From assembly GCA_015232855.1 (NCBI GenBank), contig JADFYW010000004.1, positions 21,488 to 85,487 on the forward strand: a DNA stretch of 64,000 nt, read 5' to 3'. This stretch comes from Fibrobacteria bacterium. GTDB taxonomy: Bacteria; Fibrobacterota; Fibrobacteria; UBA11236; JADFYW01. Of the stretch, positions 1-64,000 are shown piece after piece; within the stretch, counting starts at the first letter, position 1, and the number at the start of each line of letters is the position of its first letter. Position numbers and translations under genes: made by a program. The notes beneath the pieces were generated by a model. The model saw only the letters and a program-made list of their open reading frames with translations, had not been told where the DNA came from and searched no databases.

Positions 1-1
1 A

Positions 2-238
2 AGAAAAGAGGGTCTGGTTACCGTACAGTGTGACCCACACAATTTTGAACAAAGTTGGATTTGGGTACTTGCTCATCCATACGCTTCTGTAACGGATATT
101 AATGGAGATTTTAAGATAGATAGCATACCAACAGGCCCTTATAAATTAAAAATATGGCACGAGCGGTTTGGTTATAAATATATTGATATTACCGTAAAAC
201 CTGATAAAAATACAAACATAACTATTGAGTATGAATGA
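2..238 (+). CDS. 3' fragment of a secreted protein (carboxypeptidase-regulatory-like beta-sandwich C-terminus); partial, start outside window
   Basis: Open frame 2 running from the window edge to TGA at 236-238; C-terminus ...DINGDFKIDSIPTGPYKLKIWHERFGYKYIDITVKPDKNTNITIEYE resembles CarboxypepD_reg-like domains. Confidence 0.35.
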   Translation, partial: RKEGLVTVQCDPHNFEQSWIWVLAHPYASVTDINGDFKIDSIPTGPYKLKIWHERFGYKYIDITVKPDKNTNITIEYE

Positions 239-257
239 TAAACAGTAAGAGGACCTT

Positions 258-761
258 ATGGAAATGCGTATAAGTAATTTTTTTCTTTTTTCGTTCCTGG
301 CATTTTGTTTATCAGGTTGTGTGGCACTTCAGGATGTCCTTAAAACCACATCAGTGCAGCCACCACAAGGTACTCTTTCAAAACTAAGGTTAAATGTACT
401 GGACTCGTATATAAGTGGGAACCTGGAAGTCTCGAACCCGAATGCTTTTGACTTGCCTATGCCGAAATTTAGTGTAGATATTTCCCTGTCTGGCAAAGCG
501 ATTGGAAAAGCTTACAACGAGTTTTCTGGTACCATTAAAGGTAATAATAAGGTGGATATCCCTATTCGTATAAATGTAGATTTCTTTACCAGTATTATTT
601 CTCAACTTTCAAGTTTTGTTGTTACTCAGAGGGGTAATGTGAAATATACCATTGAACTGGGAAATTTTTATTTAGCTCTGGAATCTCCCTGGGAACTCAC
701 ATCAGGGAAAGCTACCATTAAGAAACCTGATTTTGGAACTATGAAGTTCCTTCAGAAATAA
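258..761 (+). CDS. Small lipoprotein (LEA/NDR1-like?), function unknown
   Basis: N-terminal signal peptide with lipobox LSGC; 167 aa; RBS-like AGAGGA upstream. Confidence 0.45.
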   Translation: MEMRISNFFLFSFLAFCLSGCVALQDVLKTTSVQPPQGTLSKLRLNVLDSYISGNLEVSNPNAFDLPMPKFSVDISLSGKAIGKAYNEFSGTIKGNNKVDIPIRINVDFFTSIISQLSSFVVTQRGNVKYTIELGNFYLALESPWELTSGKATIKKPDFGTMKFLQK

Positions 762-775
762 CAATGAACATCTTT

Positions 776-3250
776 TTATAAAAGGCCCAGAGCCTTATCA
801 AGCAGGAGAGACAGACTGAAAGGTTTAGGGATACTATCAGTCAGGCTATTTTTAAAATCAGGACAGCTATAATTTTCTATTTCCTGGTTAGTCAAAAATA
901 GAGTCGAGGGACAGGGGAATATTATTTCTTGCAATTTGTGGCAAAAATCAGGACCAATATTTTCTGATATCTCACAATCAACAATAATAAGTTTCAAAAG
1001 ATCTTTTTTTGATTTTCCTATATATTCTAAGGCGGCCCTTATTGTTTGCTCTGTCACCACATTGTAACCACGGATTTCAAATGCGGAATAGAGCATGTCG
1101 GTGATGTTATTATCGTTATTTAACAGTAAAACGGTTTCCTTTTTAAAATTCCCTTCCTGCAAATTTGCTGTTTTGTCCGCACTAAAAATTCGGCCTCGTC
1201 CACTCTCCTTTGCCGCATACAAGGCAATATCTGCCATAGTAACCAGTCCATCCATGGTGGAATCATCTGTGGGATATGATGAAACACCTCCACTGAAGCT
1301 TATCTCTACATCCGGATGCCCAGGTACTTCGATATTGTTTCTGATGTATTCCATTAACGATGCCAGTACAAATTTCGCGCGAACAGCAGGCAGGCCTTCA
1401 AATAAAACAAGAAATTCTTCACCACCCCAACGAAAGGATATATCCGATTGTCTGAATGAACTCCTTAGGGTTTGCCCGAATTGAATAAGGACACTATCAC
1501 CAGCGTTATGGCCAAACCGATCATTAATTGATTTAAATAAATCCAGATCAAGAATCGCAAGGGTAAGGTTTTTTCGTTCTCTGTGACAACGGGAAAAAGA
1601 AACCTCAAATAATTCATTAAACGACCGACGATTGTAAAGACCTGTTAGAGAGTCATGTTTTACATAAAAGTGTAGCTGCTTTTGTTTTTTTATTTCATTG
1701 CTTATTTTTGCCCTGATAAGTTCATTGGATATTGGCTTTACCAGAAAATCATCGGCTCCTTTTAAGTATGTGGTTTCAATAACATCTGGATTGTTTTCAA
1801 AGGTGATTACAATCAGGGGAATATCCTTATAACGGTAATCTGTTTTGATACTTTCAAGTAATACCATACCAGAAAATCCAGGCAGGTGTAAATCAAGCAG
1901 TACCAGATCGGGAACAAAATTTTCAAGTTCTTCCATAAGGTTATTGCCATTATAGAGATGTTGTATGTCAGCGGGAATTCCTTTTAACATTTCCTTCAGA
2001 AGTCCGCCCAAACTCCGGTCACCGTCTACTAAAATTATTTGAAATTTTTTTTTGTCTTCATTGTCCAGAGCGATTTTAAGGTCTTCCACCACTTTATTAA
2101 ATGAAAAAGGTTTTTCTATAAAAAGGTCTATCCCGTAACGGACCGCTTCAATGCGGTTTTCCATACTACGGTCAGACGAGGTAAGTGCCATCATCGTATG
2201 ATTTTCCAGAGCATGGCTGTTGCGGAATAACTTGATTAATTCAAACCCGGTTACGGAACTATCAGGGAAATTTTTATCAACTATCATGATATCAGGTTTT
2301 GTATCCGGGTTACTTACCAGGTTAACAGCTGTTTCAATATTAGATTCGCATCTTATAGTAATGCCGGCCTTTTCTCCGACTTCGGATAGATTATTGATGA
2401 GCGTGGAATCATCATCAATAATTAAAACCTGGTAGTTCTGGGTTCCCCAATCTTTTTGGCTTTGTGTGGTGGTAATACCTGGTTCTCTGTCTTTAGATAA
2501 TGTGGTATTGACATGTTCTTCATCGGAATCGATCTGAAAAGCATTTTTTATCTTGAGATAATAGCCCGTCAATGAATCCAGCCATGGTTGGGGTATTAAT
2601 TTCCCTGATTCCGAAAATAGTTTTAATCTACTCTCTAATTCTCTGGCTATCCGGCTGACATCATGGAATCCATAAGAGCCTGCACTTCCCGCAAGCAAGT
2701 GAATGTCGTCTTTTAGGGAGCGTATCGTATCGGGATTAGGGGTCGACTGGAGTCGGGTGATGAGTTTTTCAAGTTTACTGAGCTTATTGTATAACGTTTT
2801 AACATACTCTTTGCGCAGATCATTGAGAAATGGGGTATCTTGAATTTCAGATGCTTTTATTTGTGATGTTGTTCTTGAAATATTAGTAAAGAAATTTTTC
2901 AAATCTTGATTATCAAGAGGCTTATTGAGAATGTAATCTATTTTATGGGTTTCTTTTAAAAGGTTATAAGACTTTGCATCGGAATACCCCGAAGAAATAA
3001 ATGCAGTTATCGGTTTGATTGGTAACCGCTCCAGTATCCATTGTGATAGATCTATACCTGAGCCATCTGGCAGGTAACCATCTAGGATTACAACATCATA
3101 ATTTCTTTCCCGTAGTAACTGTTTGGCCTGGACAACCCTGTGTACTATTTCAAGGTCGATAGAGAATTCACCGGAAAGTTTTTTAAAAATGAAACAGAAA
3201 TCGGTGTCATCATCAACCATCAAAACGTTTATCTTATTCGGTTTATTCAT
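776..3250 (-). CDS. Multidomain response regulator / diguanylate cyclase: REC - Hpt - REC - REC - GGDEF - C-terminal REC-like
   Basis: N-terminal VLMVDDD receiver; Hpt-like HLLAGSAGSYGF; further receivers (VLIIDDD, ILVDGD); GGDEF domain with RWGGEEF active-site motif and upstream HDSLTGLYNRR. Confidence 0.8.
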   Translation of the reverse strand: MNKPNKINVLMVDDDTDFCFIFKKLSGEFSIDLEIVHRVVQAKQLLRERNYDVVILDGYLPDGSGIDLSQWILERLPIKPITAFISSGYSDAKSYNLLKETHKIDYILNKPLDNQDLKNFFTNISRTTSQIKASEIQDTPFLNDLRKEYVKTLYNKLSKLEKLITRLQSTPNPDTIRSLKDDIHLLAGSAGSYGFHDVSRIARELESRLKLFSESGKLIPQPWLDSLTGYYLKIKNAFQIDSDEEHVNTTLSKDREPGITTTQSQKDWGTQNYQVLIIDDDSTLINNLSEVGEKAGITIRCESNIETAVNLVSNPDTKPDIMIVDKNFPDSSVTGFELIKLFRNSHALENHTMMALTSSDRSMENRIEAVRYGIDLFIEKPFSFNKVVEDLKIALDNEDKKKFQIILVDGDRSLGGLLKEMLKGIPADIQHLYNGNNLMEELENFVPDLVLLDLHLPGFSGMVLLESIKTDYRYKDIPLIVITFENNPDVIETTYLKGADDFLVKPISNELIRAKISNEIKKQKQLHFYVKHDSLTGLYNRRSFNELFEVSFSRCHRERKNLTLAILDLDLFKSINDRFGHNAGDSVLIQFGQTLRSSFRQSDISFRWGGEEFLVLFEGLPAVRAKFVLASLMEYIRNNIEVPGHPDVEISFSGGVSSYPTDDSTMDGLVTMADIALYAAKESGRGRIFSADKTANLQEGNFKKETVLLLNNDNNITDMLYSAFEIRGYNVVTEQTIRAALEYIGKSKKDLLKLIIVDCEISENIGPDFCHKLQEIIFPCPSTLFLTNQEIENYSCPDFKNSLTDSIPKPFSLSLLLDKALGLL

Positions 3251-3318
3251 TAATAAGATGGTACAATTCGATGGGGTAAAAGGGTATAAAAATATGGAGG
3301 GTATCTGTAATAGTACTC

Positions 3319-3493
3319 AGTTATCAGTCATCAGTTATCAGTTAAAAAAAATGCGCTTCGCGATTTTACATCCTTTTACTTCAATTCTTTTCTTTTTATG
3401 TCACTTTAAGAGAAACGCATGTAAATAATTTTAAGTAAGTACCAATTGTACAGTATTATTAAACTGAAAAGTGAAAACTGATAACTGACAAAT
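3319..3493. repeat. Heptanucleotide (CAGTNNT)n MITE-like element
   Basis: CAGTTAT CAGTCAT CAGTTAT CAGTT at 3319-3344 and inverted AACTGATAACTGAC at 3470-3490; a related single arm ACTGACAACTGACGACTGAAAACTCGAAACTG at 7705-7736 shares the flanking TTGTACAGYATTATTAAACTGA. Confidence 0.55.
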
Positions 3494-3645
3494 TTGGGGT
3501 CAGACCAAAAATGGTGAAATTGAGCTGTTTTCAGTAATTTTAGACTTGATATAGGGGTTAGATGGTCAAAAAATGAATTAAAATGCCCCGATAAGCTAAC
3601 TGGTGTGAATTTATATGCTGTTTGTTTGCTGTTGCGTAATAGCGA

Positions 3646-4188
3646 TTATAGATATCCCAATGAAAGTTCACCAATAATTAGCAAAACGGAAAGCAACATA
3701 CCAATAAGAAAAATCCGGTAACTGTATCCTAAATAACGGTATTTTTTATGTTGGAGAACCTGTCCCAACTGATAAATATCATTGAGAATAGTTTTGAAAA
3801 TAGTCTCATCTTTTTTGATTAAGGTCTCCATATGTTCGTAGTATTCCTCAAAACTTTGCCTGGAATAAAAAGAAAAGAATAACGGATTATAATGGGGAGT
3901 GTTTGGTTGAATATGTTTCTTTTTTGGAATGGAGGGCATGACTGCCATTAAAGCGCAGGCAGCAGCTGCCAGGGTGAAAATACTGAGAACCAGTAATCCG
4001 GCAGACACACCTGCTGATTGCATACGGCTGATCGCAACAGTTAAAACCAGGAATGCTGCACCCATGAGAATATTTGCTTTTTGGTCCGCCATTATACTCA
4101 ACTGAACATGATGCTGGTGGGTAGAACGTAACATATGTACGACATTCAGGCGTCCATGGAAACTCACTGGTGGGATATCTTCATTCAT
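3646..4188 (-). CDS. Two-TM membrane protein of unknown function (possible SLATT/Pycsar-type 2TM effector-like N-domain)
   Basis: Conserved-looking ADQKANIL segment followed by two hydrophobic helices, plus a C-terminal TM; 180 aa; no recognisable enzymatic motif. Confidence 0.3.
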   Translation of the reverse strand: MNEDIPPVSFHGRLNVVHMLRSTHQHHVQLSIMADQKANILMGAAFLVLTVAISRMQSAGVSAGLLVLSIFTLAAAACALMAVMPSIPKKKHIQPNTPHYNPLFFSFYSRQSFEEYYEHMETLIKKDETIFKTILNDIYQLGQVLQHKKYRYLGYSYRIFLIGMLLSVLLIIGELSLGYL

Positions 4189-4512
4189 AAAATATGGCTT
4201 TTTTTCACTATTTTAAGTTAAAATTGATGATTAATAATATACCAAGACAAACAGGATGTAAAGTTAATAATCAACTAATTAAGAATAAAAAGTATAACTT
4301 TAAGCCGTTATTTTTCAAAGTTATCTACAGCTTTGTTGAGTTGCCCAGACATTTCAGTCTGATTGGTTGTGTGTAGATTTTCCTGATTAATTGCCTTAGT
4401 TATTTCACTGCTTCTTTTTCATAATTTAAAGTTAGGCGCAACTAAAAAAAAGTTGTAATAAATTCGTAATTCCATCGACAAATAGGGAAATCAATAAGAG
4501 GATTATGGGATA

Positions 4513-5376
4513 ATGACGCAAAAATGGAAGATAGGAGTTGGGCTGAGGGTTCCTCATTATGGGGAAATCTTCTCTGAATGGCCAGATGTTGATTTCTTTG
4601 AGATTATCTCCGAGAATTACCTTTCCCTTTCCGGCACCCCCAAAAAGAACCTGGATAAAGCTCTTAGTAAATATCCATTGGTGATGCATGGGGTCTCCAT
4701 GAACCTTGGGTCTACGGATGAGCTTGATACCCGTTATCTGGATAAGATAAAAAAACTGGCAAGTTATACGGGGGCTCCTTATCTCACTGACCATTTATGC
4801 TGGACCGGGGTAGATGGCGTTAATTATCATGATTTACTACCTATGCCCTATACAAGGAAAAACGCTGTTCATTTTGCTGAGAAAATTAAACAGGTCCAGG
4901 ATTATATCAATATACCTTTTGGTATAGAAAACCTTTCAAGTTATGCCACATTCAGCTCTTCTGAAATGACCGAATGGGAATTCTTTAATTTAGTTGTGGA
5001 ATTGTCGGGATGCTCCTATATGCTGGATATTAACAATGTTTATGTATCCTCTGTTAATGCCGGTTTTTCTCCTGAAGAGTATCTCAAATCAATTAAATGG
5101 GAAAAGGTATTGCAGTGTCATATTGCAGGACACTCCAAACAGGACGATGGTTCATTAATAGATACCCATGATAACCCCGTATGTGATGAAGTCTGGCAGC
5201 TTTATCAAAAGGCGTGGGAAATGAGTGGCGGTTTTCATACTCTGCTTGAGTGGGATGCCAATTTCATGAGTTTTAAAGATACCCACGCAGAAGCACAAAA
5301 AGCAAGATTGTACCAGCCGGAAGTTCAACACTCTTTTGTTCCGGACTCTTTTAAATCCCGGGAGGTTTTAATATGA
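4513..5376 (+). CDS. DUF692 / MNIO family (multinuclear non-heme iron oxidative enzyme; MbnB/TglH/BufB-like) RiPP-modifying enzyme
   Basis: Hallmark N-terminus KIGVGLRVPHYGEIFSEWPDVDFFEIISENY; TIM-barrel (xylose-isomerase-like) length 287 aa; stop overlaps next start (ATGA). Confidence 0.8.
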   Translation: MTQKWKIGVGLRVPHYGEIFSEWPDVDFFEIISENYLSLSGTPKKNLDKALSKYPLVMHGVSMNLGSTDELDTRYLDKIKKLASYTGAPYLTDHLCWTGVDGVNYHDLLPMPYTRKNAVHFAEKIKQVQDYINIPFGIENLSSYATFSSSEMTEWEFFNLVVELSGCSYMLDINNVYVSSVNAGFSPEEYLKSIKWEKVLQCHIAGHSKQDDGSLIDTHDNPVCDEVWQLYQKAWEMSGGFHTLLEWDANFMSFKDTHAEAQKARLYQPEVQHSFVPDSFKSREVLI

Positions 5377-6203
5377 GTCAGGAAAAATTACATCGTTTTC
5401 AGAATATGTTTGGGAATACTCTGAGCACTCCCTTTAGTTTTTTGACAGGAGAAGCAACCTGTCAGACTGAATTATATGACGAGGATATTAAAACAGAAGT
5501 ACAGATGACCCCATTTAAAAATGCGGTACAATCATTAACCGTCTATAATCAACAATATTGGTATCGCCTGTTCAAAATAGTCCAGGACAGTTTTCCGCTA
5601 TTAAATAAATTGATAGGTCCGTGGCAGTTAAATCAGTTAACCACATCCTATGTAAAGGCTCATCCATCTTCTTCTCCGGTTTTAGATACCCTGGGGGCAG
5701 AGTTGCCCGAATATATTCAAATGGGAAGTTGGACAGAAGGCCTTTACCCAGATGCAGCCTATACTAAACGGGACCTAAAGCTGCTGTACCAGGCAGCAGA
5801 ACTTGAAAATATTTATAATGAACTTTTATACCTCGCCAATGTGAATGAAATGTCCGACAGCGTAGTTTCGGGTAACCCGAGGATTAAGCCCCAGGTAAAA
5901 CTCTATGCAGAAAACTGGCCGCTTCTTTCACTGAGAAACGAATTGGACCAGGTGAAAGAAGGTATTAAAGATATTGAATATAAACAATCACATTGGGCAA
6001 TTTGTAAACAGAACAATAATATTGGTTTTTACCATCTTGCCACAACGGCTTATAAACTCATGAAAGAAATAATCCGTTTCGGTGGATTAAACGAGGGTAT
6101 CGAACATATAGAATCTGTTCTCAGCGTATCAGAACTCAAAGAAGCTGAAGTTCATCTGGAACAGTGGTGTTATCAGTGGGGTAAACGGGGATGGTTCTAT
6201 TAG
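5373..6203 (+). CDS. DUF2063-family partner protein of MNIO enzymes (MbnC/TglI/BufC-like)
   Basis: Translationally coupled to the DUF692 gene; LTVYNQQYWYRLFKIVQDSFPLLNKLIGPWQLNQL matches the DUF2063 YxNxYxxRL...FP core. Confidence 0.65.
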   Translation: MSQEKLHRFQNMFGNTLSTPFSFLTGEATCQTELYDEDIKTEVQMTPFKNAVQSLTVYNQQYWYRLFKIVQDSFPLLNKLIGPWQLNQLTTSYVKAHPSSSPVLDTLGAELPEYIQMGSWTEGLYPDAAYTKRDLKLLYQAAELENIYNELLYLANVNEMSDSVVSGNPRIKPQVKLYAENWPLLSLRNELDQVKEGIKDIEYKQSHWAICKQNNNIGFYHLATTAYKLMKEIIRFGGLNEGIEHIESVLSVSELKEAEVHLEQWCYQWGKRGWFY

Positions 6204-6233
6204 AATTTTTTCAACAAAAACAAAGGAGAAACC

Positions 6234-6554
6234 ATGGTAGTAAAAAAAAGTAAACTCAGAAATCTTGCAATTGCAGGGATAATAGCCGGTTCAACTTCAC
6301 TTGGGGGGTGTTTCACCGACAGTGATTCGGATTCTAAAACCGAGGACACCAATAACATGAATCAGGCTGCTCTTACCACAGAAGCAGATTTTAAAGCCGA
6401 TTGCGAAGCAAAGGGCGGTATGCTGGAAAGTATTGCAAGCTGTAATGGTCATGCAACCTGTGCGGGGCAATCATTTTTTAACGGAGAGGTAAAAGTACAT
6501 GACTGCGCGGGTAAAAATGATTGTGCAGGACTTAACTGTAAAATCAGCTCATAA
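6234..6554 (+). CDS. Cys-rich DUF2282-like precursor peptide (bufferin BufA-like) with lipoprotein-type signal peptide
   Basis: 106 aa; signal peptide ending in lipobox LGGC; C-terminal half carries HATCAGQS and DCAGKNDCAG motifs reminiscent of DUF2282 (KAGxNDCA...HSCAGQ); 6 Cys after the lipobox; sits directly after the MNIO/DUF2063 pair. Confidence 0.6.
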   Translation: MVVKKSKLRNLAIAGIIAGSTSLGGCFTDSDSDSKTEDTNNMNQAALTTEADFKADCEAKGGMLESIASCNGHATCAGQSFFNGEVKVHDCAGKNDCAGLNCKISS

Positions 6555-6649
6555 TTGATTTTTCCATATCTTGAGAATACAAAAGGCTAAGCGCTGCCTG
6601 CTATCGCGGGCAGCTTCTTAGAACACATAAAATAAAATTGAAGTGAAAA

Positions 6650-7552
6650 ATGGACCATCTTAAAAAAATATTCTTATACGTTACTGTTGTATTGTTTGTC
6701 TGGCCAGGGTTAGCTGCAGCAGAACGGAAAGGTAAGATCAACTGGTTATATGTGTCAGCTGGGACCTTGCTTGACCGTTGGCAGGGGAAAACACTGACAA
6801 GCTGGGAAAGCAGAGTGGGGCGACCATATCCTCCGGCTAATACACCGCCTCAGAACTTTTATGGAATCAACATTGGCGCTATGTGGCAATGGCACTTTAA
6901 TCTCAAGACCGGCGTACATCTTAATTTGTTTTACAATCGCATTGGAACTTATGAAGCCTATCAAAGTGGTTATATTGTTACGCTTGAAGACGGGGTGGCG
7001 GGTATGGGTGACATATGGATTCAGAACGTTTTTAATTTGAAATTGATCCCAGGTGAAGGAGAGGTTAACTTTTATATCCCTGGTATATATCAAAAGAGTA
7101 ATACAAACATTTCTCCACAGGGGACGACGGTTGATCCGTGGACAGGTCTGGGAGCATACCATCTGGGGATTGCCTACCAATTAAATTTCCCCAAGTTTTA
7201 TGGGTATATATATGGCAAGTGGGCACTGCCCTCTGGAAGGCGTTCTCAGGTTGAAGTCGGGGACCAGGATATTGGCGCCAGGGTCGAACTAAAACATCAA
7301 TTCGGTACTTTGTATCAATTTAAGGCAGGGCTCCTTAGTGAATATCGTAGTTATCATTGGAAGCAGTTAACAGGAGATTTACGAAGAGACTTTTCGGTGA
7401 GTCCCGTTTTGGTAATTGGGCACCCGGTTAAATCTAATTCTGAAATATCATTGTCTATGGGTTTCTCCGCTTTCAGTTGGATAGATGATAGTTTGCTAGA
7501 TAAGCCGTTAGGGAAGGTCTTTTTCGGAATTTACTATGGGATATATCTTTAG
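6650..7552 (+). CDS. Secreted hypothetical protein, possible outer-membrane beta-barrel
   Basis: N-terminal signal peptide (LFVWPGLAAA); Gly/aromatic-rich alternating strands; C-terminus ...FFGIYYGIYL. Confidence 0.35.
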   Translation: MDHLKKIFLYVTVVLFVWPGLAAAERKGKINWLYVSAGTLLDRWQGKTLTSWESRVGRPYPPANTPPQNFYGINIGAMWQWHFNLKTGVHLNLFYNRIGTYEAYQSGYIVTLEDGVAGMGDIWIQNVFNLKLIPGEGEVNFYIPGIYQKSNTNISPQGTTVDPWTGLGAYHLGIAYQLNFPKFYGYIYGKWALPSGRRSQVEVGDQDIGARVELKHQFGTLYQFKAGLLSEYRSYHWKQLTGDLRRDFSVSPVLVIGHPVKSNSEISLSMGFSAFSWIDDSLLDKPLGKVFFGIYYGIYL

Positions 7553-7740
7553 CCATTGTTCTTCTGCAGAAATCAGCTTTCCGTTAATATATGTGCATAG
7601 CGATGGTAATAACTTTATCCTGTTTCATACTTTTTCCGTTATGTTACTCCAGAAGAAGGACGTTCCCTTTTCTGAGGTAAGCGCCATTTGTACAGCATTA
7701 TTAAACTGACAACTGACGACTGAAAACTCGAAACTGTTAG

Positions 7741-8454
7741 CTACATCTTTATCATCATCGGTATCCTGATATTCATCATTAAATAAATCTGACCCATTAA
7801 CCAAAGATTGTCGTTGTTGAAGTCACCAATTTCAAAAATTTTGGAATCAACACTCATTTCCTGAGGTACATAACCGATACCTTCAAAGCCGCTGGATAGT
7901 TGAAAAATACGTGAAAATTTAAATTGAAAGTTAAGCTTCGCATTGAGACCCGGTCGGAGAAAATGCATTACCGTTCCTTTTTCATCTTCGAATAATTTGT
8001 CAGAATGTATAAAGAGATAACTGAGATTTAACCCAAGGTTCAAGTTTACGTCCAGGAAGGCACCGGATACGAGCCCCAAACCTGCTCCCACGGGACGGAA
8101 GTTTATGCCGTAGATACCGGTGTTCTTAATCTTTGGGGAGAAAATAATCGATTCCGGGATATACACCTTGCCAATTTTCACAGAACTTAGTTTTTGAACC
8201 TGTTTTCGAAACTTCTTAGGAATTTTATTCTTGTTTTTTTCTAAAACGGTTTTATCGATAAATGCATGCATATCGATTTTAATGCCATAATGAATGGCCT
8301 GGTCTTTGCCAATGACGCCATTATAATAGTTGAACTCTGGTCCCACACCGACATTGAGGGGGATACTGAACTCCTGCTTGCCTGCAGAAAGGTGTGAAAA
8401 GAAACAGGTGAGTAGAACAATAGTAGTTGTGAAATTGAATAAAACGGCATTCAT
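7741..8454 (-). CDS. Secreted hypothetical protein (possible OM beta-barrel)
   Basis: Signal peptide (IVLLTCFFSHLSAG); alternating hydrophobic pattern; no catalytic motifs. Confidence 0.3.
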   Translation of the reverse strand: MNAVLFNFTTTIVLLTCFFSHLSAGKQEFSIPLNVGVGPEFNYYNGVIGKDQAIHYGIKIDMHAFIDKTVLEKNKNKIPKKFRKQVQKLSSVKIGKVYIPESIIFSPKIKNTGIYGINFRPVGAGLGLVSGAFLDVNLNLGLNLSYLFIHSDKLFEDEKGTVMHFLRPGLNAKLNFQFKFSRIFQLSSGFEGIGYVPQEMSVDSKIFEIGDFNNDNLWLMGQIYLMMNIRIPMMIKM

Positions 8455-8961
8455 ACTTTTCCTTTTTCCTGGTTTGATGTCTGTTCCAAGATAAATTTTA
8501 TGTAAGCAAGTTACTTGTTTTCATAAGATTGTAAGGGGCTGTTCTTTGCTTTTTGAACTTAAACTGGATTTGAAAAGAAATGAAATCAATAAAAAGTAAA
8601 ATAATATAGAACACCTGGTATTAGTAAGGTTATCAATAAATGCCTTATAAACCGTAAATAAGCTAAATAATGGTGTTTAAAAAATGTTTAAAAATAATGA
8701 ACGATATATAAATAAATAAATTACCAAAATGTTGCTTGACTATTGAACAATTTCGACTAACTTAAGAATCACAGGCTTATTGAATCTTTTGGAATATATG
8801 CCGGGAGGTCTGGAATGAGAGTATTCTGGAATAGATGGGGGGAAGCTTCGGGCTTAATACTTGTTGTTTCTGGCATGGTGAAATTGAACAGAGCTTTTTC
8901 AGGGTGTTCATACACATCCTGAAACGAGTAATACTTTTGGATTGTTCTTTAGAGGGCGGTT

Positions 8962-10635
8962 ATGTGGAACGGTAAACAAACAGCTTTTATACTCGTTATC
9001 TTTCTAATGGCAGGGCATGGTTTATGTGGTAAGATAATCTATCCCTGGCGGGCAACTACAGCAATTGTAAAAGCAGGAGAGAGCTTTACTGTATTTTTTG
9101 ATGCAGAAAGTGGTGAATCAATAGATTCTGTGGTTCTTGTTGGACCTTATAATCGTATTACTCAATCTTCTCTAAATATTGAAACAGGAGACTTTGTATA
9201 TGATGCGTTAACCAGTGCAGCGTATAATACACAGATAACGGTTCCTGTTGAGGCTTCTGCTCCATCAGAATTATATACCCTGATTTTATACACTACCAAA
9301 GGTGAACAATTTTCAAAAAGTGCGGTTAAGGTTGTTAAAGCTTATAAAACCAGCTATACCATAATGCATATGTCTGATACTCATATCAGCAGGCATAAAA
9401 AAAACGGATATGCTCAGGAGCTTGAATGGTTCACCAATTTAGTTGATATAGCTAATATTATAGGGCCTGACTTAGTGTTTATCACCGGTGATTGCAGTAA
9501 TGAACTTACTGAAAATGGCGATTTTTCCGCAGAGGAGCGATGGGATTTTGTTTATAATGGACATGAAAATTTACAGGGCTTTCATGGTATTCATTCACCG
9601 GTATTTACACTCCCCGGTAATCACGACTACTATAAAACCAGTAATGGAGCAGCCTACTGGAATACCCATAACGGAATAAGGATGCACCATTTTACTTTTG
9701 GAGAGAGTAGATACATGGTGCTTGATAACTCACAAGGCGATGATCTTGCTGCACAATTAAGTCATCATCAATCCTGGTTGGATAGTGTTGGCCCTGGCAG
9801 TTTTCGTGGAATGGCAGAACATAAAACAGACCGGGTCGATCATGATTTTCTGGATAACAATAATGTACAACTTATTATGGAAGGACATACCCATTTAGTC
9901 TGGCAAATGCCTGATCAAAGTAGTACGGGTTTCCGGGGAACAACTCCCACACTCTATTCAATACCCGGGAGTGCCAGTAATATTACTTCTGCTACTGGTC
10001 GTGATAATATCGGATGGTTTCGTTTGCTTTATGTAAATGGTGCTTCTGTTGATACGATTACACGATTACAGTATGCCGATAACACTGAAGAAGACCCATC
10101 ACAACATAACGTAAAATTGAGAATTGAATATAGTGGAGATGGTGAAGGCAATCAAACGGGGAACCAGGCTTCAATTATAAATGAATTTGATCAGGAATTC
10201 CCAAATTGTCTGGTACGGTTTGTGTTGCCCAAAGGAAATTATGATGTGTCAGCAGGCACCATCGAACAAGTCATTCAAAATGATACCGTAACTGTTTTAG
10301 ATGTAAGAATGGACATACAAGCAAATAGTACGGTTCAATGTTCAGTTTCGGTGTCTGATGTTCAATCTGTTTCTGATCAGAGTGGTGTACCTGAATCATT
10401 TACCCTGTTTAGTTTTAAAGGGGAAATCGTCTCAATACCTGGTTCGGTGGGGGCCCGGGAACCGGTGAGTATTTTTGATATTAATGGAACGCTTATAAAG
10501 CGTATTAAAAAATCAGGGGAGTATCTTACCTGGGATCTTACCAACAAGTATAACAACCAGGTGCAGGAAGGCCTTTATGTTATTATGCCATTTAAGAAAA
10601 AGCTGTATGTAACTGCAGACGATGTTGTGTTTTAA
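8962..10635 (+). CDS. Secreted calcineurin-like metallophosphoesterase with T9SS-like C-terminal sorting domain
   Basis: Signal peptide; motifs HMSDTHIS, ITGDCSNE, LPGNHDYY, EGHTH (metallophosphoesterase signature blocks); C-terminal beta-rich domain ending ...GLYVIMPFKKKLYV. Confidence 0.65.
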   Translation: MWNGKQTAFILVIFLMAGHGLCGKIIYPWRATTAIVKAGESFTVFFDAESGESIDSVVLVGPYNRITQSSLNIETGDFVYDALTSAAYNTQITVPVEASAPSELYTLILYTTKGEQFSKSAVKVVKAYKTSYTIMHMSDTHISRHKKNGYAQELEWFTNLVDIANIIGPDLVFITGDCSNELTENGDFSAEERWDFVYNGHENLQGFHGIHSPVFTLPGNHDYYKTSNGAAYWNTHNGIRMHHFTFGESRYMVLDNSQGDDLAAQLSHHQSWLDSVGPGSFRGMAEHKTDRVDHDFLDNNNVQLIMEGHTHLVWQMPDQSSTGFRGTTPTLYSIPGSASNITSATGRDNIGWFRLLYVNGASVDTITRLQYADNTEEDPSQHNVKLRIEYSGDGEGNQTGNQASIINEFDQEFPNCLVRFVLPKGNYDVSAGTIEQVIQNDTVTVLDVRMDIQANSTVQCSVSVSDVQSVSDQSGVPESFTLFSFKGEIVSIPGSVGAREPVSIFDINGTLIKRIKKSGEYLTWDLTNKYNNQVQEGLYVIMPFKKKLYVTADDVVF

Positions 10636-10646
10636 AAATAAATCTG

Positions 10647-12182
10647 ATGAAAAGTAATAAAGGGGGAAATATGTATCTTGTAAAAAAAATCCATACCAAA
10701 AGAAATTTTTGGTTAATTGTGGTGTTTTGTATTTTAGCCATGCTGGCGATTGGCGACCGGCCGGTTTATGCCCAGGCAGATACAACGTTATATCTTCACG
10801 GGCAACTGGTCCCAAATCCCCAATACCCAAAATGGTTGGTGAGATGGGATTCGGTATCACATAACCATGAACCGGTTATGATTGTGGGCCCGGGTGATCC
10901 CGAAAGTTTTCTTTTTCTGGACAAACGGGAAGAAATGATCGATCGTATTGCAGAATACGGTGGTGATTGTCTCTATATAATGGCTGATGCTACCGGAGAT
11001 ACCAAGGGTGCAGAAGCATATGTTAACGGTGATGCCCGACAAGGGTATGAACCAGAAACTCTGGACGATTGGGAAAGGGTTTTAAGCAAAGCGGATTCTA
11101 ATAATATTGTCATTGTATTCTTTTTTTATGATGATGATATTAATCCCTTTGGTACCAGTTATACTGTTTCTGAAGATGAAGAAAGAAATATTAAGCAATT
11201 GGTACAGCGATTTGACCATTTGAAAAACCTTGTTTGGGTCCAGGGAGAAGAGGCAACTGAAAAGAAAAACCACTTGCGCGGCAAAGACTGGGCAGACAAG
11301 GTTCGTCAATATGACCGGCATGACCATATTATAGGTATGCATGCTTTTTCTATGATGGATGGGAGCCAATTTCGGGAAGCGGTAAAATATTTTGGTGCTG
11401 CTGATGCCAGTAATGTTGAGCAGTTAACAGCAAAGTGTTCAACTGCTGATGAGGATGCATATCATAATTGCATAGTGAATATGTTTGAGCAATTCCGTCC
11501 CGATATGCATGTAAATATTTCCGAAAATACCCGCTCAGGTCGCGATGATGAATGGAGAACATTAATGTGGTCAGGAACTATGGGTGGAGCTGCTATCCAT
11601 ATGCAATTGCGTACAGACATTCTTAATGCCAAAGATCAGGAACTCATCGATTATCGAAATATGAAAAACTTTTTTGAAGCTACAGATTTCACCCTCACCG
11701 TGCCCAAAGACGAGGTTATAAGTGGTGATACCAAATACGCTCTCGCCGGTGGTGACAGTGTATTTATCGGATGGTCTAAAACGGCAAGCAGTGCTATGGG
11801 CTTTTCGGGTATGAAAACCGGAGTGTATAGCTTAAAATGGTATGATGTGGTTACAGGCGAAATGAGTTATGAAGACAGTGTGGAGGTCACTTCTGCTGAA
11901 ACGACATTTCCACTGCCTGATGGATTGAGTGGAGAAGTTGCTCTTTACGCTCGTCTGGGTGTATTTGCCGATACCGCAGAAGTGGTTGGAGTTAGTCAAA
12001 TAGGTATAAATAAGCATGTTCAATCCAATGGGTACCAGAAAGCCGTTTTTATGAACGGTGCAACAATAGACGTAAAGGATCAGAATATAATGCTCTATGA
12101 CATTGAGGGAAAAGCTGTACCTGCATCGGTGGTGCACAATGGAAAGTTAAACGGTGTGTATTTTATTAAACAGAATAAATAG
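10647..12182 (+). CDS. Secreted hypothetical protein with T9SS-like C-terminal domain (likely start at 10671 MYLVKK)
   Basis: Signal peptide after internal Met; C-terminal ~80 aa beta domain ending GKLNGVYFIKQNK typical of Por-secretion tails. Confidence 0.45.
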   Translation: MKSNKGGNMYLVKKIHTKRNFWLIVVFCILAMLAIGDRPVYAQADTTLYLHGQLVPNPQYPKWLVRWDSVSHNHEPVMIVGPGDPESFLFLDKREEMIDRIAEYGGDCLYIMADATGDTKGAEAYVNGDARQGYEPETLDDWERVLSKADSNNIVIVFFFYDDDINPFGTSYTVSEDEERNIKQLVQRFDHLKNLVWVQGEEATEKKNHLRGKDWADKVRQYDRHDHIIGMHAFSMMDGSQFREAVKYFGAADASNVEQLTAKCSTADEDAYHNCIVNMFEQFRPDMHVNISENTRSGRDDEWRTLMWSGTMGGAAIHMQLRTDILNAKDQELIDYRNMKNFFEATDFTLTVPKDEVISGDTKYALAGGDSVFIGWSKTASSAMGFSGMKTGVYSLKWYDVVTGEMSYEDSVEVTSAETTFPLPDGLSGEVALYARLGVFADTAEVVGVSQIGINKHVQSNGYQKAVFMNGATIDVKDQNIMLYDIEGKAVPASVVHNGKLNGVYFIKQNK

Positions 12183-12224
12183 AACGTGAGCACTAAGAAT
12201 TTAAAGCTAGTAAAACAGTCATTC

Positions 12225-12358
12225 CGGCTTGCACCCCTAGGGCAGGCTTCGCGCTCCGGAATCAAGGCTATAGCCAGTTTATTCCATATTTTACCAAATT
12301 AAAAATTGAAAAATCATATCCGCTATTTTCCTGATTCCGGACAAGCTGGAATGACAGG
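12225..12358. repeat. REP-family palindromic elements (two copies, one with an expanded loop)
   Basis: CAGTCATTCCGGCTTGCACCCCTAGGGCAGGCTTCGCGCTCCGGAATC and CCTGATTCCGGACAAGCTGGAATGACAGG. Confidence 0.7.
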
Positions 12359-12417
12359 AATAATAACTATAACTTATCGAATTAATAAGTAACAGAGATA
12401 CAATTTAGGAGGAAAAA

Positions 12418-13749
12418 ATGATCAGAGTACTTGTTTTAACAATAATGCTTTTGCCTGTTTCAATGCTGGCATTAGAATATACCTTTCCGGGAACAACCTG
12501 GGAAACAGCAACTCCTGAAGAAGTTGGGCTTGATGCAGGGGCCGTCAATACAGCTGCTTCTCAGCTAGGCGGGCATGGGGCTATTATTCGTTACGGATAT
12601 GTAGTTAAAGTATGGGGTAGTAGCGGTTTAGCTGCTTCTACTGATTGGGCTTCATCATGTAAACCTATTTTCTCATTGATGATCTGGAAGGCTATTCATG
12701 ACGGTAAAGTAGAAAGCTTTCAGACTCTGGTAAAAGACATTATGACCGACCAAACCTTTAATGAAAAAGATTCAAAAATTCAACTGTACCATCTTGCTCA
12801 TATGACATCAGGGTGGGGCAGGGCGGAGGACCCCGGTGATGCTTTTTCGTATAACGACTGGGCTATTAATCTTTATGGTAAGGCTGTGTACCATTATATT
12901 TTTAAAGAATCCGGGACGACGCCATCTGAAATTATGCAGAGCGAACTTTCTATGCTTCAGTTTGAACATGATCCCGGCTTACATGAAACCAAAGTTGGTC
13001 GTTGGGCTGATGTTTCTGTTGGCGATGCTGGTCGCATGGCTCATTTGTTTTTGAATGATGGTAACTGGAATGGAACACAGGTGATAAATAAAGGAGAAAT
13101 TTATAATATGTTAGGTCAGGTTGTTCCCGCTGATTTGCCCATAACCAAAGCTGAAGGTGATATGAGTTTTAATTCCGGAACTCTGGGTGGCCGGAGTACG
13201 TATCAAAACGATGGTAATATGGGGCCGGGAAGTTATTCCTTTAACTTTTGGTTAAATGCGAACAAAAAATTATGGCCGGATCTTGATACCAATGTATTTC
13301 AGGGTAATGGGCATTTTGGAAGGGAAAATTATACCATTTTCCCCAATGAACAGCTCATCGTCATTCATTATGGTAATACGTTCAGTAACTCACAAATGAA
13401 TTCCAGATACAAACCTCTTCTCGAAGGAGTAACGAGTAATCCTATTGAACCCATAAATGAAATTGGGCCGGCACCGGTTAATATTCAAGAGACGCAAGCA
13501 GCCAAAAATAAGACCATTAATATATATTCAACCTCCCAAAAGTCAGGGCTTGTTCTTGGTCTGCCTGTGTTCTCTGGTATTGGAAAACTGAGAATCGTTA
13601 ATACCCAGGGGTTAACTCTTGTACAGGAACGTGTACATTCCGGGGATAAATTCAACTGGGATACCAAACAAATAAAACCAGGTGTGTATTTTGCAGAACT
13701 GAATGCAGAAGGACTAAAGGTTCGTCGAAAACTTACTTTGACTCATTAA
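12418..13749 (+). CDS. Secreted serine-hydrolase-like (beta-lactamase fold?) protein with T9SS-like C-terminal domain
   Basis: Signal peptide; possible SxxK motif (SSCK) near residue 78; C-terminal tail KPGVYFAELNAEGLKVRRKLTLTH strongly resembles the T9SS CTD consensus. Confidence 0.4.
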   Translation: MIRVLVLTIMLLPVSMLALEYTFPGTTWETATPEEVGLDAGAVNTAASQLGGHGAIIRYGYVVKVWGSSGLAASTDWASSCKPIFSLMIWKAIHDGKVESFQTLVKDIMTDQTFNEKDSKIQLYHLAHMTSGWGRAEDPGDAFSYNDWAINLYGKAVYHYIFKESGTTPSEIMQSELSMLQFEHDPGLHETKVGRWADVSVGDAGRMAHLFLNDGNWNGTQVINKGEIYNMLGQVVPADLPITKAEGDMSFNSGTLGGRSTYQNDGNMGPGSYSFNFWLNANKKLWPDLDTNVFQGNGHFGRENYTIFPNEQLIVIHYGNTFSNSQMNSRYKPLLEGVTSNPIEPINEIGPAPVNIQETQAAKNKTINIYSTSQKSGLVLGLPVFSGIGKLRIVNTQGLTLVQERVHSGDKFNWDTKQIKPGVYFAELNAEGLKVRRKLTLTH

Positions 13750-13769
13750 TATCAATTCAAAGCACACAC

Positions 13770-13925
13770 AACTCAACGCAAAGGCGCAAAGAACGCGAAG
13801 GTTTCGCAAAGGTACTTGAAATAAAATTAAATGATATCCTAATATTTTATATAATGTTATGATTTTTACCATTTCTTTTTTCTTTGCGAATACTTTGCGT
13901 CCTCTGCGCCTTTGCGGTGAAAAGG
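13770..13925. repeat. MITE-like element, CGCAAAG-arm family, copy 1
   Basis: CAACGCAAAGGCGCAAAGAACGCGAAGGTTTCGCAAAGG ... CTTTGCGAATACTTTGCGTCCTCTGCGCCTTTGCGGTG around an AT-rich 70-bp core. Confidence 0.75.
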
Positions 13926-13943
13926 GTTCGTTTTGAACGGTAA

Positions 13944-14471
13944 CTAACTCGTCTGGTTTGCAGCAATTGCTATTTTTGCACAGGCCAGCGCATCACTCAT
14001 GGCATCATGATGATTTAACGGGATACCAAGGAAATCACATACATCCGGCAATTTGGTGGGATAGAGGTTCCAGGTATTCCTTGCCAGTTTTACGGTACAT
14101 TCAAAGGGAATATCTGGTGGCGCTAGATCTGCACTACGACAGCAGGCTTTGAGGACCGACTTATCAAATGATGCATTATGAGCAGCAAGATAATCCGCTC
14201 CTTCGAGTAAAGGTGACAGTTCTGGCCATATTTCTGCGAAGACAGGCTCATCGGCTACCTGTGGCCAGGTAATGCCGTGAATATAGGTGAACAGTATTTT
14301 TTTACGTGGCGGCCTGATAAGGCGATAGTCTGTTTGAACTATCTGGTTGTTTTCAACCTTTACCAGGGCCACGGCACAGGCACTGTCCCGATAACGATCT
14401 GCAGTCTCAAAATCAATGGCTACAAAATTATTTGGTGTTGTTTCTGATTTTGCTTTTGACACATCAGTCAA
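13944..14471 (-). CDS. DEDDh 3'-5' exonuclease (DnaQ/epsilon-like, stand-alone)
   Basis: Exo I FVAIDFETAD, Exo II HNASFDKSVL, Exo III HHDAMSDALACAKI motifs in correct order; 175 aa. Confidence 0.8.
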   Translation of the reverse strand: MTDVSKAKSETTPNNFVAIDFETADRYRDSACAVALVKVENNQIVQTDYRLIRPPRKKILFTYIHGITWPQVADEPVFAEIWPELSPLLEGADYLAAHNASFDKSVLKACCRSADLAPPDIPFECTVKLARNTWNLYPTKLPDVCDFLGIPLNHHDAMSDALACAKIAIAANQTS

Positions 14472-14830
14472 TATAATAATAAAGCAACCATATTCTCTTT
14501 GCAGGATAGAGTCTTATCAAAAAACCGTAAACAAAAACCTATGGGAAAAGATGGTTCTGCTTTAAACTGAGTTACGGCGTGTGGATGGTAAGATATGATT
14601 TTATTGTTTTGAGCTAATCAAATCACCATATATTTCCGATAAATTGAGGAGTATTTGAATTAGGTAGTAATATTTTAGGATAATTAAAATAAACACCAAA
14701 GCACTAGTACAACTTGAGTTGTTTAAAGGATTGTAACTTGTTTAAGACAAAAGACTTACTATCTAAAATAGGTTTCAGGTATTTGATTCTTTGTTTTATT
14801 TGTTTCAGAATGCTGGCTGGAGATTAATAG

Positions 14831-15820
14831 TTGAACTTCGAAAATAACGATCAGAACTCACATCCAGGTATTGTAGACAAGGCCTATCCAACCGGTGCAT
14901 CTCCCTTTCTTGACCGTGAAAACTCTGAAAATTTCAGGAATGACGAGTCTGGATCGGAAAATTCATTTTATCCCCATGATACTAAACAACAGAACCAAAA
15001 TCCCTTATCAGCAATTTTTGGGCGATTCATGAAAAGAATCTGGAAGTTGGCTCTTAGCTGGCTGCTTGTCCTCAGCGCCCTTTTTGTTGTATTTATAATG
15101 GTTGATTTTGAATATAAGGTCTCTGGTCATGTAAAAATTATGCCCATGAAAACATGGAAAGTGTATGCTCATGCAGATGGTATCATTGCAAAAGTACCGT
15201 TCAATCCCGGAAAGGTGGTAATGAAAGGGGATACCCTGTTTAGTTTTAAAAGGGATGAACTTTTGCGGGAACACAAAAAGCAGGAAAATAACCTGGCTAT
15301 TTTAAGTGGAAAGTACGGAAAGAACCCAAATAAAATGCAACGATTGAAAATTGATAAAGAGAAACTTGTTTTATCAGATATCGAAGCCGATTTACGAGCT
15401 ACCGTAGTATGTGCCCCGATTTCCGGGAGATTACGAAAGGGAAATACCAGAGTTCTGGCAGGCAAAAAGGTTAGAAGAGGTGATGAGCTGGCCGAGGTAG
15501 TGGCCTTGACTCGTTTGAAGCTGAAAATATTGGTACCGGAAGATGATATTAATTTGGTGAAAACCGGGCAAACACTGGCCTTCAGGTTGCGGGCTATGCC
15601 CGAACAACTGTATTATGGGATAATCAAACAGATTTCTTATGAAACAGTCATCATAAATGGAGATACTTTTTATGAGGTCTTTGCGGCGATACAAAAAAAT
15701 GCGATTGGTTTACGGGCCGGGCTGACCGGTCGCGGGAAGATTACTACGGATAAGCGTTCTGTTCTTTCACGGCTTATTGAAAAACCGAAAAGGTTTTTTT
15801 TGCTGTACTTTAAACTGTGA
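14831..15820 (+). CDS. HlyD-family membrane fusion / secretion adaptor protein
   Basis: Single N-terminal TM (LALSWLLVLSALFVVFIMV) followed by biotinyl/lipoyl-like hairpin (GIIAKVPFNPGKVVMKGDTLF), coiled coil and beta-barrel segments. Confidence 0.5.
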   Translation: MNFENNDQNSHPGIVDKAYPTGASPFLDRENSENFRNDESGSENSFYPHDTKQQNQNPLSAIFGRFMKRIWKLALSWLLVLSALFVVFIMVDFEYKVSGHVKIMPMKTWKVYAHADGIIAKVPFNPGKVVMKGDTLFSFKRDELLREHKKQENNLAILSGKYGKNPNKMQRLKIDKEKLVLSDIEADLRATVVCAPISGRLRKGNTRVLAGKKVRRGDELAEVVALTRLKLKILVPEDDINLVKTGQTLAFRLRAMPEQLYYGIIKQISYETVIINGDTFYEVFAAIQKNAIGLRAGLTGRGKITTDKRSVLSRLIEKPKRFFLLYFKL

Positions 15821-15913
15821 TTTTGGAATAAATTTATTGCCTGAAGTCACTGTTTTTTACATAATCTCACTTTCTAATCTGCCAAATATTGTTACTATTA
15901 CCGTGGCTATTAA

Positions 15914-16657
15914 TTGAGCAGCAACATGAAAATTTTATATAAGCTTTGGGTCGTAACAATTATACTGACATATCTGTTTGCTCAGTATCTCTGGTTTCGT
16001 TGCATTCAAATCTTTAAAGAACGAAAATTTCAGCAGGACTGGATTGAACATAATGTTATCATCTGGGGACTAGCCTGCTCAAAGTTACTTCGTCTGGACT
16101 GTAAAGTATATGGCCATGATGTTCTGAGTCGTCTAAAATGGGAACGGAATATATTCCTGGTTGCAAATCACCAGTCCTATGCTGATATACCAGCCCTATA
16201 CGTGGCTTCACAGAAAATGTATGGTTTTGTTGCCAAGTACGAACTTAAACGTATTCCTTTTCTCAGTTTCTGGATGCGTGTACAAGGTTGTGTTTTTATT
16301 AACCGGTCCAAATCAATCCAGACGATCAAAAAATTGCGGCGACTCGAAAAGCAGGGTAAATCATGTAACCTCGCTATCTTCCCCGAAGGTACTCGCAGTA
16401 AAGACGGGCAGCTTGGACCGTTTAAACCCGGAATTCTTAGAATCGCCTGGCAGCTTGATGCGGTGCTTGTCCCGGTTGTTATTAAAGGTACCAGGGCTGC
16501 CTGGGAAAACAGGGAAAAAATAAACCAGGACTATCCGGTAAACGTCCGTTTCAATACTGAAATTGATCTCAGAGTCGAAAAGAAAACAAAGAAATTTGAC
16601 CAATGGCAAAAAGAATTCTACGAGCAATATCAGATCCTGCACGCCAGTTTGAATTAG
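15914..16657 (+). CDS. plsC: 1-acyl-sn-glycerol-3-phosphate acyltransferase
   Basis: Acyltransferase motif I NHQSYADIP (HX4D) and motif III FPEGTRS; N-terminal membrane anchor. Confidence 0.8.
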   Translation: MSSNMKILYKLWVVTIILTYLFAQYLWFRCIQIFKERKFQQDWIEHNVIIWGLACSKLLRLDCKVYGHDVLSRLKWERNIFLVANHQSYADIPALYVASQKMYGFVAKYELKRIPFLSFWMRVQGCVFINRSKSIQTIKKLRRLEKQGKSCNLAIFPEGTRSKDGQLGPFKPGILRIAWQLDAVLVPVVIKGTRAAWENREKINQDYPVNVRFNTEIDLRVEKKTKKFDQWQKEFYEQYQILHASLN

Positions 16658-16874
16658 TCCTTTATTAATTAAGAAGACAGGGATAGGATCCCGGCATCTT
16701 TTGTTTTTTTGCGGCAGGCCAGACCTGTAACTTGTGTCCTTAGAGAAAATTGTTAATACTGTTATTTTGGGCTAAAAAAACTGCTGCGTAGTCTCTCAAA
16801 TTTTGCTAAATTGCCAAAGAAGCGTGAGCTGATTAATTAACCATTAATAGTGAATAAACAGGAGTCAATATTAA

Positions 16875-19800
16875 ATGATCAATATTTCCATTACCCTCGA
16901 TGGCCAGAAACTATCAATTGAGAATAATCAAACCATTCTTGATGTATGCCGTCAAAACGGGAAAGAAATTCCAGCTTTCTGTGATAGCGACCAATTAGAA
17001 CCTATAGGTACTTGCCGGATATGTGTTGTAGAAGCTGTTGGAGAGGGACTGATAACATCCTGCAACACTAAGGTTCGTGATGGCATGATCATTTTAACAG
17101 ATAGTGAAAAAGTTATTGAATCCCGTAAAAAAACGCTGGAAACGCTTTTATCCCGGCATTATGCTGATTGTACGGCTCCTTGCCAGGATGCTTGCCCAGC
17201 CGGTATCGATATTCAGGGTTATCTTGCCCTCATTCGCAGGGGATCCTTTGCCGAGGCTGTTCAGCTTATCAAAGAACGCTTGCCATTACCGGGCATTATA
17301 GGACGCGTTTGCCCCCGTCCCTGTGAATCCGCGTGTCGTCGTACTCTGGTAGACGAACCTATTGCTATTTGTCAGCTCAAACGCTTTGTAGCTGATTCTG
17401 AATTATTAAACCAAGGTATACCAACACCTGACTCTGTTACTTCCAGCGGAAAAAAGGTAGCCATTATTGGTTCGGGCCCGGCAGGGCTTTCTGCTGCCTA
17501 TTATCTTAGGCGTAATGGGCATGATGTAACCATTTACGAGTCGCTTCCAAAACCCGGTGGAATGCTTAGATACGGTATTCCTGATTATCGCCTTCCACCC
17601 GATATTCTGGATAAAGAAATTAATGCCATAACTGACATGGGGGTAGAGCTCATTACCGGAAAATCTTTGGGTAGTGACTTCAGTGTTGAGTCATTGAAGA
17701 AAGATGGCTTTAATGCTGTGTTCCTGGCAATAGGGGCCCATAACAGTTATAAGCTTAAATTAGAGGGCGAAGAGTCAGAGGGCGTGTTTCCCGGAACAGA
17801 TTTTTTGCGTCAGTTCACCATGGGTGAATCCATTGAAATTGGTGATAAGGTTGCCGTATTGGGAGGTGGCAATACCGCTATTGACGCTGCACGTACCGCG
17901 CTTCGCATGGGAGCAGCGGAGGTTACCATTGTTTATCGTCGTACCCGTGCAGAGATGCCCGCCAGCAGCTGGGAAATTGATGAGGCTGAGGAAGAAGGCG
18001 TTAAACTGCATTTTCTCACAGGCCCGATCCGGATTGTTACTGAAGAAGGGCGGGCAACTGGTATCGAATGCATTAAAATGGAATTGGGACAAGCTGATAA
18101 AAGTGGTCGCCCACGTCCACAGCCCGTTGAGGGCTCCGAATTCATTATTCCTGTTACCGCTGTCATTCCAGCTATTGGTCAGGGGCCGGATATATCTCCG
18201 GTTAAGGATACAGAACTGCAATTTTCCAGATGGGGAACCATTGATGCTGATGAACATTCTCAGGTCACTAATATTGAAGGTGTTTTTTCTGGTGGTGATT
18301 GTCAGACCGGCGCTGCAACCGCAGTAGAAGCTATTGCTGCTGGTAGACGTGCAGCTAACGGTATTCATGCTTATCTTAAAGGAAAAACACTGGTCCCAGA
18401 AAAGGTGTACAACGCTTCAAAGGGAAAGCTAAATGAACTTGAAGGCAGAGAAGAATTTGCTCAAATAGAAAAAAAATCCAGGCTTGCAATGCCTTTGAAC
18501 CATCCAAAATCACTCAAAAATAATTTTGAAGAATTAGAAAAGGGTTTTGCTGAGGCGGGAGCTATAGAGGAAGCTGGCCGTTGTCTGGAATGTGGTTGTA
18601 AGGCTAACTATTATTGTGATTTACGTCGGTGGTCTGCAGAATATGGTATGACTACCCAACCTGAACCGGTTGATGTAAATTCATATCCCAGGCTTAATCC
18701 TCACCCCTTTATTGAAGCTGACAGGAACAAGTGCATCTCCTGTACTCTTTGCCAAAGAATGTGTCATGACGTAGAAGGTATAGGTGTACTTGGTATTGAT
18801 TACCGGATTGATCCTTTACCTTTTGAACAGCCACTAGGCTCAACAGCATGTGAATCCTGTGGGCAATGTGTTGGGAGTTGCCCAGTGGGGGCTCTGGTTG
18901 TCAAAAACGGCCTTAAGCCAGAAAGGGAAGTAAAAACGACCTGTACATTCTGTGGTTGTGGTTGCGGTATTTACCTTGGAGTGCGCGGCAATGAAGTTGT
19001 GTATGTAAGAGGGGATGAAGAAAACCCCGTAAACAAAGGAAATTTATGCGTAAAGGGGCGTTTTGGAAATGATTTTATAAATCACCCTGATCGTCTTACG
19101 ACTCCGCTTATTCGGGAGAACGGGAAACTTCGTGAAGCATCCTGGAAAGAAGCAATGACACTCATTGCCGAAAAGCTTCCCCAGTTTAAGGGTGAAGCCT
19201 TCGTGGGTTTCTCTTCTGCTCGATGTACAAACGAAGATAACTACATCTTCCAAAAATTTGTCCGCAAGGTAATGGGAACAAACAATATTGATCACTGTGC
19301 CAGGCTCTGTCATGCTCCGTCAGTGGCCGGTCTTGCGCAAAGTTTGGGAAGTGGTGCTATGACCAATTCCATGGGCGAGATAGGGAAGGCCTCTACGATT
19401 TTTGCTATTGGTACCAATACCACATCTGCTCATCCTATTATTGGCCTTGAAGTGAAAAAAGCAGTGAAAAATGGAGCAGTGCTTATTGTAGCGAATCCCA
19501 AGCGGATTGATTTATGTCGTTTTGCCGATGTATTTCTGCAGCATAAACCAGGCACTGATGTCGCACTGGTTATGGGGATGGCTAATGCTGTTATTGAAGC
19601 GGGACTTGCTGATGAATCATTTATAAAGGACCGTACAGAAAATTATGCGGCTTTTATGGAATCTCTTAAGGCTTTTACTCCCGAGTTTGTAGAAAAAACT
19701 ACGGGCGTTCCCTGGACACTGATACAAAAAGCAGCAAAAATATATGCATCCAGTAAACCATCTTCCATTTTGTACTCAATGGGAATTACCCAGCATACTC

Positions 19801-20948
19801 ACGGTACTGATAATGTACTGGCGGTCAGTAATCTGGCTTTACTTACAGGGAACATTGGTCTGCCCTCTACCGGAGTTAATCCGTTAAGAGGACAAAATAA
19901 CGTTCAGGGCGCCTGTGATATGGGGGCACTCCCGAACGTTTACCCAGGGTATCAGAAAGTAGATGCTGAAGACGCTCAAAAGAAATTTGAAGCCGCCTGG
20001 GGAAGTAAGCTAAGCGGTAGTGCCGGACTAACCCATTTGGAAGTGCTGGAAGGGATTGATAACGGAACGGTTAAAGCTTTGTATCTTATGGGCGAAAACC
20101 CAATCATTAGTGAAGCTAACTCGAACCATGTGAGTGAATCCCTTGGAAAACTGGAGTTTTTTATTGCCCAGGATATTTTCCTTACCGATACCGCCAAAAT
20201 GGCTGATGTGGTATTACCTGCAGCCTCCTTTGCCGAAAAGGACGGAACATTCACCAATACCGAACGTAGAGTCCAGAGAGTTCGCAAAGCGATTAAACCG
20301 GTTGGCGAATCCTGGTCTGACTGGGCTATTACCTGTGAAATGGCTAAATCCATGGGAGAGAATGGATTTGATTTTGAAAGTGCAGAAGAGGTGATGAAAG
20401 AGATTGCTTCACTTACTCCCAGTTATGGTGGCATAACATATGAACGCATTGATGAAGTGGGACTTCACTGGCCTTGCCCTGATGCCAAACATCCGGGTAC
20501 ACCAATCCTTCATTCTCAACAGTTCCCGAGACCGGAAGGAAAGGGAAAATTCCTGCCATTGGAATATCGCTCGCCTGATGAAAATGCCTGTAACGATTTT
20601 CCTCTGGTATTAACTACAGACCGCAGTCTGTATCAGTATCACACCTCTACCATGACTGGACGGGTTGAGGGACTTATGGAAATCGATGGCAAAGAACGGG
20701 TAAATATCCATCCAGATGATGCAGCCAAACTTGGTATAACAGATGCCTCTTCGGTGGAAGTCTCCTCACGTCGCGGTGTTGTGAAGGCGTATGCGAAGGT
20801 GACTGATGTTGTACCCGTTGGTGTAGTATCCATGACCTTCCATTATCCGGAAAGCCCGACCAATGTGTTGACAAACGCAGCCATGGACCCGGTAGCTAAA
20901 ATCCCTGAAACCAAGGTTTGTGCAGTAAGCATTAAAAAACTGGGATAA
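16875..20948 (+). CDS. Fused oxidoreductase: 2Fe-2S ferredoxin + GltD-like FAD/NAD(P)H subunit + 2x[4Fe-4S] + molybdopterin formate dehydrogenase alpha (Cys-type)
   Basis: N-terminus like NuoG/FdhA 2Fe-2S (CDSDQLEPIGTCRICVV); GltD/DPD-type Fe-S region (CTAPCQDACPAGIDIQGY...CPRPCESACRR); two Rossmann GxGxxG sites (IIGSGPAGLSAAYYL, VLGGGNTAIDAART); ferredoxin CxxCxxCxxxCP pairs; MopB N-terminal CTFCGCGCG; FDH active-site stretch HCARLCHAPSVAGL aligned to E. coli FdhF ARVUHGPSVAGL with Cys replacing Sec (no in-frame TGA). Confidence 0.85.
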   Translation: MINISITLDGQKLSIENNQTILDVCRQNGKEIPAFCDSDQLEPIGTCRICVVEAVGEGLITSCNTKVRDGMIILTDSEKVIESRKKTLETLLSRHYADCTAPCQDACPAGIDIQGYLALIRRGSFAEAVQLIKERLPLPGIIGRVCPRPCESACRRTLVDEPIAICQLKRFVADSELLNQGIPTPDSVTSSGKKVAIIGSGPAGLSAAYYLRRNGHDVTIYESLPKPGGMLRYGIPDYRLPPDILDKEINAITDMGVELITGKSLGSDFSVESLKKDGFNAVFLAIGAHNSYKLKLEGEESEGVFPGTDFLRQFTMGESIEIGDKVAVLGGGNTAIDAARTALRMGAAEVTIVYRRTRAEMPASSWEIDEAEEEGVKLHFLTGPIRIVTEEGRATGIECIKMELGQADKSGRPRPQPVEGSEFIIPVTAVIPAIGQGPDISPVKDTELQFSRWGTIDADEHSQVTNIEGVFSGGDCQTGAATAVEAIAAGRRAANGIHAYLKGKTLVPEKVYNASKGKLNELEGREEFAQIEKKSRLAMPLNHPKSLKNNFEELEKGFAEAGAIEEAGRCLECGCKANYYCDLRRWSAEYGMTTQPEPVDVNSYPRLNPHPFIEADRNKCISCTLCQRMCHDVEGIGVLGIDYRIDPLPFEQPLGSTACESCGQCVGSCPVGALVVKNGLKPEREVKTTCTFCGCGCGIYLGVRGNEVVYVRGDEENPVNKGNLCVKGRFGNDFINHPDRLTTPLIRENGKLREASWKEAMTLIAEKLPQFKGEAFVGFSSARCTNEDNYIFQKFVRKVMGTNNIDHCARLCHAPSVAGLAQSLGSGAMTNSMGEIGKASTIFAIGTNTTSAHPIIGLEVKKAVKNGAVLIVANPKRIDLCRFADVFLQHKPGTDVALVMGMANAVIEAGLADESFIKDRTENYAAFMESLKAFTPEFVEKTTGVPWTLIQKAAKIYASSKPSSILYSMGITQHTHGTDNVLAVSNLALLTGNIGLPSTGVNPLRGQNNVQGACDMGALPNVYPGYQKVDAEDAQKKFEAAWGSKLSGSAGLTHLEVLEGIDNGTVKALYLMGENPIISEANSNHVSESLGKLEFFIAQDIFLTDTAKMADVVLPAASFAEKDGTFTNTERRVQRVRKAIKPVGESWSDWAITCEMAKSMGENGFDFESAEEVMKEIASLTPSYGGITYERIDEVGLHWPCPDAKHPGTPILHSQQFPRPEGKGKFLPLEYRSPDENACNDFPLVLTTDRSLYQYHTSTMTGRVEGLMEIDGKERVNIHPDDAAKLGITDASSVEVSSRRGVVKAYAKVTDVVPVGVVSMTFHYPESPTNVLTNAAMDPVAKIPETKVCAVSIKKLG

Positions 20949-20977
20949 TTTTAATCTAGCTGAGAAGCCAAAACAGA

Positions 20978-21008
20978 GCGGATCCGTTTATCAGGATCCG
21001 TTTTTTTG
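20978..21008 (+). terminator. Rho-independent terminator after the FDH fusion gene
   Basis: GCGGATCCG-tttatca-GGATCCG hairpin followed by TTTTTTT. Confidence 0.6.
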
Positions 21009-21153
21009 TTCTGGGACTGTGGCGATTGGTTCAAGCCCTAAATTATTGATTAATGCAAATTACAATCAACTGTTAAGGCAAAATACCTGTATATATTTGA
21101 AATATCGTGCAAAATGCATTAAATTATGATAGGATAATGTACATAGGAGCAAA

Positions 21154-22485
21154 ATGACTGTATCAAATCTTGAACAGGCTAAACAGGAAACTATTCTAAA
21201 CTGTGTGGCTGATGGTGTATTTACTGTTGATAATGAGCGAAAAATCCAGTTTTTTAATCGTGCTGCGGAGAGAATTACGGGGTTTAAAGCCGGAGAAGCA
21301 ATAGGTAAAAAGTGCAGTGAAATTTTTCGTCCCAGTATATGTGGCAATGCCTGTACACTTGCACAAGTTGAGCAGACCGGAAGGGACATCATTAATCAAC
21401 CAGTTAAAATATACGCTAAGACAGGTCGTTCAGTGCATGTGAGTGTAAGTGCTGCAGTATTAAGAGATGAAGCGAACAATATAATTGGAGGTGTAGAAAC
21501 GTTTAGAGACTTATCTACCGAAGAAGATTTGCGACGGCAAATTAAAAAGTCATATACCTTTCAGGATATCATCAGCCGCCATCCCCGCATGCATGACATT
21601 TTTTCAATATTGCCGGATATTGCGGGTTCTGAGGTTTGTGTATTAATAGAAGGGGAGAGTGGGACCGGTAAAGAACTCTTTGCGAGGGCTATCCATAATC
21701 TGAGTCCCCGTAAGGAAAAGCCCTTTATAGCCATTAATTGCGGTTCTTTACCAGACAGTCTGCTGGAGTCCGAGTTATTTGGATATAAAAAAGGGGCCTT
21801 TACTGACGCTAAAAAAGATAAACCGGGACGTTTCGACCTGGCTAAAGGTGGCTCATTGTTTCTTGATGAAATCGGAGATGTTTCACCCGCTTTGCAAGTA
21901 AAATTACTGAGGGTTTTGCAAGAGAAAATGTATGAGCCGTTGGGCGCTATACAGTCGGTTCACGCCAATGCCCGCATTATTGCAGCCACCAATCAGAGTT
22001 TGCAGGAAAAAATGAAAGCAGGTGAGTTTCGTGATGATCTTTATTACCGTTTGAATGTGTTGCGTCTGGAAATCCCGCCTTTAAGAGAGAGACGTTGTGA
22101 TGTCCCTATCCTTATTGACCATTTTCGCAGGTGTTTAAATACAGAAACCGGTAAAAACATTGAAGCGGTGGATGAGACTGCAATAGATCTCTTAATGGGG
22201 TATGATTTCCCCGGGAATGTGCGAGAGCTGGAAAATGTGATACAACATGCATTTGTTTTATGTAAAAATTCTGTTATCCGTGTAGAGCATTTGCCCCGTG
22301 AATTAACGGGGGGGCATAGTGTAAAACTTGATATTGGAAACCTTTCACTGGAAGCCATAGAAAAACGGGCCATTAAAGAAGCACTGCTTAACAACAAGGG
22401 TAATCAGACTAAAGCTGCCAGGCAACTGAAGATTGACGCCAGTACGTTGTATAGGAAGATGAAGCGGTATAAGCTGAAACATTAG
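21154..22485 (+). CDS. Sigma-54-dependent transcriptional activator with N-terminal Cys-containing PAS sensor and Fis-type HTH (paralog 1)
   Basis: Walker A GESGTGKE, ESELFGYKKGAFTDA (GAFTGA variant), Walker B LFLDEIGD, arginine-finger region, C-terminal HTH_8 QTKAARQLKIDASTLYRKMKRY; PAS with KKCSEIFRPSICGNAC. Confidence 0.9.
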   Translation: MTVSNLEQAKQETILNCVADGVFTVDNERKIQFFNRAAERITGFKAGEAIGKKCSEIFRPSICGNACTLAQVEQTGRDIINQPVKIYAKTGRSVHVSVSAAVLRDEANNIIGGVETFRDLSTEEDLRRQIKKSYTFQDIISRHPRMHDIFSILPDIAGSEVCVLIEGESGTGKELFARAIHNLSPRKEKPFIAINCGSLPDSLLESELFGYKKGAFTDAKKDKPGRFDLAKGGSLFLDEIGDVSPALQVKLLRVLQEKMYEPLGAIQSVHANARIIAATNQSLQEKMKAGEFRDDLYYRLNVLRLEIPPLRERRCDVPILIDHFRRCLNTETGKNIEAVDETAIDLLMGYDFPGNVRELENVIQHAFVLCKNSVIRVEHLPRELTGGHSVKLDIGNLSLEAIEKRAIKEALLNNKGNQTKAARQLKIDASTLYRKMKRYKLKH

Positions 22486-22489
22486 TTAA

Positions 22490-22810
22490 AAGTTCAAAGT
22501 TGTGGACCCAACGCTCCCTCTTGTTAGTTCAAAGTTGTCAGTTCTACGTTCTTAGGTCACAGTTAAAATAATGTGCTTCGCGTAGATTAAGACGTTTAAA
22601 AGAGTAAATCTGTTTGGAATATTAATGTGGCATATAGTAATGTTGGTATGAGATATATGAATATTCCACTTTTTTAAACTATTTTTTACGCAGCGCACTT
22701 GGTAACAGACTGCTGAGACCTGTGACGTTAAAACTTATCGCTTAGTTCTGACAACCTTAAACTTTGAACTGAATTTCGGGCTGAGATTAGACAACTTTGA
22801 ACTCTGAATA
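22490..22810. repeat. MITE-like intergenic element with inverted AGTTCAAAGTTGTC-type arms
   Basis: Left arms at 22490-22565 (two copies of AGTTCAAAGTTGT...), right arms at 22745-22809 in inverted orientation (GACAACTTTGAACT); AT-rich 170-bp core. Confidence 0.4.
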
Positions 22811-23035
22811 CTTCCGCTATTGCATATTGCATGAGTTTAAAAATGTATAAGCTTATTGTTGATGAATTCAACTTATATTGCCCTGTTTTCAAAACTGGCA
22901 CGATAATTGATATAGGATACAACAGATAGCAGTTCGATACGAACATAGCTGCTACGTGTAATATATATGGTGAGGTATGTTATCCATAGATGTGGGTAAT
23001 AGTTTTATGGTGGTGCAAAAAAGGAAGGTCATAAT

Positions 23036-23425
23036 ATGAGTACCAATGGTAAAAAGATTCTTGTGGTTGATGATGAGCCGGATGTGGTTAAGTACATAAC
23101 CAGCCTTCTGGAGGACAATGGCTTTGAAACGGTTACCGCATGTAACGGCAAAGAAGGAATGGAGACGGCCATTAAGGAAAAGCCCGACCTTATCAGTCTG
23201 GATGTAACTATGCCGGGAGAGACTGGTGTTCGCATGTTACGCAATTTGAGTGAGCATGAAGCAACAAAAGAAATCCCTGTGATTCTAGTGACCGGAGTCG
23301 ATTTTTCTTTTAAAAGTTTTATTGAACAACGTAAACAGGTCGTTCCTCCTAAAGCCTATTTTGAAAAACCTATTGATAAGGATAAACTGCTGGCAGAAGT
23401 TAAGAGTTTATTGGGGGTTGGCTAG
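23036..23425 (+). CDS. Single-domain response regulator (CheY-like receiver)
   Basis: ILVVDDEPDV...DLISLDVTMPGETG...K motif set; 129 aa. Confidence 0.85.
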   Translation: MSTNGKKILVVDDEPDVVKYITSLLEDNGFETVTACNGKEGMETAIKEKPDLISLDVTMPGETGVRMLRNLSEHEATKEIPVILVTGVDFSFKSFIEQRKQVVPPKAYFEKPIDKDKLLAEVKSLLGVG

Positions 23426-23585
23426 ATACGGATTGAAACGAAATGATTATGGGTATAAAGTTCGGGTTCTCTATCCAGTTTCAGAAAAGCCCCCATCCCC
23501 TCAGTCCCCCTTCTCCATATTGGCGGGACTCTAAGGGGAAGGGGAAGGAAATAGACACCTTTACTCACAAAATTAAGGAACATCA

Positions 23586-24689
23586 TTGGCACCCTATAAC
23601 GGCAACATAGAAGACTTTCCCGGAGAGAGTGGTATCCTTTTTGAAAAGGTTCCATGCTATATAGCAATTTTGGATCGGGACTATAAAATTGTCCGTTCCA
23701 ATGAAAAATTAAGAAATACCTTTGGTTCTTGCCGTGGTCGTCATTGCTATGATGTCTATAAAAAACGCTCTGTAGTTTGTGAAAAATGCCCTACGGAAAT
23801 GACCTTTCATGATGGTCAAGAACACACTTCTACCCATGTTGGTATAAATAAGGTGGGTGATGAGACCCATTATATTGTTACCACTTCTCCATTAATGGGT
23901 GAAAACGGTAACGTTGACTACGTAATGGAAATTCTCACAGATATTACTCAGATAAAATCTCTGGAGAAAGATAAGTTAGAAGCGGAACGGTTGGCCGCTG
24001 TAGGTCAAACAGTGGCCGGATTGGCGCATAGTGTGAAAAATATCCTGATGGGGGTTGAGGGTGGAATGTACATGGTTGAGGTTGGCATAAATAAAGGTGA
24101 CCAGTCTCGTACAGCAGAGGGTTGGGACATGCTTCAGCGGAACATTACCAAGGTTTCAACTTTAGTTAAGGACTTTTTAAGTTTTGCCAAGGGGCGGAAG
24201 CCAGTGGTGAAATTAATTGACCCAAATGTTTTGCTCGATGATATTGTAGAGCTTTATGCGGATACAGCCAGCAAAATGGGGATAGAGCTTAAAAAAACCA
24301 GGAAAAAATATATGGCTTCTGCCCCTCTGGATCCTGATGCCATACATACCTGTCTAACAAATCTGGTGTCAAATGCTATTGATACGTGTCATATCAGTAG
24401 TAAAGATAAAAAAATAGTGATTTTGGATGCGGTTGAAGATGGCGGTAATATCACCATAAGCGTTTCAGACAATGGTTCAGGAATTGATTATGATATTCAG
24501 AAAAAAATATTTACCACATTTTTCACTACAAAGGGCGGTAATGGAACGGGATTAGGACTATTGACCACTCGCAAAATAGTTCAAGAACATGGCGGAAAAA
24601 TTGAAGTTGAATCCATTCCGGGGAAGGGTTCGGTTTTTAAAATAGTCTTGCCGCGAAAACAATTACCAGTAATGAATGATTCACCTTAA
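23586..24689 (+). CDS. Soluble sensor histidine kinase with Cys-rich PAS-like sensor (start may lie upstream)
   Basis: HisKA H-box AGLAHSVKNIL; HATPase N/G boxes (DNGSGID, GGNGTGLGL); N-terminal CRGRHCYDVYKKRSVVCEKCP. Confidence 0.8.
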   Translation: MAPYNGNIEDFPGESGILFEKVPCYIAILDRDYKIVRSNEKLRNTFGSCRGRHCYDVYKKRSVVCEKCPTEMTFHDGQEHTSTHVGINKVGDETHYIVTTSPLMGENGNVDYVMEILTDITQIKSLEKDKLEAERLAAVGQTVAGLAHSVKNILMGVEGGMYMVEVGINKGDQSRTAEGWDMLQRNITKVSTLVKDFLSFAKGRKPVVKLIDPNVLLDDIVELYADTASKMGIELKKTRKKYMASAPLDPDAIHTCLTNLVSNAIDTCHISSKDKKIVILDAVEDGGNITISVSDNGSGIDYDIQKKIFTTFFTTKGGNGTGLGLLTTRKIVQEHGGKIEVESIPGKGSVFKIVLPRKQLPVMNDSP

Positions 24690-24702
24690 AACAGGGTAGC
24701 TT

Positions 24703-25209
24703 ATGAGTAATGAATTAGGTAAAACAGTACTTATTGTGGATGATGAAGACGATGTTGTTCGTTATTTGAGCATGGTTCTTCAAGATGCAGGATTTACGGT
24801 AGTTACCGCTTTTGATGGTATTGAAGCAATAGAGAGACTCAAGGAAAAAACACCTGATCTTATATCGCTTGATATTGTGATGCCCAAAGGATCCGGCATT
24901 AAAATGCATCGGGAATTAAAGAAACATCCGGAATGGTCAAAAATACCCGTTATGATAGTTACCGGCCATGCGCGTGATGAGTTGGGAAAAACGGATTTTG
25001 ATGAAATGACGATGTCCGGGCCGGGGATATATCTGGAAAAGCCGGTGAATGCAATTAATTATGTGGCTGCAGTTAAAAAGATTCTTTGCTTAGAAGATGG
25101 CGACTGTGGTGGAGAAAAGGATTTGAAGTCAGAAGTGAAACAATTATTGGATACAGCTGATGCTGATATGCTGGAGAAGATTAAGAAGATGATGAGAGGG
25201 GAAGAGTAG
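24703..25209 (+). CDS. Response regulator receiver protein with acidic C-terminal extension
   Basis: VLIVDDEDDVVRYLS...DLISLDIVMPKGSG receiver motifs; 168 aa. Confidence 0.85.
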   Translation: MSNELGKTVLIVDDEDDVVRYLSMVLQDAGFTVVTAFDGIEAIERLKEKTPDLISLDIVMPKGSGIKMHRELKKHPEWSKIPVMIVTGHARDELGKTDFDEMTMSGPGIYLEKPVNAINYVAAVKKILCLEDGDCGGEKDLKSEVKQLLDTADADMLEKIKKMMRGEE

Positions 25210-25352
25210 GGATGTGCGTTCTTATGTTACGTAATTATCCAAAAACCAGTCATTCCGGCTTGTCCGGAATCAAAAGCATAAATTCTGAATCAGGAAGATA
25301 ATATGCAATCTGTTTTTTTTGCAAATGATTTTCTTTTCCAAATATTGGTTAC

Positions 25353-25617
25353 CATTCTAAAGCCTGATTCCAGACAAGCTGGAATGACTATCTCTCCCAT
25401 TCTAAAGCCTGATTCCAGACAAGCCGGAATGACTATCTCTCCCATTCTAAAGCCTGATTCCGGACAAGCCGGAATGACTGTGTCTACCATTCTAAAGCTT
25501 GATTCCAGACAAGCTGGAATGACTATCTCTCCCATTCTAAAGCTTGATTCCAGACAAGCTGGAATGACTATGTCTCCCATTCTAAAGCCTGATTCCGGAC
25601 AAGCCGGAATGACTGTT
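25353..25617. repeat. Tandem array of about 5.9 copies of a 45-bp REP-containing unit (not CRISPR)
   Basis: Unit CATTCTAAAGCCTGATTCCAGACAAGCTGGAATGACTATCTCTCC repeated head-to-tail with a few SNPs; each unit contains the palindrome ATTCCRGACAAGCYGGAAT; no unique spacers. Confidence 0.85.
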
Positions 25618-25654
25618 TTGAAACAAAAATAAGATAAACAAAGAAGAAGATGTT

Positions 25655-27007
25655 ATGACAATAAAAGAAAAACCAAAAAATAAGTACCCGTATTACATCG
25701 AAGCTCCCCTGGAGTATAAGCGGGTTGATGCATTTCTCAAGGCGTTTTCCGCTATATTGGAGCACTCCAATTACAAGTTTATCCTGGATTTATATACCCG
25801 GATATCTATGAAATGCGCTCGCTGTGCTTCGGGGTGCCAGATTTATCAGACTACCGGAAAACCTGAGGATATTCCCTGTTATCGCTCCAGCATATTGTTA
25901 CGGATATATAAAAGGCATTTTACGCTAGGTGGATGGATGAAGTCAAAACTCACCGGCGGAAGCGGAATTACCGAAAAGGATATCGATGAAATGCTCGAAT
26001 CCTATTACCAATGTACAGCTTGCAGGCGTTGCACGTTTTATTGCCCCATGGGAATAGAACATGGGATGATAACTCATCTAGGGCGGTATATCCTTGCTGA
26101 AATTGGCATCGTACCAAAGGCTTTGCAAGTGTCTGTTCGTGAGCAATTAGAGGGAGCTTCAAAAAACACATCCGCAATACCCGTACCTGCTTTGATAGAT
26201 ACGCTGGAATTTTTAGAAGAAGAGATAGAAGAGACAAAAGGTATTAAAGTTAAGTTTCCCATTGATGTTGAGGGGGCTGAATATGTGTTTTTTGCTCCTG
26301 TCAGTGATTACCTCCTTGAGGCTGACACCTTGATGGGTATGGCCTGTGTCTTACAAACGGCTGGTATCAGTTGGACTATTGGTACCGGTAATTATGATGG
26401 TATTAACTATGGACTATTTTATAGCGATGATTTTCTCGGTAAAATCGTACGAAATGAAATAGATGAAGTCAGACGATTAAAGGGTAAAAAAATATTAATA
26501 GGGGAGTGTGGACATGCTTCCCGTACGGCCAAAAATTTTGTTCCTACTTATAACGAAGGAAGTGAAATACCCGTAGTGAATCTGCTTGAGCTAACCCTCA
26601 AACTCCTTGAAGAAGGAAAAATTGAACTTGACCCTAATGTGATAACTGAGAAAGTTACCTATCATGACCCCTGTAACTATGTGCGATCGGGTTGGATTAT
26701 AGAGCAGCCACGGAAGATTATCAAGAGCTTTATTAAAAACTTTGTGGAAATGACTCCTAACGGCAAGTACAACCTCTGTTGCGGCGGCGGCGGCGGCACG
26801 GTATCAGTAGATGAAGTGAAAGACTTCCGGATGAACGCGGCCGGGAAAAAAAAGGCTGACCAATTGCGAGCTACCGGGGCCGATATTGTTATTACTCCTT
26901 GCGCTAACTGCAAAAAACAAATTGAGGAAGTAATAGAATATTTTGACTTGCCCATGAAGCGAATGGGCTTGCATGATTTGATTTTAAAAGCGATTAAACT
27001 GAAATAA
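25655..27007 (+). CDS. HdrD/DsrK-like Fe-S oxidoreductase (2x[4Fe-4S] + two CCG domains)
   Basis: CARCASGCQIY and CTACRRCTFYCPMG ferredoxin motifs; CCG-domain cysteines (HDPCNYV, CCGGGGG, CANC). Confidence 0.8.
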   Translation: MTIKEKPKNKYPYYIEAPLEYKRVDAFLKAFSAILEHSNYKFILDLYTRISMKCARCASGCQIYQTTGKPEDIPCYRSSILLRIYKRHFTLGGWMKSKLTGGSGITEKDIDEMLESYYQCTACRRCTFYCPMGIEHGMITHLGRYILAEIGIVPKALQVSVREQLEGASKNTSAIPVPALIDTLEFLEEEIEETKGIKVKFPIDVEGAEYVFFAPVSDYLLEADTLMGMACVLQTAGISWTIGTGNYDGINYGLFYSDDFLGKIVRNEIDEVRRLKGKKILIGECGHASRTAKNFVPTYNEGSEIPVVNLLELTLKLLEEGKIELDPNVITEKVTYHDPCNYVRSGWIIEQPRKIIKSFIKNFVEMTPNGKYNLCCGGGGGTVSVDEVKDFRMNAAGKKKADQLRATGADIVITPCANCKKQIEEVIEYFDLPMKRMGLHDLILKAIKLK

Positions 27008-27019
27008 AGGAAAAGGTTA

Positions 27020-27721
27020 ATGGAACAATTTCTTGAATTTGCGAAAGGCTCTTTGTTTGCGGGGAGTTTCGTTATAATGGTCTTAGGATTGGCACGCACT
27101 GCGTTTATTACGTTGTGGGGTACTAAAAATGCGTTGGATAAAGCAGGGGACAAAAATATTCCGTACAAAGCTCTTATAAAAGAAACCTTTGAATGGATGA
27201 TTCCCATTAAACATATTACCAATTCGAGATCTGCTATCAGCATAGTGTCAGTAGTCTTTCATATTGGCCTTATAATCGTCCCCCTGTTTTTGCTTGATCA
27301 TATTTTACTCTGGCAAAAATTAGGACTGTCCTGGCCTGGTATACCTGCAGCCATTGCTAATGTACTTACCATAACAACGATAGTAACCGGGGGTATTTTG
27401 CTTCTAAACCGTATCTTTCATCGCGATACCCGGTTTTTGAGTTCGGTGATTGATTATGCACTTTTAGTGCTTATTCTGGCCATATTTATAAATGGATTTA
27501 TTGCCTCCAAACCTTTTAATCCTATCCCTTATAACCTTGTAATGGTTATACATGTGATGGCTGGCAATTTGATACTTATCCTCGTACCCTTTTCAAAACT
27601 AGCGCATTGTTTTTTATACCCGATTATGAGAATTGCTTCAAACATTGCCTGGCATTTTCCTGCAAGAGCCGGAGAAGAAGTCAACAAAACACTTTATGGA
27701 GAAGAGAATAAAAAAGTATGA
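27020..27721 (+). CDS. NarI/DsrM/HdrE-like di-heme b membrane subunit
   Basis: Five predicted TM helices with conserved His residues; 233 aa; immediately follows the HdrD-like gene (12-bp gap) and overlaps the next gene. Confidence 0.65.
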   Translation: MEQFLEFAKGSLFAGSFVIMVLGLARTAFITLWGTKNALDKAGDKNIPYKALIKETFEWMIPIKHITNSRSAISIVSVVFHIGLIIVPLFLLDHILLWQKLGLSWPGIPAAIANVLTITTIVTGGILLLNRIFHRDTRFLSSVIDYALLVLILAIFINGFIASKPFNPIPYNLVMVIHVMAGNLILILVPFSKLAHCFLYPIMRIASNIAWHFPARAGEEVNKTLYGEENKKV

Positions 27722-28542
27722 TTGGAATACTCACAGATGTAACAAAGTGCATTGGCTGCCATAAATGCGTAGGCGCGTGTGTGGATGCTAATAAGCTGGA
27801 TAAGCATATTCCAGCACCCCAACATACCAGTGATGGCCTGGCCGCAAACCGCTGGACTTCCATTATTAAACAACCGGACAGCCATTATGTGCGAAAGCAA
27901 TGTCGGCATTGTCTGGAACCGGCCTGTGTTTCAGCCTGTATTGTAGGTGCTCTGAAGAAAACAAAATCAGGGCCGGTAGTATATGATAAAAAGAAATGTA
28001 TTGGTTGTCGCTATTGTATGATGGCTTGCCCCTATGGGGTGCCAAAATATGAATGGGATACTCCCGTACCCTATGTACGTAAATGCACTATGTGTTATGA
28101 ACGGGTCTCTGTTGGCAAACAACCAGCCTGCACGGAGGCTTGCCCAACAGGAGCTACCGTATTTGGGGACCGGGACAAGCTTATCGCTGAAGCAAAGCTG
28201 CGTATAACTAAAAACCCCGAAAAATATATTAACCGGGTTTTTGGTGAAGTTGAGGTTGGTGGAACTTCGGTATTGTATCTATCAGATATTCCACTTGGTT
28301 TCCTTGGCTGGAAAGACGACCTGGGCAAGGAGGCGTTACCCAAACTTACCTGGTCAGCATTAAGTAAGGTTCCGACAGAGTTTTTGGGCATGGGAGCAGC
28401 TATGACAGGGGCGTTTTGGATAATCGGTCGTAGAAACAAAATGCGGGCCATGAAGGTAAAAGAAGAAGCTGAAAAAAAAGCAGTTGAAAATGAAACCGGT
28501 GATGCAGGTACAGAAGAAAAAGGCGAGGACAGTAATGAATAA
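27718..28542 (+). CDS. DsrO/HybA/PsrB-like 4x[4Fe-4S] ferredoxin subunit with C-terminal TM anchor
   Basis: Four Cys clusters (CIGCHKCVGAC; CRHCLEPACVSAC; CIGCRYCMMACP; CTMCYERVSVGKQPACTEACP); C-terminal hydrophobic helix AMTGAFWIIG. Confidence 0.8.
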   Translation: MIGILTDVTKCIGCHKCVGACVDANKLDKHIPAPQHTSDGLAANRWTSIIKQPDSHYVRKQCRHCLEPACVSACIVGALKKTKSGPVVYDKKKCIGCRYCMMACPYGVPKYEWDTPVPYVRKCTMCYERVSVGKQPACTEACPTGATVFGDRDKLIAEAKLRITKNPEKYINRVFGEVEVGGTSVLYLSDIPLGFLGWKDDLGKEALPKLTWSALSKVPTEFLGMGAAMTGAFWIIGRRNKMRAMKVKEEAEKKAVENETGDAGTEEKGEDSNE

Positions 28543-30364
28543 ACGGCAAATGGTTAAATCCCTGCTTTGGTTATTAATTGGGTTTGGCGCAACCAGTGGT
28601 TTCTTGCGATTGGTACACGGTCTGGGAGCGACTACAGGTTTGTCAGACGCAACACCCTGGGGATTCTGGATTGGTTTTGATGTAATGGCCGGTGTGGCTC
28701 TGGCCGCAGGCGGTTTTACGATGGCCGCAGTGGTCTATGTATTTGGTCTGGAGCAGTTTCGGCCCATTGTACGGCCTGCAGTACTTACTGCGTTTTTGGG
28801 TTATGTGATAGTAGCTATAGGGCTCATGATGGACCTCGGGTTACCCTGGAATATATGGCATCCTATGGTGTTTTGGCAATACCGTTCCGTATTGTTTGAA
28901 GTGGGAACCTGTGTGACGCTTTATCTAACCGTACTTGCTCTTGAGGTCGCACCAATTGTACTTGAGCACCCGTTATTTTCGCACCCCATCTTTCATAAAG
29001 CATATAAAATATTAAAACATCTTTCGTTGCCATTGGTAATTTTAGGAATAATGCTTTCGACTCTGCATCAATCTTCTTTGGGATCATTGTTTCTTATCAT
29101 GCCTTTTAGAGTGCATGAATTATGGTATACTTCTAATATCTACATCCTCTATTTTATCTCGGCAGCAGGACTTGGGTGTGCAATGGTGATATTTGAATCA
29201 ACATTAACATCCCTTATTTATGATCATAAACCCCGGCAAGAGTTAATGCAGAAGCTGGGAAAAATAGCTTCAGTCATACTCGGTGTATATCTTGTTTTCC
29301 GTATAGGCGACCTTTTAGTAAAAGGGAAATTAGGTGTAGCATTTAATGGTACCGGTACCAGTACGCTCTTTATCGTGGAAATTCTGATTTCAACTATCAT
29401 TCCGAGTATCTTCTTTAATTGGAAAAAAATTAACGGTAATACCAAAGGATTGTTTTGGACGGCTGCTATGGTTGTATTTGGTTTTATTATGAACCGTCAG
29501 AATATTTTCCTGACCATGAGCAAAAAAGGCCCTGCTTATTTCCCCTGGGTCTCAGAATTGATGATAAGCCTTGCTCTGGTTGCCGGTGCTACCATGGTAT
29601 TTATATTCTTTGTGGAGCATTTTGATTTGTTTGGTGATGGCGCTCCGGATAACAAAAAAGAAATTGGTGAAAAATTAATAACAGGTCCTTTTTTTGGTGC
29701 AGATCGTTCTTTTGTTAAGGGTGTCGCAATCTTTACCGCTCCGGTTATTGCAGGGGTTGGTTTAGCTTTAATGTTATTACCCTCTTCAGCTATCAAAGGA
29801 TATCAATATCCCAATACTCCGGTAAAGGATGCAGTGGGATGGGATACCCTGTCCATTGATGGAAACCGTGCGCTGGAAAGTGTACTGTTTCCCCATGCTC
29901 AGCATCAGCAAATGATGGGTGTTTCTCGAGATTCATGCATGACATGTCACCATATGAGTCGACCTAAAGATGGGCCTACCTCCTGTTCAGAATGTCACCA
30001 GGATATGTATCTTGCTACCTCCATTTTTAGTCATGGGTATCACCAGACCTTAATGGGTGGAAACAAATCATGCGATTCCTGCCATGTGAACACGAAGGCA
30101 AAGGCCGAAGTCTTGTCTTGTAACACTGCCGAATGCCATAAGCTACTTCCCTCTGACACCACCTCTTACCTGGCAGATAGTTATGTGGATGCCATGCATA
30201 AAAAATGCAAGGACTGCCATGAGGAACAAGCTAAACAGGCGGACGGATTTATTGCAATGGGGGAACAGGCCAAAGCAGATTCTGTTAAAGCGCTTGGATA
30301 TTGTACTGCATGTCACCCGGGACTGCCGCCTGAGAGTAAGGTTAGGTTATCAGTGACCAGGTAA
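28535..30364 (+). CDS. NrfD/PsrC/DsrP-like quinone-interacting membrane subunit fused to a C-terminal multiheme cytochrome c domain
   Basis: About 10 TM helices in the first 400 aa; C-terminal ~200 aa with five CxxCH (CMTCHH, CSECHQ, CDSCHV, CKDCHE, CTACHP) plus one CX4CH (CNTAECH); probable start ATG at 28535 overlapping the upstream stop (ATGAATAA). Confidence 0.75.
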   Translation: MNKRQMVKSLLWLLIGFGATSGFLRLVHGLGATTGLSDATPWGFWIGFDVMAGVALAAGGFTMAAVVYVFGLEQFRPIVRPAVLTAFLGYVIVAIGLMMDLGLPWNIWHPMVFWQYRSVLFEVGTCVTLYLTVLALEVAPIVLEHPLFSHPIFHKAYKILKHLSLPLVILGIMLSTLHQSSLGSLFLIMPFRVHELWYTSNIYILYFISAAGLGCAMVIFESTLTSLIYDHKPRQELMQKLGKIASVILGVYLVFRIGDLLVKGKLGVAFNGTGTSTLFIVEILISTIIPSIFFNWKKINGNTKGLFWTAAMVVFGFIMNRQNIFLTMSKKGPAYFPWVSELMISLALVAGATMVFIFFVEHFDLFGDGAPDNKKEIGEKLITGPFFGADRSFVKGVAIFTAPVIAGVGLALMLLPSSAIKGYQYPNTPVKDAVGWDTLSIDGNRALESVLFPHAQHQQMMGVSRDSCMTCHHMSRPKDGPTSCSECHQDMYLATSIFSHGYHQTLMGGNKSCDSCHVNTKAKAEVLSCNTAECHKLLPSDTTSYLADSYVDAMHKKCKDCHEEQAKQADGFIAMGEQAKADSVKALGYCTACHPGLPPESKVRLSVTR

Positions 30365-30613
30365 TCCTCTTTCGTCACTTCGAGTAGTCATCCGAAGCTC
30401 CTGTAAGGAGTGAAGGATGGCATATCGAGAAGTTAATAAGGTAGCAAAGAGTTTTACAAACAGTGTCATAAGAATAAAAAAATGGTTCAACGATGTCATT
30501 CAACGGCTTGACTAGGGAATACACCAAAAGAAATAGCGATTTCCGTCTATTTTACTCACTTTCGTTCGTTGGATTGCCCGGTCAAGCCGGGCAATGACAA
30601 CATGAGGAACAAA

Positions 30614-31003
30614 TCAGTGACGGCAATTACCCGAGCCCTGGCAAACCTGGTTTTGCTCAATTAATGGTAATTTGCCTTCTATAAAAGCATCAACAACGAT
30701 ACCAATTTCAGCACTGGTATTATTAAAGTAGACACCTATTCCAACCTCATTAAAAGCGGAAAGCGGGCGTAATCCTATTCCTCCTACAATAATGGCTGTA
30801 ACGTTTTCCTGTGCAAGTAAATTCACAGGAACAAGACATCCACCTTGTGCATGTTCTTTGTTTCCCAATATAGAGACATTCTTAATTTCTCCATCTGCAA
30901 CGTCAACCAGAGTAAATGAATCACAATGGCCAAAATGATTTGAACGTATTCCCTCAAGACCTCCGATTCCTTTAGACGGAACAGCTATTTTTGCTTTTTG
31001 CAT
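30614..31003 (-). CDS. NifX/NifB-C-terminal-like dinitrogenase FeMo-cofactor-family small protein (non-nif context)
   Basis: 129 aa; KIAVPS...GHCDSFTLVD...AIIVGGIG pattern of the PF02579-type fold; C-terminal CQGSGNCRH. Confidence 0.65.
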   Translation of the reverse strand: MQKAKIAVPSKGIGGLEGIRSNHFGHCDSFTLVDVADGEIKNVSILGNKEHAQGGCLVPVNLLAQENVTAIIVGGIGLRPLSAFNEVGIGVYFNNTSAEIGIVVDAFIEGKLPLIEQNQVCQGSGNCRH

Positions 31004-31073
31004 TTGAGTGTAACTCCTCTTTGACTAATTAAAATTTATTGTATGTATATTAGTTGTAATATGTTTAAAAGAT

Positions 31074-31091
31074 AAGCGAAATTTGTGCCAA
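31074..31091 (-). promoter_or_regulatory. Candidate sigma-54 (-24/-12) promoter upstream of the NifX-like gene
   Basis: Minus-strand reads TTGGCACaaatttcGCtt: GG-N10-GC spacing satisfied, -24 TGGCAC perfect, -12 TCGC partial; about 60 bp upstream of the start at 31003. Confidence 0.4.
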
Positions 31092-31165
31092 TAAAAAGTT
31101 CTATTGATAAACAGTAATTGGATTCTTTTCAATATTGGCTGTTATTTGTAAATGTTAAGAACAAG

Positions 31166-31243
31166 TCATTACCCGGCTTGACCGGGTAATCCATCTAAAA
31201 TTCGACGATTTGCTGGATTGCCCGGTCAAGCCGGGCAATGACA
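31166..31243. repeat. REP-family variant copies (GTCATTACCCGGCTTGACCGGGTAAT / ATTGCCCGGTCAAGCCGGGCAATGAC)
   Basis: Two palindromic units in opposite orientation between the sigma-54 activator and the NifX-like gene; a third copy is at 30571-30598. Confidence 0.7.
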
Positions 31244-31361
31244 TATTGAGTGTATTTACCAATATATGCCAATACTGAACAGATACAAATTTAGTACATC
31301 TTATATTGATGTAAATGGTGCGTAATGAATCATGTTGCACCAATGTATTGCAATTCCGCAA

Positions 31362-32705
31362 TTATTGTAGCATTCCAAATTTTTTCATTTTACGCCAGAG
31401 CGTACTTTTATTTATCCCCAGGTATTCCGCAGTAAGTTTTTTACTGTTATTAAACTTCCTCAATGCTTTCCGGAGTGCCATTTCTTCTGCCTGGTGCAGG
31501 GGATGTTGAGGCTCTTGTGTGGCAAGGGGCTGGTCCGGTAAATTTTTAGTGAGTTCAGAAGGGAGATGACGGGGCTGAATTACAGAATTCCGGCACAGAA
31601 CGAACGCGTACTCAATGAAATTTTCAAGTTCACGCACGTTTCCGGGATAGTTATATCGCATAAGAAGATCCAGAGCGTCTTCAGAAACGTCCTCGATATC
31701 TTTACCTTTCTGAACATTAAACATTTGAATAAAATGGTCAATAAGGAGCGGAATGTCTTCGCGTCTTTTTGAAAGAGGGGGAAGGTAGAGGCGGATTACA
31801 TTGAGCCGGTAATAGAGGTCGTCTCTAAAGTCACCATTAGCGACCAGTTCTGAAAGCGGTCGGTTGGTTGCTGCAATAATCCGAACATTGGCTTTTACCG
31901 AACATTCTGAACCAAGGGGATCGTATTCTTTTTCTTGTAATACCCGAAGCAGTTTGGTTTGGAGAACCGTGGAAATATCTCCTATTTCATCCAGGAATAA
32001 TGTGCCTCCTTCAGCCAAAGCAAAGCGTCCGGGTTTATTTTTCTTAGCATCAGTAAAAGCGCCCTGTACATAGCCAAAAAGTTCAGACTCCAAAAGTGTA
32101 TCTGGTAAGGCCGTACAATTAAGGGCAATGTATTTACCTTTACGACCACTCAGGTTGTGGATTGCTTTCGCAAAGAGCTCTTTACCAGAGCCACTGGGAC
32201 CTTCAATGAGAACTGTACTGTTACTTTTTGCAAGATCGGGTAATATATCGATAATCTTATGGATCTCATGATTTTTGGAAATGATGTCTTCAAAAGAGTA
32301 TTTGTTTTTAATCTTTTTTCGTAGCAATTCAAGTTCGGAGAGATTACGGAAGGTTTCCACTCCACCTATTATTTTATTGGTTTGATTTCGAAGGGTAGAT
32401 GTGGAAATACTGATAGGGATTTTCTGACCGCTATTGTCCAGAATAGTTACTCTTCGATTAACTATGGACTCACCACTTTGCAGGGTTTGTTGAAGGGAAC
32501 ACCCCTTTTTACAAATATTAGCTCTGAAAACATCAGAACATTTTTTGGTTAACGCTTCTGTTTTAGACACCCCGGTGATTTGCTCCGCAGCTCGGTTAAA
32601 GAAGGTGATGTTGTAGTTGAGATCTATGGTAAAAACACCATCAGCAATAGAATCAAGAATGGTGTCTCTGGCTTCTTCGGGTGTGGGATTCTGAGTATCT
32701 TTCAT
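31362..32705 (-). CDS. Sigma-54-dependent transcriptional activator with Cys-containing PAS sensor (paralog 2)
   Basis: GPSGSGKE, ESELFGYVQGAFTDA, LFLDEIGD, C-terminal Fis HTH (KKLTAEYLGINKSTLWRKMKKFG); PAS with KKCSDVFRANICKKGC. Confidence 0.9.
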   Translation of the reverse strand: MKDTQNPTPEEARDTILDSIADGVFTIDLNYNITFFNRAAEQITGVSKTEALTKKCSDVFRANICKKGCSLQQTLQSGESIVNRRVTILDNSGQKIPISISTSTLRNQTNKIIGGVETFRNLSELELLRKKIKNKYSFEDIISKNHEIHKIIDILPDLAKSNSTVLIEGPSGSGKELFAKAIHNLSGRKGKYIALNCTALPDTLLESELFGYVQGAFTDAKKNKPGRFALAEGGTLFLDEIGDISTVLQTKLLRVLQEKEYDPLGSECSVKANVRIIAATNRPLSELVANGDFRDDLYYRLNVIRLYLPPLSKRREDIPLLIDHFIQMFNVQKGKDIEDVSEDALDLLMRYNYPGNVRELENFIEYAFVLCRNSVIQPRHLPSELTKNLPDQPLATQEPQHPLHQAEEMALRKALRKFNNSKKLTAEYLGINKSTLWRKMKKFGMLQ

Positions 32706-32826
32706 GTAAGAAATGTCTCAATTCGTATGGTCTATTCTATGAGTAAATTTAACAAAAAATAAAGGTTTTTGGGCTTATTTCGCGATTTATAAAGCCCTGA
32801 GTATACAAATCACAGGTGTAATAATC

Positions 32827-33330
32827 TTAATACATACAGATAGCCAAATACCCGACTATTGTCCCAAAAATTATGCCTGCTAGAATATCAGTAAGAAAAT
32901 GCATGGTTAGATAGATCCGGGAAAAACAAACCATCCCTGCAATAACCAATAAAAAAATAAAGATGTTGGGGAAGGACTGGGAAACAACCACCAAAAGCAT
33001 GGCTGATCGTAAGGCATGATGGGAGGGAAATGAATTTTTGTGCCAGGGAAAGGGTATCAAAAATTGAGGGTTTGTGCACGGTCGTTTTCTTTTTACTAAA
33101 CGTCGGAAAACCAGTATCACACAAAGACCAATAATTTCGCCTAACACAATTGTATAAACCACCCTTCGAAAGTTGGGAACAAATATCCAGGTACTCACAT
33201 AAATTATGACCATGCTGTGGCCAGCGCCCAGAGTGGAAATCATTCTAAAAAGAATACTGAGGTAGCGGCTTTGGTGGTTAATAAACCAATTGGATATGAC
33301 GGTATCTAAGTATTGCATCTTTGATATCAT
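32827..33330 (-). CDS. PAP2-family membrane phosphatase
   Basis: PAP2 motifs KRKRP, PSHH, SRIYLTMHFLTD; 4-5 TM helices. Confidence 0.7.
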   Translation of the reverse strand: MISKMQYLDTVISNWFINHQSRYLSILFRMISTLGAGHSMVIIYVSTWIFVPNFRRVVYTIVLGEIIGLCVILVFRRLVKRKRPCTNPQFLIPFPWHKNSFPSHHALRSAMLLVVVSQSFPNIFIFLLVIAGMVCFSRIYLTMHFLTDILAGIIFGTIVGYLAICMY

Positions 33331-33338
33331 AGATAATG

Positions 33339-34160
33339 TTATAACAACTTTTCGATTGCTATTCCTCTTTTTATAGCTGCCTTCATGCCTTTAATTATTT
33401 CATCCTGATATGCCGTTTTGTTGAAATAACTAAGTATACCGTCCTCTGATTTACCAAAACATATAGCCTGAAGCTTGGCTTCTTTGGATAGCGGGTTAGT
33501 ATTAATATTGTGTGATTTTAATGCATGGAGAATGTTTTTGTGGTCGTGAAAGCCGCTCTGGGGTTTAAGTTTAATACTAATAGGGGAATGGGGAATGGTT
33601 ATTACTTCACCATTAAGCATGTTGAAAGCAAGGTCACCCACTTTTTTCATTCTTTTAAAATCAACGGTATCTGCAAGTGTTCCGTTCCTATCACGGTCTA
33701 TGATACGTTGCCTGGTAAGTAACGGATCGATACTTAAATAAATAATAGCATCAAAAAATCGCAGATTTTGTGTTCTTATAAGCCGGATATTCTCGTATAC
33801 ATATCCCGGCCTGAAAATAAAACGTTCTCTCAGTTCTTTCCAGTAAAGAGTTCTCCATTTGAGACCTGTATTTTTTGCTAGACTTCGTCCCAGAGTACTT
33901 TTACCACTTCCGGGTAAACCGTCAATGGCGATAAGTTTTGGGGTGATATTATGGCTTTTCAGAATGTTTATAATTTGCCGGGCATGTTCCTCAGTTTCTG
34001 GTACTGTTCGATATTGTTTTTCTGTACTGCCTGTAGTCAACTTCCGAAATTGACTCCGTATAAGTGATTGAACAGTACGCTTTTTAAGCAAAGCTGCAGC
34101 AGTAACCCCTGCAAAAGTGAGGGTAGCTTCCGGCATAAAATTTTTGACTTTATATCCCAT
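33339..34160 (-). CDS. P-loop NTPase / putative small-molecule kinase of unknown specificity
   Basis: Walker A GLPGSGKST at residue ~82; no other family signature recognised; 8-bp gap to the PAP2 gene. Confidence 0.35.
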   Translation of the reverse strand: MGYKVKNFMPEATLTFAGVTAAALLKKRTVQSLIRSQFRKLTTGSTEKQYRTVPETEEHARQIINILKSHNITPKLIAIDGLPGSGKSTLGRSLAKNTGLKWRTLYWKELRERFIFRPGYVYENIRLIRTQNLRFFDAIIYLSIDPLLTRQRIIDRDRNGTLADTVDFKRMKKVGDLAFNMLNGEVITIPHSPISIKLKPQSGFHDHKNILHALKSHNINTNPLSKEAKLQAICFGKSEDGILSYFNKTAYQDEIIKGMKAAIKRGIAIEKLL

Positions 34161-34186
34161 TGAGTACCTTCTAAGCGAAAAAAACG

Positions 34187-34300
34187 AGTAATCAGTAATC
34201 AGTTGTCAGTCGTCAGTTTTTAATGAGAACTCCGCATTAATTATGATTTTCGAAGAACTTAATAATTCTGCTGAGGAACCTAATTCTGGTAACTGGGAAC
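34187..34300. repeat. Heptanucleotide (CAGTNNT)n MITE-like element
   Basis: CAGTAAT CAGTAAT CAGTTGT CAGTCGT CAGTT at 34193-34218 and inverted AACTGGGAACTGATAACT at 34281-34300. Confidence 0.5.
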
Positions 34301-34658
34301 TGATAACTATTCTCTTCTATTAATAAAATACGTAACCATATTTAAAACGCAAAATCTATGCCAATTAGGGTGATGGCCGAAAAGTTGGAACGGTAAAAGT
34401 TGGAACGCTTTTTGCAACATATATAGTAGAGCCTGAAACAGATTAAAAATGTTGCAAATATGCAATTGTATGTTGCAAAAGAGAGGTGGAAATAGGATAT
34501 GATGCACGTTAAGAAATTTTTTTATTTATCTGCAATTTTTGTTATAGTGGGCGTAGTCTTTCTTCAAGTCTTCTTTATTTTGCCTGGGGTTAGTTGGAAC
34601 GTCCGCACCACAGGTGTAGTGGCAATTTCAATTTTAATGTATTTGTCCTGCGCTCTGT

Positions 34659-36008
34659 TTGTCACATTATGGTATAAATACGTGGAATAAATTGTCTATT
34701 AAAGACATTATCCTCGATTCCATTGCTGAGGGGGTATTTACCGTTGATCGTGATTTTACCATTAATTATTTCAATCGACGGGCCGAGTTTATTACCGGCA
34801 TATCCAGAGAAAAGGCCATTGGTTGTAAATGTTATGATGTATTCCGTGTAAATATTTGTAATACTAATTGTGCCCTAAAAAATGCTATTAAAGATGATGC
34901 AAAATATGCTGTTAACAATGTGGATATCATAAACAGCAAGGGCAAGAAAGTACCTATCAGCATAAATGCTTCTGTACTTAAAGATGATAATGGAAACATT
35001 TTAGGTGGTGTAGAGACTTTTCTTGACCAAAGTGAAGTGAGTACCCTGAGAAAAACAATTAAGGCTGGATATAGTAGCGAAGATATCATTTCACAGAACA
35101 AGCAAATCCATGATATGCTTGATATTCTTCCTGATATCGCTGAAAGCACGAGCACTGTTTTAATAGAAGGTGATAGTGGAACGGGTAAAGAGCTGATAGC
35201 CAGAGCTATACATAATTTAAGTGGGAGAAAAGGTCGCTTTGTAGCTGTTAATTGTGCTTCCCTCCCTGAGTCACTTATAGAATCAGAACTTTTTGGGTAT
35301 GAAAAAGGTGCTTTTACTGATGCCAAGAAAAATAAACCTGGCAGGTTTGCATTGGCAAAAGGAGGAACACTTTTTCTTGATGAAATAGGAGAACTGCCTG
35401 GTACCGTTCAATCGAAATTATTGCGGGTGTTACAAGAAAAAGTATATGAACCGTTGGGAGGTGAAATACCAATACCAACTGATGCCCGCATCGTGTCTGC
35501 TACCAATAGAAATTTAAAACAGCGGGTAGAAGAAAAGGCTTTTAGACAGGACTTGTTTTATCGGCTTAATGTCATAAAGCTGTTATTACCGCCATTAAAT
35601 CAGAGAAAAGAAGATATACCTCTGTTAATAGAACATTTCATTAACAAAATGAATGCGATTACTGGCAAAAATATACAAAGTGTCTCAGAAGATGCTCTTG
35701 AACTATTGACTAACTATGATTACCCGGGTAATATTAGAGAATTGGAAAATGTGATTGAATATGCTTTTGTAATGTGTAAAGAGCGGGTCATAGAACCAAA
35801 ATACCTTTCAAAAGACATCATCACAAACCAAAAGACAGTAAACCACAATACTTTCTCAGAACAATACCCACGTTTTGGATTAATTGAAAAAGACCAGATT
35901 GTTGATGCACTCCACAGGTCATACGGAAAAAAATCAAAAGCCGCAGAACTGCTGGGCGTTAATCGGAGTACCTTGTGGAGACAGATGAAAAAACATCATA
36001 TGGTGTGA
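34659..36008 (+). CDS. Sigma-54-dependent transcriptional activator with Cys-containing PAS sensor (paralog 3)
   Basis: GDSGTGKE, ESELFGYEKGAFTDA, LFLDEIGE, Fis HTH (SKAAELLGVNRSTLWRQMKKH); PAS with GCKCYDVFRVNICNTNC. Confidence 0.9.
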   Translation: MSHYGINTWNKLSIKDIILDSIAEGVFTVDRDFTINYFNRRAEFITGISREKAIGCKCYDVFRVNICNTNCALKNAIKDDAKYAVNNVDIINSKGKKVPISINASVLKDDNGNILGGVETFLDQSEVSTLRKTIKAGYSSEDIISQNKQIHDMLDILPDIAESTSTVLIEGDSGTGKELIARAIHNLSGRKGRFVAVNCASLPESLIESELFGYEKGAFTDAKKNKPGRFALAKGGTLFLDEIGELPGTVQSKLLRVLQEKVYEPLGGEIPIPTDARIVSATNRNLKQRVEEKAFRQDLFYRLNVIKLLLPPLNQRKEDIPLLIEHFINKMNAITGKNIQSVSEDALELLTNYDYPGNIRELENVIEYAFVMCKERVIEPKYLSKDIITNQKTVNHNTFSEQYPRFGLIEKDQIVDALHRSYGKKSKAAELLGVNRSTLWRQMKKHHMV

Positions 36009-36094
36009 AACGGTTGCGCATCATTTGCATCACTTGCAACAAGCAGGGCAGGGGGATGTAAACCCAATTGCATTAATTTTCAACATTTCATACC

Positions 36095-36110
36095 TGGCAC
36101 ATAATTTGCA
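36095..36110 (+). promoter_or_regulatory. Consensus sigma-54 promoter (TGGCAC-N5-TTGCA) for the downstream NifX-like gene
   Basis: Exact TGGCACataatTTGCA at 36095-36110; the NifX-like ATG is at 36124, so a very short or absent leader. Confidence 0.6.
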
Positions 36111-36123
36111 ATAACTATGAGGT

Positions 36124-36582
36124 ATGGAGCACGATATAAAAATAGCAATTCCATTAACAGGTGAGCGTGTTGCTCATCGACTTGATTGCGCAGAGTCCAT
36201 TTTATGGATTACTTTTCGGGATGGACTTATTGTATATAAGAAAAAAAGCAAATATCCTTTTGAACAATGCAGGTTTTCTATCCAGCATTTTCTTGATTAT
36301 GGTGTGAGGGCACTCATTTGTGGAGCGTTAGAAAAACATATGGTCTATAAACTATCTGTCCATGGGATTACTGTATTCCAGTGGGTTACTGCAGATGCTG
36401 ATGATGCTGTTGTGGCTTTCCAGAAAGGGGAACTCTCACCATTTATGATAATTGAACCTGGAGGTCGAAAACGGGGAAGCTGGAGCGGAAAGAATAATCG
36501 GGACTATGATGTTCAAGATACAACAGCAATATACCGCAGTCAAGGTAGGGGACGAAGAAAAGGACGGCGAGGTAATGAGTAA
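36124..36582 (+). CDS. NifX/NifB-C-terminal-like FeMo-cofactor-family small protein with Arg/Gly-rich tail
   Basis: MEHDIKIAIPLTGERVAHRLDCAES...ALICGALE pattern; 152 aa. Confidence 0.6.
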   Translation: MEHDIKIAIPLTGERVAHRLDCAESILWITFRDGLIVYKKKSKYPFEQCRFSIQHFLDYGVRALICGALEKHMVYKLSVHGITVFQWVTADADDAVVAFQKGELSPFMIIEPGGRKRGSWSGKNNRDYDVQDTTAIYRSQGRGRRKGRRGNE

Positions 36583-36727
36583 AGTTTTCTAAAATATTTC
36601 TTTGGAGTACTGGTTGAAAAAATTAAATCATTCACTCCTTCATACCAGTATTCCAAAGATTTCAAAACAGATTTTCTCAGGTACAAGGAAAAAACACCAA
36701 GTTAACAATAACATCAGGAGGTAAATT

Positions 36728-37063
36728 ATGCCGAGAAATAATAAAACAGGCCCCCGGGGCCAGGGACCCGGTACGGGCAGGGGAATGGGAGCCTGCGAGG
36801 AAGGCGTTGGTTCAACTGCTACTATGACCGGAATACCAGGACATAACGCTGGATATGGTCGTGATGGTGGAAGACGCCGTGGCCGATGTGCGGGAAATGG
36901 ATACACTGGGAACGGTTATTCCTTCGATACCCCAAAAATGGAAAATAATCTGGAACAGTTAGAGTCAGAAATGAAGAGTCTTGAAGAAAGAATAAAGGAT
37001 ATACATAGTCACATAAATAAGCTGAAAGAAGACTCGTCAGAAGCAGATAACAATACTGACTGA
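36728..37063 (+). CDS. Gly/Arg-rich protein with C-terminal coiled coil (DUF5320-like)
   Basis: Low-complexity GPRGQGPGTGRGMG N-half and an LEQLESEMKSLEERIKDIHSHINKLKE heptad C-half; often found next to NifX-like genes. Confidence 0.4.
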   Translation: MPRNNKTGPRGQGPGTGRGMGACEEGVGSTATMTGIPGHNAGYGRDGGRRRGRCAGNGYTGNGYSFDTPKMENNLEQLESEMKSLEERIKDIHSHINKLKEDSSEADNNTD

Positions 37064-37179
37064 CCTGACAAGCCGGTAATTTGAGAATGCATCGTCCGAT
37101 TGTATTGGGCGATGCTATTGAGAAAAAAATACTCATTCACACATTGAGTACACTGCGGCCACTAGAATTTAATTGTTGA

Positions 37180-40100
37180 TTATGCTCTATCCTGTTTCAC
37201 CGATATCCCGTGTTTCTTTAAAATATGGTAAAAAGATGTCCGGTTCACTTTAGCGTGCTCTGCGCATAATGGGATATTATTGTTATAGCGTTTCAGGAGC
37301 TTAATCAGGTAATCTTTTTTCAATGATTCCAGGTAGCGATTTAAGCTGAGTTCTTCCGCTGAGGCTGGTTCTGCACAGGAGGTGTGGCATATAACTTTAA
37401 CAGGGAGGTCCACGGTAGTTGGCTCATTTTCGGTACAAAGAGAAAATACCTGATAAAGGGTTTGTTTTAATTCTTTTACATTTCCCGGCCATGAGTAATT
37501 TATCAGAGTCTTATATAAGTCATTATTTCCTTTTTTGATTTTTTTGTTATAGACCGTGTTATACTCAAGCCGGAAAAAATCAGTAAGATCAGGAATGTCT
37601 TCTTTTCGATCACAGAGACGGGGAAGGGTTAATCGTCTGGTGGCAATGCTGCAAAACAACTCTTCACTAAAATAATTATCCAATACCATATCCTCCAGAT
37701 TTCTAATGGATGAGGATATAATGCGTACATCAATATTTTGTTCTACGATAGAGCCGGTACGCTGTATTTTTTTCTTTTGCATACAATTAAGCACTCTTGC
37801 CTGGAGTTCATAATTAAGGTGATCTATTCCCTTGATATAGATGCTACCGGTATGGGCCAGCTCAAACAATCCTTTTTTTATATCATAGCTCCCATCAGGG
37901 AGTTTTCGTTCATAACCGAATAGTTCGTTTTCGAGAAGATTATCGGGAAGTGAAATACAGTTAATTGTCAAATATGGTGCATTACGACGTTTGCCCATAA
38001 AATGGAGCGTGTGGGCAAAAAGTTCTTTGCCTGTTCCCGCATCTCCATGAATATGAATATTATCGTCCTTTCTGGAGAATGTTTCCATTTGTTCTCTCAG
38101 TTCAATCATCAACTGACTCTTGCCCACGATGGTTACATGATTACCCGGCTCATGTACAGCACTACTTACCAATTGTTCACCAAAACATTCCTGCAATATG
38201 CTGCGCAATAAAGAAGTATCCAAAGGCTTTTTTAAGAAATATTGAAATCCGGCTTCTTTTGCGTTTTCTAATATACCATCCTCAAGTAACAGCCCTGTTA
38301 ATAATACTGCCTTTGATGGAGATTGAATTTTATTTAGGGCCAGCATTAATTCATTTCCATTCATCTGTTCCATATTATAATCGATAATAACCAGACGATA
38401 GGGATGTTCCGGCAGATTATCAAGCATATGCTCACCGCCAAAAAAGATGTCAGCTTTAAGTCCGATATCTTCTAAATATTCACCGATAAGTTTGGCCAGG
38501 GTACGATCGTCATCAACTACCGCAATAGAGGCGGGAATGGGTTCTTCTTCATTGACCGGTTTTGCCTGGATGGATGGTTTACTGGTACCGGTATCACTTT
38601 CTACAACCAATGCCATCTGGTTACCGATTTCCGTTAAGAGCTTTTCTGATTTTACAGGCTTGGTTAAGAAGGGGACTCCAAATTTCATTACTTCAAGTGC
38701 ATCTTGAGAAGGAGCATAGCCACTAATGAGTATTGTTTTAACATCATCGTTGATTTCCCGGAACTGAAAGAAACAATCCCGGCCGCCCATCTCCGGCATT
38801 ATCATATCAAGAACGACCACGCCTATCTGTTGGTAGTTATCTTTATAATAAGACATAGCGTCCTGGGAATTACTAAAGAGCTTATATTTATATCCGCTAT
38901 CCTCCATGGTACTATTGTACATTTTGAGCAATAATTCATCGTCATCAATTATGATAACCTCTTTATCTGCCTGAACGCCTGGTTTGATAGTAATGGTTTG
39001 ATGCTTATCTTGCTTTACTACCTCACATTCATGATAAGGCAAAAATATGTGGACCGAAGTACCATGGTTCACTTCACTTTCTATTTCAATTTTCCCTTTG
39101 TGGCTTTTGATACAACCATAAGAACTGGCCAGACCAAAACCGGTACCCTGTTCATTTTTTGTAGAGAAGAAGGGTTCAAAAATACGCTTCTTATCCTCTT
39201 CCTTAATTCCGTTGCCGGTATCTTTAACGGTTAGTTTGATATACTTACCCGCACCGAGATTGTCATCGGTGAGCCAGGTAAGGGATGTTTCTATACTCAA
39301 AGTGCCACCCTGGCTCATCGCGTGCCGTGAATTAGCCACCAGGTTGAGAATGACATTCTGTATCTGGGCCTGGTCGCATTTTAAAGTGGCTTTTTCTTTG
39401 GTGAAATGTTTAACTACAGTGATATTTTTTTCAAGGGTATGAGTAAGTAGGGCGAGGGTTTCTTCCAGAAGTTCATGGATATCTGTTTCTACAAATTTAT
39501 ACACACTCTTCCTGGCAAATGCCATTAATTTTTTAACCAGGTCGCCACCGCGTTCACAAGCCATGGTTACTATTTCCATACTTTCTTTTACTTTTTCCAG
39601 GTTGTAAGGATCACGCTCTACCTTTTCTGCAGACCCGAGTATAGCACCCAGCACATTATTGAAGTCATGGGCAATACCGCCCGCCAGGGTGCCTATTGAT
39701 TTCATCTTTTCCAGTTCAAATGCTCGCTTTTCAAAGGCTTTACGTTCAGTGATGTCAGTGAAATTTTCAATAATGCCTATAAGGTTATTTTGATGGTCTT
39801 TAAATGGAATACCCTTTAAAATGCATGTTAATTTACGGCCGTTACGAAGGCTCAGGTCGACTTCCTGATTTATCTTTTCATTACCGTTTAAAATCTGGGT
39901 GAGTGGACATTCTGATTTATTACAGAACGGTCCTTGCCAGATATCGTAACAGTTCGATCCTAAAACGTCTTCCTGTTTAAGGTCAAACAGAGAACAAAAG
40001 GTGTGATTTACCCGGAGTATCTTGAATGATTTACTGATAACACAAGAAGGTACTGCAAGATTAAACAGTTGGTGTAATTCAGATTGTGTTTGTTTAAGTG

Positions 40101-40482
40101 AGCTACTTAGTTGTTTCTGGTGGGTGATATCTATCCCGGTCAACAAGTATGTATCTGATATTTCACCGGTACCAGTACCATGGGTAAGTTTCCATTTACG
40201 CCAGTTGACGTTATGTTCCTTATCAGAAAGGGACGACTCAAATTCGGAACTGAAACCGTGTTGCTTCAAAGACGATATTCGTTTGGTAAAACTGCTCTGA
40301 TTTTCTTCAGGAAAAAGTTTGAAGACATTTTGCCTTTTACTGATTGGGGATGTGATTTCGAAGTAGTCTAAAAAGGCCTGGTTACTAAATTGGATTTGTC
40401 CGTCGTTGAAAAAACGGCAGATAGCTGTATCTACGACATCTAAAATTTCTTTATCATTTCTCATACTATGATTAAGAAGCAA
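37180..40482 (-). CDS. Hybrid sensor: PAS - PAS(Cys) - HisKA - HATPase - REC - REC - degenerate sigma-54-type AAA+ - Fis HTH
   Basis: H-box LAGGIAHDFNNVLGAILG; HATPase (DTGNGI, GTGFGL); two receivers (IIIDDDELL, AVVDDDRTL); AAA+ Walker A GDAGTGKE, with ELFGYERKLPDGSY where GAFTGA would be; C-terminal HTH AEHAKVNRTSFYHILKKHG; PAS with SNCYDIWQGPFCNKSEC. Confidence 0.8.
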   Translation of the reverse strand: MLLNHSMRNDKEILDVVDTAICRFFNDGQIQFSNQAFLDYFEITSPISKRQNVFKLFPEENQSSFTKRISSLKQHGFSSEFESSLSDKEHNVNWRKWKLTHGTGTGEISDTYLLTGIDITHQKQLSSSLKQTQSELHQLFNLAVPSCVISKSFKILRVNHTFCSLFDLKQEDVLGSNCYDIWQGPFCNKSECPLTQILNGNEKINQEVDLSLRNGRKLTCILKGIPFKDHQNNLIGIIENFTDITERKAFEKRAFELEKMKSIGTLAGGIAHDFNNVLGAILGSAEKVERDPYNLEKVKESMEIVTMACERGGDLVKKLMAFARKSVYKFVETDIHELLEETLALLTHTLEKNITVVKHFTKEKATLKCDQAQIQNVILNLVANSRHAMSQGGTLSIETSLTWLTDDNLGAGKYIKLTVKDTGNGIKEEDKKRIFEPFFSTKNEQGTGFGLASSYGCIKSHKGKIEIESEVNHGTSVHIFLPYHECEVVKQDKHQTITIKPGVQADKEVIIIDDDELLLKMYNSTMEDSGYKYKLFSNSQDAMSYYKDNYQQIGVVVLDMIMPEMGGRDCFFQFREINDDVKTILISGYAPSQDALEVMKFGVPFLTKPVKSEKLLTEIGNQMALVVESDTGTSKPSIQAKPVNEEEPIPASIAVVDDDRTLAKLIGEYLEDIGLKADIFFGGEHMLDNLPEHPYRLVIIDYNMEQMNGNELMLALNKIQSPSKAVLLTGLLLEDGILENAKEAGFQYFLKKPLDTSLLRSILQECFGEQLVSSAVHEPGNHVTIVGKSQLMIELREQMETFSRKDDNIHIHGDAGTGKELFAHTLHFMGKRRNAPYLTINCISLPDNLLENELFGYERKLPDGSYDIKKGLFELAHTGSIYIKGIDHLNYELQARVLNCMQKKKIQRTGSIVEQNIDVRIISSSIRNLEDMVLDNYFSEELFCSIATRRLTLPRLCDRKEDIPDLTDFFRLEYNTVYNKKIKKGNNDLYKTLINYSWPGNVKELKQTLYQVFSLCTENEPTTVDLPVKVICHTSCAEPASAEELSLNRYLESLKKDYLIKLLKRYNNNIPLCAEHAKVNRTSFYHILKKHGISVKQDRA

Positions 40483-40630
40483 TAGTTATGCCAGTGCTTA
40501 AATTATTGAAAAAAGATGAGTTTGCAACAGAAAATTGCATTCGTGCAATAGTTAGTGTTGTAAAAATGAAACCAAATGGTTGCGTTTAAACAAACATAGT
40601 GTACTTTCAAATAAGTCTTTTCAGGTTGTT

Positions 40631-40806
40631 CCTGATTCCGGACAAGCCCATTCGCGTCAAGCTAAGGGAAACTTCGCCCAAGCACAGTCATTCCAGCTTG
40701 TCTGGAATCCTGAACACCGTTGCTTACTACCGTTTTTTTTCAAGATTTGAAGTTTAGAAAATGTATATCAACAATGTTCCTGATTCCGAACAAGTCGGAA
40801 TGACTG
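40631..40806. repeat. Cluster of REP-family palindromic elements
   Basis: CCTGATTCCGGACAAGCC..., GTCATTCCAGCTTGTCTGGAATCCTGAACACC and CCTGATTCCGAACAAGTCGGAATGACTGG copies in both orientations. Confidence 0.7.
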
Positions 40807-40990
40807 GTTTTAAACACTTTTTTCAAAGAAGAAGCCTTAGCTTGACGCACATGGGAGCGCGAAGCCTGTCCGCCTTCCTTAGTACTGCTAAGTACGGAGG
40901 ACAGGCCCTAGAGGCACAAGCCGGAAAGACTACTTTAGGAGTATATAACATGAAAAAAAATAATCTGATAGCTCACTAGTGTGGGACAGG

Positions 40991-41902
40991 TTAAACCGTA
41001 CTATCAAGAAACAGCTCAACCTCTTCAATGTGCTCGCCTTTAAACAATGCGGTTGAGCGAATTTTTTCCATGTAATAGTCGAGCTGTTTCAGATTCCAGG
41101 TGTCTGGTGCATTAATCACAATTCCGGCCCAGTATTTCTGGCCTTTACGCTGGAGTTTTATAGAAGAGATCATGGCTTCCGGCATTTCGTCTTCAATAAG
41201 AACCTGTAGTTTATGTGCAAAATCAGGTTCCGGTTCTTTATCCAGAATGATATTAACGGGTTCTTTCCATTGGTGATAGGCGTCCCTGATAATAATAATC
41301 CCTACAATGGCTGCTGCCAGAGGGTCGAGGATCTGCCAGGCACCACCGAATTGTGATAATAGAATCCCAATAGAAACGCCACAAGAAGAGAGCATATCGG
41401 CCTTATTCTGGTATGCATTCGCTTTCATACCACCACTTTTAAGTTCTCTCCCTGCGCACAGACTGTATTTAAACATAATGTAATTCAGAAGAATAGAGAG
41501 GATCGCAACCGGGAAGGTGATAAAAGAAGGCGGATAAAACCCGCCCCTGAGTAATTGGGTGATATTGGTAACAAAAATAAAGATACCCAGCGCAAAAAGG
41601 ATGCTGTAAACGAGCAGAGAGGTAATAAATTCGGCTTTTCGATAGCCGAAAGGATGAGAAAAATCAGGGTCTTTTTTAGAAGCATGTATACTGTACAGTA
41701 TAATAAGGCCACCGACCACGCAGGAAAATGATTGCAGGCCATCTGCCATGAGACCATTACTATTAAACCACATACCCATGAGGAATTTCAAAACAGCGAG
41801 AAATAGATTTGCTGCTATACTCCAAATCATGATGCGGTTGCCGCAGCTTGGGCAACGGTGGGTACTTGCACAAACACCCGGGTTAAATAGTGTTTTAAAC
41901 AT
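40991..41902 (-). CDS. Cation diffusion facilitator (CDF) transporter, MamB-like (N-terminal CxxC motif)
   Basis: Six TM helices, HPFGYRKAEF TM2 signature, C-terminal cytoplasmic domain; N-terminal CASTHRCPSCGN as seen in MamB; last gene of a seven-gene operon. Confidence 0.6.
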   Translation of the reverse strand: MFKTLFNPGVCASTHRCPSCGNRIMIWSIAANLFLAVLKFLMGMWFNSNGLMADGLQSFSCVVGGLIILYSIHASKKDPDFSHPFGYRKAEFITSLLVYSILFALGIFIFVTNITQLLRGGFYPPSFITFPVAILSILLNYIMFKYSLCAGRELKSGGMKANAYQNKADMLSSCGVSIGILLSQFGGAWQILDPLAAAIVGIIIIRDAYHQWKEPVNIILDKEPEPDFAHKLQVLIEDEMPEAMISSIKLQRKGQKYWAGIVINAPDTWNLKQLDYYMEKIRSTALFKGEHIEEVELFLDSTV

Positions 41903-42773
41903 GACGCCCCTTAACGTTTACATAGCAGTTTGATTGGCCAGCAATGGCTCCCTGAATATTTGCAATAATTGAACGTATAATTGTTTTTGATTGCTTGACT
42001 GAGGTGGTTTCAGAGAGAGAAATAGAACTGTAAATTTCCATACTATTTTTTTGCTTAACAATTTTTAAAGCAATAAGGCGTATATCTTTGTGTGCCCTAA
42101 GAATATGAGGTTTAAGTAGAGAGCGGGAGACCGTAGGCAGGCTGGTGTCCATTAAACTCTGATATGCTTTACTCAAGCTGTAAATACTGTAGATGAGAAC
42201 ACCTAACGCCATAGCCGCGGCAGCCAGGTAATCGGTAATAAATGGACCGCTTCTGGAAATGATAATGATAAAGATGGAAGCCGCAGTGCATAAGAAATCA
42301 AAGCCGGTGATAAAGATAAGCTTTTTGTAATGTTTACTCGTATGCAGGCTCGTATGGGACTGTAAATAGTTTAGGAGAATAAAATTAATGGCCATAAAAA
42401 TAACTGCTATCCAGGCAGAAGCCATGGCAGGAGGGTATATCATATGAAAAAACATGACATGGGCAAAGGCATACAACAATGCACAGGTGGCGAGAACAAT
42501 AATAAGAGAAAGTCCCGCCAGTAGGAAAAAGGAAAGTTTATCATAGGAAAATATGGCCTTTTTATGGCTTTTCTTTTTGTGTTTTGCCTGGAACTCAATA
42601 ATGCAAAGCAGTGCGGTAAATGCACCAAATAAAGAGGGCAGTCCGGCCACCAGTAACGATTTTGCATTATAGATAGCGCCAAAAGCTACCTTAGAAATAA
42701 ACAGGCATACATAAATAATAAGCGCCTGGTAGAGAATGGCAGCAGCAGTGTTTTGGTTTGACCTTTTTGCCAT
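41895..42773 (-). CDS. Divergent CDF-family transporter paralog (MamM-like?), metal-site residues degenerate
   Basis: CDF-like TM topology plus C-terminal cytoplasmic domain, but the TM2 motif is FSYDKLSF instead of PFGY-type; 8-bp overlap with the downstream CDF gene. Confidence 0.45.
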   Translation of the reverse strand: MAKRSNQNTAAAILYQALIIYVCLFISKVAFGAIYNAKSLLVAGLPSLFGAFTALLCIIEFQAKHKKKSHKKAIFSYDKLSFFLLAGLSLIIVLATCALLYAFAHVMFFHMIYPPAMASAWIAVIFMAINFILLNYLQSHTSLHTSKHYKKLIFITGFDFLCTAASIFIIIISRSGPFITDYLAAAAMALGVLIYSIYSLSKAYQSLMDTSLPTVSRSLLKPHILRAHKDIRLIALKIVKQKNSMEIYSSISLSETTSVKQSKTIIRSIIANIQGAIAGQSNCYVNVKGRHV

Positions 42774-42774
42774 T

Positions 42775-43506
42775 TTACATACTCACGCCTGCTGGCGTTC
42801 CCATAATTGCATGACAATTAGAACAGACTCCCCGGTATTCATGTATCATTTGGGCGGTAAAAGAAATGGCAATATCAGGATGAATCTGGTGGCAACTGGC
42901 GCATACCCCCCGGTATTCGTGGGGGAGTATGGCATCCCTGAAGATAGGCGGGGCCAGGTTATTTAAATTATACGATTGTACACCGGGATGTGTGGATGCA
43001 TTCCAATGCCGGTTATTTTCGTTTGGGATAGTTGAGGGTGGGGTATAGGCTACTGCAGCACCTTGAGGAGTGGCCCCCGGGAAACAATTAGCCACACTGG
43101 GACAAGTTGCGCAACCGGGAGGAATGGTAGCCGCAACGGTTTGCCCTTGAGGAGTGGCCCCTGGGAAGCAATTAGCCACACTGGGACAAGTAACACATCC
43201 GGGAGGAATGGTAGCCGCAACGGCTTGACCTTGAGGAGTAGCTCCCGGGAAGCAATTAGCCACACTGGGACAAGTAACGCAACCGGGAGGAATAGTAGCA
43301 GCGACGGTTCTTCCCTGAAGGGGAGCTGTAATACCCGTGTTTGCTTCTACCCGTTCTTCGATAGTAAGGAATATGGCAAAAACAATAACCAGAAGTGCAA
43401 TCCCCCCGCCTATAAGTATTGGTTTTTGGTTTGTTTTGGAAATCTTAGGAAATAATTTTTGAGGAGCCTCACCTTCAAGCATATCGTCGAGTTCATTGTC
43501 TGTCAT
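42775..43506 (-). CDS. Membrane-anchored protein with three 28-aa Cys-rich tandem repeats and two magnetochrome-type c-heme motifs (MamT/MamP-like)
   Basis: N-terminal TM; 3x TVAATIPPGCVTCPSVANCFPGATPQGQ; C-terminal LPHEYRGVCASCH and MIHEYRGVCSNCH both fit the magnetochrome HxxRGxCxxCH consensus. Confidence 0.6.
   Translation of the reverse strand: MTDNELDDMLEGEAPQKLFPKISKTNQKPILIGGGIALLVIVFAIFLTIEERVEANTGITAPLQGRTVAATIPPGCVTCPSVANCFPGATPQGQAVAATIPPGCVTCPSVANCFPGATPQGQTVAATIPPGCATCPSVANCFPGATPQGAAVAYTPPSTIPNENNRHWNASTHPGVQSYNLNNLAPPIFRDAILPHEYRGVCASCHQIHPDIAISFTAQMIHEYRGVCSNCHAIMGTPAGVSM
43085..43340. repeat. Three near-identical 84-bp in-frame tandem repeats inside the magnetochrome gene
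   Basis: DNA-level repeat GCAACCGGGAGGAATGGTAGCCGCAACGG... encoding the 28-aa Cys-rich unit three times; produces spurious antisense ORFs. Confidence 0.85.
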
Positions 43507-43525
43507 TATTTCTCCTTAACGGTTT

Positions 43526-43972
43526 TTAGAATGCGCCCGGCCTCACACCGGGGACCAGGGCAGCGATAACCTGTTGTCCCTGTCTGTTTATGGTTAATCT
43601 GATTGTTTTGTTATTTGCGGTATTACTGAGATTCTTGCCGAACTGCTTTTGGCTGGTAATGCTTTTACCGTTCCATTTGCTGATGATATCCCCGTTTTTG
43701 ATGTTTGCCGCAGCAGCGGGAGATCCGATAAAGACCCTGGTCACCAGTAATCCCCGGGAAGCTGTGATGTTATATTGTTTTTTAATGGTGCGGTTAAGTT
43801 CAACAGTTTCTATTCCCAGCCATTTTCCCTGCATGCCGGGTTCGCTGTTTGTACGGTGCATCCTGGAAGCCATAAGCAAAAAGGTAAGGGATAGTAAACC
43901 TGCAATAAAGAAAAACATATTACGCTTCATCGTATCATACCGTTCTAATTGTGCTTTACGTGTTTTGTTCAT
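43526..43972 (-). CDS. Single-TM PDZ-domain protein (MamP/MamE N-terminus-like)
   Basis: N-terminal TM (FFFIAGLLSLTFLLMA), then a PDZ core GLLVTRVFIGSPAAAANIKNGDIISKWNG...IRLTINRQGQ. Confidence 0.6.
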   Translation of the reverse strand: MNKTRKAQLERYDTMKRNMFFFIAGLLSLTFLLMASRMHRTNSEPGMQGKWLGIETVELNRTIKKQYNITASRGLLVTRVFIGSPAAAANIKNGDIISKWNGKSITSQKQFGKNLSNTANNKTIRLTINRQGQQVIAALVPGVRPGAF

Positions 43973-44859
43973 GTTTCGTCAGTTTCTGGTTGTGGCAGAA
44001 CTCTGGTCTGATTTTTTTCAGGACCCACCCGCATGGACACGTTTTCACATTTCAAACATTTTAAGCAGCGTACACAGGCAGAATGATTGGGATCGTGGCT
44101 TACATTAAGCTCAACCAAACAGTCACCGACACATTTATTGCAATCTTTACAATGGCCGGTGTCTACTTGCAGCCGTACAAGACTGAAGCGATTGAAAAAC
44201 CCCATTATGGCGCCAAGAGGGCAAATAACCCTGCAGAATGGTCTTTTGGCAATAACAAATAGGCAGAGGAAGCTAAGAAGGATTACCAGTTTAATAAGAA
44301 ACATGGTCCCAATAGCGCTGGCAGAAACTGCAGGGATATTATCAACAGGCATCATAGGATTCCAGATAATCCAGGGGAGACCTGCCTGAAGAGTACCCAT
44401 AGGACAGAGTTTTGAAAACCAGGTTTCCTGCGTAAAAAAGGGTATAAGGAAAATCAGGAATAGCAAGACAAAGTATCGGAAAGACGTCAACTGATTGGGT
44501 ATGGTGATTTTAAAACTTTTGATTTTGTACATCAGGTCTTGTAAAAGACCAAAAGGACATAACCAGCCACAAGCCATGGCCCCCACTGTCATAGATATGG
44601 CAAGTAGATATCCGATAACTGTAAAAGGAATTTTATGGATGGTAACAAAATGCTGGATGGCCCCGATAGGACAGGTGAAAAATGAAGTAGGGCAGCTGTG
44701 GCAATTCAAAAAAGGTACGCAAACACTTTTAAGGGAACCCTGATAAATCTTTTTGGTTTTGAGGAAGCCCATATAGGCATTTGGAATAATAAACGAAAGC
44801 CATTGGGAAATAACGCGTGCCCGTTCTATCATGTTCAACTGTTTCAGGTCTTTCTCCAT
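43969..44859 (-). CDS. NapH/MauN-like membrane polyferredoxin (4 TM + 2x[4Fe-4S])
   Basis: Conserved CHSCPTSFFTCPIG and CGWLCPFGLLQD (NapH-type motifs), C-terminal CKDCNKCVGDC and CVRCLKCLKC clusters. Confidence 0.6.
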   Translation of the reverse strand: MEKDLKQLNMIERARVISQWLSFIIPNAYMGFLKTKKIYQGSLKSVCVPFLNCHSCPTSFFTCPIGAIQHFVTIHKIPFTVIGYLLAISMTVGAMACGWLCPFGLLQDLMYKIKSFKITIPNQLTSFRYFVLLFLIFLIPFFTQETWFSKLCPMGTLQAGLPWIIWNPMMPVDNIPAVSASAIGTMFLIKLVILLSFLCLFVIAKRPFCRVICPLGAIMGFFNRFSLVRLQVDTGHCKDCNKCVGDCLVELNVSHDPNHSACVRCLKCLKCENVSMRVGPEKNQTRVLPQPETDET

Positions 44860-45000
44860 GAGATTATTCCAGACCTATACAGGCAAGACACATTGATGCA
44901 CCGTCATCCTGGATTTCCAGAACATCGTTGTTTAAATCACCCAACAGAAGAAATAGGAAGGCAAAGAGGTAGAGGATGGTGATAAATTTCCAGTTTGAAT

Positions 45001-45333
45001 TCATAGACTTTCTATCCATTTCATAAAGTTTTTACAACGTGGGCAGCTTGGGAAGCCCGTCTGACCACAGGATTCACAAATAAATGCCCCCTGATATCCG
45101 TTCCAGTACATGCTCACATTACATTGAGTACAGCGGGGAAGAGCTTTGGTGCCACATTGGGGACAGACGCATTTGACCTTGTGGTTGATTATTTTCATCT
45201 CAATATGACCTTGTACCAACGACCGGGAAGCAAGGGAATCATATTTTGCCAGGGAGTAGGTTATATACACCGCAATAAAGGCAGTATAGATTACACCGGC
45301 AAGAATCAGAATAAACAGAGAACGGTTATTCAT
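45001..45333 (-). CDS. Small membrane protein with four CxxC pairs (zinc-ribbon-like)
   Basis: N-terminal TM; CVCPQCG, CTQC, CESCGQ, CPRC. Confidence 0.45.
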   Translation of the reverse strand: MNNRSLFILILAGVIYTAFIAVYITYSLAKYDSLASRSLVQGHIEMKIINHKVKCVCPQCGTKALPRCTQCNVSMYWNGYQGAFICESCGQTGFPSCPRCKNFMKWIESL

Positions 45334-45334
45334 C

Positions 45335-46048
45335 TTAGAATACTTTCATGCCAGAAGTAATGGTTTGTACGTTCACCGGCACTGCAACCGATACTACCTG
45401 ATGCAGGCTGTTACTGCAGTGGGGACAGGTCATACCTGAGCCCGGAGGGATTTTTGAACTGGCAATTTTGTATCCGCAGTTGTAGCAGATTGAAAATGTC
45501 CCCTGTACGATTTCCGCCACATTGGCCTGGGCGTCAAAAGATGAACAGGATATGAGTTTTTTGCTGCCGGTGATGCCGTAATGCTGGGGTACGGTCATTT
45601 TATCAACCTTTACCATGGCTTCGGGGAACGACTGTATGGTTTGCAGCACCGTTCCTTTGATATCGGTATACATCTCAACATTGGAGGACTTGAAAATACG
45701 TGCCGGTTCAAAACCAAAATTATTTCCGCAGACCGCGTCTATATTTTTTTTAACCAGCATTTCACTAACCCGTAAACCCACCGCATGGGGCTGGTCCATG
45801 AATTTATTGGCAATGATTTTATAGGTGAGATTTGAACGGTCACAAACAAGGAAATAGGGTGCTCTTCCGAAAAGATAAGCTACCGGACTATTGATATCTG
45901 CTCCGGTGGAGGCTACCGCTACAAACCGGGCGTTATTTCCAGATAAAACGACCGGATGCCTTTTTTCATAGATAAAGCGAAACAGCAAAGCCGTTACCGC
46001 TAAAAGCAGTGTAATAACAAATATATTTTGTCCCGGTAGTTTCATCAT
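45335..46048 (-). CDS. Membrane-anchored NifX/NifB-like FeMo-cofactor-family domain protein with C-terminal zinc ribbon
   Basis: N-terminal TM; VAVASTGADINSPVAYLFGRAPYFLVCD...IDAVCGNNFG (PF02579-like); C-terminal CYNCGYKI...CPHCSN; first gene of the operon. Confidence 0.5.
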   Translation of the reverse strand: MMKLPGQNIFVITLLLAVTALLFRFIYEKRHPVVLSGNNARFVAVASTGADINSPVAYLFGRAPYFLVCDRSNLTYKIIANKFMDQPHAVGLRVSEMLVKKNIDAVCGNNFGFEPARIFKSSNVEMYTDIKGTVLQTIQSFPEAMVKVDKMTVPQHYGITGSKKLISCSSFDAQANVAEIVQGTFSICYNCGYKIASSKIPPGSGMTCPHCSNSLHQVVSVAVPVNVQTITSGMKVF

Positions 46049-46608
46049 GCCATGCTAAAGCAAAGAACGTACCAGATTTTAAATAGCTGTGATTATTATA
46101 GTAATAAGGGAAATAATTAATAAGATTGCAATAATGCAATTTAAGTGCGCGGAAAAAGATTGCTAAAATGCAATTTATTTGTTTTAAGTTTGCGATTGTC
46201 TTGTGAAAAGCACATTCAAACGGTTTCTTGTCTGGTAATTGAGAAAGTTGAAAGCCCTCTGTTTGGTTAATGAGAATAATGTGTTGTGATTGCGACTATA
46301 TTGTATGGGAAGTATCGTAGTTACATGGATAGTAATAGAAAACAATTGTGTGACAAGGTTATGTACCAAAATAGCCTTGGTTTTATCTCTCTAAGAAAAA
46401 GAAAATGTTAAAAAATGTCATTTTTATATTTTTAACTGGAACCCCCAATTCCCCAATCCAGCCCCCAATTTACTGGTGGATATCGCCAGGATATTACCCT
46501 CAATTGCCTGTGAAGATGCAGGTTAGAATTGTCAATTAGTGTCGTAAAACAAAAAAAAATATAGATTTTGCTTGTATTCATTACGATTAGTTGGGATAAT
46601 ACATTTGA

Positions 46609-46682
46609 TGACTACTGACTACTGACTACTGACTACTGACTACTGACTACTGACTACTGACTACTGACTACTGATTACTGAA
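46609..46682. repeat. Heptanucleotide tandem repeat (ACTGACT)x~10.5, same CAGTNNT family in reverse orientation
   Basis: gactactgactactgac... continuous for 74 bp, ending 11 bp before the ATG of the histidine kinase gene at 46693. Confidence 0.9.
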
Positions 46683-46692
46683 AGTTGGAATT

Positions 46693-49053
46693 ATGCCCTC
46701 TGATCTGGAAAACATACTGGCAAGAGATGATGTGCCAGATAATGTAAAATGCGCAATTAAAGCAGAGTGTGAAAAAAGAGCGTTAACTGAAGCACAGCTT
46801 CAGGAAAAAACGCAGCTTTGTAATCAGATTATTACAACGCTACCATTTCCTTTTTATATCATTGATGTAGATACCTATGAAATTTTAGATACCAATGCAA
46901 TTACATCAGATGTCTTGGATATCAATACTGCCAAGCACTGTTATGAAGTTTCTCATAACCACAGCGAGCCCTGTTTGGGTGACAATCATCCCTGTCCAAT
47001 TGCCGAAGCAAAAAAGACTAAACAACAGGTAAGGGTCGAACATATTCATATCGATCAATATGGCAAAGAACACATTGTAGATGTTCATTGTTGTCCGATC
47101 ATAGATACCCGGGGTGATGTGTCCAGGGTTATAGAATATGCTATTGATCAAACAGAAAAAATATTAACACATAAACAGCTTAAGGAAATAGAATCAAAGT
47201 ACCTTGACTTATTTCTTTCCAGCACCGACGGTATTGTTATCGCGGATATTGAAACAAAAAAGATTGTGGATGTAAACCCTGCTATATGTGAGATGCTTGG
47301 TTATATCAGAAAAGAATTATTGGAACTGAGTATTAAGGATATTCATCCAAAAGATAAATGGGAGTATATAAAAAGTGAGTTTATGGCACAGGCAAAAGGA
47401 GCCAAGCGCCTTTCCTCAGAGATGCCGTGCCTTAAAAAGAACGGTGAAGTTTTTTATGCGGATGTGAATGCCCATAAACAAATCATCAATGGGAGAGGTT
47501 GTAACATTGGTATTTTTAGAGATGTTACCGAAAAAAGAAAAGCAAGAGCAAAAATCAATTTCCAGGCATCTCTTTTAGATCAGGTGCATAACGCAGTTAT
47601 TACTGTTGATTTGAATAATGTTATCCTTTCCTGGAACCATCATGCTGAAAGTTTATACTTATGGAAGAGTAGCGAAGCAGTAGGGCAAAATATTATTGAG
47701 TTACTTTGTCCTGAAGAAATGAAGGGTGTGGTCAAGGAAAATTTTGACCAGTTGAATAGAGATGGCCATTGGGAAGGCGCCTTTGATGTAAAAAGAAAAG
47801 ATGGTACTACTATTCCTGCCTATATTATTCAAACTTATCTGAAAGACCAGGATGGTGAAATTATTGGGATTATTGGTGTGAGTTATGATATCTCTGAAAG
47901 AAAGAAAAACGAACAGAAATTGATTAAAGCCAAAGAAAAGGCACAAGCGGCTGATAGACTTAAAACCGCTTTTCTGGCATCCATTTCCCATGAAATCAGG
48001 ACACCCTTAAACCATATATCAATGGGTACAGAGCTGATAAAGGATAGCATCGAGGAAAATCTAGATGAAGACCAGCAGGAAATTTTTGATGATATGAAGA
48101 CTTCAGAAGTAATGCTTTTGCGATTACTGGATGATATTGTAGACACTTCTATGATAAGTAGCGGATTACTTACCATAAAGCCTCGCGAATGTTCGCTTCA
48201 TGCTATACTGGAGCCTCTCTTTAATAATTTTTCCAATGTGATCAAGGCAGAAAAACCGGAACTTAGGCTTAACTATGTTAAAACAGATGATGTTTACCTG
48301 TATACTGATCCGGGTAGATTTGAACAAGTGATTTCTAATCTTCTTAATAACGCCTTTAAATTTTCTACTACGGGTGAAATCCGCTTTGGATATCAGCGGA
48401 TAAGTGGAAACCGGGTAGAAATGTATGTCGAAGATGAAGGTATTGGCATTGCCAAAGAACGTCAGCAGGAGATATTTAATAAGTTTACTCAGATTGATAA
48501 TGACCTGGAGCGCAAGTATGGTGGCATAGGGTTGGGGCTCACCATAGCCCAATCACTGGTAGAGATGCTTGGAGGGCAATTACAGGTAGAATCAGAATTA
48601 GGTAAAGGAACCCGGTTTTATTTTTCTTTAGCAGTAGCAGAAGAGTATTCCCCACAAAAACAAACATCGGAGGAAACGAATACTGTTGGGGCATCAAGTA
48701 AGTGTATTCTTATAGCTGAAGATGATATGATCAGTGAAAAAATGTTGGAAACTTATTTGGACTCCAAAGGCTTTCATGTATTGCATGCTGAAAACGGCGA
48801 AAAAGCGGTTGTGTTGGTTAAGGAACATAAAGTTGGTATGGTTTTTATGGATATTAACATGCCGGTGATGAATGGGGTGGAGGCTACGAGACTCATTAAA
48901 CAATTTGACAGTACTATTCCGATTGTGGCCATGACCAGCCTGGCTATGAAAGGTGATAAAGAAACCTTTATGGCGGCCGGGTGTGATGATTATATCGCTA
49001 AGCCAACCAAACTGGAAATAGTGATGGAGAAGGTTGGGAAGTATATGGGATAG
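46693..49053 (+). CDS. Hybrid sensor histidine kinase (PAS x3 - HisKA - HATPase - REC) with Cys-triad sensor
   Basis: H-box LASISHEIRTPLN, HATPase (DEGIGI, GGIGLGL), C-terminal receiver (ILIAEDDMIS...MDINMPVMNG); N-terminal HCYEVSHNHSEPCLGDNHPC. Confidence 0.85.
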   Translation: MPSDLENILARDDVPDNVKCAIKAECEKRALTEAQLQEKTQLCNQIITTLPFPFYIIDVDTYEILDTNAITSDVLDINTAKHCYEVSHNHSEPCLGDNHPCPIAEAKKTKQQVRVEHIHIDQYGKEHIVDVHCCPIIDTRGDVSRVIEYAIDQTEKILTHKQLKEIESKYLDLFLSSTDGIVIADIETKKIVDVNPAICEMLGYIRKELLELSIKDIHPKDKWEYIKSEFMAQAKGAKRLSSEMPCLKKNGEVFYADVNAHKQIINGRGCNIGIFRDVTEKRKARAKINFQASLLDQVHNAVITVDLNNVILSWNHHAESLYLWKSSEAVGQNIIELLCPEEMKGVVKENFDQLNRDGHWEGAFDVKRKDGTTIPAYIIQTYLKDQDGEIIGIIGVSYDISERKKNEQKLIKAKEKAQAADRLKTAFLASISHEIRTPLNHISMGTELIKDSIEENLDEDQQEIFDDMKTSEVMLLRLLDDIVDTSMISSGLLTIKPRECSLHAILEPLFNNFSNVIKAEKPELRLNYVKTDDVYLYTDPGRFEQVISNLLNNAFKFSTTGEIRFGYQRISGNRVEMYVEDEGIGIAKERQQEIFNKFTQIDNDLERKYGGIGLGLTIAQSLVEMLGGQLQVESELGKGTRFYFSLAVAEEYSPQKQTSEETNTVGASSKCILIAEDDMISEKMLETYLDSKGFHVLHAENGEKAVVLVKEHKVGMVFMDINMPVMNGVEATRLIKQFDSTIPIVAMTSLAMKGDKETFMAAGCDDYIAKPTKLEIVMEKVGKYMG

Positions 49054-49210
49054 TCCTCAGTTTGTTCTTCTCATGCTCTTTTTAATTATTTTCGTACAAA
49101 AGAGTCTTTTTTAATCAAAAACCAAACAAGTCATTAATGTTTACCTTATACTAAGCTTTGTTTTTCTTATTTTAACAGTTGATTTTTCGAGAAAAAAGAG
49201 GTATTCTATA

Positions 49211-49241
49211 AATATAGATCTGATCGGATCCGATCTATATT
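49211..49241. promoter_or_regulatory. 31-bp imperfect palindrome; candidate operator of the toxin-antitoxin operon
   Basis: AATATAGATCTGATCGGATCCGATCTATATT immediately upstream of the RBS AAGAGGAGG and the antitoxin ATG at 49257. Confidence 0.5.
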
Positions 49242-49256
49242 AAAGAGGAGGCTTTT

Positions 49257-49493
49257 ATGGTTTTTATAAACATTTCAGAGGCAAAAGCCAGTTTGTCGCG
49301 GCTGATAGAAATGGTAAGGAAGGGAGAAGATGTAATTATTGGCAAAGCGGGTAAACCGGTTGTAAAAATCATTCCATTTGACCAGGATACCCGGCAAAGA
49401 ACGGGCGGCCAATGGAAAGGTAAAATAAAAATTTCCGCTGACTTTGATGTATTGCCTGATGATATTATGAAAACATTTACCTTAGGTTCCTGA
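49257..49493 (+). CDS. Phd/YefM-family type II antitoxin
   Basis: 78 aa; ISEAKASLSRLIEMVRKGEDVIIGKAGKPVVKIIP is typical of the Phd/YefM N-terminus; stop overlaps the toxin start. Confidence 0.75.
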   Translation: MVFINISEAKASLSRLIEMVRKGEDVIIGKAGKPVVKIIPFDQDTRQRTGGQWKGKIKISADFDVLPDDIMKTFTLGS

Positions 49494-49870
49494 TGAACCT
49501 TCTTCTGGATACCCATATATTGCTTTGGTGGCTTGATAACCCATCCCTTATAAAAAGAGACGCTGCAAATTTAATAACGGATGGAAAAAACGGTGTTTAT
49601 ATAAGTTCAGCTACTATTTGGGAAATTGTATTAAAAAAATCATTAGGCAAATTATGTATACCAGATAATTTAGAAGAGGTCATTACGAGTAACCGGTTTT
49701 TATACTTACCTATAGCTCCACATCATGCATTCAGGCTTGAGTGTCTTCCACACATCCACCGGGACCCTTTTGACCGTATCCTTATCGCTCAAGCACTTTG
49801 CGAAAAATATACCCTGGTAACAAGGGATAAGATAATCCCCCAATATGATCTTGATGTTATTGAAGGTTAG
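49493..49870 (+). CDS. vapC: PIN-domain ribonuclease toxin
   Basis: LLDTHILLW (Asp5), conserved E/D residues (TIWEIV, DPFDRILIAQA, TRD); 125 aa. Confidence 0.75.
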   Translation: MNLLLDTHILLWWLDNPSLIKRDAANLITDGKNGVYISSATIWEIVLKKSLGKLCIPDNLEEVITSNRFLYLPIAPHHAFRLECLPHIHRDPFDRILIAQALCEKYTLVTRDKIIPQYDLDVIEG

Positions 49871-49909
49871 TATCTGTTCAAGACAACACCTTTCAACGAA
49901 GTGGCAGCC

Positions 49910-52543
49910 TTACCAATGATATACACATCCAAAAAACAAAAAGGGAAAGGGAAGGTTCAGGTCAAGTAATTTTAATTCTTGTGTTTTACTGTCGCGCAAA
50001 AAGTAATTGGGGCGGTTAAAGGCGTTCCAGACTTCAAAATAAGTCTCAATATGGTGCCCTGCAAATGACACTCCTTTGAATAGGCGAATATCAAAGCGGT
50101 TATAGGGGGCGTACCGGGCGCTGTTACGTGCTCCTATCATGATTAAATCACTACCTGTTCCTGCGTCATTTAAGGTGCCGTTGTATGGGGTATAGGCCTG
50201 GCCGGCGGCATAGCGGTATTTCAGGCTTAGGTTATAATGGTTGGGGAGTTCAATAATGTTTTCCCAGTTTATGTTCCAGGGGCGGTGGGATGCGTAAGGG
50301 TAGAATGTTTCTGATTGGTCCTGCCTTTTTGAAATACTGTAGTCGGCAGATACTCTGCCGGTCCAGTTGTCCATGAGACGGTAAAAGCAGGTGATTTCGG
50401 TTCCTCCAATAATTGCGGTACCCGTGTTCCCATAAGCAAGATTGTAATCACCAAATAATACCGTTGCCTTCTGTCTTGTTTCATCGTCCAGGGCATCTGG
50501 CGAAGGGTTAGACTCAAGAAGGGTTCTGATTGCTTCAATTTCTTCTTCCGGGATGCCTGTATTAGGAGTTGGCAACAGGAGGCTGCTGAGATTTATGTTC
50601 CCATTGGGAACAAGCCGGGAGGATATTAAATCATAATTGTATTTACCGTAATTGCTCCAGCCAAATTCCCAGTTTTCTCCGGCCTTGAATTGCCATGAGA
50701 GGGAGGTGTAGAGAGATTTTTCGGCAAGCAGATTTGGGTTAGCGTTATTTTGATAGAATGTTGGATTATCTCGCAGGTATTGACCGAGACTTAAGTAAAA
50801 CAAATTCTTACTATTGAGTTGGTAGGTAATCTTTGCCCGTGGTTCCGGTTGAAATTCATGGTTTGACAGGTTGTAACCACTGCGCAAACCAGTGAGTAAA
50901 GAAACGGAAGGTGATAGTTCCCATTCATCAGAAACAAAGATGGCTAATTTTTGGTTGAGATGCTCTCCTTCGTGGTCAAAGCGGAGTCGGCGGGTGTATT
51001 CTCCCAGGTAGGCCATAGCAGATTGAGAGGGGTCTTCTTTTTCAATCTGGAAACCTTCACCGGCAAAGTATCCAAGTCCTGAGAGCATATTAATATTATT
51101 GTTAGCAATCATCTCATACAAGGGGAGGGGAAGACTGGTGTTGTAGGCCATATGATGCCGACTATAGGCTAATCCGAAGGTTAAGAGCCGGGAGCCGAAA
51201 CCCGAGTAGACTGCTTTTTGTTTAATATCCAGAACTTCCTGTGAAAAATCCAGATTAAAACTGCTTGCGTCAAGGCCGGTATACCAGTTTGCATCTTGTT
51301 CTTCAGGTGAAAGAGAGAGTGATTTAAGATCCTCTCCATTGGCAAAAGCAACATCCCAGCTCTGCCATTGCATTCCAAAAGCAGTCTCAATCCACCAGTC
51401 TTCAGACAGGGTAAAAGGGATATTGATAATATGTACCTGGTTGTTGAGGTGTACCAGAGAAAGACTGTCGAGGCCGATGGACTCTGCCTGACGAAAGCTC
51501 TCTGCCGGGAATACATTTACCTGGGGCGCAAAGGGAATGGCCCGTTCCCGGATGATGTTTTGCTCTTCGGGGATGGTAATATTGTAAAAATCTTTTGATG
51601 AGATTCCCGTGTAATAGACGGACAGTTGAGTATTTACTTTCAATTCGGCACCATATTGAAAATCACTGAAATTGGGTAGATTCACATACTTTTTATATTC
51701 ATTCATTTCTACTTCATAAGCACTGTCTCCGGCGATATTATTTAATAATTGTTTTACGGTATAGTCATACCAGAGGTCCTGATAGGCAATATGGACCGCA
51801 AGGGTATTTTTAAAAATCGGGGCTTCAAGGTACCCGGTTCCTTTCAGGAGGGAAACATTCGCAAGAACATACATAGAATCGGGAGAGGGTCTGCGGGAGT
51901 TTATATATAAAGCTCCTGACAGCACATCTCCGCCTTCGGTGGGAAATGCACTGTTGTAAAACCGCATATCCTCAATGGACTCGGTGTTTAAAATTGAAAA
52001 AATACTGCCGAAATGATAGGGGTAGAGCAGGGGAATACCATCAAGAAAGACCTGGTGCTCTTCACTCCCGCCGCCCCTTACCTGGGGTCTGGCATTAAAA
52101 TCATTTTGGATGGAAACTCCGGGTAACGCGTTCATCGCCCGGATAGGGTCTCCCATGGAAGCGGGCAGATTTTTTATAGTTTCTCTGGTCATTCTTTGTG
52201 ACCCGTCATGGAGTCTCCCTTCTACACGACGGGTTTTGGAGATAACTTTTTCAGGTAATTCGAGAATGAGCGAATCGGGAATGGAATACGACGTGGTGTC
52301 TGGGGGGATAGGGAAAGTGTAGGGCGATGGAATGAGAAATATTATGGTAAGAAACACTTTTATTGAGAAAAGCCCCCATGCCTTCCATTTCAATGGTATG
52401 AGTTTTATTGATTTATAGTTCGAATATCGAACAAGGAACACCGATATTTGATTTAAGAAGTTTAAAAAGAAGATTAAGGCAAGGATGAGATGTTTTTTTC
52501 CACTTCTAAAATCGCTATTTGGTGTTCCTTGTTCGATATTCAT
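49910..52543 (-). CDS. TonB-dependent outer-membrane receptor (start probably internal, near 52363)
   Basis: Plug-domain motifs (DPIRAMNALPGVS, VRGGGSEE, VFLDGIPL), long beta-barrel, C-terminal ...GCVYHW aromatic terminus. Confidence 0.75.
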   Translation of the reverse strand: MNIEQGTPNSDFRSGKKHLILALIFFLNFLNQISVFLVRYSNYKSIKLIPLKWKAWGLFSIKVFLTIIFLIPSPYTFPIPPDTTSYSIPDSLILELPEKVISKTRRVEGRLHDGSQRMTRETIKNLPASMGDPIRAMNALPGVSIQNDFNARPQVRGGGSEEHQVFLDGIPLLYPYHFGSIFSILNTESIEDMRFYNSAFPTEGGDVLSGALYINSRRPSPDSMYVLANVSLLKGTGYLEAPIFKNTLAVHIAYQDLWYDYTVKQLLNNIAGDSAYEVEMNEYKKYVNLPNFSDFQYGAELKVNTQLSVYYTGISSKDFYNITIPEEQNIIRERAIPFAPQVNVFPAESFRQAESIGLDSLSLVHLNNQVHIINIPFTLSEDWWIETAFGMQWQSWDVAFANGEDLKSLSLSPEEQDANWYTGLDASSFNLDFSQEVLDIKQKAVYSGFGSRLLTFGLAYSRHHMAYNTSLPLPLYEMIANNNINMLSGLGYFAGEGFQIEKEDPSQSAMAYLGEYTRRLRFDHEGEHLNQKLAIFVSDEWELSPSVSLLTGLRSGYNLSNHEFQPEPRAKITYQLNSKNLFYLSLGQYLRDNPTFYQNNANPNLLAEKSLYTSLSWQFKAGENWEFGWSNYGKYNYDLISSRLVPNGNINLSSLLLPTPNTGIPEEEIEAIRTLLESNPSPDALDDETRQKATVLFGDYNLAYGNTGTAIIGGTEITCFYRLMDNWTGRVSADYSISKRQDQSETFYPYASHRPWNINWENIIELPNHYNLSLKYRYAAGQAYTPYNGTLNDAGTGSDLIMIGARNSARYAPYNRFDIRLFKGVSFAGHHIETYFEVWNAFNRPNYFLRDSKTQELKLLDLNLPFPFLFFGCVYHW

Positions 52544-52575
52544 TTTTTTGATAACAGTTCTTTAGCTAATAATTA

Positions 52576-53250
52576 TTAAAAACGCCATGCCATACCTATG
52601 TTCACATTAAATTGTGGTTTCCATATGGTTTCATCGGTTTCCAGTCCTGCCGGGATTTCGGGGTAGGAAGTGATAAACTGTGGTATGACATAATCAGGGA
52701 AAAGAAAAATATCATAGACCCGGAAGTAAAGTCCAAGGCTTGATTGATAGACCATACGCTGCCGGTGGGTAAAGGGGCTATCGATATCTTCTTCAAATAC
52801 TTTGAAAAACTGGGTGGCAATATAGCTGGCCCGGAAATTTGCAAAGAGGATATGCATCCCAAGGAGGGTAGAGGCGCCATATTCCATAAACAGCGTATTA
52901 TCCGCCCACATACCGATACCCCAACCTGCGCTGAGGCTATGCCGGTACCAGGTTTCGTGACCTCCCGGCATGGCAAGTTTCATATCAAATTCCATGGTAC
53001 CCGGGTTTGTGGGGACTTCAAGGTGCAGACCGATATCTCCTCCCGGGAAGGGCCCCCATTTATCAAAAATACCCAGGCGGTAATCAAGGCTGGTTTTTAT
53101 CAAGTCTGACTGGTTATAGCGCTGGTGACCAAGCCCTAAAGTCACACGGGTTTTACCCGGGGATAGTGTTTTCCCGGTATTAAAATGATGGGTGGTGTAC
53201 AGGCAGGATGAAAAGATGATTGCTGGTGCCAATATCCAGAAAAACCGCAT
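52576..53250 (-). CDS. Outer-membrane beta-barrel protein, unknown function
   Basis: Signal peptide; alternating beta pattern; classic C-terminal signature NVNIGMAWRF. Confidence 0.5.
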   Translation of the reverse strand: MRFFWILAPAIIFSSCLYTTHHFNTGKTLSPGKTRVTLGLGHQRYNQSDLIKTSLDYRLGIFDKWGPFPGGDIGLHLEVPTNPGTMEFDMKLAMPGGHETWYRHSLSAGWGIGMWADNTLFMEYGASTLLGMHILFANFRASYIATQFFKVFEEDIDSPFTHRQRMVYQSSLGLYFRVYDIFLFPDYVIPQFITSYPEIPAGLETDETIWKPQFNVNIGMAWRF

Positions 53251-53380
53251 ATTATCCTCGTTAATTGCGAAAAGTCATACCTAAATAGCGGGCCTGCCTC
53301 TATTCCAGTAAACTACTACATTCTGAAAAATTAGTGTCACAGTTGTGTAAAATCTATTTGTTTTGGCCAGAAGAAAATAA

Positions 53381-53998
53381 TTGACTGATTACTTAGTTGA
53401 TGAAAATAACGGACTGGGGTATATTATTAGATATTCAAACTACTACCAACAGGGAAATTTTATGAGCACAAACGATAAAATGGAGATTCCAGGCCTTTAT
53501 AAATTGATTCCTTTAACGAGTTTTCGTGAAACAGAAGGAGTGTCTTTTGATATCCTTTCACCGAAAAATTTTCCTGCAATTCATTCTATAGACCGGGTTA
53601 TTCACAAAAGCCGGGCAGTTTCACCGGGTAGAGTAGGGGATGTGGAAAAAGCCTGGTATTTGCACCAATCTCAGGACGACAATCTCATGGTAATGCACGG
53701 TGTAAGATATGTTGACCTGTATAATAAAGAATATGGAAAAGTCTTAAGTTTTAAAGTAACAGCAGATGAAATTATTTTGGATGGTGAGAAAATTAACACT
53801 GCTCCTGCCATGCTTACCTGGCCCAGAGGCGTGTTTCATAGAGTTATGAGTGGAGATGAAGGCTCAATTTCAATAAATCTTGCCACACATTATGATAACT
53901 TTGACATTAAAACTAATTTCAGTATTTATGATCTCAATGTAGAGACCGGTGAATATAAGGTGATTAGAAAGGGTGAGCTGGATCAGCACAATGTTTAA
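53381..53998 (+). CDS. Hypothetical protein, possible cupin fold (start likely at internal MSTNDK, 53462)
   Basis: WYLHQSQDDNLMVMHG...PRGVFHRV resembles a cupin metal-site pattern; no stronger assignment. Confidence 0.3.
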   Translation: MTDYLVDENNGLGYIIRYSNYYQQGNFMSTNDKMEIPGLYKLIPLTSFRETEGVSFDILSPKNFPAIHSIDRVIHKSRAVSPGRVGDVEKAWYLHQSQDDNLMVMHGVRYVDLYNKEYGKVLSFKVTADEIILDGEKINTAPAMLTWPRGVFHRVMSGDEGSISINLATHYDNFDIKTNFSIYDLNVETGEYKVIRKGELDQHNV

Positions 53999-54161
53999 GG
54001 GGAATCTTGTCCAAAGTAAATTCTAATTTTTAAATACACCGCCTTACCAGCATCCTGCTTTCGGCGGCACTCCCAACTTCCTGTTGGTCGTAAATTCTAA
54101 ATCCTAAAAAAATCATAACAGTTAGTAATTAAAAAGAATTATTGCATTACCAAAAGGTACA

Positions 54162-54731
54162 ATGAATATGAAAAAAGTAGTGGTTCTGTTAGCTGAAGGC
54201 TTTGAAGAAATTGAAACGGTAACCCCGGTTGATCTCTTAAGACGGGGTGGGATCCAGGTTGATATTGCCGCTGTTGGCAAAGATAAAATTATCTCTGGTG
54301 GGCAGAAAATAACTTTGCAGGCAGATATCTTTCTGAGTGAAGTTGAGTCATCGTCTTATGATTTATTGTTTATTCCCGGTGGTGGTCTGGGTGTACAGAA
54401 TCTTTTAGCTGATGAAGATGTTCCAACACTTATCCGCGACTTTAGTGCTGCCGGGAAATGGATAGCCTCTATCTGTGCAGGTCCAAAAGTACTGGTAAAT
54501 GCCGGTGTGCTTCAGGATAGTTGTATTACTTCTTATCCTACTGTTAAAAACGAGGTGTTATCCGGGATTAAATCTTACAGCGAAGACCGGGTTGTGGTGG
54601 ATGGAAATATTATCACCTCCCGGGGTGCTGGTTGCGCTGAAGCCTTTGGTTTGATGGTACTGGAAAAGCTTGTTGGCCCGGAAGAAGCCAGGCGAGTGGC
54701 TGAAGCTATTATTACCGGCCTGGTTTTGTAA
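54162..54731 (+). CDS. DJ-1/PfpI-family protein (YajL/ThiJ-like)
   Basis: KVVVLLAEGFEEIE N-terminus, nucleophile elbow SICAGPKVL with the conserved Cys, correct 189-aa length. Confidence 0.8.
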   Translation: MNMKKVVVLLAEGFEEIETVTPVDLLRRGGIQVDIAAVGKDKIISGGQKITLQADIFLSEVESSSYDLLFIPGGGLGVQNLLADEDVPTLIRDFSAAGKWIASICAGPKVLVNAGVLQDSCITSYPTVKNEVLSGIKSYSEDRVVVDGNIITSRGAGCAEAFGLMVLEKLVGPEEARRVAEAIITGLVL

Positions 54732-55061
54732 TGCTTCGGGTTTAGAATCGGAAAAACGAAATGAGTCCTTATTTTTTGAAGATAATTCTCGCCTGATTAT
54801 TTTCTAACCTGGTGACTCCCAGTTTTTCCAGGCAAGCTGGAATAACACCTTTCATAATGAACTCCTTGTAAGTTGACGTAATTCAGTTTGGGTTCTTTGT
54901 AAAAGATAATAAGACCTCCTCAAATTTTTTGTGGCCTATTCGAAAAGTTACCCTTTAAGGGGGCGTTTCACAGATGGTAATATATTGTTATTTTTCGACG
55001 ATTAGAAAAAAAACAATGATATTTACTTGCTTAAAAGGGATTTGAAAAAAAGCCGATAAAA

Positions 55062-55799
55062 ATGAATACCGAAAGAGATACTGATAAAATCTACGAGCAG
55101 CCTCAGTCAAAAATAACGCCCTTTTCATTTACTGATGAAGTGGCGAGTGTATTTGACGATATGGCGCGCCGATCCATTCCGTGCTATGCTCAGGTCCAGG
55201 ATGCAATAGCGTCTGTTGCAGGCAAGTGTTACAAATACAATGGTGTAATTTATGACCTGGGCTGCTCCACCGGTACTTCTCTTTACAATATTGCCCGGCG
55301 GCTGCAATCAAACAAATTAAAATTAACGGGTATAGATGACGCACCTGCAATGGTAAAACAATGTCGTCAAAAGCTGGGACAATTCAACCTTAAAGGACAG
55401 ATTGAAATCCTCCAGGGTGACATAAGTAATTTTAACTACACTCATGCAGAAATGTTTATCCTGAATTATGTGTTACAGTTTATTTCTCCGGATAAAAAAC
55501 CGGTTTTATTAGATACCCTTTATAGGGCCTTACCTAAGGGTGGTGTGTTATTCTTATCTGACAAAACCATACAGGAAACCGAGCAGCTGAATACTCTTTT
55601 TACCGATGTGTATTATGAATTCAAGGTTAATCAGGGATACTCAGAACTTGAAATTTCTCAAAAACGGGAAGCCCTTGAAAACGTATTGACCCCATGTACC
55701 GATAAGGAACTTATGGGGTTGTTAAAGAACGCGGGGTTCTCATCTATGGAAATAATTGTTAAACATCTTAATTTCACTTCAATTGTAGCAGTTAAATAA
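55062..55799 (+). CDS. cmoA: Carboxy-S-adenosyl-L-methionine synthase
   Basis: FDDMARRSIPCY, YDLGCSTG, and GYSELEISQKREALEN nearly identical to the E. coli CmoA GYSELEISQKRSMLEN block. Confidence 0.85.
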   Translation: MNTERDTDKIYEQPQSKITPFSFTDEVASVFDDMARRSIPCYAQVQDAIASVAGKCYKYNGVIYDLGCSTGTSLYNIARRLQSNKLKLTGIDDAPAMVKQCRQKLGQFNLKGQIEILQGDISNFNYTHAEMFILNYVLQFISPDKKPVLLDTLYRALPKGGVLFLSDKTIQETEQLNTLFTDVYYEFKVNQGYSELEISQKREALENVLTPCTDKELMGLLKNAGFSSMEIIVKHLNFTSIVAVK

Positions 55800-55825
55800 T
55801 CCTTTCCAGTAGTAGAACTAAAAAT

Positions 55826-56842
55826 ATGAGTACCGATACACCGCAAATAATCAAAGAGTTAAAAAAACAGTTTTATGCAAGTTTTGTTGATGTGTTGGCA
55901 TCCCCAGAAAAAGAGTGCTTTGCTTCTTTGACATCGAAAATTACTGCTTTTGAAAACAAAGAATTTGCACGGCATGATATGCAACCTGCAATAAAAAGTT
56001 TTTTAAATCTGCCTGCTCTCAATGTGTCTGAATCCGTTTTTTATCAGGATGTGGTACAAATTGGTAACGAAACGGATCCTGGTGCTACTGGGTTTCCATT
56101 GGAACTTGAAACGCATTTGCAAAACCTTATTATCTGGCGCAAAGGTCCATTTAAATTATTTGGGCGGGATATTGATGCTGAGTGGCGGTCTAATCTTAAA
56201 TGGGATCGTCTTATCTCTGCGGTGGGGACCCTTACCAATGAACGGGTACTTGATGTGGGGGCAAGCTCCGGGTATTATATGTTTCGCATGAAGAGCTTAA
56301 ACCCGAAATGGGTGTTGGGCATTGACCCTTCTGCTCGTTTTAAATTGCAGTTTGAGACCTTGCAAAAATATGCTCAGGTAGCCGGACTCTATTATGAGAC
56401 TCTTATGATGGAAGATATGGATGTCTTGCCTGATTTTTTTGATACGGTTTTTTGTATGGGCATACTTTATCACCAACGGAGCCCCTTTGACGCCCTGACA
56501 ATCCTACGGAAGTGTATAAGGCCGGGGGGGAGGTTGTTCCTGGAAACACTTATTATTGAGAATGATGAGTTTCTGGCACTTTCTCCGGTAACCACTTATG
56601 CTAAAATGAGAAACGTCTACTTTATCCCAAGTGTAGCCTGTCTCAAAGGCTGGCTGCAAAGGGCGGGATTCAATAAGGTTGAGGTTATCTCAATTGATGT
56701 GACCACTCCTGAAGAACAGCGTAACACGCCTTTTTGTCCTCAACCGGCAGAGAGTCTTATTCATGATCTGGACCCGGATGATAACACCCGAACGGTTGAA
56801 GGATATCCTGCTCCGGTACGGGTATGTTTATTGGCCCGATAA
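55826..56842 (+). CDS. cmoB: tRNA U34 carboxymethyltransferase
   Basis: IWRKGPFKLFGRDIDAEWRSNLKWDRL versus E. coli [27 protein letters not shown]; C-terminal TVEGYPAPVR matches CmoB. Confidence 0.85.
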   Translation: MSTDTPQIIKELKKQFYASFVDVLASPEKECFASLTSKITAFENKEFARHDMQPAIKSFLNLPALNVSESVFYQDVVQIGNETDPGATGFPLELETHLQNLIIWRKGPFKLFGRDIDAEWRSNLKWDRLISAVGTLTNERVLDVGASSGYYMFRMKSLNPKWVLGIDPSARFKLQFETLQKYAQVAGLYYETLMMEDMDVLPDFFDTVFCMGILYHQRSPFDALTILRKCIRPGGRLFLETLIIENDEFLALSPVTTYAKMRNVYFIPSVACLKGWLQRAGFNKVEVISIDVTTPEEQRNTPFCPQPAESLIHDLDPDDNTRTVEGYPAPVRVCLLAR

Positions 56843-56849
56843 AAAGAAG

Positions 56850-57082
56850 TTTTCACCGCAAAGGCGCAAAGGACGCAGAGGACTCGCAAAGATTTTAAAA
56901 AAAGTTTGCTTTCTCAACAAAATCTGTGGGTAATGTTGGAGTTATGGAGCCTGTCTTTGATATCCTCAATAATTCCAATATACCAAACTAAGACAAACCA
57001 CCGCAGTTGAGGTTACCTACATAACAGTGTTTATTATTACCCTTTGCGTAACCTATGCGTCCTTTGCGCCTTTGCGGTTAAT
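56850..57082. repeat. MITE-like element, CGCAAAG-arm family, copy 2
   Basis: Left arm TCACCGCAAAGGCGCAAAGGACGCAGAGGACTCGCAAAG, inverted right arm CCTTTGCGTAACCTATGCGTCCTTTGCGCCTTTGCGGTTA, AT-rich core. Confidence 0.75.
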
Positions 57083-57093
57083 TTTTTTTCTTA

Positions 57094-57528
57094 TTAATTA
57101 AAAATATTTATTAAGCGGACATCAATAATCAGGGTGGCAAAAGGACCTATTTTCGAACCTGCTCCCCGAGCGCCCCAGGCGAGGTCCGGCGGGATAAATA
57201 ATTTGTATCGGCTGCCCTTTCCCATCATCTTCAGGCCTTCCCGGTAACCGGTAATCGCCTCTGTTAAACTAAAAGAAACGGTGTCTGGCCGTTTGTAACT
57301 GTCATCGATAATCGTACCATCAATGAGGGAAATGCGTTGTTCAACTTCTACAGAATCATCAGGTGCGGGAGAGGTTCCTTTTATATCGTCGATGATTTCA
57401 TATTGCAGACCGGATTTGGTTTCGCAGACACCTGTTTTTTTCTTGTTTTTTTGTAGAAAATCGTCAGTGTTTTTTTTGTTGAAGCCTTTTGATCCCTTTC
57501 CTTTTTTTGATGTACTTTTTCGTCCCAT
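57094..57528 (-). CDS. FKBP-type peptidyl-prolyl cis-trans isomerase with Lys-rich N-terminal tail
   Basis: C-terminal FKBP core (YKLFIPPDLAWGARGAGSKIGPFATLIIDVRLINI); basic N-terminus KKGKGSKGFNKKN. Confidence 0.75.
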   Translation of the reverse strand: MGRKSTSKKGKGSKGFNKKNTDDFLQKNKKKTGVCETKSGLQYEIIDDIKGTSPAPDDSVEVEQRISLIDGTIIDDSYKRPDTVSFSLTEAITGYREGLKMMGKGSRYKLFIPPDLAWGARGAGSKIGPFATLIIDVRLINIFN

Positions 57529-57929
57529 TAATCCGGCCTTGTTATGGTGAAGGTTTTATCTGCGATGATAGTGTTATCAATGTATGATGTTAAACGCCAT
57601 TCACCAATTTTATCTTCAATGGGTTCCCATACATAATCACCAAGAAAAAAGTCCCAGTCGTTTGTTTTAACAAACACCTCCCCGGTGAACGGGGGACGTA
57701 TGTTCCCTTTATCGTCTTTAAAGGGTGGGTGATCAATTTTGAATGTTAATCGTCTCCCTTTAGCTTTGGTGATGTTAAGTATATATCCAAATTCTATGCC
57801 AGTCTGTGCCGGAACTGTAAGGAAAAAATTTTTAATGGACGGAAGTTCTTTTTTGGCATGGTCCCATGGGGAATAAATACCATAGCTGGTCATTATAATG
57901 TTGAACTTCTTTTTTCCTCGGCTTTTCAT
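57528..57929 (-). CDS. Hypothetical conserved small protein
   Basis: 133 aa, no signal peptide; co-oriented and abutting the FKBP gene. Confidence 0.3.
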   Translation of the reverse strand: MKSRGKKKFNIIMTSYGIYSPWDHAKKELPSIKNFFLTVPAQTGIEFGYILNITKAKGRRLTFKIDHPPFKDDKGNIRPPFTGEVFVKTNDWDFFLGDYVWEPIEDKIGEWRLTSYIDNTIIADKTFTITRPD

Positions 57930-58080
57930 AATGTCTTATACATAAAATATATAAAAGCGGATACCTTGTGGGAATCTCTAATAATTTAAAGAATTAAAAA
58001 GGTCCTTGAATTCTCTAATTTTTGGTGGTATAATAAAATGAGAACCGGGCAATCGCGCTCTTTGGTATACAGGGGGTATT

Positions 58081-58494
58081 ATGGCGGATTCAGAAAACCT
58101 GAATGTTCTTCTTGTTGAAGATAATTTTGGGGATGTTCTTTATATACATAAATTACTGGAGTATTCTTCAGCAAAAATCGAACATAACTTCGAAATCAAA
58201 ACCTGTGTTTGTCTGGAAGAGGCTTTAGAAGTAATATCTCTGGAAGATATCCGTATTGTGTTATTGGATTTGAATCTTCCAGATAGCAAAGGGCTTGAAA
58301 CCTTCAAGCGGCTCCATAGGGTTTACCCTCATCTTCCGGTGATTATTCTCACCGGGATTAATGATGAACATCTCTCATTTGAAGCGGTTAATGAGGGGGC
58401 TTCTGATTATCTGGTAAAAGGCGAAATTGATGACGAATTCTTAATGGTTAGCCTGGTTGAAGCCCTGCAAACCAATACTATCGGATACGATTAG
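58081..58494 (+). CDS. Orphan single-domain response regulator
   Basis: VLLVEDNFGD...IVLLDLNLPDSKG...LTGIND...K receiver motifs. Confidence 0.8.
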   Translation: MADSENLNVLLVEDNFGDVLYIHKLLEYSSAKIEHNFEIKTCVCLEEALEVISLEDIRIVLLDLNLPDSKGLETFKRLHRVYPHLPVIILTGINDEHLSFEAVNEGASDYLVKGEIDDEFLMVSLVEALQTNTIGYD

Positions 58495-58544
58495 CTGGCT
58501 GGTTGGGCTGAGACGTCTAGCTAGTTACTGTTTAAAACTACTCC

Positions 58545-58697
58545 TTTTTCACCGCAGAGACGCAAAGAACGCAAAGTTTACGCAAAGAAGAAGGGTAATC
58601 CTTTTTTTTAATCACATACATATCAATATGTTACATTAAAATTTATTTTTAATATCCTTTGCGAAACCTCTGCGTTCTTTGCGCCTTTGCGGTGAAT
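58545..58697. repeat. MITE-like element, CGCAAAG-arm family, copy 3
   Basis: TCACCGCAGAGACGCAAAGAACGCAAAGTTTACGCAAAG ... CCTTTGCGAAACCTCTGCGTTCTTTGCGCCTTTGCGGTGA. Confidence 0.75.
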
Positions 58698-58807
58698 TTT
58701 GAACCGATACGAATTAGTTTTATAAACTCAATATTCAAGTATGAGTATGAGCATAAAAAAAACGGCGGAAAGAATCCGCCGTTTTAAATTACCGTTTTTG
58801 GCGGAAA

Positions 58808-60415
58808 CTATTCATCCCATTTGATAAAGGGTTCTTTAATATCAACCATGGCATTAACGATAAGTTCTACCAGGCCGCCATAAATAAGATTCGACTTTTC
58901 TTTTGCATCGTAATACTCAAGAATGTCGCGAATCTGTCCCTTACAGTTTGAGCAGGGGGCGCAAACATATTTTTTTGTTTCCGGGCCTGGTTTGTCTTGA
59001 AATGCATTTATAATCTGGCGGAATTTTTTCCGGCCGGAAAGAGAAATACGCCAGTCAGCAAAATTATTACCAGACATAATTGCAAAACCACTTCCTCCAC
59101 CACAACAATAATTCTCCACGCCATGGGGAGTCATTTCGCGGAACTGCGGGCAGATATGCCTGAGAATGCGGCGTTGTGGTTCAATGATTCCCAGGTTTCT
59201 GGTGATATTACAGGGGTCATGCAAGGTGACGGGAAAATCGTTTTTAGACGGGTCGAGTTTAATTTTGCCACTAAAGACTATTTCTTCTAAGAATGGTATG
59301 CAGCTTTCTTTGCGAACATTCATATCACCAATCAGGATACGATCAGAGATAGTCATCATCGCTTTGTGCTGATGACCACATTCACCCATGAGTACTTTCT
59401 TTACTTTTAATTTTTTGGCGGTTGCCGCATGTTTAAGAGCAATACGGGCCAACTGAAAATCATCATAAAAAAGGCCGTAATTAACTCCGTCGTAACCGGG
59501 GGACTCAGATGACAGGGTCCAATTAACACCCGCAGCATTCATAATGATAGCAAAGGCAGCAGGGTTTTCTGGCCAGGCCATAATTTCACCTGCGTTATGA
59601 AGCATAAGTACGTCAGCACCTTCCACATCCCATTTTGAATTCGCATCTAATCCACTGAGTTCTGAAAAATCTTCATCAACGAATTCCATGTTATCTTTTA
59701 CAACAAGAGGGCTCATACCGGTAGAAGAGCCTACTTTGAGCTGCTGCACAGTTCCTTTTTCATGTAACTCAGAAGGGGCCCAACCGAGTTCCTGGCTGAA
59801 CATTTTACGGAGTTCATGAGTGACCAGAGCATTATCTACTCCCATTGGGCAGGCCTGAGCACAGCGACGACACATGGTACAGCGGTAAGCAAGCTCATAC
59901 AGACGGGAAATGGTGGTCCAGTTAAGGTCAATATCACCATGTTTGAATTTGGTCATGAGTGGATGACTCTTTTTGGCGTATTTATACACAAGACGACGCC
60001 ATATTTCAGCCCGATAGGTAGGACGGTAAACGTCATTTTTTCCACTTTCAGTATATACCGGACAGGAATCGTTACAGGTCTGGCATTTGGCACAGTATTC
60101 TAGTGTAAGGCTAAGGGGTTGTAAAAAGCCCCAGTTATTTTCTTTGGTCAGGAGTTTTTGTAGCCCTGAAACAAATTTATCAACCAGTTCTTTTTCTTCT
60201 TCCGCTGAAGCCGGTTTTGGCAGGCTGAGACCTACAAAGCCATCGAGATTACAGGCCATGTCTTTTTTCTTTTCTTCCGGGATTTCTTTCCAGGTGGGTT
60301 GTTCCTCCAGTTTATCGTAAGGAGGAGGAAGTGGTGGAAGGTCTTCAAGTTTTACCTCTGTGAGTGGCTGCTCAGGGTTTTTGCCAAAATCTTCTATTTT
60401 TTGTGATTTTTTCAT
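58808..60415 (-). CDS. HdrD/DsrK-like Fe-S oxidoreductase with N-terminal extension (paralog of 25655-27007)
   Basis: CAKCQTCNDSCPVY, CTMCRRCAQACPMG, CCG cysteines (HDPCNIT, CCGGGSG, CSNC). Confidence 0.8.
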   Translation of the reverse strand: MKKSQKIEDFGKNPEQPLTEVKLEDLPPLPPPYDKLEEQPTWKEIPEEKKKDMACNLDGFVGLSLPKPASAEEEKELVDKFVSGLQKLLTKENNWGFLQPLSLTLEYCAKCQTCNDSCPVYTESGKNDVYRPTYRAEIWRRLVYKYAKKSHPLMTKFKHGDIDLNWTTISRLYELAYRCTMCRRCAQACPMGVDNALVTHELRKMFSQELGWAPSELHEKGTVQQLKVGSSTGMSPLVVKDNMEFVDEDFSELSGLDANSKWDVEGADVLMLHNAGEIMAWPENPAAFAIIMNAAGVNWTLSSESPGYDGVNYGLFYDDFQLARIALKHAATAKKLKVKKVLMGECGHQHKAMMTISDRILIGDMNVRKESCIPFLEEIVFSGKIKLDPSKNDFPVTLHDPCNITRNLGIIEPQRRILRHICPQFREMTPHGVENYCCGGGSGFAIMSGNNFADWRISLSGRKKFRQIINAFQDKPGPETKKYVCAPCSNCKGQIRDILEYYDAKEKSNLIYGGLVELIVNAMVDIKEPFIKWDE

Positions 60416-61317
60416 TTGTCCATCTCCTCGGTTGCGATGTCAACCCATGTTTTTTTGCCGTCTGCCTTAAGATGTGGAGCAGACCAGGTTGGCGATTGGC
60501 TTAGTAATTCACCAACCTCTTTTTCCATTTTATCGTTCCCTGGCATGGGAGTATCATTCCATCTGATTTCGTGATAAGTAAAGTATTTTGCAACAAAGTG
60601 CATCATATATGTGAAAGGCAGGTATATGAGAAATGCAGAAGCAAGTATAACATGCAGACCCATGATTCCAGGAAGGGCGGGTGGGCTAAAAGTAACCATG
60701 CCCTGGATAAAACCGGTCATTTGAGCTGCATAATTTGAGATGCTAAAAATTGCTGCAAGACCAGATACGTATATGCTCCCAAGAAATACAAGATTGATAA
60801 TATGGGAAGGGGTTGTAAAAGGTTTTAAAACAGGGTCGGTGAGACGCTGAATGCATAATCCAATCACACCAAATGCTCCCAGACCGTAAGCTATTACACT
60901 TACTCCAATCGCCAATGATGCAATCGCGCTGGTATTTGTACCCGTAAAGCCAATAAAGGCGCTGAGTTTAAAAAGGGCAACCGCTACAACAACCAGATAG
61001 AGTCCACCAAAATGAAAGGGAAAAGAAAAATACCACATACGGCGGTTATTTTCCCAGACACCCTTTAGGAAGATTATTTCAAGGAACATATACCAAAATT
61101 CATTCAATAAGGACTTTTCTCTGGGTTTGGTCCACCATTCAAATTCTTCGAGGTAAGAACCACCATAAGAAGCCTTGCCCTTTTCGTGGGGCACCGGGGA
61201 CAATTCCCAACGTAAGTGTATTGGTAACTTTGCGATTTTAAGCCCTCGTTTAATAAGACCAACCACAAATACTGCTACCGCTAGATAGAGTATTATCATG
61301 AGTAAAGAACCTGGCAT
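60412..61317 (-). CDS. NarI/DsrM-like membrane cytochrome b subunit
   Basis: About 6 TM helices with conserved His; 4-bp overlap with the downstream HdrD-like gene. Confidence 0.65.
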   Translation of the reverse strand: MPGSLLMIILYLAVAVFVVGLIKRGLKIAKLPIHLRWELSPVPHEKGKASYGGSYLEEFEWWTKPREKSLLNEFWYMFLEIIFLKGVWENNRRMWYFSFPFHFGGLYLVVVAVALFKLSAFIGFTGTNTSAIASLAIGVSVIAYGLGAFGVIGLCIQRLTDPVLKPFTTPSHIINLVFLGSIYVSGLAAIFSISNYAAQMTGFIQGMVTFSPPALPGIMGLHVILASAFLIYLPFTYMMHFVAKYFTYHEIRWNDTPMPGNDKMEKEVGELLSQSPTWSAPHLKADGKKTWVDIATEEMDK

Positions 61318-61327
61318 AATTTCCTCC

Positions 61328-61846
61328 TTATTGTTCTTGTGTCCAATTGTTTGTCATTTCTTCAAGTTTATTTCGAAGCTCTTCTTTGCTGGTGCCATGT
61401 ACAAGCTGTTTTACATCTTCTGTACATTGTGAACCAAATCGGTAAACGATGCAGGTACGGCAGTTTTTTGCATTATTGCCATCGCCTTCCTTATTTTTAA
61501 TCATCCAACAGGGTTTGGTGGTTTCTTTAAAAGCCGGGCAAGTCCGCGTTGTATTTTTTTGAGGACAAGAAATAATATCCCAACAAGGTAAAAAGGATTG
61601 CAACCGGCGTATTCCTTCCACATTGAGTCCTACGACCTGAATCATATGCTGGATTATCCGAAGTCGCTCTATATCTTCAAGTGAAAATAATCTATGGCCG
61701 GATTCAGCTCTAAAAGGGATAATAAGGCCATCAGCTTCATATTTCCGTATAGTAGAAACCGAAACCTTAAGTCTTTCTGCTACGGTACCAATTGAAATTA
61801 CCGGATCAGTTATGATATGTTTGGGATGAGCCATAACTTTTGTCAA
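61328..61846 (-). CDS. MerR-family transcriptional regulator with Cys-rich C-terminal sensor domain
   Basis: N-terminal MerR HTH (ISIGTVAERLKVSVSTIRKYEADGLI); C-terminal CWDIISCP...CPAFK...CWMIK...CRTC. Confidence 0.65.
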   Translation of the reverse strand: MTKVMAHPKHIITDPVISIGTVAERLKVSVSTIRKYEADGLIIPFRAESGHRLFSLEDIERLRIIQHMIQVVGLNVEGIRRLQSFLPCWDIISCPQKNTTRTCPAFKETTKPCWMIKNKEGDGNNAKNCRTCIVYRFGSQCTEDVKQLVHGTSKEELRNKLEEMTNNWTQEQ

Positions 61847-61946
61847 ATTATAGGATATCTATATTTTAAAATCAAGGTATTCTCTTTGGCATATTTGGCA
61901 AAAAACTCAATTTGACTTTCAATATTTTAGTAATTACACTTAACTT

Positions 61947-62360
61947 ATGATTAAATTTTCAACAAAAGGCCGATATGCTTTACGTGCACTGGTTGATTTA
62001 GCTGAGTGCTCCGAAAGCCAGGGAAATGTAAAAAAGAACGTAACCATTAAAGAAATTGCCGAACGCCAGGATATTTCTATAAAATATCTGGAAGCACTCT
62101 TTCACACCTTGAAATCTGCTGGCATTATCAAAAGCCGGAGAGGGGCTCAAGGGGGTTATATTCTCGCCAGACCACCCGCAAAGATTTCTGCATTTGAGGT
62201 GGAAAAAGCAATCGAAGGTCCAATTTCGGTTGTGGAGTGTTGCACGAGTAAAAATTTTTGTGGAAGGTCAAAAAAATGCAAGACAAAAAATCTATGGAAT
62301 GAAATTAATGAAAGTATTATTTCTATCCTAAAAAAAACAACCGTTGCAGATTTACTGTAA
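61947..62360 (+). CDS. Rrf2-family (IscR-like) transcriptional regulator with Cys ligands
   Basis: KGRYALRALVDLA N-terminus, winged-helix region, CC-x6-C-x6-C cluster (VECCTSKNFCGRSKKC). Confidence 0.75.
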   Translation: MIKFSTKGRYALRALVDLAECSESQGNVKKNVTIKEIAERQDISIKYLEALFHTLKSAGIIKSRRGAQGGYILARPPAKISAFEVEKAIEGPISVVECCTSKNFCGRSKKCKTKNLWNEINESIISILKKTTVADLL

Positions 62361-62384
62361 TTGTTTTTTTTGAGTGTCGGATCG

Positions 62385-63701
62385 CTAAAATATTTTATCC
62401 GCGTTTGTCTTTTTTATATCCTTAAAAACATCTTTTACATTAAAAAAAGAGTCTACCAATTCAGGTGCGAATTGTCTCTTGCTTGCTTCGATAATTGTGG
62501 TGGCTTTATCATGGCTCATCTTTGGCCGGTAGGGCCTGTCTGATGTTAATGCGTCATAGGTGTCGCATAATCTGATGGCACGGGCTGAGAAGGGGATTTC
62601 CTTACCTTTACGCCGTTGTATGTAACCCTGACCGTCCCATTGCTCATGATGAAATCTGGCGCCTTGCTCGGCAAGATCAAAAATGGATCGGGTACCGGGG
62701 TAAATGGCAGACCATTTTTCTTTTAAGGTAGATAAGAGATCTGCACCAATAATTACATGCTGTTTAATGGCGTTCATATCGTCTCCACTCAACCGTGCTT
62801 TTTTATTTAACAAATTTGCGTCAAGGCCCATATTGCCGATGTCATGCAGCATACTAGCGAGTTTGATGTCTCTGATATAATCAGCAGAGAAATAATTTTC
62901 ACATTGCGGATCTTTGCTTTTAAGGTTTTGGCAAAGTTCTTCAACATAGAGCGGCATACGATGGAGGTGGTTGGTAAGATATTTGGTATTAAAAAGAAAT
63001 ATATCTGCCCAATTAAGTATGGTCTGATAAAACAAGTGGTAAAAAGCTGTATTTTTTTTTGAAAGATCGTTGTCTTTCGTCTTGGAAAATTCAACACAGC
63101 TTCCGCCTAAACTATGTTTAATATAATCCATGTGTTTTTTTGTGTAAGCAATACCACCACTCGATTTCTTTGATAAAACATCAAAACCCATACCTTCATC
63201 CTGAATTTTGATTTTAATACTTTCATAATTAATAAAGCAAGTAGTGGTGATTTTCTTGTTATCACTGTTTTTATTCCCGTGTTCCAGGGCATTTTTGTAC
63301 AACCTTGAAAAGCAGTCAAGAATGAGTTTGATGTCATCATGGTTAAATCGATATTGTTGACAAACATTTTCAATATTTGAATTTATCCAGATAGCATCGT
63401 CAATATCAGAAGATTTATAGGTTTGATGAAAAACTTCAACATTTGAATAAATATGATCAATGATATTGGAAATATTAGGTAATTCTATTTCTCTGAAAAG
63501 GTCTACTATTTTTATGTTTAGAGTGTTTGCAATGCGGACAATAATATCTAAAGTGGGATTGTTGCTTTTTGCCCCGGATTCAATAGCGGCGTAATAACCA
63601 GAAGAAATACCGGCTTTTTGAGAAAAATCCAGCTGAGAATAACCGGCAGCCTTACGCAACTTTTTAATTTGTTGCCGGAACTCTTCATTGATGTTTAACA
63701 T
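62385..63701 (-). CDS. XRE-HTH / HD-GYP domain protein (putative c-di-GMP phosphodiesterase or regulator)
   Basis: N-terminal HTH_XRE (QLDFSQKAGISSGYYAAIESG); HD motif MLHDIGN and HHEQWDGQGY (HD-GYP signature). Confidence 0.7.
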   Translation of the reverse strand: MLNINEEFRQQIKKLRKAAGYSQLDFSQKAGISSGYYAAIESGAKSNNPTLDIIVRIANTLNIKIVDLFREIELPNISNIIDHIYSNVEVFHQTYKSSDIDDAIWINSNIENVCQQYRFNHDDIKLILDCFSRLYKNALEHGNKNSDNKKITTTCFINYESIKIKIQDEGMGFDVLSKKSSGGIAYTKKHMDYIKHSLGGSCVEFSKTKDNDLSKKNTAFYHLFYQTILNWADIFLFNTKYLTNHLHRMPLYVEELCQNLKSKDPQCENYFSADYIRDIKLASMLHDIGNMGLDANLLNKKARLSGDDMNAIKQHVIIGADLLSTLKEKWSAIYPGTRSIFDLAEQGARFHHEQWDGQGYIQRRKGKEIPFSARAIRLCDTYDALTSDRPYRPKMSHDKATTIIEASKRQFAPELVDSFFNVKDVFKDIKKTNADKIF

Positions 63702-64000
63702 GGCGACCCAAAACTCCTTCTGGTGTGCTTACCGGCGTTATTGCAGTATTGCTTTTGTGATTATCTAATCTTGGTGCTAATTTTTACTTTATAACAGGTT
63801 CGTATTGATAACACCACATAAAAACTAATATTTACGGATAGTCATGTAAAGAATAATTGAAAATTAGGTTTCTTGTTTTCTATACATCTGTTGAATATGT
63901 ATTTGTTGCTTTTATTGAGTGAAAGATGAAATTACTCAATAACTCCTGGTTAAAGACGGAAGGCTGTTCTGTGTGGTTAAATTAATTGTGTGTATGTATA

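What the first reader, a model, noticed from the sequence alone, without database searches (positions are those of the whole stretch)
40991..46048. Seven-gene operon resembling a partial magnetosome-type biomineralisation module (two CDFs, PDZ, magnetochrome, NapH-like, NifX-like)
On the minus strand, tightly packed or overlapping genes encode: a membrane NifX/NifB-like + zinc-ribbon protein; a small 4x CxxC membrane protein; a NapH-type polyferredoxin; a TM-PDZ protein; a TM protein with two perfect HxxRGxCxxCH motifs (LPHEYRGVCASCH, MIHEYRGVCSNCH; the magnetochrome consensus of MamP/T/E/X) preceded by three Cys-rich 28-aa repeats; and two adjacent CDF transporters, the first with the N-terminal CxxC typical of MamB and the second with a degenerate metal site (MamM-like?). 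Magnetochrome domains are, to my knowledge, essentially restricted to magnetotactic bacteria, and MamB/MamM are the only universally essential CDF pair there. No mamA/K/Q/I/O/E is visible in the window, so this is either one edge of a magnetosome gene cluster, a deltaproteobacterial/Nitrospirae-style mad-type accessory operon, or an unrecognised iron-handling system built from magnetosome parts. The NapH-like ferredoxin and membrane NifX-like components are not canonical mam genes.
Basis: partly seen in the sequence, partly recalled or inferred. Interest (0 to 1): 0.85.

Follow-up and report, generated by a model that had tools for sequence, protein, structure and literature searches.

The report
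Magnetosome-type iron redox and transport operon
This is a real, tightly packed eight-gene operon for moving and oxidising iron at a membrane; it recurs inside the magnetosome gene clusters of several little-known bacterial phyla but stands alone here, in a Fibrobacterota genome already published as a putative magnetotactic bacterium.

Summary
The genes at 40991-46048 (minus strand) exist as described, and a conserved eighth gene encodes a 46-51 aa peptide. The window matches MAG nGR_bin1 (Fibrobacterota, Lin et al. 2020), published as carrying a magnetosome gene cluster (MGC).

The whole cassette is perfectly syntenic in 11 Omnitrophota, 2 Planctomycetota and 1 Hydrogenedentota species genomes. 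In seven loci it directly follows MamM/MamB/MamA/MamQ-like genes. In four it is detached, as it is here: the 64 kb window holds no core mam gene.

- The two CDFs are a divergent paralogous pair, not canonical MamB/MamM. One keeps the N-terminal CxxC but has an altered transport site (Q57/C61, Q165/D169). The other has no site ligands.
- The NapH-like protein is 48% identical to the Desulfamplus magnetosome protein HMP4, which I take to be Mad6.
- The NifX-like, PDZ and magnetochrome proteins together carry the domains of FmpB of Desulfovibrio magneticus RS-1, split into three anchored polypeptides.
- The copy here appears to have a sigma-54 promoter with two upstream palindromes, which the other loci lack.

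Best reading: an accessory iron-export and redox module of deep-branching MGCs. It is a new variant of a known kind. Function is inferred, not shown.

The parts
45335..46048 (-). G1: N-terminal membrane anchor (residues 9-27), a NifX/NifB-type (Nitro_FeMo-Co) domain, and a C-terminal Cys4 (C188xxC191...C208PxC211).
   Evidence: Pfam PF02579, E=1.7e-12. PDB sequence matches to TM1290 (1rdu), MTH1175 (1eo1) and ORP (2wfb). 44-51% identical in 13 syntenic loci. The domain hits FmpB-like C-terminal domains at 24-28% identity, E 1e-9 to 1e-12, but not the window's own small NifX-like proteins.
45001..45333 (-). G2: single-TM protein with four CxxC motifs, forming two CPxCG...CxxC knuckles that bind Zn or Fe. 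The positive-inside rule suggests these face the cytoplasm.
   Evidence: 44-55% identical in syntenic loci, with all eight Cys conserved. Flank charges.
44864..45019 (-). G2b: conserved 46-51 aa single-TM peptide with an acidic tail ending in a CxxC motif (...GASMCLACIGLE).
   Evidence: Present at the same position in all cassette loci that cover this position, with a nearly invariant C-terminus. Topology N-in/C-out: 2.5 K/R on the N flank against 0.3 on the C flank. No Pfam or NCBIfam hit.
43969..44859 (-). G3: NapH-type membrane polyferredoxin resembling Mad6. It has two CxxxCP motifs and two [4Fe-4S]-type Cys clusters (C237-C247, C262-C271).
   Evidence: Fer4_5, E=6.8e-16; TIGR02163 NapH/MauN 51.5 bits against a cutoff of 213. 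55-67% identical to cassette orthologues. 48% identical to P0176 = AEX00098.1 'HMP4' of Desulfamplus magnetovallimortis. Conserved Cys listed.
43526..43972 (-). G4: membrane-anchored PDZ protein, N-in with the PDZ domain on the outer or lumenal side.
   Evidence: PDZ_2, E=2.9e-11. NCBIfam MamP model matched over its PDZ part (positions 110-196) and MamE over positions 436-536. 35-51% identical in syntenic loci. Topology.
42775..43506 (-). G5: membrane-anchored protein with three Cys-rich 28-aa repeats (PPGCxTCPSVANCFP) followed by two magnetochrome CxxCH haem motifs (C202, C228).
   Evidence: PF18509, 51 bits, two stretches. The only PDB sequence hit at E<0.01 is MamP 4jj0, with both motifs aligned, E=7.8e-4. 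The family has 42 clusters, all carrying PF18509. The repeat motif is conserved with variable copy number.
43060..43309 (.). 84-nt tandem repeat, 3.0 copies, 89% matches, encoding the three Cys-rich repeats of G5.
41895..42773 (-). G6: degenerate CDF paralogue with six TM segments and no transport-site ligands (TM2 reads LLVAGLPSLFG). It is the probable non-transporting partner of G7.
   Evidence: Cation_efflux 23.3 bits, below the cutoff. Best NCBIfam model is MamM at 52.3 bits against a cutoff of 350. Alignment. Forms its own clade. Only 29 representatives at E<=1e-10 among 1.84 billion. A natural G6-G7 fusion exists, P0196.
40991..41902 (-). G7: CDF transporter with an N-terminal C17xxC20 and an altered site A (Q57/C61 in TM2, Q165/D169 in TM5).
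   Evidence: TIGR01297 164.7 bits. MamM 155.6 and MamB 154.2 bits against cutoffs of 350; FieF only 65.7. Alignment. The cassette-specific clade is nearest to Planctomycetota and Hydrogenedentota sequences.
46059..46074 (-). Sigma-54-type -24/-12 element TGGTACGTTCTTTGCT, ending 10 nt before the G1 start codon.
   Evidence: one mismatch to TGGCAC-N5-TTGCW. The motif alone is not enriched in the window; the support comes from its position and the adjacent palindromes.
46125..46174 (.). Two copies of the palindrome ATTGCA-N4-TGCAAT (46125-46140 and 46159-46174), about 84 and 118 nt upstream of the predicted transcription start. Probably enhancer-binding-protein sites.
   Evidence: 5 matches in the window against 0.44 expected; 0 of 100 shuffles reach 5.
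40478..40549 (-). The same palindrome (40534-40549) plus a sigma-54-like element TGGCATAACTATTGCT (40493-40478) in front of the downstream regulator gene.
37180..40482 (-). Adjacent gene for a PAS / histidine kinase / two receiver / sigma-54 AAA+ activator protein. It is the candidate regulator of the operon. Its real start is probably the ATG at 40464.
   Evidence: Pfam. Promoter geometry. The regulatory link is inferred.

Best explanation
The operon is a detached copy of a conserved eight-gene accessory module of deep-branching magnetosome gene clusters. It corresponds to the mad6 - fmpA/fmpB - mamB segment of the Desulfovibrio magneticus RS-1 magnetosome island.

Proposed working (inferred, not shown):
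1. G7, a MamB-like CDF, pairs with its ligand-less paralogue G6. The heterodimer moves Fe(II) from the cytoplasm across the membrane, into a magnetosome lumen or the periplasm.
2. On the far side, the membrane-anchored di-haem magnetochrome protein G5 works with the PDZ protein G4. Together they have the MamP domain set and oxidise part of the Fe(II).
3. The NifX-type domain of G1, homologous to the FmpB C-terminal domain, holds an iron or iron-sulfur cluster intermediate.
4. G3, a Mad6/NapH-type polyferredoxin, couples this redox chemistry to the quinone pool or to cytoplasmic reductant. It may act as a metal reductase feeding the exporter, as its relative CcoG does for copper.
5. G2 and the tiny G2b are Cys-based accessory subunits.
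6. In this genome the module has apparently been rewired to a sigma-54 promoter, probably controlled by the adjacent PAS / kinase / sigma-54 activator.
For: Shown here:
- Domain content.
- Perfect synteny of all eight genes in 14 species-representative genomes of three other phyla, plus metagenome contigs.
- The cassette lies directly downstream of MamM-like (246 bits), MamB-like (238 bits), TPR (MamA-like), LemA (MamQ-like), PDZ-CitMHS and TauE genes in 6 Omnitrophota loci. A Planctomycetota locus shows the PDZ-CitMHS and TauE genes before the contig ends.
- Desulfobacterota MGC loci encode one protein with the architecture MCR x2 - PDZ - Nitro_FeMo-Co.
- G1's domain resembles that protein's C-terminal domain, not the genome's own NifX-like proteins.
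- Fusions link the parts: CDF-NifX and G6-G7.
- Positive-inside analysis puts G1 (weakly), G2b, G4 and G5 on the haem side.
- The G5 and G6 families are very rare and were found only with the cassette.
- The sigma-54 element lies next to palindromes enriched 5 against 0.44 expected.

From the literature:
- mad6 and fmpB mutants of RS-1 make fewer magnetite particles. FmpB has magnetochrome, PDZ and NifX/NifB domains (PMC4287615).
- The source MAG nGR_bin1 is listed among MGC-containing genomes (PMC7602337).
- CcoG, a polyferredoxin with two [4Fe-4S] clusters (that it belongs to the same NapH/Fer4_5-type family as G3 is my own knowledge, not tested here), is a cupric reductase that supplies a metal exporter (PMC7558416).
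Against: - No core mam gene lies within 64 kb, and I could not read the rest of the genome. Association with magnetosomes in this organism therefore rests on published statements only.
- No protein of the cassette has been studied experimentally.
- The CDFs miss the MamB/MamM equivalog cutoffs by a wide margin, and G7's transport site is unusual, so the transported metal is not established.
- The topology of G1 and G2 rests on modest charge biases.
- The sigma-54 match has one mismatch, and such matches are not enriched in the window as a whole.
- In vitro, CcoG reduces Cu(II) but not Fe(III).
Confidence: 0.65

Rival explanations
1. The operon is a stand-alone envelope iron (or other metal) export and oxidation system that works without magnetosomes. 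Possible roles are iron detoxification, periplasmic mineral or iron storage, or redox balancing. Magnetosome clusters would have recruited it, rather than the reverse.
For: - It is detached from core mam genes here and in four other loci. For example, L008 is flanked by GH10, Mla and Pst transporter genes.
- In L003 it is followed by PhoU, Pho4, Fur, ZnuA, a TonB receptor and ExbBD.
- It contains no membrane-remodelling or chain-forming genes.
- It has its own regulation: sigma-54 here, and an HTH_17 gene elsewhere.
Against: - Every taxonomically named G5 homologue comes from a MAG of a phylum reported to include putative magnetotactic bacteria.
- 7 of the 11 loci with readable upstream flanks carry core mam-like genes next to the cassette.
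- The nearest characterised relatives, Mad6 and FmpB, have magnetosome phenotypes.
- Only 14 of 185,579 species genomes carry the cassette.
Confidence: 0.2
2. The operon is one edge of the main magnetosome gene cluster of this genome, with mamA/K/Q/I/E/O lying just outside the window.
For: The contig is 85,622 bp, so about 21.6 kb is unseen. In Omnitrophota the cassette is the downstream part of the MGC.
Against: The operon is 41 kb from one window end and 18 kb from the other. Both flanks are filled with regulators, a TonB-type receptor, methyltransferases and Hdr/Dsr-like genes. MGCs are normally contiguous.
Confidence: 0.05
3. The operon is a binning or assembly artefact. The contig, or the operon within it, would belong to an Omnitrophota- or Planctomycetota-like magnetotactic bacterium and not to the Fibrobacterota genome.
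For: - The closest relatives of all eight proteins are in other phyla.
- Operon GC3 is 0.443 against 0.374 +/- 0.047 for the other genes.
Against: - Window GC of about 0.40 matches the MAG's 40.7%.
- Identities to other phyla are only 23-67%, so this is not a recent copy.
- The operon shares a specific palindrome and sigma-54 promoter style with genes up to 15 kb away on the same contig. That argues against a chimeric join.
- A weak T9SS sorting-domain hit at 12418-13749 fits the FCB group.
Confidence: 0.07

Closest known systems
mad6 - fmpA - fmpB - mamB segment of the Desulfovibrio magneticus RS-1 magnetosome island (Rahn-Lee et al. 2015, PMC4287615)
   Same: The domain inventory matches: a NapH-type polyferredoxin (Mad6), PDZ, magnetochrome, a NifX/NifB domain (FmpB), and a MamB-type CDF with an N-terminal CxxC. 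G3 is 48% identical to the NapH-type magnetosome protein HMP4 of Desulfamplus. G1's domain hits FmpB-like C-terminal domains.
   Different: - FmpB is one polypeptide; here its three domains are on three separately anchored proteins, G1, G4 and G5 (one search compared).
- Gene order differs.
- The cassette adds G2, G2b, Cys-rich repeats in G5, and a ligand-less second CDF.
- Identities outside G3 are low, 24-34%.
The identical cassette inside Omnitrophota, Planctomycetota and Hydrogenedentota magnetosome gene clusters (MAGs of Lin et al. 2020 and others)
   Same: All eight genes are present in the same order. Identities to the window proteins: G3 55-66%, G1 44-51%, G2 44-55%, G4 35-51%, G5 31-50%, G7 34-43%, G6 23-31%.
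   Different: - Those copies are usually preceded by an HTH_17 (MerR-like) gene and followed by a PAS gene, and are often joined to MamM/B/A/Q-like genes.
- The window copy has none of these. It carries a sigma-54-type promoter with palindromes that is absent from the other loci.
MamP (PDB 4jj0), MamB and MamM of Alphaproteobacteria
   Same: - G4 plus G5 have MamP's parts: TM anchor, PDZ and two magnetochromes. MamP is the only PDB sequence match to G5 at E<0.01.
- G7 has the N-terminal CxxC (its likeness to MamB's CxxC is from my own knowledge of MamB; the RS-1 mamB C9Y mutant is) and scores higher on the MamB and MamM models than on any other equivalog.
   Different: - The MamP parts are split over two genes.
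- Scores are far below the equivalog cutoffs: G5 on MamP 30 against 300, G7 on MamB 154 against 350, G6 on MamM 52 against 350.
- G7's site A is Q/C + Q/D instead of His/Asp-type ligands, and G6 has none.
- A separate, better-scoring MamM/MamB pair exists in the same Omnitrophota clusters.
NapH (quinol dehydrogenase subunit) and CcoG (cupric reductase of the ccoGHIS cluster)
   Same: G3 shares the membrane polyferredoxin fold family (Fer4_5), the CxxxCP motifs and two [4Fe-4S] motifs. Like ccoG, G3 sits beside a metal exporter gene and a very small membrane protein gene (the ccoGHIS parallel is my inference).
   Different: G3 is below the NapH cutoffs (51.5 against 213; 46.8 against 234). There is no NapG, NapC or NapA. 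CcoG is specific for Cu(II) in vitro.

Membership tests
Magnetochrome domain (Pfam PF18509) | Score above the Pfam gathering cutoff, with paired CxxCH haem motifs. | tested here: met
   G5 scores 51.0 bits against a cutoff of 30.4, in two stretches. Both motifs align to MamP 4jj0.
Magnetochrome domain (Arnoux et al. 2014 pattern) | Match to P-x(0,6)-[IVMLQA]-x(6)-[PTH]-x(0,2)-H-x(1,3)-[GN]-x(1,5)-CxxCH-x-[IVMLFY]. | tested here: met
   The first motif matches fully. The second fails only at the [PTH] position, reading MIH where homologues read MPH.
MamP (NCBIfam NF040965) | One polypeptide with TM, PDZ and two magnetochromes, and a score of at least 300 bits. | tested here: not met
   G5 scores 30.4 bits and G4 34.7 bits. 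The domains lie on two genes.
MamB (NCBIfam NF033616) | Equivalog score of at least 350 bits. | tested here: not met
   G7 scores 154.2 bits. Note that MamB/MamM-like proteins from Desulfamplus MGC loci also reach only 240-249 bits, so this cutoff is tuned to Proteobacteria.
MamB | Orthology with the MGC core CDF, judged by grouping with MamB-like sequences of deep-branching MGCs. | tested here: not met
   In an NJ tree without bootstrap support, G7 falls in a cassette-specific clade. That clade is separate from the Omnitrophota upstream MamB-like proteins and the Desulfobacterota clades. The upstream proteins score 238-246 bits against 139-176 for cassette CDFs.
MamB | An N-terminal CxxC motif and His/Asp-type transport site A. 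| tested here: inconclusive
   The CxxC is present and conserved (C17xxC20). Site A is Q57/C61 and Q165/D169; most homologues have His at the position aligned with Q165.
MamM (NCBIfam NF033615) | Equivalog score of at least 350 bits and an intact site A. | tested here: not met
   G6 scores 52.3 bits and has no site-A ligands. It forms its own clade.
CDF superfamily (TIGR01297 / PF01545) | Score above the family cutoff. | tested here: met
   G7 scores 164.7 bits against 82.35. G6 reaches only 23.3 bits against the Pfam cutoff of 26.6, but aligns full-length with six TM segments.
Mad6 | A NapH-type membrane polyferredoxin encoded within an MGC. No curated model is available. | tested here: inconclusive
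   G3 is 48% identical over 90% of its length to HMP4 of Desulfamplus magnetovallimortis, and its orthologues sit in MGCs. However, cassette G3 proteins (55-67% identity) form a group distinct from the Desulfobacterota group (41-50%). The wider family has 1137 members, including non-MTB lineages. That HMP4 equals Mad6 is my inference.
FmpB (DMR_41100) | Magnetochrome, PDZ and a C-terminal NifX/NifB domain in one protein. | tested here: not met
   The domain set is present but split over G5, G4 and G1. The single-chain architecture was confirmed in Desulfobacterota loci. G1 shows 24-28% identity to those domains.
NapH (TIGR02163 / NF007013) | Score above the cutoff, and a nap operon context (NapG, NapC, NapA). 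| tested here: not met
   Scores of 51.5 against 213 and 46.8 against 234. No nap genes are in the window.
Magnetosome gene cluster (core MGC) | Clustered mamA, B, M, K, P, Q, E, O and I. | tested here: not met
   None of MamA (TPR), MamQ (LemA), MamK (actin) or MamE/O (trypsin) is present in 64 kb.
Magnetosome gene cluster (core MGC) | Presence of a core MGC elsewhere in the same genome. | not testable with these tools
   The source genome was not returned by the genome scan or the exact look-ups. The only support is the literature.

The most novel reading that the evidence does not exclude
The cassette is an autonomous, horizontally mobile iron-export and iron-oxidation unit that can act without a magnetosome vesicle. 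For example, it could build or control periplasmic or membrane-associated iron minerals. In this Fibrobacterota genome it may supply the magnetochrome redox function that the related Elusimicrobiota-type MGCs lack. Its lumenal NifX-type domain would then act as a cluster or nucleus carrier for iron-oxide or iron-sulfide mineral formation.
Probability: 0.15. Interest if true: 0.75.

Novelty: new variant of a known kind. Interest (0 to 1): 0.5.

Why it matters
Redox control and iron delivery in deep-branching magnetotactic bacteria are known only from a few mutants in one Desulfovibrio strain. This analysis adds several testable points:
- The mad6/fmpB/CDF functions travel together as a fixed eight-gene unit across at least four phyla.
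- The unit contains a second, specialised CDF pair, one member without a transport site, in addition to MamB/MamM.
- The NifX-type domain is a recurrent magnetosome-side component.
- The unit can be detached from the core cluster and placed under different regulation.

These points give defined targets for heterologous expression and for complementing RS-1 mutants. The result also matters for calling magnetotactic bacteria from metagenomes. A contig carrying only this cassette looks like mamB, mamM, mamP and mad6, but it is not a core magnetosome cluster.

Tried and rejected
- **Exact look-ups of the source contig:** not on record. The genome-contig scan did not return the source genome either. 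I could not read the unseen 21.6 kb or the other contigs of the MAG.
- **AlphaFold2 of G5 with a 32-sequence alignment:** mean pLDDT 50.6 and pTM 0.23. This is uninformative, as expected for a haem-dependent fold, so no fold search was run.
- **Rfam scan of the window:** no match.
- **Sigma-70 promoter scan:** not above chance, 19 sites against 15.2 +/- 3.7 expected.
- **Sigma-54 motif counts in the whole window:** not enriched, 28 against 29 expected. Only its position and the palindromes give it weight.
- **Sigma-54 sites upstream of the cassette in 13 other loci:** none found. Sigma-54 control is not a conserved feature of the cassette.
- **Literature searches for a cassette-level description or a magnetosome NifX link:** only the RS-1 FmpB description turned up. 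The search covers open-access papers only.
- **G7/G6 as canonical MamB/MamM:** considered and rejected.
- **G3 as a true NapH:** considered and rejected.
- **The operon as an MGC edge:** considered and rejected on the flanking gene content.

Full report
**1. The observation**

They are packed with junctions of -19 to +19 nt. Pfam and NCBIfam confirm each domain call:

| Gene | Coordinates | Main features |
|---|---|---|
| G1 | 45335-46048 | Membrane anchor, Nitro_FeMo-Co (NifX/NifB-type) domain, Cys4 |
| G2 | 45001-45333 | One TM segment, four CxxC motifs |
| G3 | 43969-44859 | NapH-type polyferredoxin |
| G4 | 43526-43972 | Membrane-anchored PDZ |
| G5 | 42775-43506 | Membrane anchor, two magnetochrome motifs (PF18509, 51 bits against a cutoff of 30.4) |
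| G6 | 41895-42773 | Weak CDF, 23.3 bits, below the Pfam cutoff |
| G7 | 40991-41902 | Clear CDF with N-terminal C17xxC20 |

- The three 28-aa Cys repeats in G5 are an 84-nt tandem repeat of 3.0 copies at 89% identity.
- An eighth gene was missed, the 51-aa ORF at 44864-45019 (G2b). It is a single-TM peptide ending in ...GASMCLACIGLE. Its C-terminus is nearly invariant in every related locus that covers that position.
- Pfam scans of about 48 further ORFs found no MamA/K/Q/I/E/O-type gene anywhere in the 64 kb. tblastn with Omnitrophota MamA-like and MamQ-like proteins also found none.

**2. Source of the window**

G5, G7 and G3 are 100% identical to NCBI proteins of 'MAG: Fibrobacteria bacterium', locus tag HQK83, on an 85,622-bp contig. 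The only Fibrobacterota genome in Lin et al. 2020 (Microbiome 8:152) is nGR_bin1: order UBA11236, 5.38 Mb, 40.7% GC. It is one of 168 genomes that the authors list as containing a magnetosome gene cluster. Window GC is about 0.40.

A later preprint states that Fibrobacterota Mam proteins cluster with those of Elusimicrobiota and Riflebacteria. That implies a core MGC elsewhere in the MAG. I could not verify this, because the source genome was not retrievable.

**3. The operon is a conserved cassette**

A scan of 185,579 species-representative genomes with a G3 alignment, followed by tblastn with all eight window proteins, gave a clear result. The full set G1-G2-G2b-G3-G4-G5-G6-G7, in that order, occurs in:
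- 11 Omnitrophota MAGs (L007-L010, L012-L018);
- 2 Planctomycetota MAGs (L011, L057);
- 1 Hydrogenedentota MAG (L030).

It also occurs on metagenome contigs (L003-L006). A Hydrogenedentota protein, P0044, is the closest G7 relative at 46% identity.

The component families are rare:
- G5 has 42 clusters among 5.8 billion, all with PF18509. The taxonomically named ones are Omnitrophica MAGs, apart from the self-match to the source Fibrobacteria MAG.
- G6 has only 29 representatives at E<=1e-10 among 1.84 billion.

**4. Relation to magnetosome gene clusters**

In six Omnitrophota loci (L007, L010, L012, L014, L016, L018) the cassette directly follows a run of genes with this order: CDF, CDF, TPR, LemA, PDZ-CitMHS, TauE, a small PLDc_N protein, PDZ, HTH_17. 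In the Planctomycetota locus L011 only the PDZ-CitMHS, TauE and PDZ genes are visible before the contig ends. The two upstream CDFs score 246 bits on the MamM model and 238 bits on the MamB model. That equals the MamB/MamM-like proteins of Desulfamplus MGC loci (240-249 bits). This is therefore the core MGC, and the cassette is part of it.

In L008, L009, L017 and L057 the cassette has only the HTH_17 gene in front. L008 is preceded by a GH10 glycosidase, Mla genes and a phosphate ABC transporter. A detached cassette, as in the window, is thus a recurrent arrangement.

**5. The CDF pair**

| Protein | MamB model (bits) | MamM model (bits) |
|---|---|---|
| Cassette G7-type | 139-176 | 128-156 |
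| Cassette G6-type | 34-50 | 52-85 |

All scores are below the cutoff of 350.

- In an NJ tree without bootstrap support, both types form their own clades. These are separate from the upstream MamM-like and MamB-like clades and from generic CDFs. Window G7 groups with Planctomycetota and Hydrogenedentota sequences.
- The G7 family keeps the N-terminal CxxC, but its site A reads ADGxQSxxC in TM2 and ANxxHAGAD in TM5.
- In the window these positions are Q57, C61, Q165 and D169. The upstream MamB-like protein has H...D and E...D at the same positions.
- The G6 family has no site-A ligands but keeps six TM segments and a conserved GLMDASCDK motif.
- One metagenomic protein, P0196 (601 aa), is a G6-G7 fusion in gene order. 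This fits a heterodimer, although a frameshift artefact cannot be excluded.

**6. The redox proteins**

- **G3.** It is 55-67% identical to cassette orthologues and 48% identical to HMP4 (AEX00098.1) of Desulfamplus magnetovallimortis. That is the NapH-type gene of Desulfobacterota MGCs. In RS-1 the NapH-type gene mad6 gives fewer particles when mutated.
- **FmpB link.** tblastn hits of G1 in Desulfobacterota MGC loci led to proteins with the architecture TM - magnetochrome x2 - PDZ - Nitro_FeMo-Co. This is the architecture described for FmpB (DMR_41100) of RS-1, whose mutants also make fewer particles.
- **G1 domain.** It matches these FmpB-like C-terminal domains at E 1e-9 to 1e-12. It does not match the window's own small NifX-like proteins at 30614-31003 and 36124-36582.
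- **Conclusion.** G1, G4 and G5 together equal a split FmpB.
- **Topology.** Because haem attachment is periplasmic, the fusion places the NifX-type domain on the haem side. That agrees with the charge bias of G1's anchor, which is N-in/C-out.
- **Second fusion.** A CDF-Nitro_FeMo-Co protein follows the cassette in L012 and L013.
- **PDB.** The only PDB sequence match to G5 at E<0.01 is MamP, with both motifs aligned. G4 plus G5 also reproduce the MamP domain set.

**7. Regulation**

A sigma-54-type element, TGGTACGTTCTTTGCT (46074-46059), ends 10 nt before the G1 start codon. Two copies of the palindrome ATTGCA-N4-TGCAAT lie about 84 and 118 nt upstream of the predicted transcription start.

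The palindrome occurs five times in the window against 0.44 expected. One further copy sits in front of a sigma-54-like element of the adjacent regulator gene, 37180-40482, which encodes a PAS / kinase / two-receiver / sigma-54 activator protein.

The 13 homologous loci have no such promoter upstream of the cassette. They carry an HTH_17 gene there instead. I infer that this copy was rewired to sigma-54 control. This is inference only.

**8. Mechanism (inferred)**

1. The G6/G7 heterodimer exports Fe(II).
2. G5 and G4 oxidise part of that Fe(II) on the far side of the membrane, as MamP does.
3. G1 holds an iron or iron-sulfur cluster intermediate.
4. G3 links the chemistry to quinones or cytoplasmic reductant. 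It may reduce metal for export, by analogy with CcoG. CcoG, however, did not reduce Fe(III) in vitro.
5. G2 and G2b are Cys-based accessory subunits.

None of these steps has been tested for any cassette protein.

**9. Rivals**

- **Magnetosome-independent iron system.** This remains possible at about 0.2, because the cassette is detached in several genomes and I could not check whole genomes.
- **MGC edge.** Unlikely, given the flanking genes.
- **Chimeric or mis-binned contig.** The palindrome and promoter style shared with distant genes on the same contig argues against this, although GC3 is mildly raised.

**10. Novelty and score**

The source MAG and the Omnitrophota MGCs are published. 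Mad6 and FmpB are known. In the open-access literature I could search, I found no description of the following:
- this fixed eight-gene unit;
- its paralogous CDF pair;
- the tiny CxxC peptide;
- the split-FmpB arrangement.

I rate it a new variant of a known kind, with interest 0.5.

Noticed in passing
window 46609-46681: A perfect heptamer tandem repeat, TGACTAC x 10.4 at 98% matches. It lies between the operon's promoter region and the divergent hybrid histidine-kinase gene that starts at 46693.
   Followed up: no
window 46059-46048, 40478-40464, 36110-36124: Three of the best sigma-54-type -24/-12 matches end 10-13 nt before an ATG: G1, the 37180-40482 regulator, and the NifX-like gene at 36124. 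The predicted transcripts would therefore be leaderless or nearly so.
   Followed up: partly
window 31347-31362, 34451-34466, 40534-40549: Further copies of the palindrome ATTGCA-N4-TGCAAT lie next to sigma-54 activator genes and a small NifX-like gene. This suggests a local sigma-54 regulon that includes the operon.
   Followed up: partly
window 30614-31003 and 36124-36582: Two small soluble Nitro_FeMo-Co (NifX-like) proteins, each behind a sigma-54-like promoter (31090-31075 and 36095-36110). They are not similar to G1's domain by blastp.
   Followed up: partly
window 25655-30364 and 58808-61317: Two Hdr/Dsr-like membrane redox gene sets, with CCG and 4Fe-4S proteins and nitrate-reductase-gamma-like subunits. 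The first set also has a 626-aa protein with a C-terminal cytochrome c3 domain, which shows that the organism makes c-type cytochromes.
   Followed up: no
window 4513-6203: A gene pair for an MbnB/TglH/ChrH-type (DUF692) enzyme, E=1.7e-96, and a DUF2063 protein. This is the kind of pair that modifies small Cys-containing peptides.
   Followed up: no
window 3646-4188: A protein with a PycTM (Pycsar effector) domain, E=2.6e-21. No cyclase gene was recognised next to it.
   Followed up: no
window 49257-49870: A two-gene pair (78 aa and 125 aa) overlapping by one base. By eye it looks like an antitoxin / PIN-toxin module. It was not scanned.
   Followed up: no
L019 3334-11487 (MAG labelled 'Clostridia bacterium 1244-F3-H4-B3'): A related but different cluster: two MamB/M-like CDFs, a trypsin-PDZ (MamE-like) protease, an anchored NifX-Cys4 protein (32% identical to G1), zinc-ribbon proteins, HTH_17, a NapH-like protein (49% identical to G3) and a PDZ protein. 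No magnetochrome was detected. UbiA and polyprenyl synthase genes lie next to it.
   Followed up: partly
P0196 (601 aa, metagenomic representative): A single protein made of a G6-like half followed by a G7-like half. It is either a natural fusion of the cassette's two CDFs or a frameshift artefact.
   Followed up: partly
L012 14662-15795 and L013 5203-6294: Omnitrophota encode a fusion of a CDF membrane domain with a C-terminal Nitro_FeMo-Co domain, just downstream of the cassette and its PAS gene.
   Followed up: partly
L023 4619-6463: An FmpA-like three-PDZ protein of a Desulfobacteria MGC has a C-terminal stretch resembling G1's NifX-type domain (28% identity, E=1.6e-8). Pfam does not call this stretch.
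   Followed up: no

Follow-up and report, generated by a model that had tools for sequence, protein, structure and literature searches.

What does an almost pure array of heptanucleotide repeats do directly upstream of the start codon of a sensor kinase gene? Such an array lies in a 64-kb stretch of Fibrobacterota DNA (hereafter the window, meaning the whole of the DNA that was analyzed). A preliminary description had proposed that it acts as a phase-variation switch for the kinase. Here, we ask to which repeats the array is related, how its relatives are positioned and how they change, and which explanation of its location best fits these observations. Judged by its sequence, the kinase tract is a solo member of the NNACTGA ('TAACTGA-type') family of heptamer repeats. 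It is more likely to be a length-variable leader than an on/off switch.

The repeat tract and the kinase gene

The tract is 73 nt long and sits in the sense orientation relative to the kinase gene (Table 1). Tandem Repeats Finder delimits it at 46609-46681, with a period of 7, 10.4 copies, 98% matches and a score of 139. It had been described as a perfect array of 10.5 units; the tract itself is real, but it contains one C>T substitution, at 46675, and comprises 10.4 copies that end at 46681. Both the distance of 11 bp to the ATG, at 46693, and the identification of the downstream open reading frame (ORF) as a hybrid kinase were correct, the latter on the basis of PAS, PAS, HisKA, HATPase_c and Response_reg domains. 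The encoded protein is identical to MBF0430018.1 ('MAG: Fibrobacteria bacterium'). A scan of GTDB genomes returned no relative with more than 36% identity, and a search of 5.8 billion proteins recovered only the protein from its own MAG, the next match aligning over 37% of the query at 41% identity. None of the collections searched contained another copy of the kinase locus.

Table 1. Coordinates of the kinase locus and of the other heptamer arrays in the window.
Feature	Position	Strand	Evidence
Solo heptamer array: TGA + 9 x CTACTGA (46612-46674) + TTACTGA (46675-46681)	46609..46681	+	Sequence reading, Tandem Repeats Finder
11-nt gap AAGTTGGAATT between array and ATG	46682..46692	+	Sequence reading
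786-aa hybrid histidine kinase, PAS-PAS-HisKA-HATPase_c-Response_reg (REC)	46693..49053	+	All domains above Pfam cut-offs
TAACTGA TAACTGA TGACTGA TAACTGA, sense, 66 nt upstream of ATG 3250	3317..3344	-	Sequence reading
Inverted partner of 3317-3349: AAACTGA AAAGTGA AAACTGA TAACTGA	about 3456..3488	+	Conserved lead-in 3442-3467 precedes
Second copy of lead-in CCAWTTGTACAGYATTATTAAACTGA, then AAACTGA CAACTGA CGACTGA AAACTCG AAACTG	7684..7736	+	2 matches vs 0 expected
AAACTGA CGACTGA CAACTGA TTACTGA (TTACTCG), sense	about 34185..34219	-	Sequence reading
Short inverted partner of ~34192-34219 array: TAACTGG GAACTGA TAACT	about 34286..34308	+	Complementarity

The tract lies outside the ORF and has stops in all frames in both orientations; thus, it is unable to shift a reading frame. 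The gap between the array and the ATG offers a weak GGA as its only Shine-Dalgarno-like element, with no matches to AGGAG, GGAGG, GGAG, GAGG, AGGA or AAGG. Such a motif was detected for 23 of the 51 genes in the window. When positions 46600-46740 were folded as RNA, the array was unpaired in both the MFE and centroid structures (z = -0.11 relative to shuffled sequences), and an Rfam search of the whole window produced no match at gathering thresholds. No inverted partner of the array was found in the 560 nt upstream (46049-46608), where the best alignment reached 11/21, below the shuffle mean.

We also looked for promoters. A sigma-70 scan yielded no site near the kinase array, and reading of the sequence upstream of the array revealed no match to a sigma-54 -24/-12 element. 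TAcaTTTG at 46600-46607 resembled the Bacteroidetes -7 box TANNTTTG but was dropped as a candidate, since the window has no excess of this box (62 matches vs 73 expected). Given the lack of a sigma-70 site by the array and of enrichment of TANNTTTG, transcription of the tract is an assumption of what follows.

Genomic setting of the kinase locus

The array is separated by 560 bp from the divergently oriented gene with which the kinase shares an intergenic region of 644 bp. Directly upstream of the kinase, and divergent from it, is a magnetosome-like gene set (40991-46048, - strand). Its products include two cation-efflux (cation-diffusion facilitator, MamB/MamM-like) proteins, together with magnetochrome-domain, PDZ, 4Fe-4S and Nitro_FeMo-Co-domain proteins. 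This gene set fits the magnetotactic Fibrobacterota MAGs reported by Lin et al. 2020 (PMC7602337). Within it, an 84-bp unit is repeated three times at 43060-43309 with 89% identity, forming an in-frame 28-codon repeat inside the magnetochrome-protein ORF (42775-43506).

The window also encodes sigma-54 activators, class III (c3) cytochromes and a T9SS sorting tail. Together with the label 'Fibrobacteria bacterium' on the kinase record, these features led us to reject an origin of the window in cyanobacteria or Beggiatoaceae. PAS-containing sigma-54 activators are unusually dense (21154-22485, 31362-32705, 34659-36008 and 37180-40482); in one of them, of 1100 aa, a histidine kinase and receiver domains are fused to a sigma-54 activator. 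A further intergenic repeat, at 25352-25614, precedes a heterodisulfide-reductase-like gene and consists of 5.8 copies of a 45-bp unit, CCATTCTAAAGCCTGATTCCAGACAAGCCGGAATGACTATCTCTC, at 93% identity. Each of these units has a short inverted repeat (ATTCC...GGAAT), and they could be binding sites for a regulator.

Related arrays within the window

Five other sites in the window had been listed as sharing the periodic motif, and each does contain a period-7 array with an ACTG core (about 3317-3344, 3461-3488, 7703-7736, 34187-34219 and 34286-34308). All six arrays fall inside the non-coding 16% of the window. Three consecutive CAGTNNT units with at most one mismatch gave 17 matches in the window, compared with 0.01 expected from shuffles. 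Arrays of at least three units with an ACTG core and a period of 7 occurred four times in the 64 kb, vs none in 280 kb drawn from 36 unrelated bacterial loci. Canonical TAACTGA units are present at 3317-3344 and at about 3475-3488. The kinase array shares the ACTGA core and the period of 7 with TAACTGA; its main unit, CTACTGA, differs from TAACTGA at two positions.

Intergenic arrays in the 'forward' orientation, that is, sense to the following gene, are the kinase array (11 nt from the start), that at ~34192-34219 (31 nt) and that at 3317-3344 (66 nt). The last of these precedes a gene for a REC-Hpt-REC-GGDEF protein (776-3250, - strand). The array at ~34185-34219 is upstream of ATG 34160 (ORF 33339-34160), at a distance that shrinks to 24 nt if its degenerate unit is counted.

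The copies other than the kinase array had also been said to form inverted pairs. This holds for two sets, 3317-3349/3456-3488 and 34194-34210/34292-34308, the latter being the complementary stretches of the second pair; it does not hold for the array at 7703-7736, for which no inverted partner was found. The first pair has arms of 33 nt that are 82% complementary and 106 nt apart, and folds as - strand RNA into a long hairpin (-44 kcal/mol, z = -1.9). Terminal inverted repeats of the kind seen in miniature transposable elements (MITEs) are present at 3317-3488 and 34187-34308; the kinase array has no such inverted partner within 560 nt.

The only dispersed near-identical copies in the window are those of a 26-nt lead-in, which occurs at two sites (3442-3467 and 7684-7709) with looser similarity extending ~80 nt further upstream. 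The second copy and its array lie between convergent ORFs, with no start codon behind. The recurrence of lead-in and array together suggests a duplicated or mobile unit. The flanks were read for target-site duplications by eye only, and none was noticed.

Two other observations concern the surroundings of these arrays. First, the ORF at 3646-4188 (-) encodes a Pycsar effector transmembrane domain (PycTM, E = 2.6e-21), pointing to a possible cyclic-pyrimidine anti-phage system beside the first array pair. Second, heptamers of another kind are present: CCCCAAT-like units at 46436-46470, ~140 nt upstream of the kinase array, and 2.3 units of GGGGAAT at 33583-33598. These resemble the G-rich GGGGAYT repeats of Nostoc (PMC4692102).

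Position and pairing of CTACTGA arrays in other genomes

Arrays of CTACTGA are not confined to this locus. A scan of metagenome contigs for at least four tandem units returned at least 120 contigs with G+C contents of 0.38-0.73. Two of them could be placed, one in the Gemmataceae (Planctomycetota) and one as Pyrinomonadaceae-like (Acidobacteriota). We counted positions for the 73 listed arrays that had at least 480 nt on both sides, using ORFs of at least 100 aa. Among these matches listed, 20 of the 73 have an ORF start within 15 nt in the sense direction and none in the antisense direction (p = 2e-6); within 50 nt, the counts are 29 sense vs 4 antisense. Restricting the counts to solo arrays, again among the matches listed, leaves 5 sense vs 0 antisense within 15 nt; within 50 nt, the ratio is 11 to 2 (p = 0.02), and 31 of the 42 solo arrays have no start at this distance. 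The sense bias of solo arrays is thus modest and weaker than that of the full set. Note that the corresponding count for paired arrays (15:0) is not an independent test of orientation, because the pair arrangement reads identically on both strands.

The starts themselves are in many cases fixed by conserved N-termini, namely those of MutM (MPELPEVE), AccC (MFQRILVANRGEIA), MutL, MiaA, S16, CysS and MnmG. At these conserved starts, the gap between array and ATG is 0-5 nt, which leaves no room for a Shine-Dalgarno sequence. The genes that CTACTGA arrays directly precede include the housekeeping genes accC, mutM, mutL, miaA, rpsP and cysS.

Pairing follows a strict arrangement. An inverted partner was found within 250 nt upstream of 34-39 of 84 arrays (~40%) and downstream of none, among the matches listed. 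The sole arrangement is [TCAGTAG]n-spacer-[CTACTGA]n, and its mirror image is absent from the matches listed. Since [TCAGTAG]n-spacer-[CTACTGA]n reads alike on both strands, the real asymmetry is that one arrangement exists and its mirror never does. In the typical paired layout, the stop of a co-directional ORF is followed after 0-28 nt by the inverted array, a spacer of 6-170 nt, the sense array, and, 2-15 nt further on, the next start. Both pairs in the window (3317-3349/3456-3488 and 34187-34218/about 34290-34308) share the arrangement seen in metagenomes. Furthermore, stretches consisting of partner plus spacer recur at 82-93% identity beside different genes on the metagenome contigs.

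Viral contigs behave differently. TAACTGA x3 was present in 107 IMG/VR contigs and CTACTGA x3 in 26. With duplicates removed, viral TAACTGA arrays were positioned 11 times in sense vs 16 times in antisense within 30 nt, and a universal rule of sense orientation was rejected for this reason. The Beggiatoa pattern is reversed for many of the viral TAACTGA arrays, which are antisense and are followed closely by an AGGAG Shine-Dalgarno sequence and a start codon. TAACTGA arrays of Microcystis likewise have no sense bias (MacGregor 2015, PMC4679880). Together, the viral and Microcystis arrays indicate that any role is lineage-dependent.

Changes in unit number at related loci

The tract had been proposed as a substrate for slipped-strand mispairing. 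This is plausible, as loci of the family with the same flanks differ in unit number (5 vs 16; 4-10; 24/25), and slippage is thus supported for the family, from related loci rather than from the kinase locus. Five of the 22 viral-contig TAACTGA loci that were present in at least two samples with the same 40-nt flanks vary in length (3/4, 4-10, 4/5, 5/6 and 24/25 units). In the acidobacterial meaB-mce spacer, one contig has 16 units (15 perfect and one variant), and relatives with 93-96% identical Mce have ~5 degenerate units. Two other close relatives carry GACTCCA/GACTCTA or AGACCCA/AGACCAA heptamers at the same site. A matching inverted arm is present in each case, which means that both arms change together at this locus. 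A segment duplicated within one contig has 5 units in one copy and 4 in the other. The Acidobacteriota comparison (5 vs 16 units) and the purity of its nine identical units suggest that the kinase array has recently expanded.

The accB-accC spacer of Gemmataceae (AccC 96-100% identical) changes in another way. All alleles have 5.7 sense units that run into the ATG in the same phase; in the 5' arm, the number of units is 4 or 5.3. Between alleles, the spacer that separates the arms is inverted (reverse-complement local score of 12 vs 3, with a shuffle maximum of 7). Two of these alleles sit in a single MAG assembly, GCA_035312985.1.

A putative unstructured leader and its alternatives

We prefer to read the tract as an unstructured 5' leader that has expanded recently, influences translation initiation and tunes it by its length; we judge this reading about evenly poised between right and wrong, and its mechanism is inferred. 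The transcribed tract would make up most of the 5' leader on the kinase mRNA. Within this leader, the repeats would form ~70 nt of unstructured RNA that stops 11 nt short of the AUG, lacks a Shine-Dalgarno sequence and contains stop codons in every frame. This stretch could influence translation initiation by offering the 30S subunit and protein S1 a single-stranded landing or standby platform, or alternatively by being bound by a protein specific for single-stranded RNA. Replication slippage would add or remove 7-nt units, changing both the leader length and the number of sites, and output would be graded by array length rather than switched on or off. The array itself probably shares its mode of origin with the paired arrays of the window, having been seeded by a common process. 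A Nostoc preprint on other heptamers is inconclusive.

A broader version of this reading is tentative, and we would be somewhat surprised if it held. In it, NNACTGA-type heptamer arrays would be more than microsatellites, namely strand-specific intergenic elements that span phyla, being present in Fibrobacterota, Planctomycetota (Gemmataceae), Acidobacteriota (Pyrinomonadaceae-like) and viral contigs, as well as in Beggiatoaceae, cyanobacteria and Bacteroidetes. In the paired form, with an inverted array behind a stop codon and a sense array directly against the following start, the two arrays would form a hairpin that juxtaposes the stop and start codons and thereby serves translational coupling or processing. 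The loop of this hairpin could flip, and its arms could be swapped for another heptamer as long as complementarity is kept. In the solo form, as at the kinase, the expanded sense array would be a landing pad for ribosomes that is independent of a Shine-Dalgarno sequence, and its length would tune expression.

The most serious rival is that the tract is a functionless microsatellite, expanded by slippage and persisting where it is harmless, with its place before the kinase start being incidental. Among the long simple repeats of prokaryotes, heptamers form the most abundant class, which has been put down to polymerase slippage (Mrazek 2007, as cited in PMC4679880 and PMC4692102). Stops in all frames and both orientations confine the arrays to non-coding DNA, and the purity of the array fits recent expansion. 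The exact sequence is not conserved, given that the heptamer differs among close relatives at one orthologous site, and the viral TAACTGA set lacks an orientation bias. Several regularities stand against pure neutrality: the 20:0 excess of sense over antisense arrays within 15 nt of starts (among the matches listed), the constant phase of the array to the ATG in the accC alleles, the use of one of two possible pair arrangements (34-39 vs 0, among the matches listed), and the joint change of both arms at orthologous sites. These four observations imply constraint on at least the paired arrays. Nevertheless, because most solo arrays are away from starts, viral arrays show no sense bias, and transcription is assumed, neutrality has to be taken seriously, even though we think it rather unlikely.

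The proposal with which the locus was first described, a phase-variation switch, fares worse, and we now consider it improbable. In this scheme, gain or loss of a 7-bp unit would alter promoter or untranslated-region spacing and thereby switch the kinase ON or OFF in part of the cell population. Nine identical tandem units and unit-number polymorphism at same-flank loci of the family are what such a switch would be built from, and repeats in the 5' untranslated regions of Moraxella UspA1 and UspA2 do modulate expression, as reviewed in PMC4679880. However, the repeats of a contingency locus lie in an ORF or between the -35 and -10 elements, and the kinase tract does neither. The spacer between -35 and -10 hexamers is 16-18 bp, for which 73 bp is too long, and neither flank of the tract yielded a promoter element. 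CTACTGA elsewhere precedes housekeeping genes rather than contingency genes, the accB-accC array keeps its 5.7 units and the same ATG phase in three alleles, and a hybrid kinase would be an atypical contingency gene. A classic ON/OFF switch is not supported on account of the location of the tract outside the ORF, its length relative to a promoter spacer, and the housekeeping genes behind the same unit.

Alternatively, the array may act as DNA, as an iteron- or operator-like series of sites at which a regulator, or the partner of the nearby kinase, would bind the double-stranded heptamers and so govern how the kinase gene or the divergent magnetosome-like operon is transcribed. We hold this to be quite improbable. 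Three 7-bp units make 21 bp, or two helical turns, such that every third unit would be expected to lie on the same face; the site is in a divergent intergenic region; and heptameric direct repeats are bound by SARP regulators in Streptomyces, according to work cited in the Nostoc preprint. Strand-specific placement against start codons, often at 0-5 nt, fits a role at the RNA level better, the divergent gene is 560 bp away, and no candidate binding protein was identified.

Lastly, it is highly improbable that the array is the remnant 3' arm of a mobile or hairpin element of the form [TCAGTAG]n-spacer-[CTACTGA]n that lost its 5' arm and expanded later: two such pairs exist within the window, ~40% of metagenome arrays are paired in one arrangement throughout (among the matches listed), and partner-plus-spacer sequences recur next to different genes, but the 560 nt upstream show no vestige of a partner, no transposase was found, and no target-site duplication was noticed on reading the flanks. 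This explanation concerns origin only and is compatible with the leader reading. Nucleation of the arrays by a mobile element, as suggested in the preliminary description, is thus weakly supported, with partner-plus-spacer recurrence in its favor, and the lack of a target-site duplication or transposase and the unpaired state of the kinase array against it.

If the translational role is true, these arrays would represent a widespread signal for initiation or coupling that is independent of a Shine-Dalgarno sequence and has length variability built in. If it is not true, the tract is a harmless microsatellite that matters only as a hazard for assembly and annotation. In this genome, the tract flags a sensor kinase beside a magnetosome-like cluster as a candidate for variable expression. 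The regularities that can be tested are sense arrays at starts that lack a Shine-Dalgarno sequence, the single pair arrangement, loop inversion, and the co-replacement of arms.

Comparison with known repeat systems

Among repeats known to affect expression, the poly-G tract of UspA1 and the AGAT repeats of UspA2 in Moraxella catarrhalis, as reviewed in PMC4679880, share with the kinase array its presumed position as a tandem repeat between promoter and start codon; according to that review, their copy number varies by strain and tunes expression. They differ in having units of 1 or 4 nt, in belonging to surface virulence genes of a host-adapted pathogen, and in that their effect on expression is experimental.

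The paired arrays resemble MITE or REP-like elements, with terminal inverted repeats around a short spacer, an intergenic location, and similar copies beside different genes. Unlike those of MITEs, their arms consist of tandem heptamers, the number of which varies; for the kinase array, an inverted partner is lacking.

Heptamers are also known from cyanobacteria, where Mazel et al. 1990 reportedly described the STRR heptamers CCCCAGT, TTGGTCA and CAACAGT. We take these to be tandem and intergenic, and two of the three presumably contain the CAGT/ACTG core of the window arrays. They differ from the kinase array in unit sequence and host group. At the orthologous acidobacterial locus, a pair of the TTGGTCT/AGACCAA type stands in place of the CTACTGA pair and can be compared with the STRR unit TTGGTCA. 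The existence of three Calothrix heptamers is noted in PMC4692102.

A second group of heptamers, GGGAATC/GGGGAYT, forms intergenic arrays of 2-26 units in Xanthomonas and Nostoc, with extensive length variation among close relatives (Rehm et al. 2015, PMC4692102). The GGGAATC arrays of Xanthomonas include 70-75 inverted pairs per genome in one fixed arrangement, so paired heptamer arrays as such are already known (PMC4692102). The Xanthomonas and Nostoc units are G-rich and G-quadruplex-capable, whereas CTACTGA has no G-tract. Unlike the kinase array, these repeats are nearer to the upstream ORF than to the downstream start (PMC4692102).

The closest relatives are the TAACTGA repeats. A literature search for the literal string CTACTGACTACTGA found no papers. 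[quoted passage not shown] Most of these sets are 'forward' and end a few nucleotides before a start codon that lacks a ribosome-binding site; the repeat RNA was predicted to be unstructured, and a translational role was proposed. Repeats of this kind are further known from other Beggiatoaceae, Thiocystis, 15 cyanobacteria and 5 Bacteroidetes, reaching 43 units in some species, and Cyanothece strains differ by 7-nt indels within them (PMC4679880). The kinase array has in common with them tandem 7-nt units, an ACTGA core, an intergenic site and a sense position before a start. The predicted lack of RNA structure is a further likeness. The gap before the ATG has no motif beyond a weak GGA, which may still allow a weak Shine-Dalgarno interaction. 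The last unit of the array, TTACTGA, is a variant in MacGregor's list, and long TAACTGA arrays are known from bacteria of the FCB group (PMC4679880). There are also differences. CTACTGA is absent from MacGregor's table of single-base variants, Fibrobacterota are not among the host phyla reported for TAACTGA repeats, and inverted pairs, which are frequent in the window and in the metagenome set, are represented by one only in the Maribeggiatoa genome (PMC4679880). The tract itself is ordinary for the NNACTGA family, whose family-level regularities are testable and only partly described in the literature. As judged from its repeat unit and host, the locus extends the TAACTGA-type family by one phylum and one unit.
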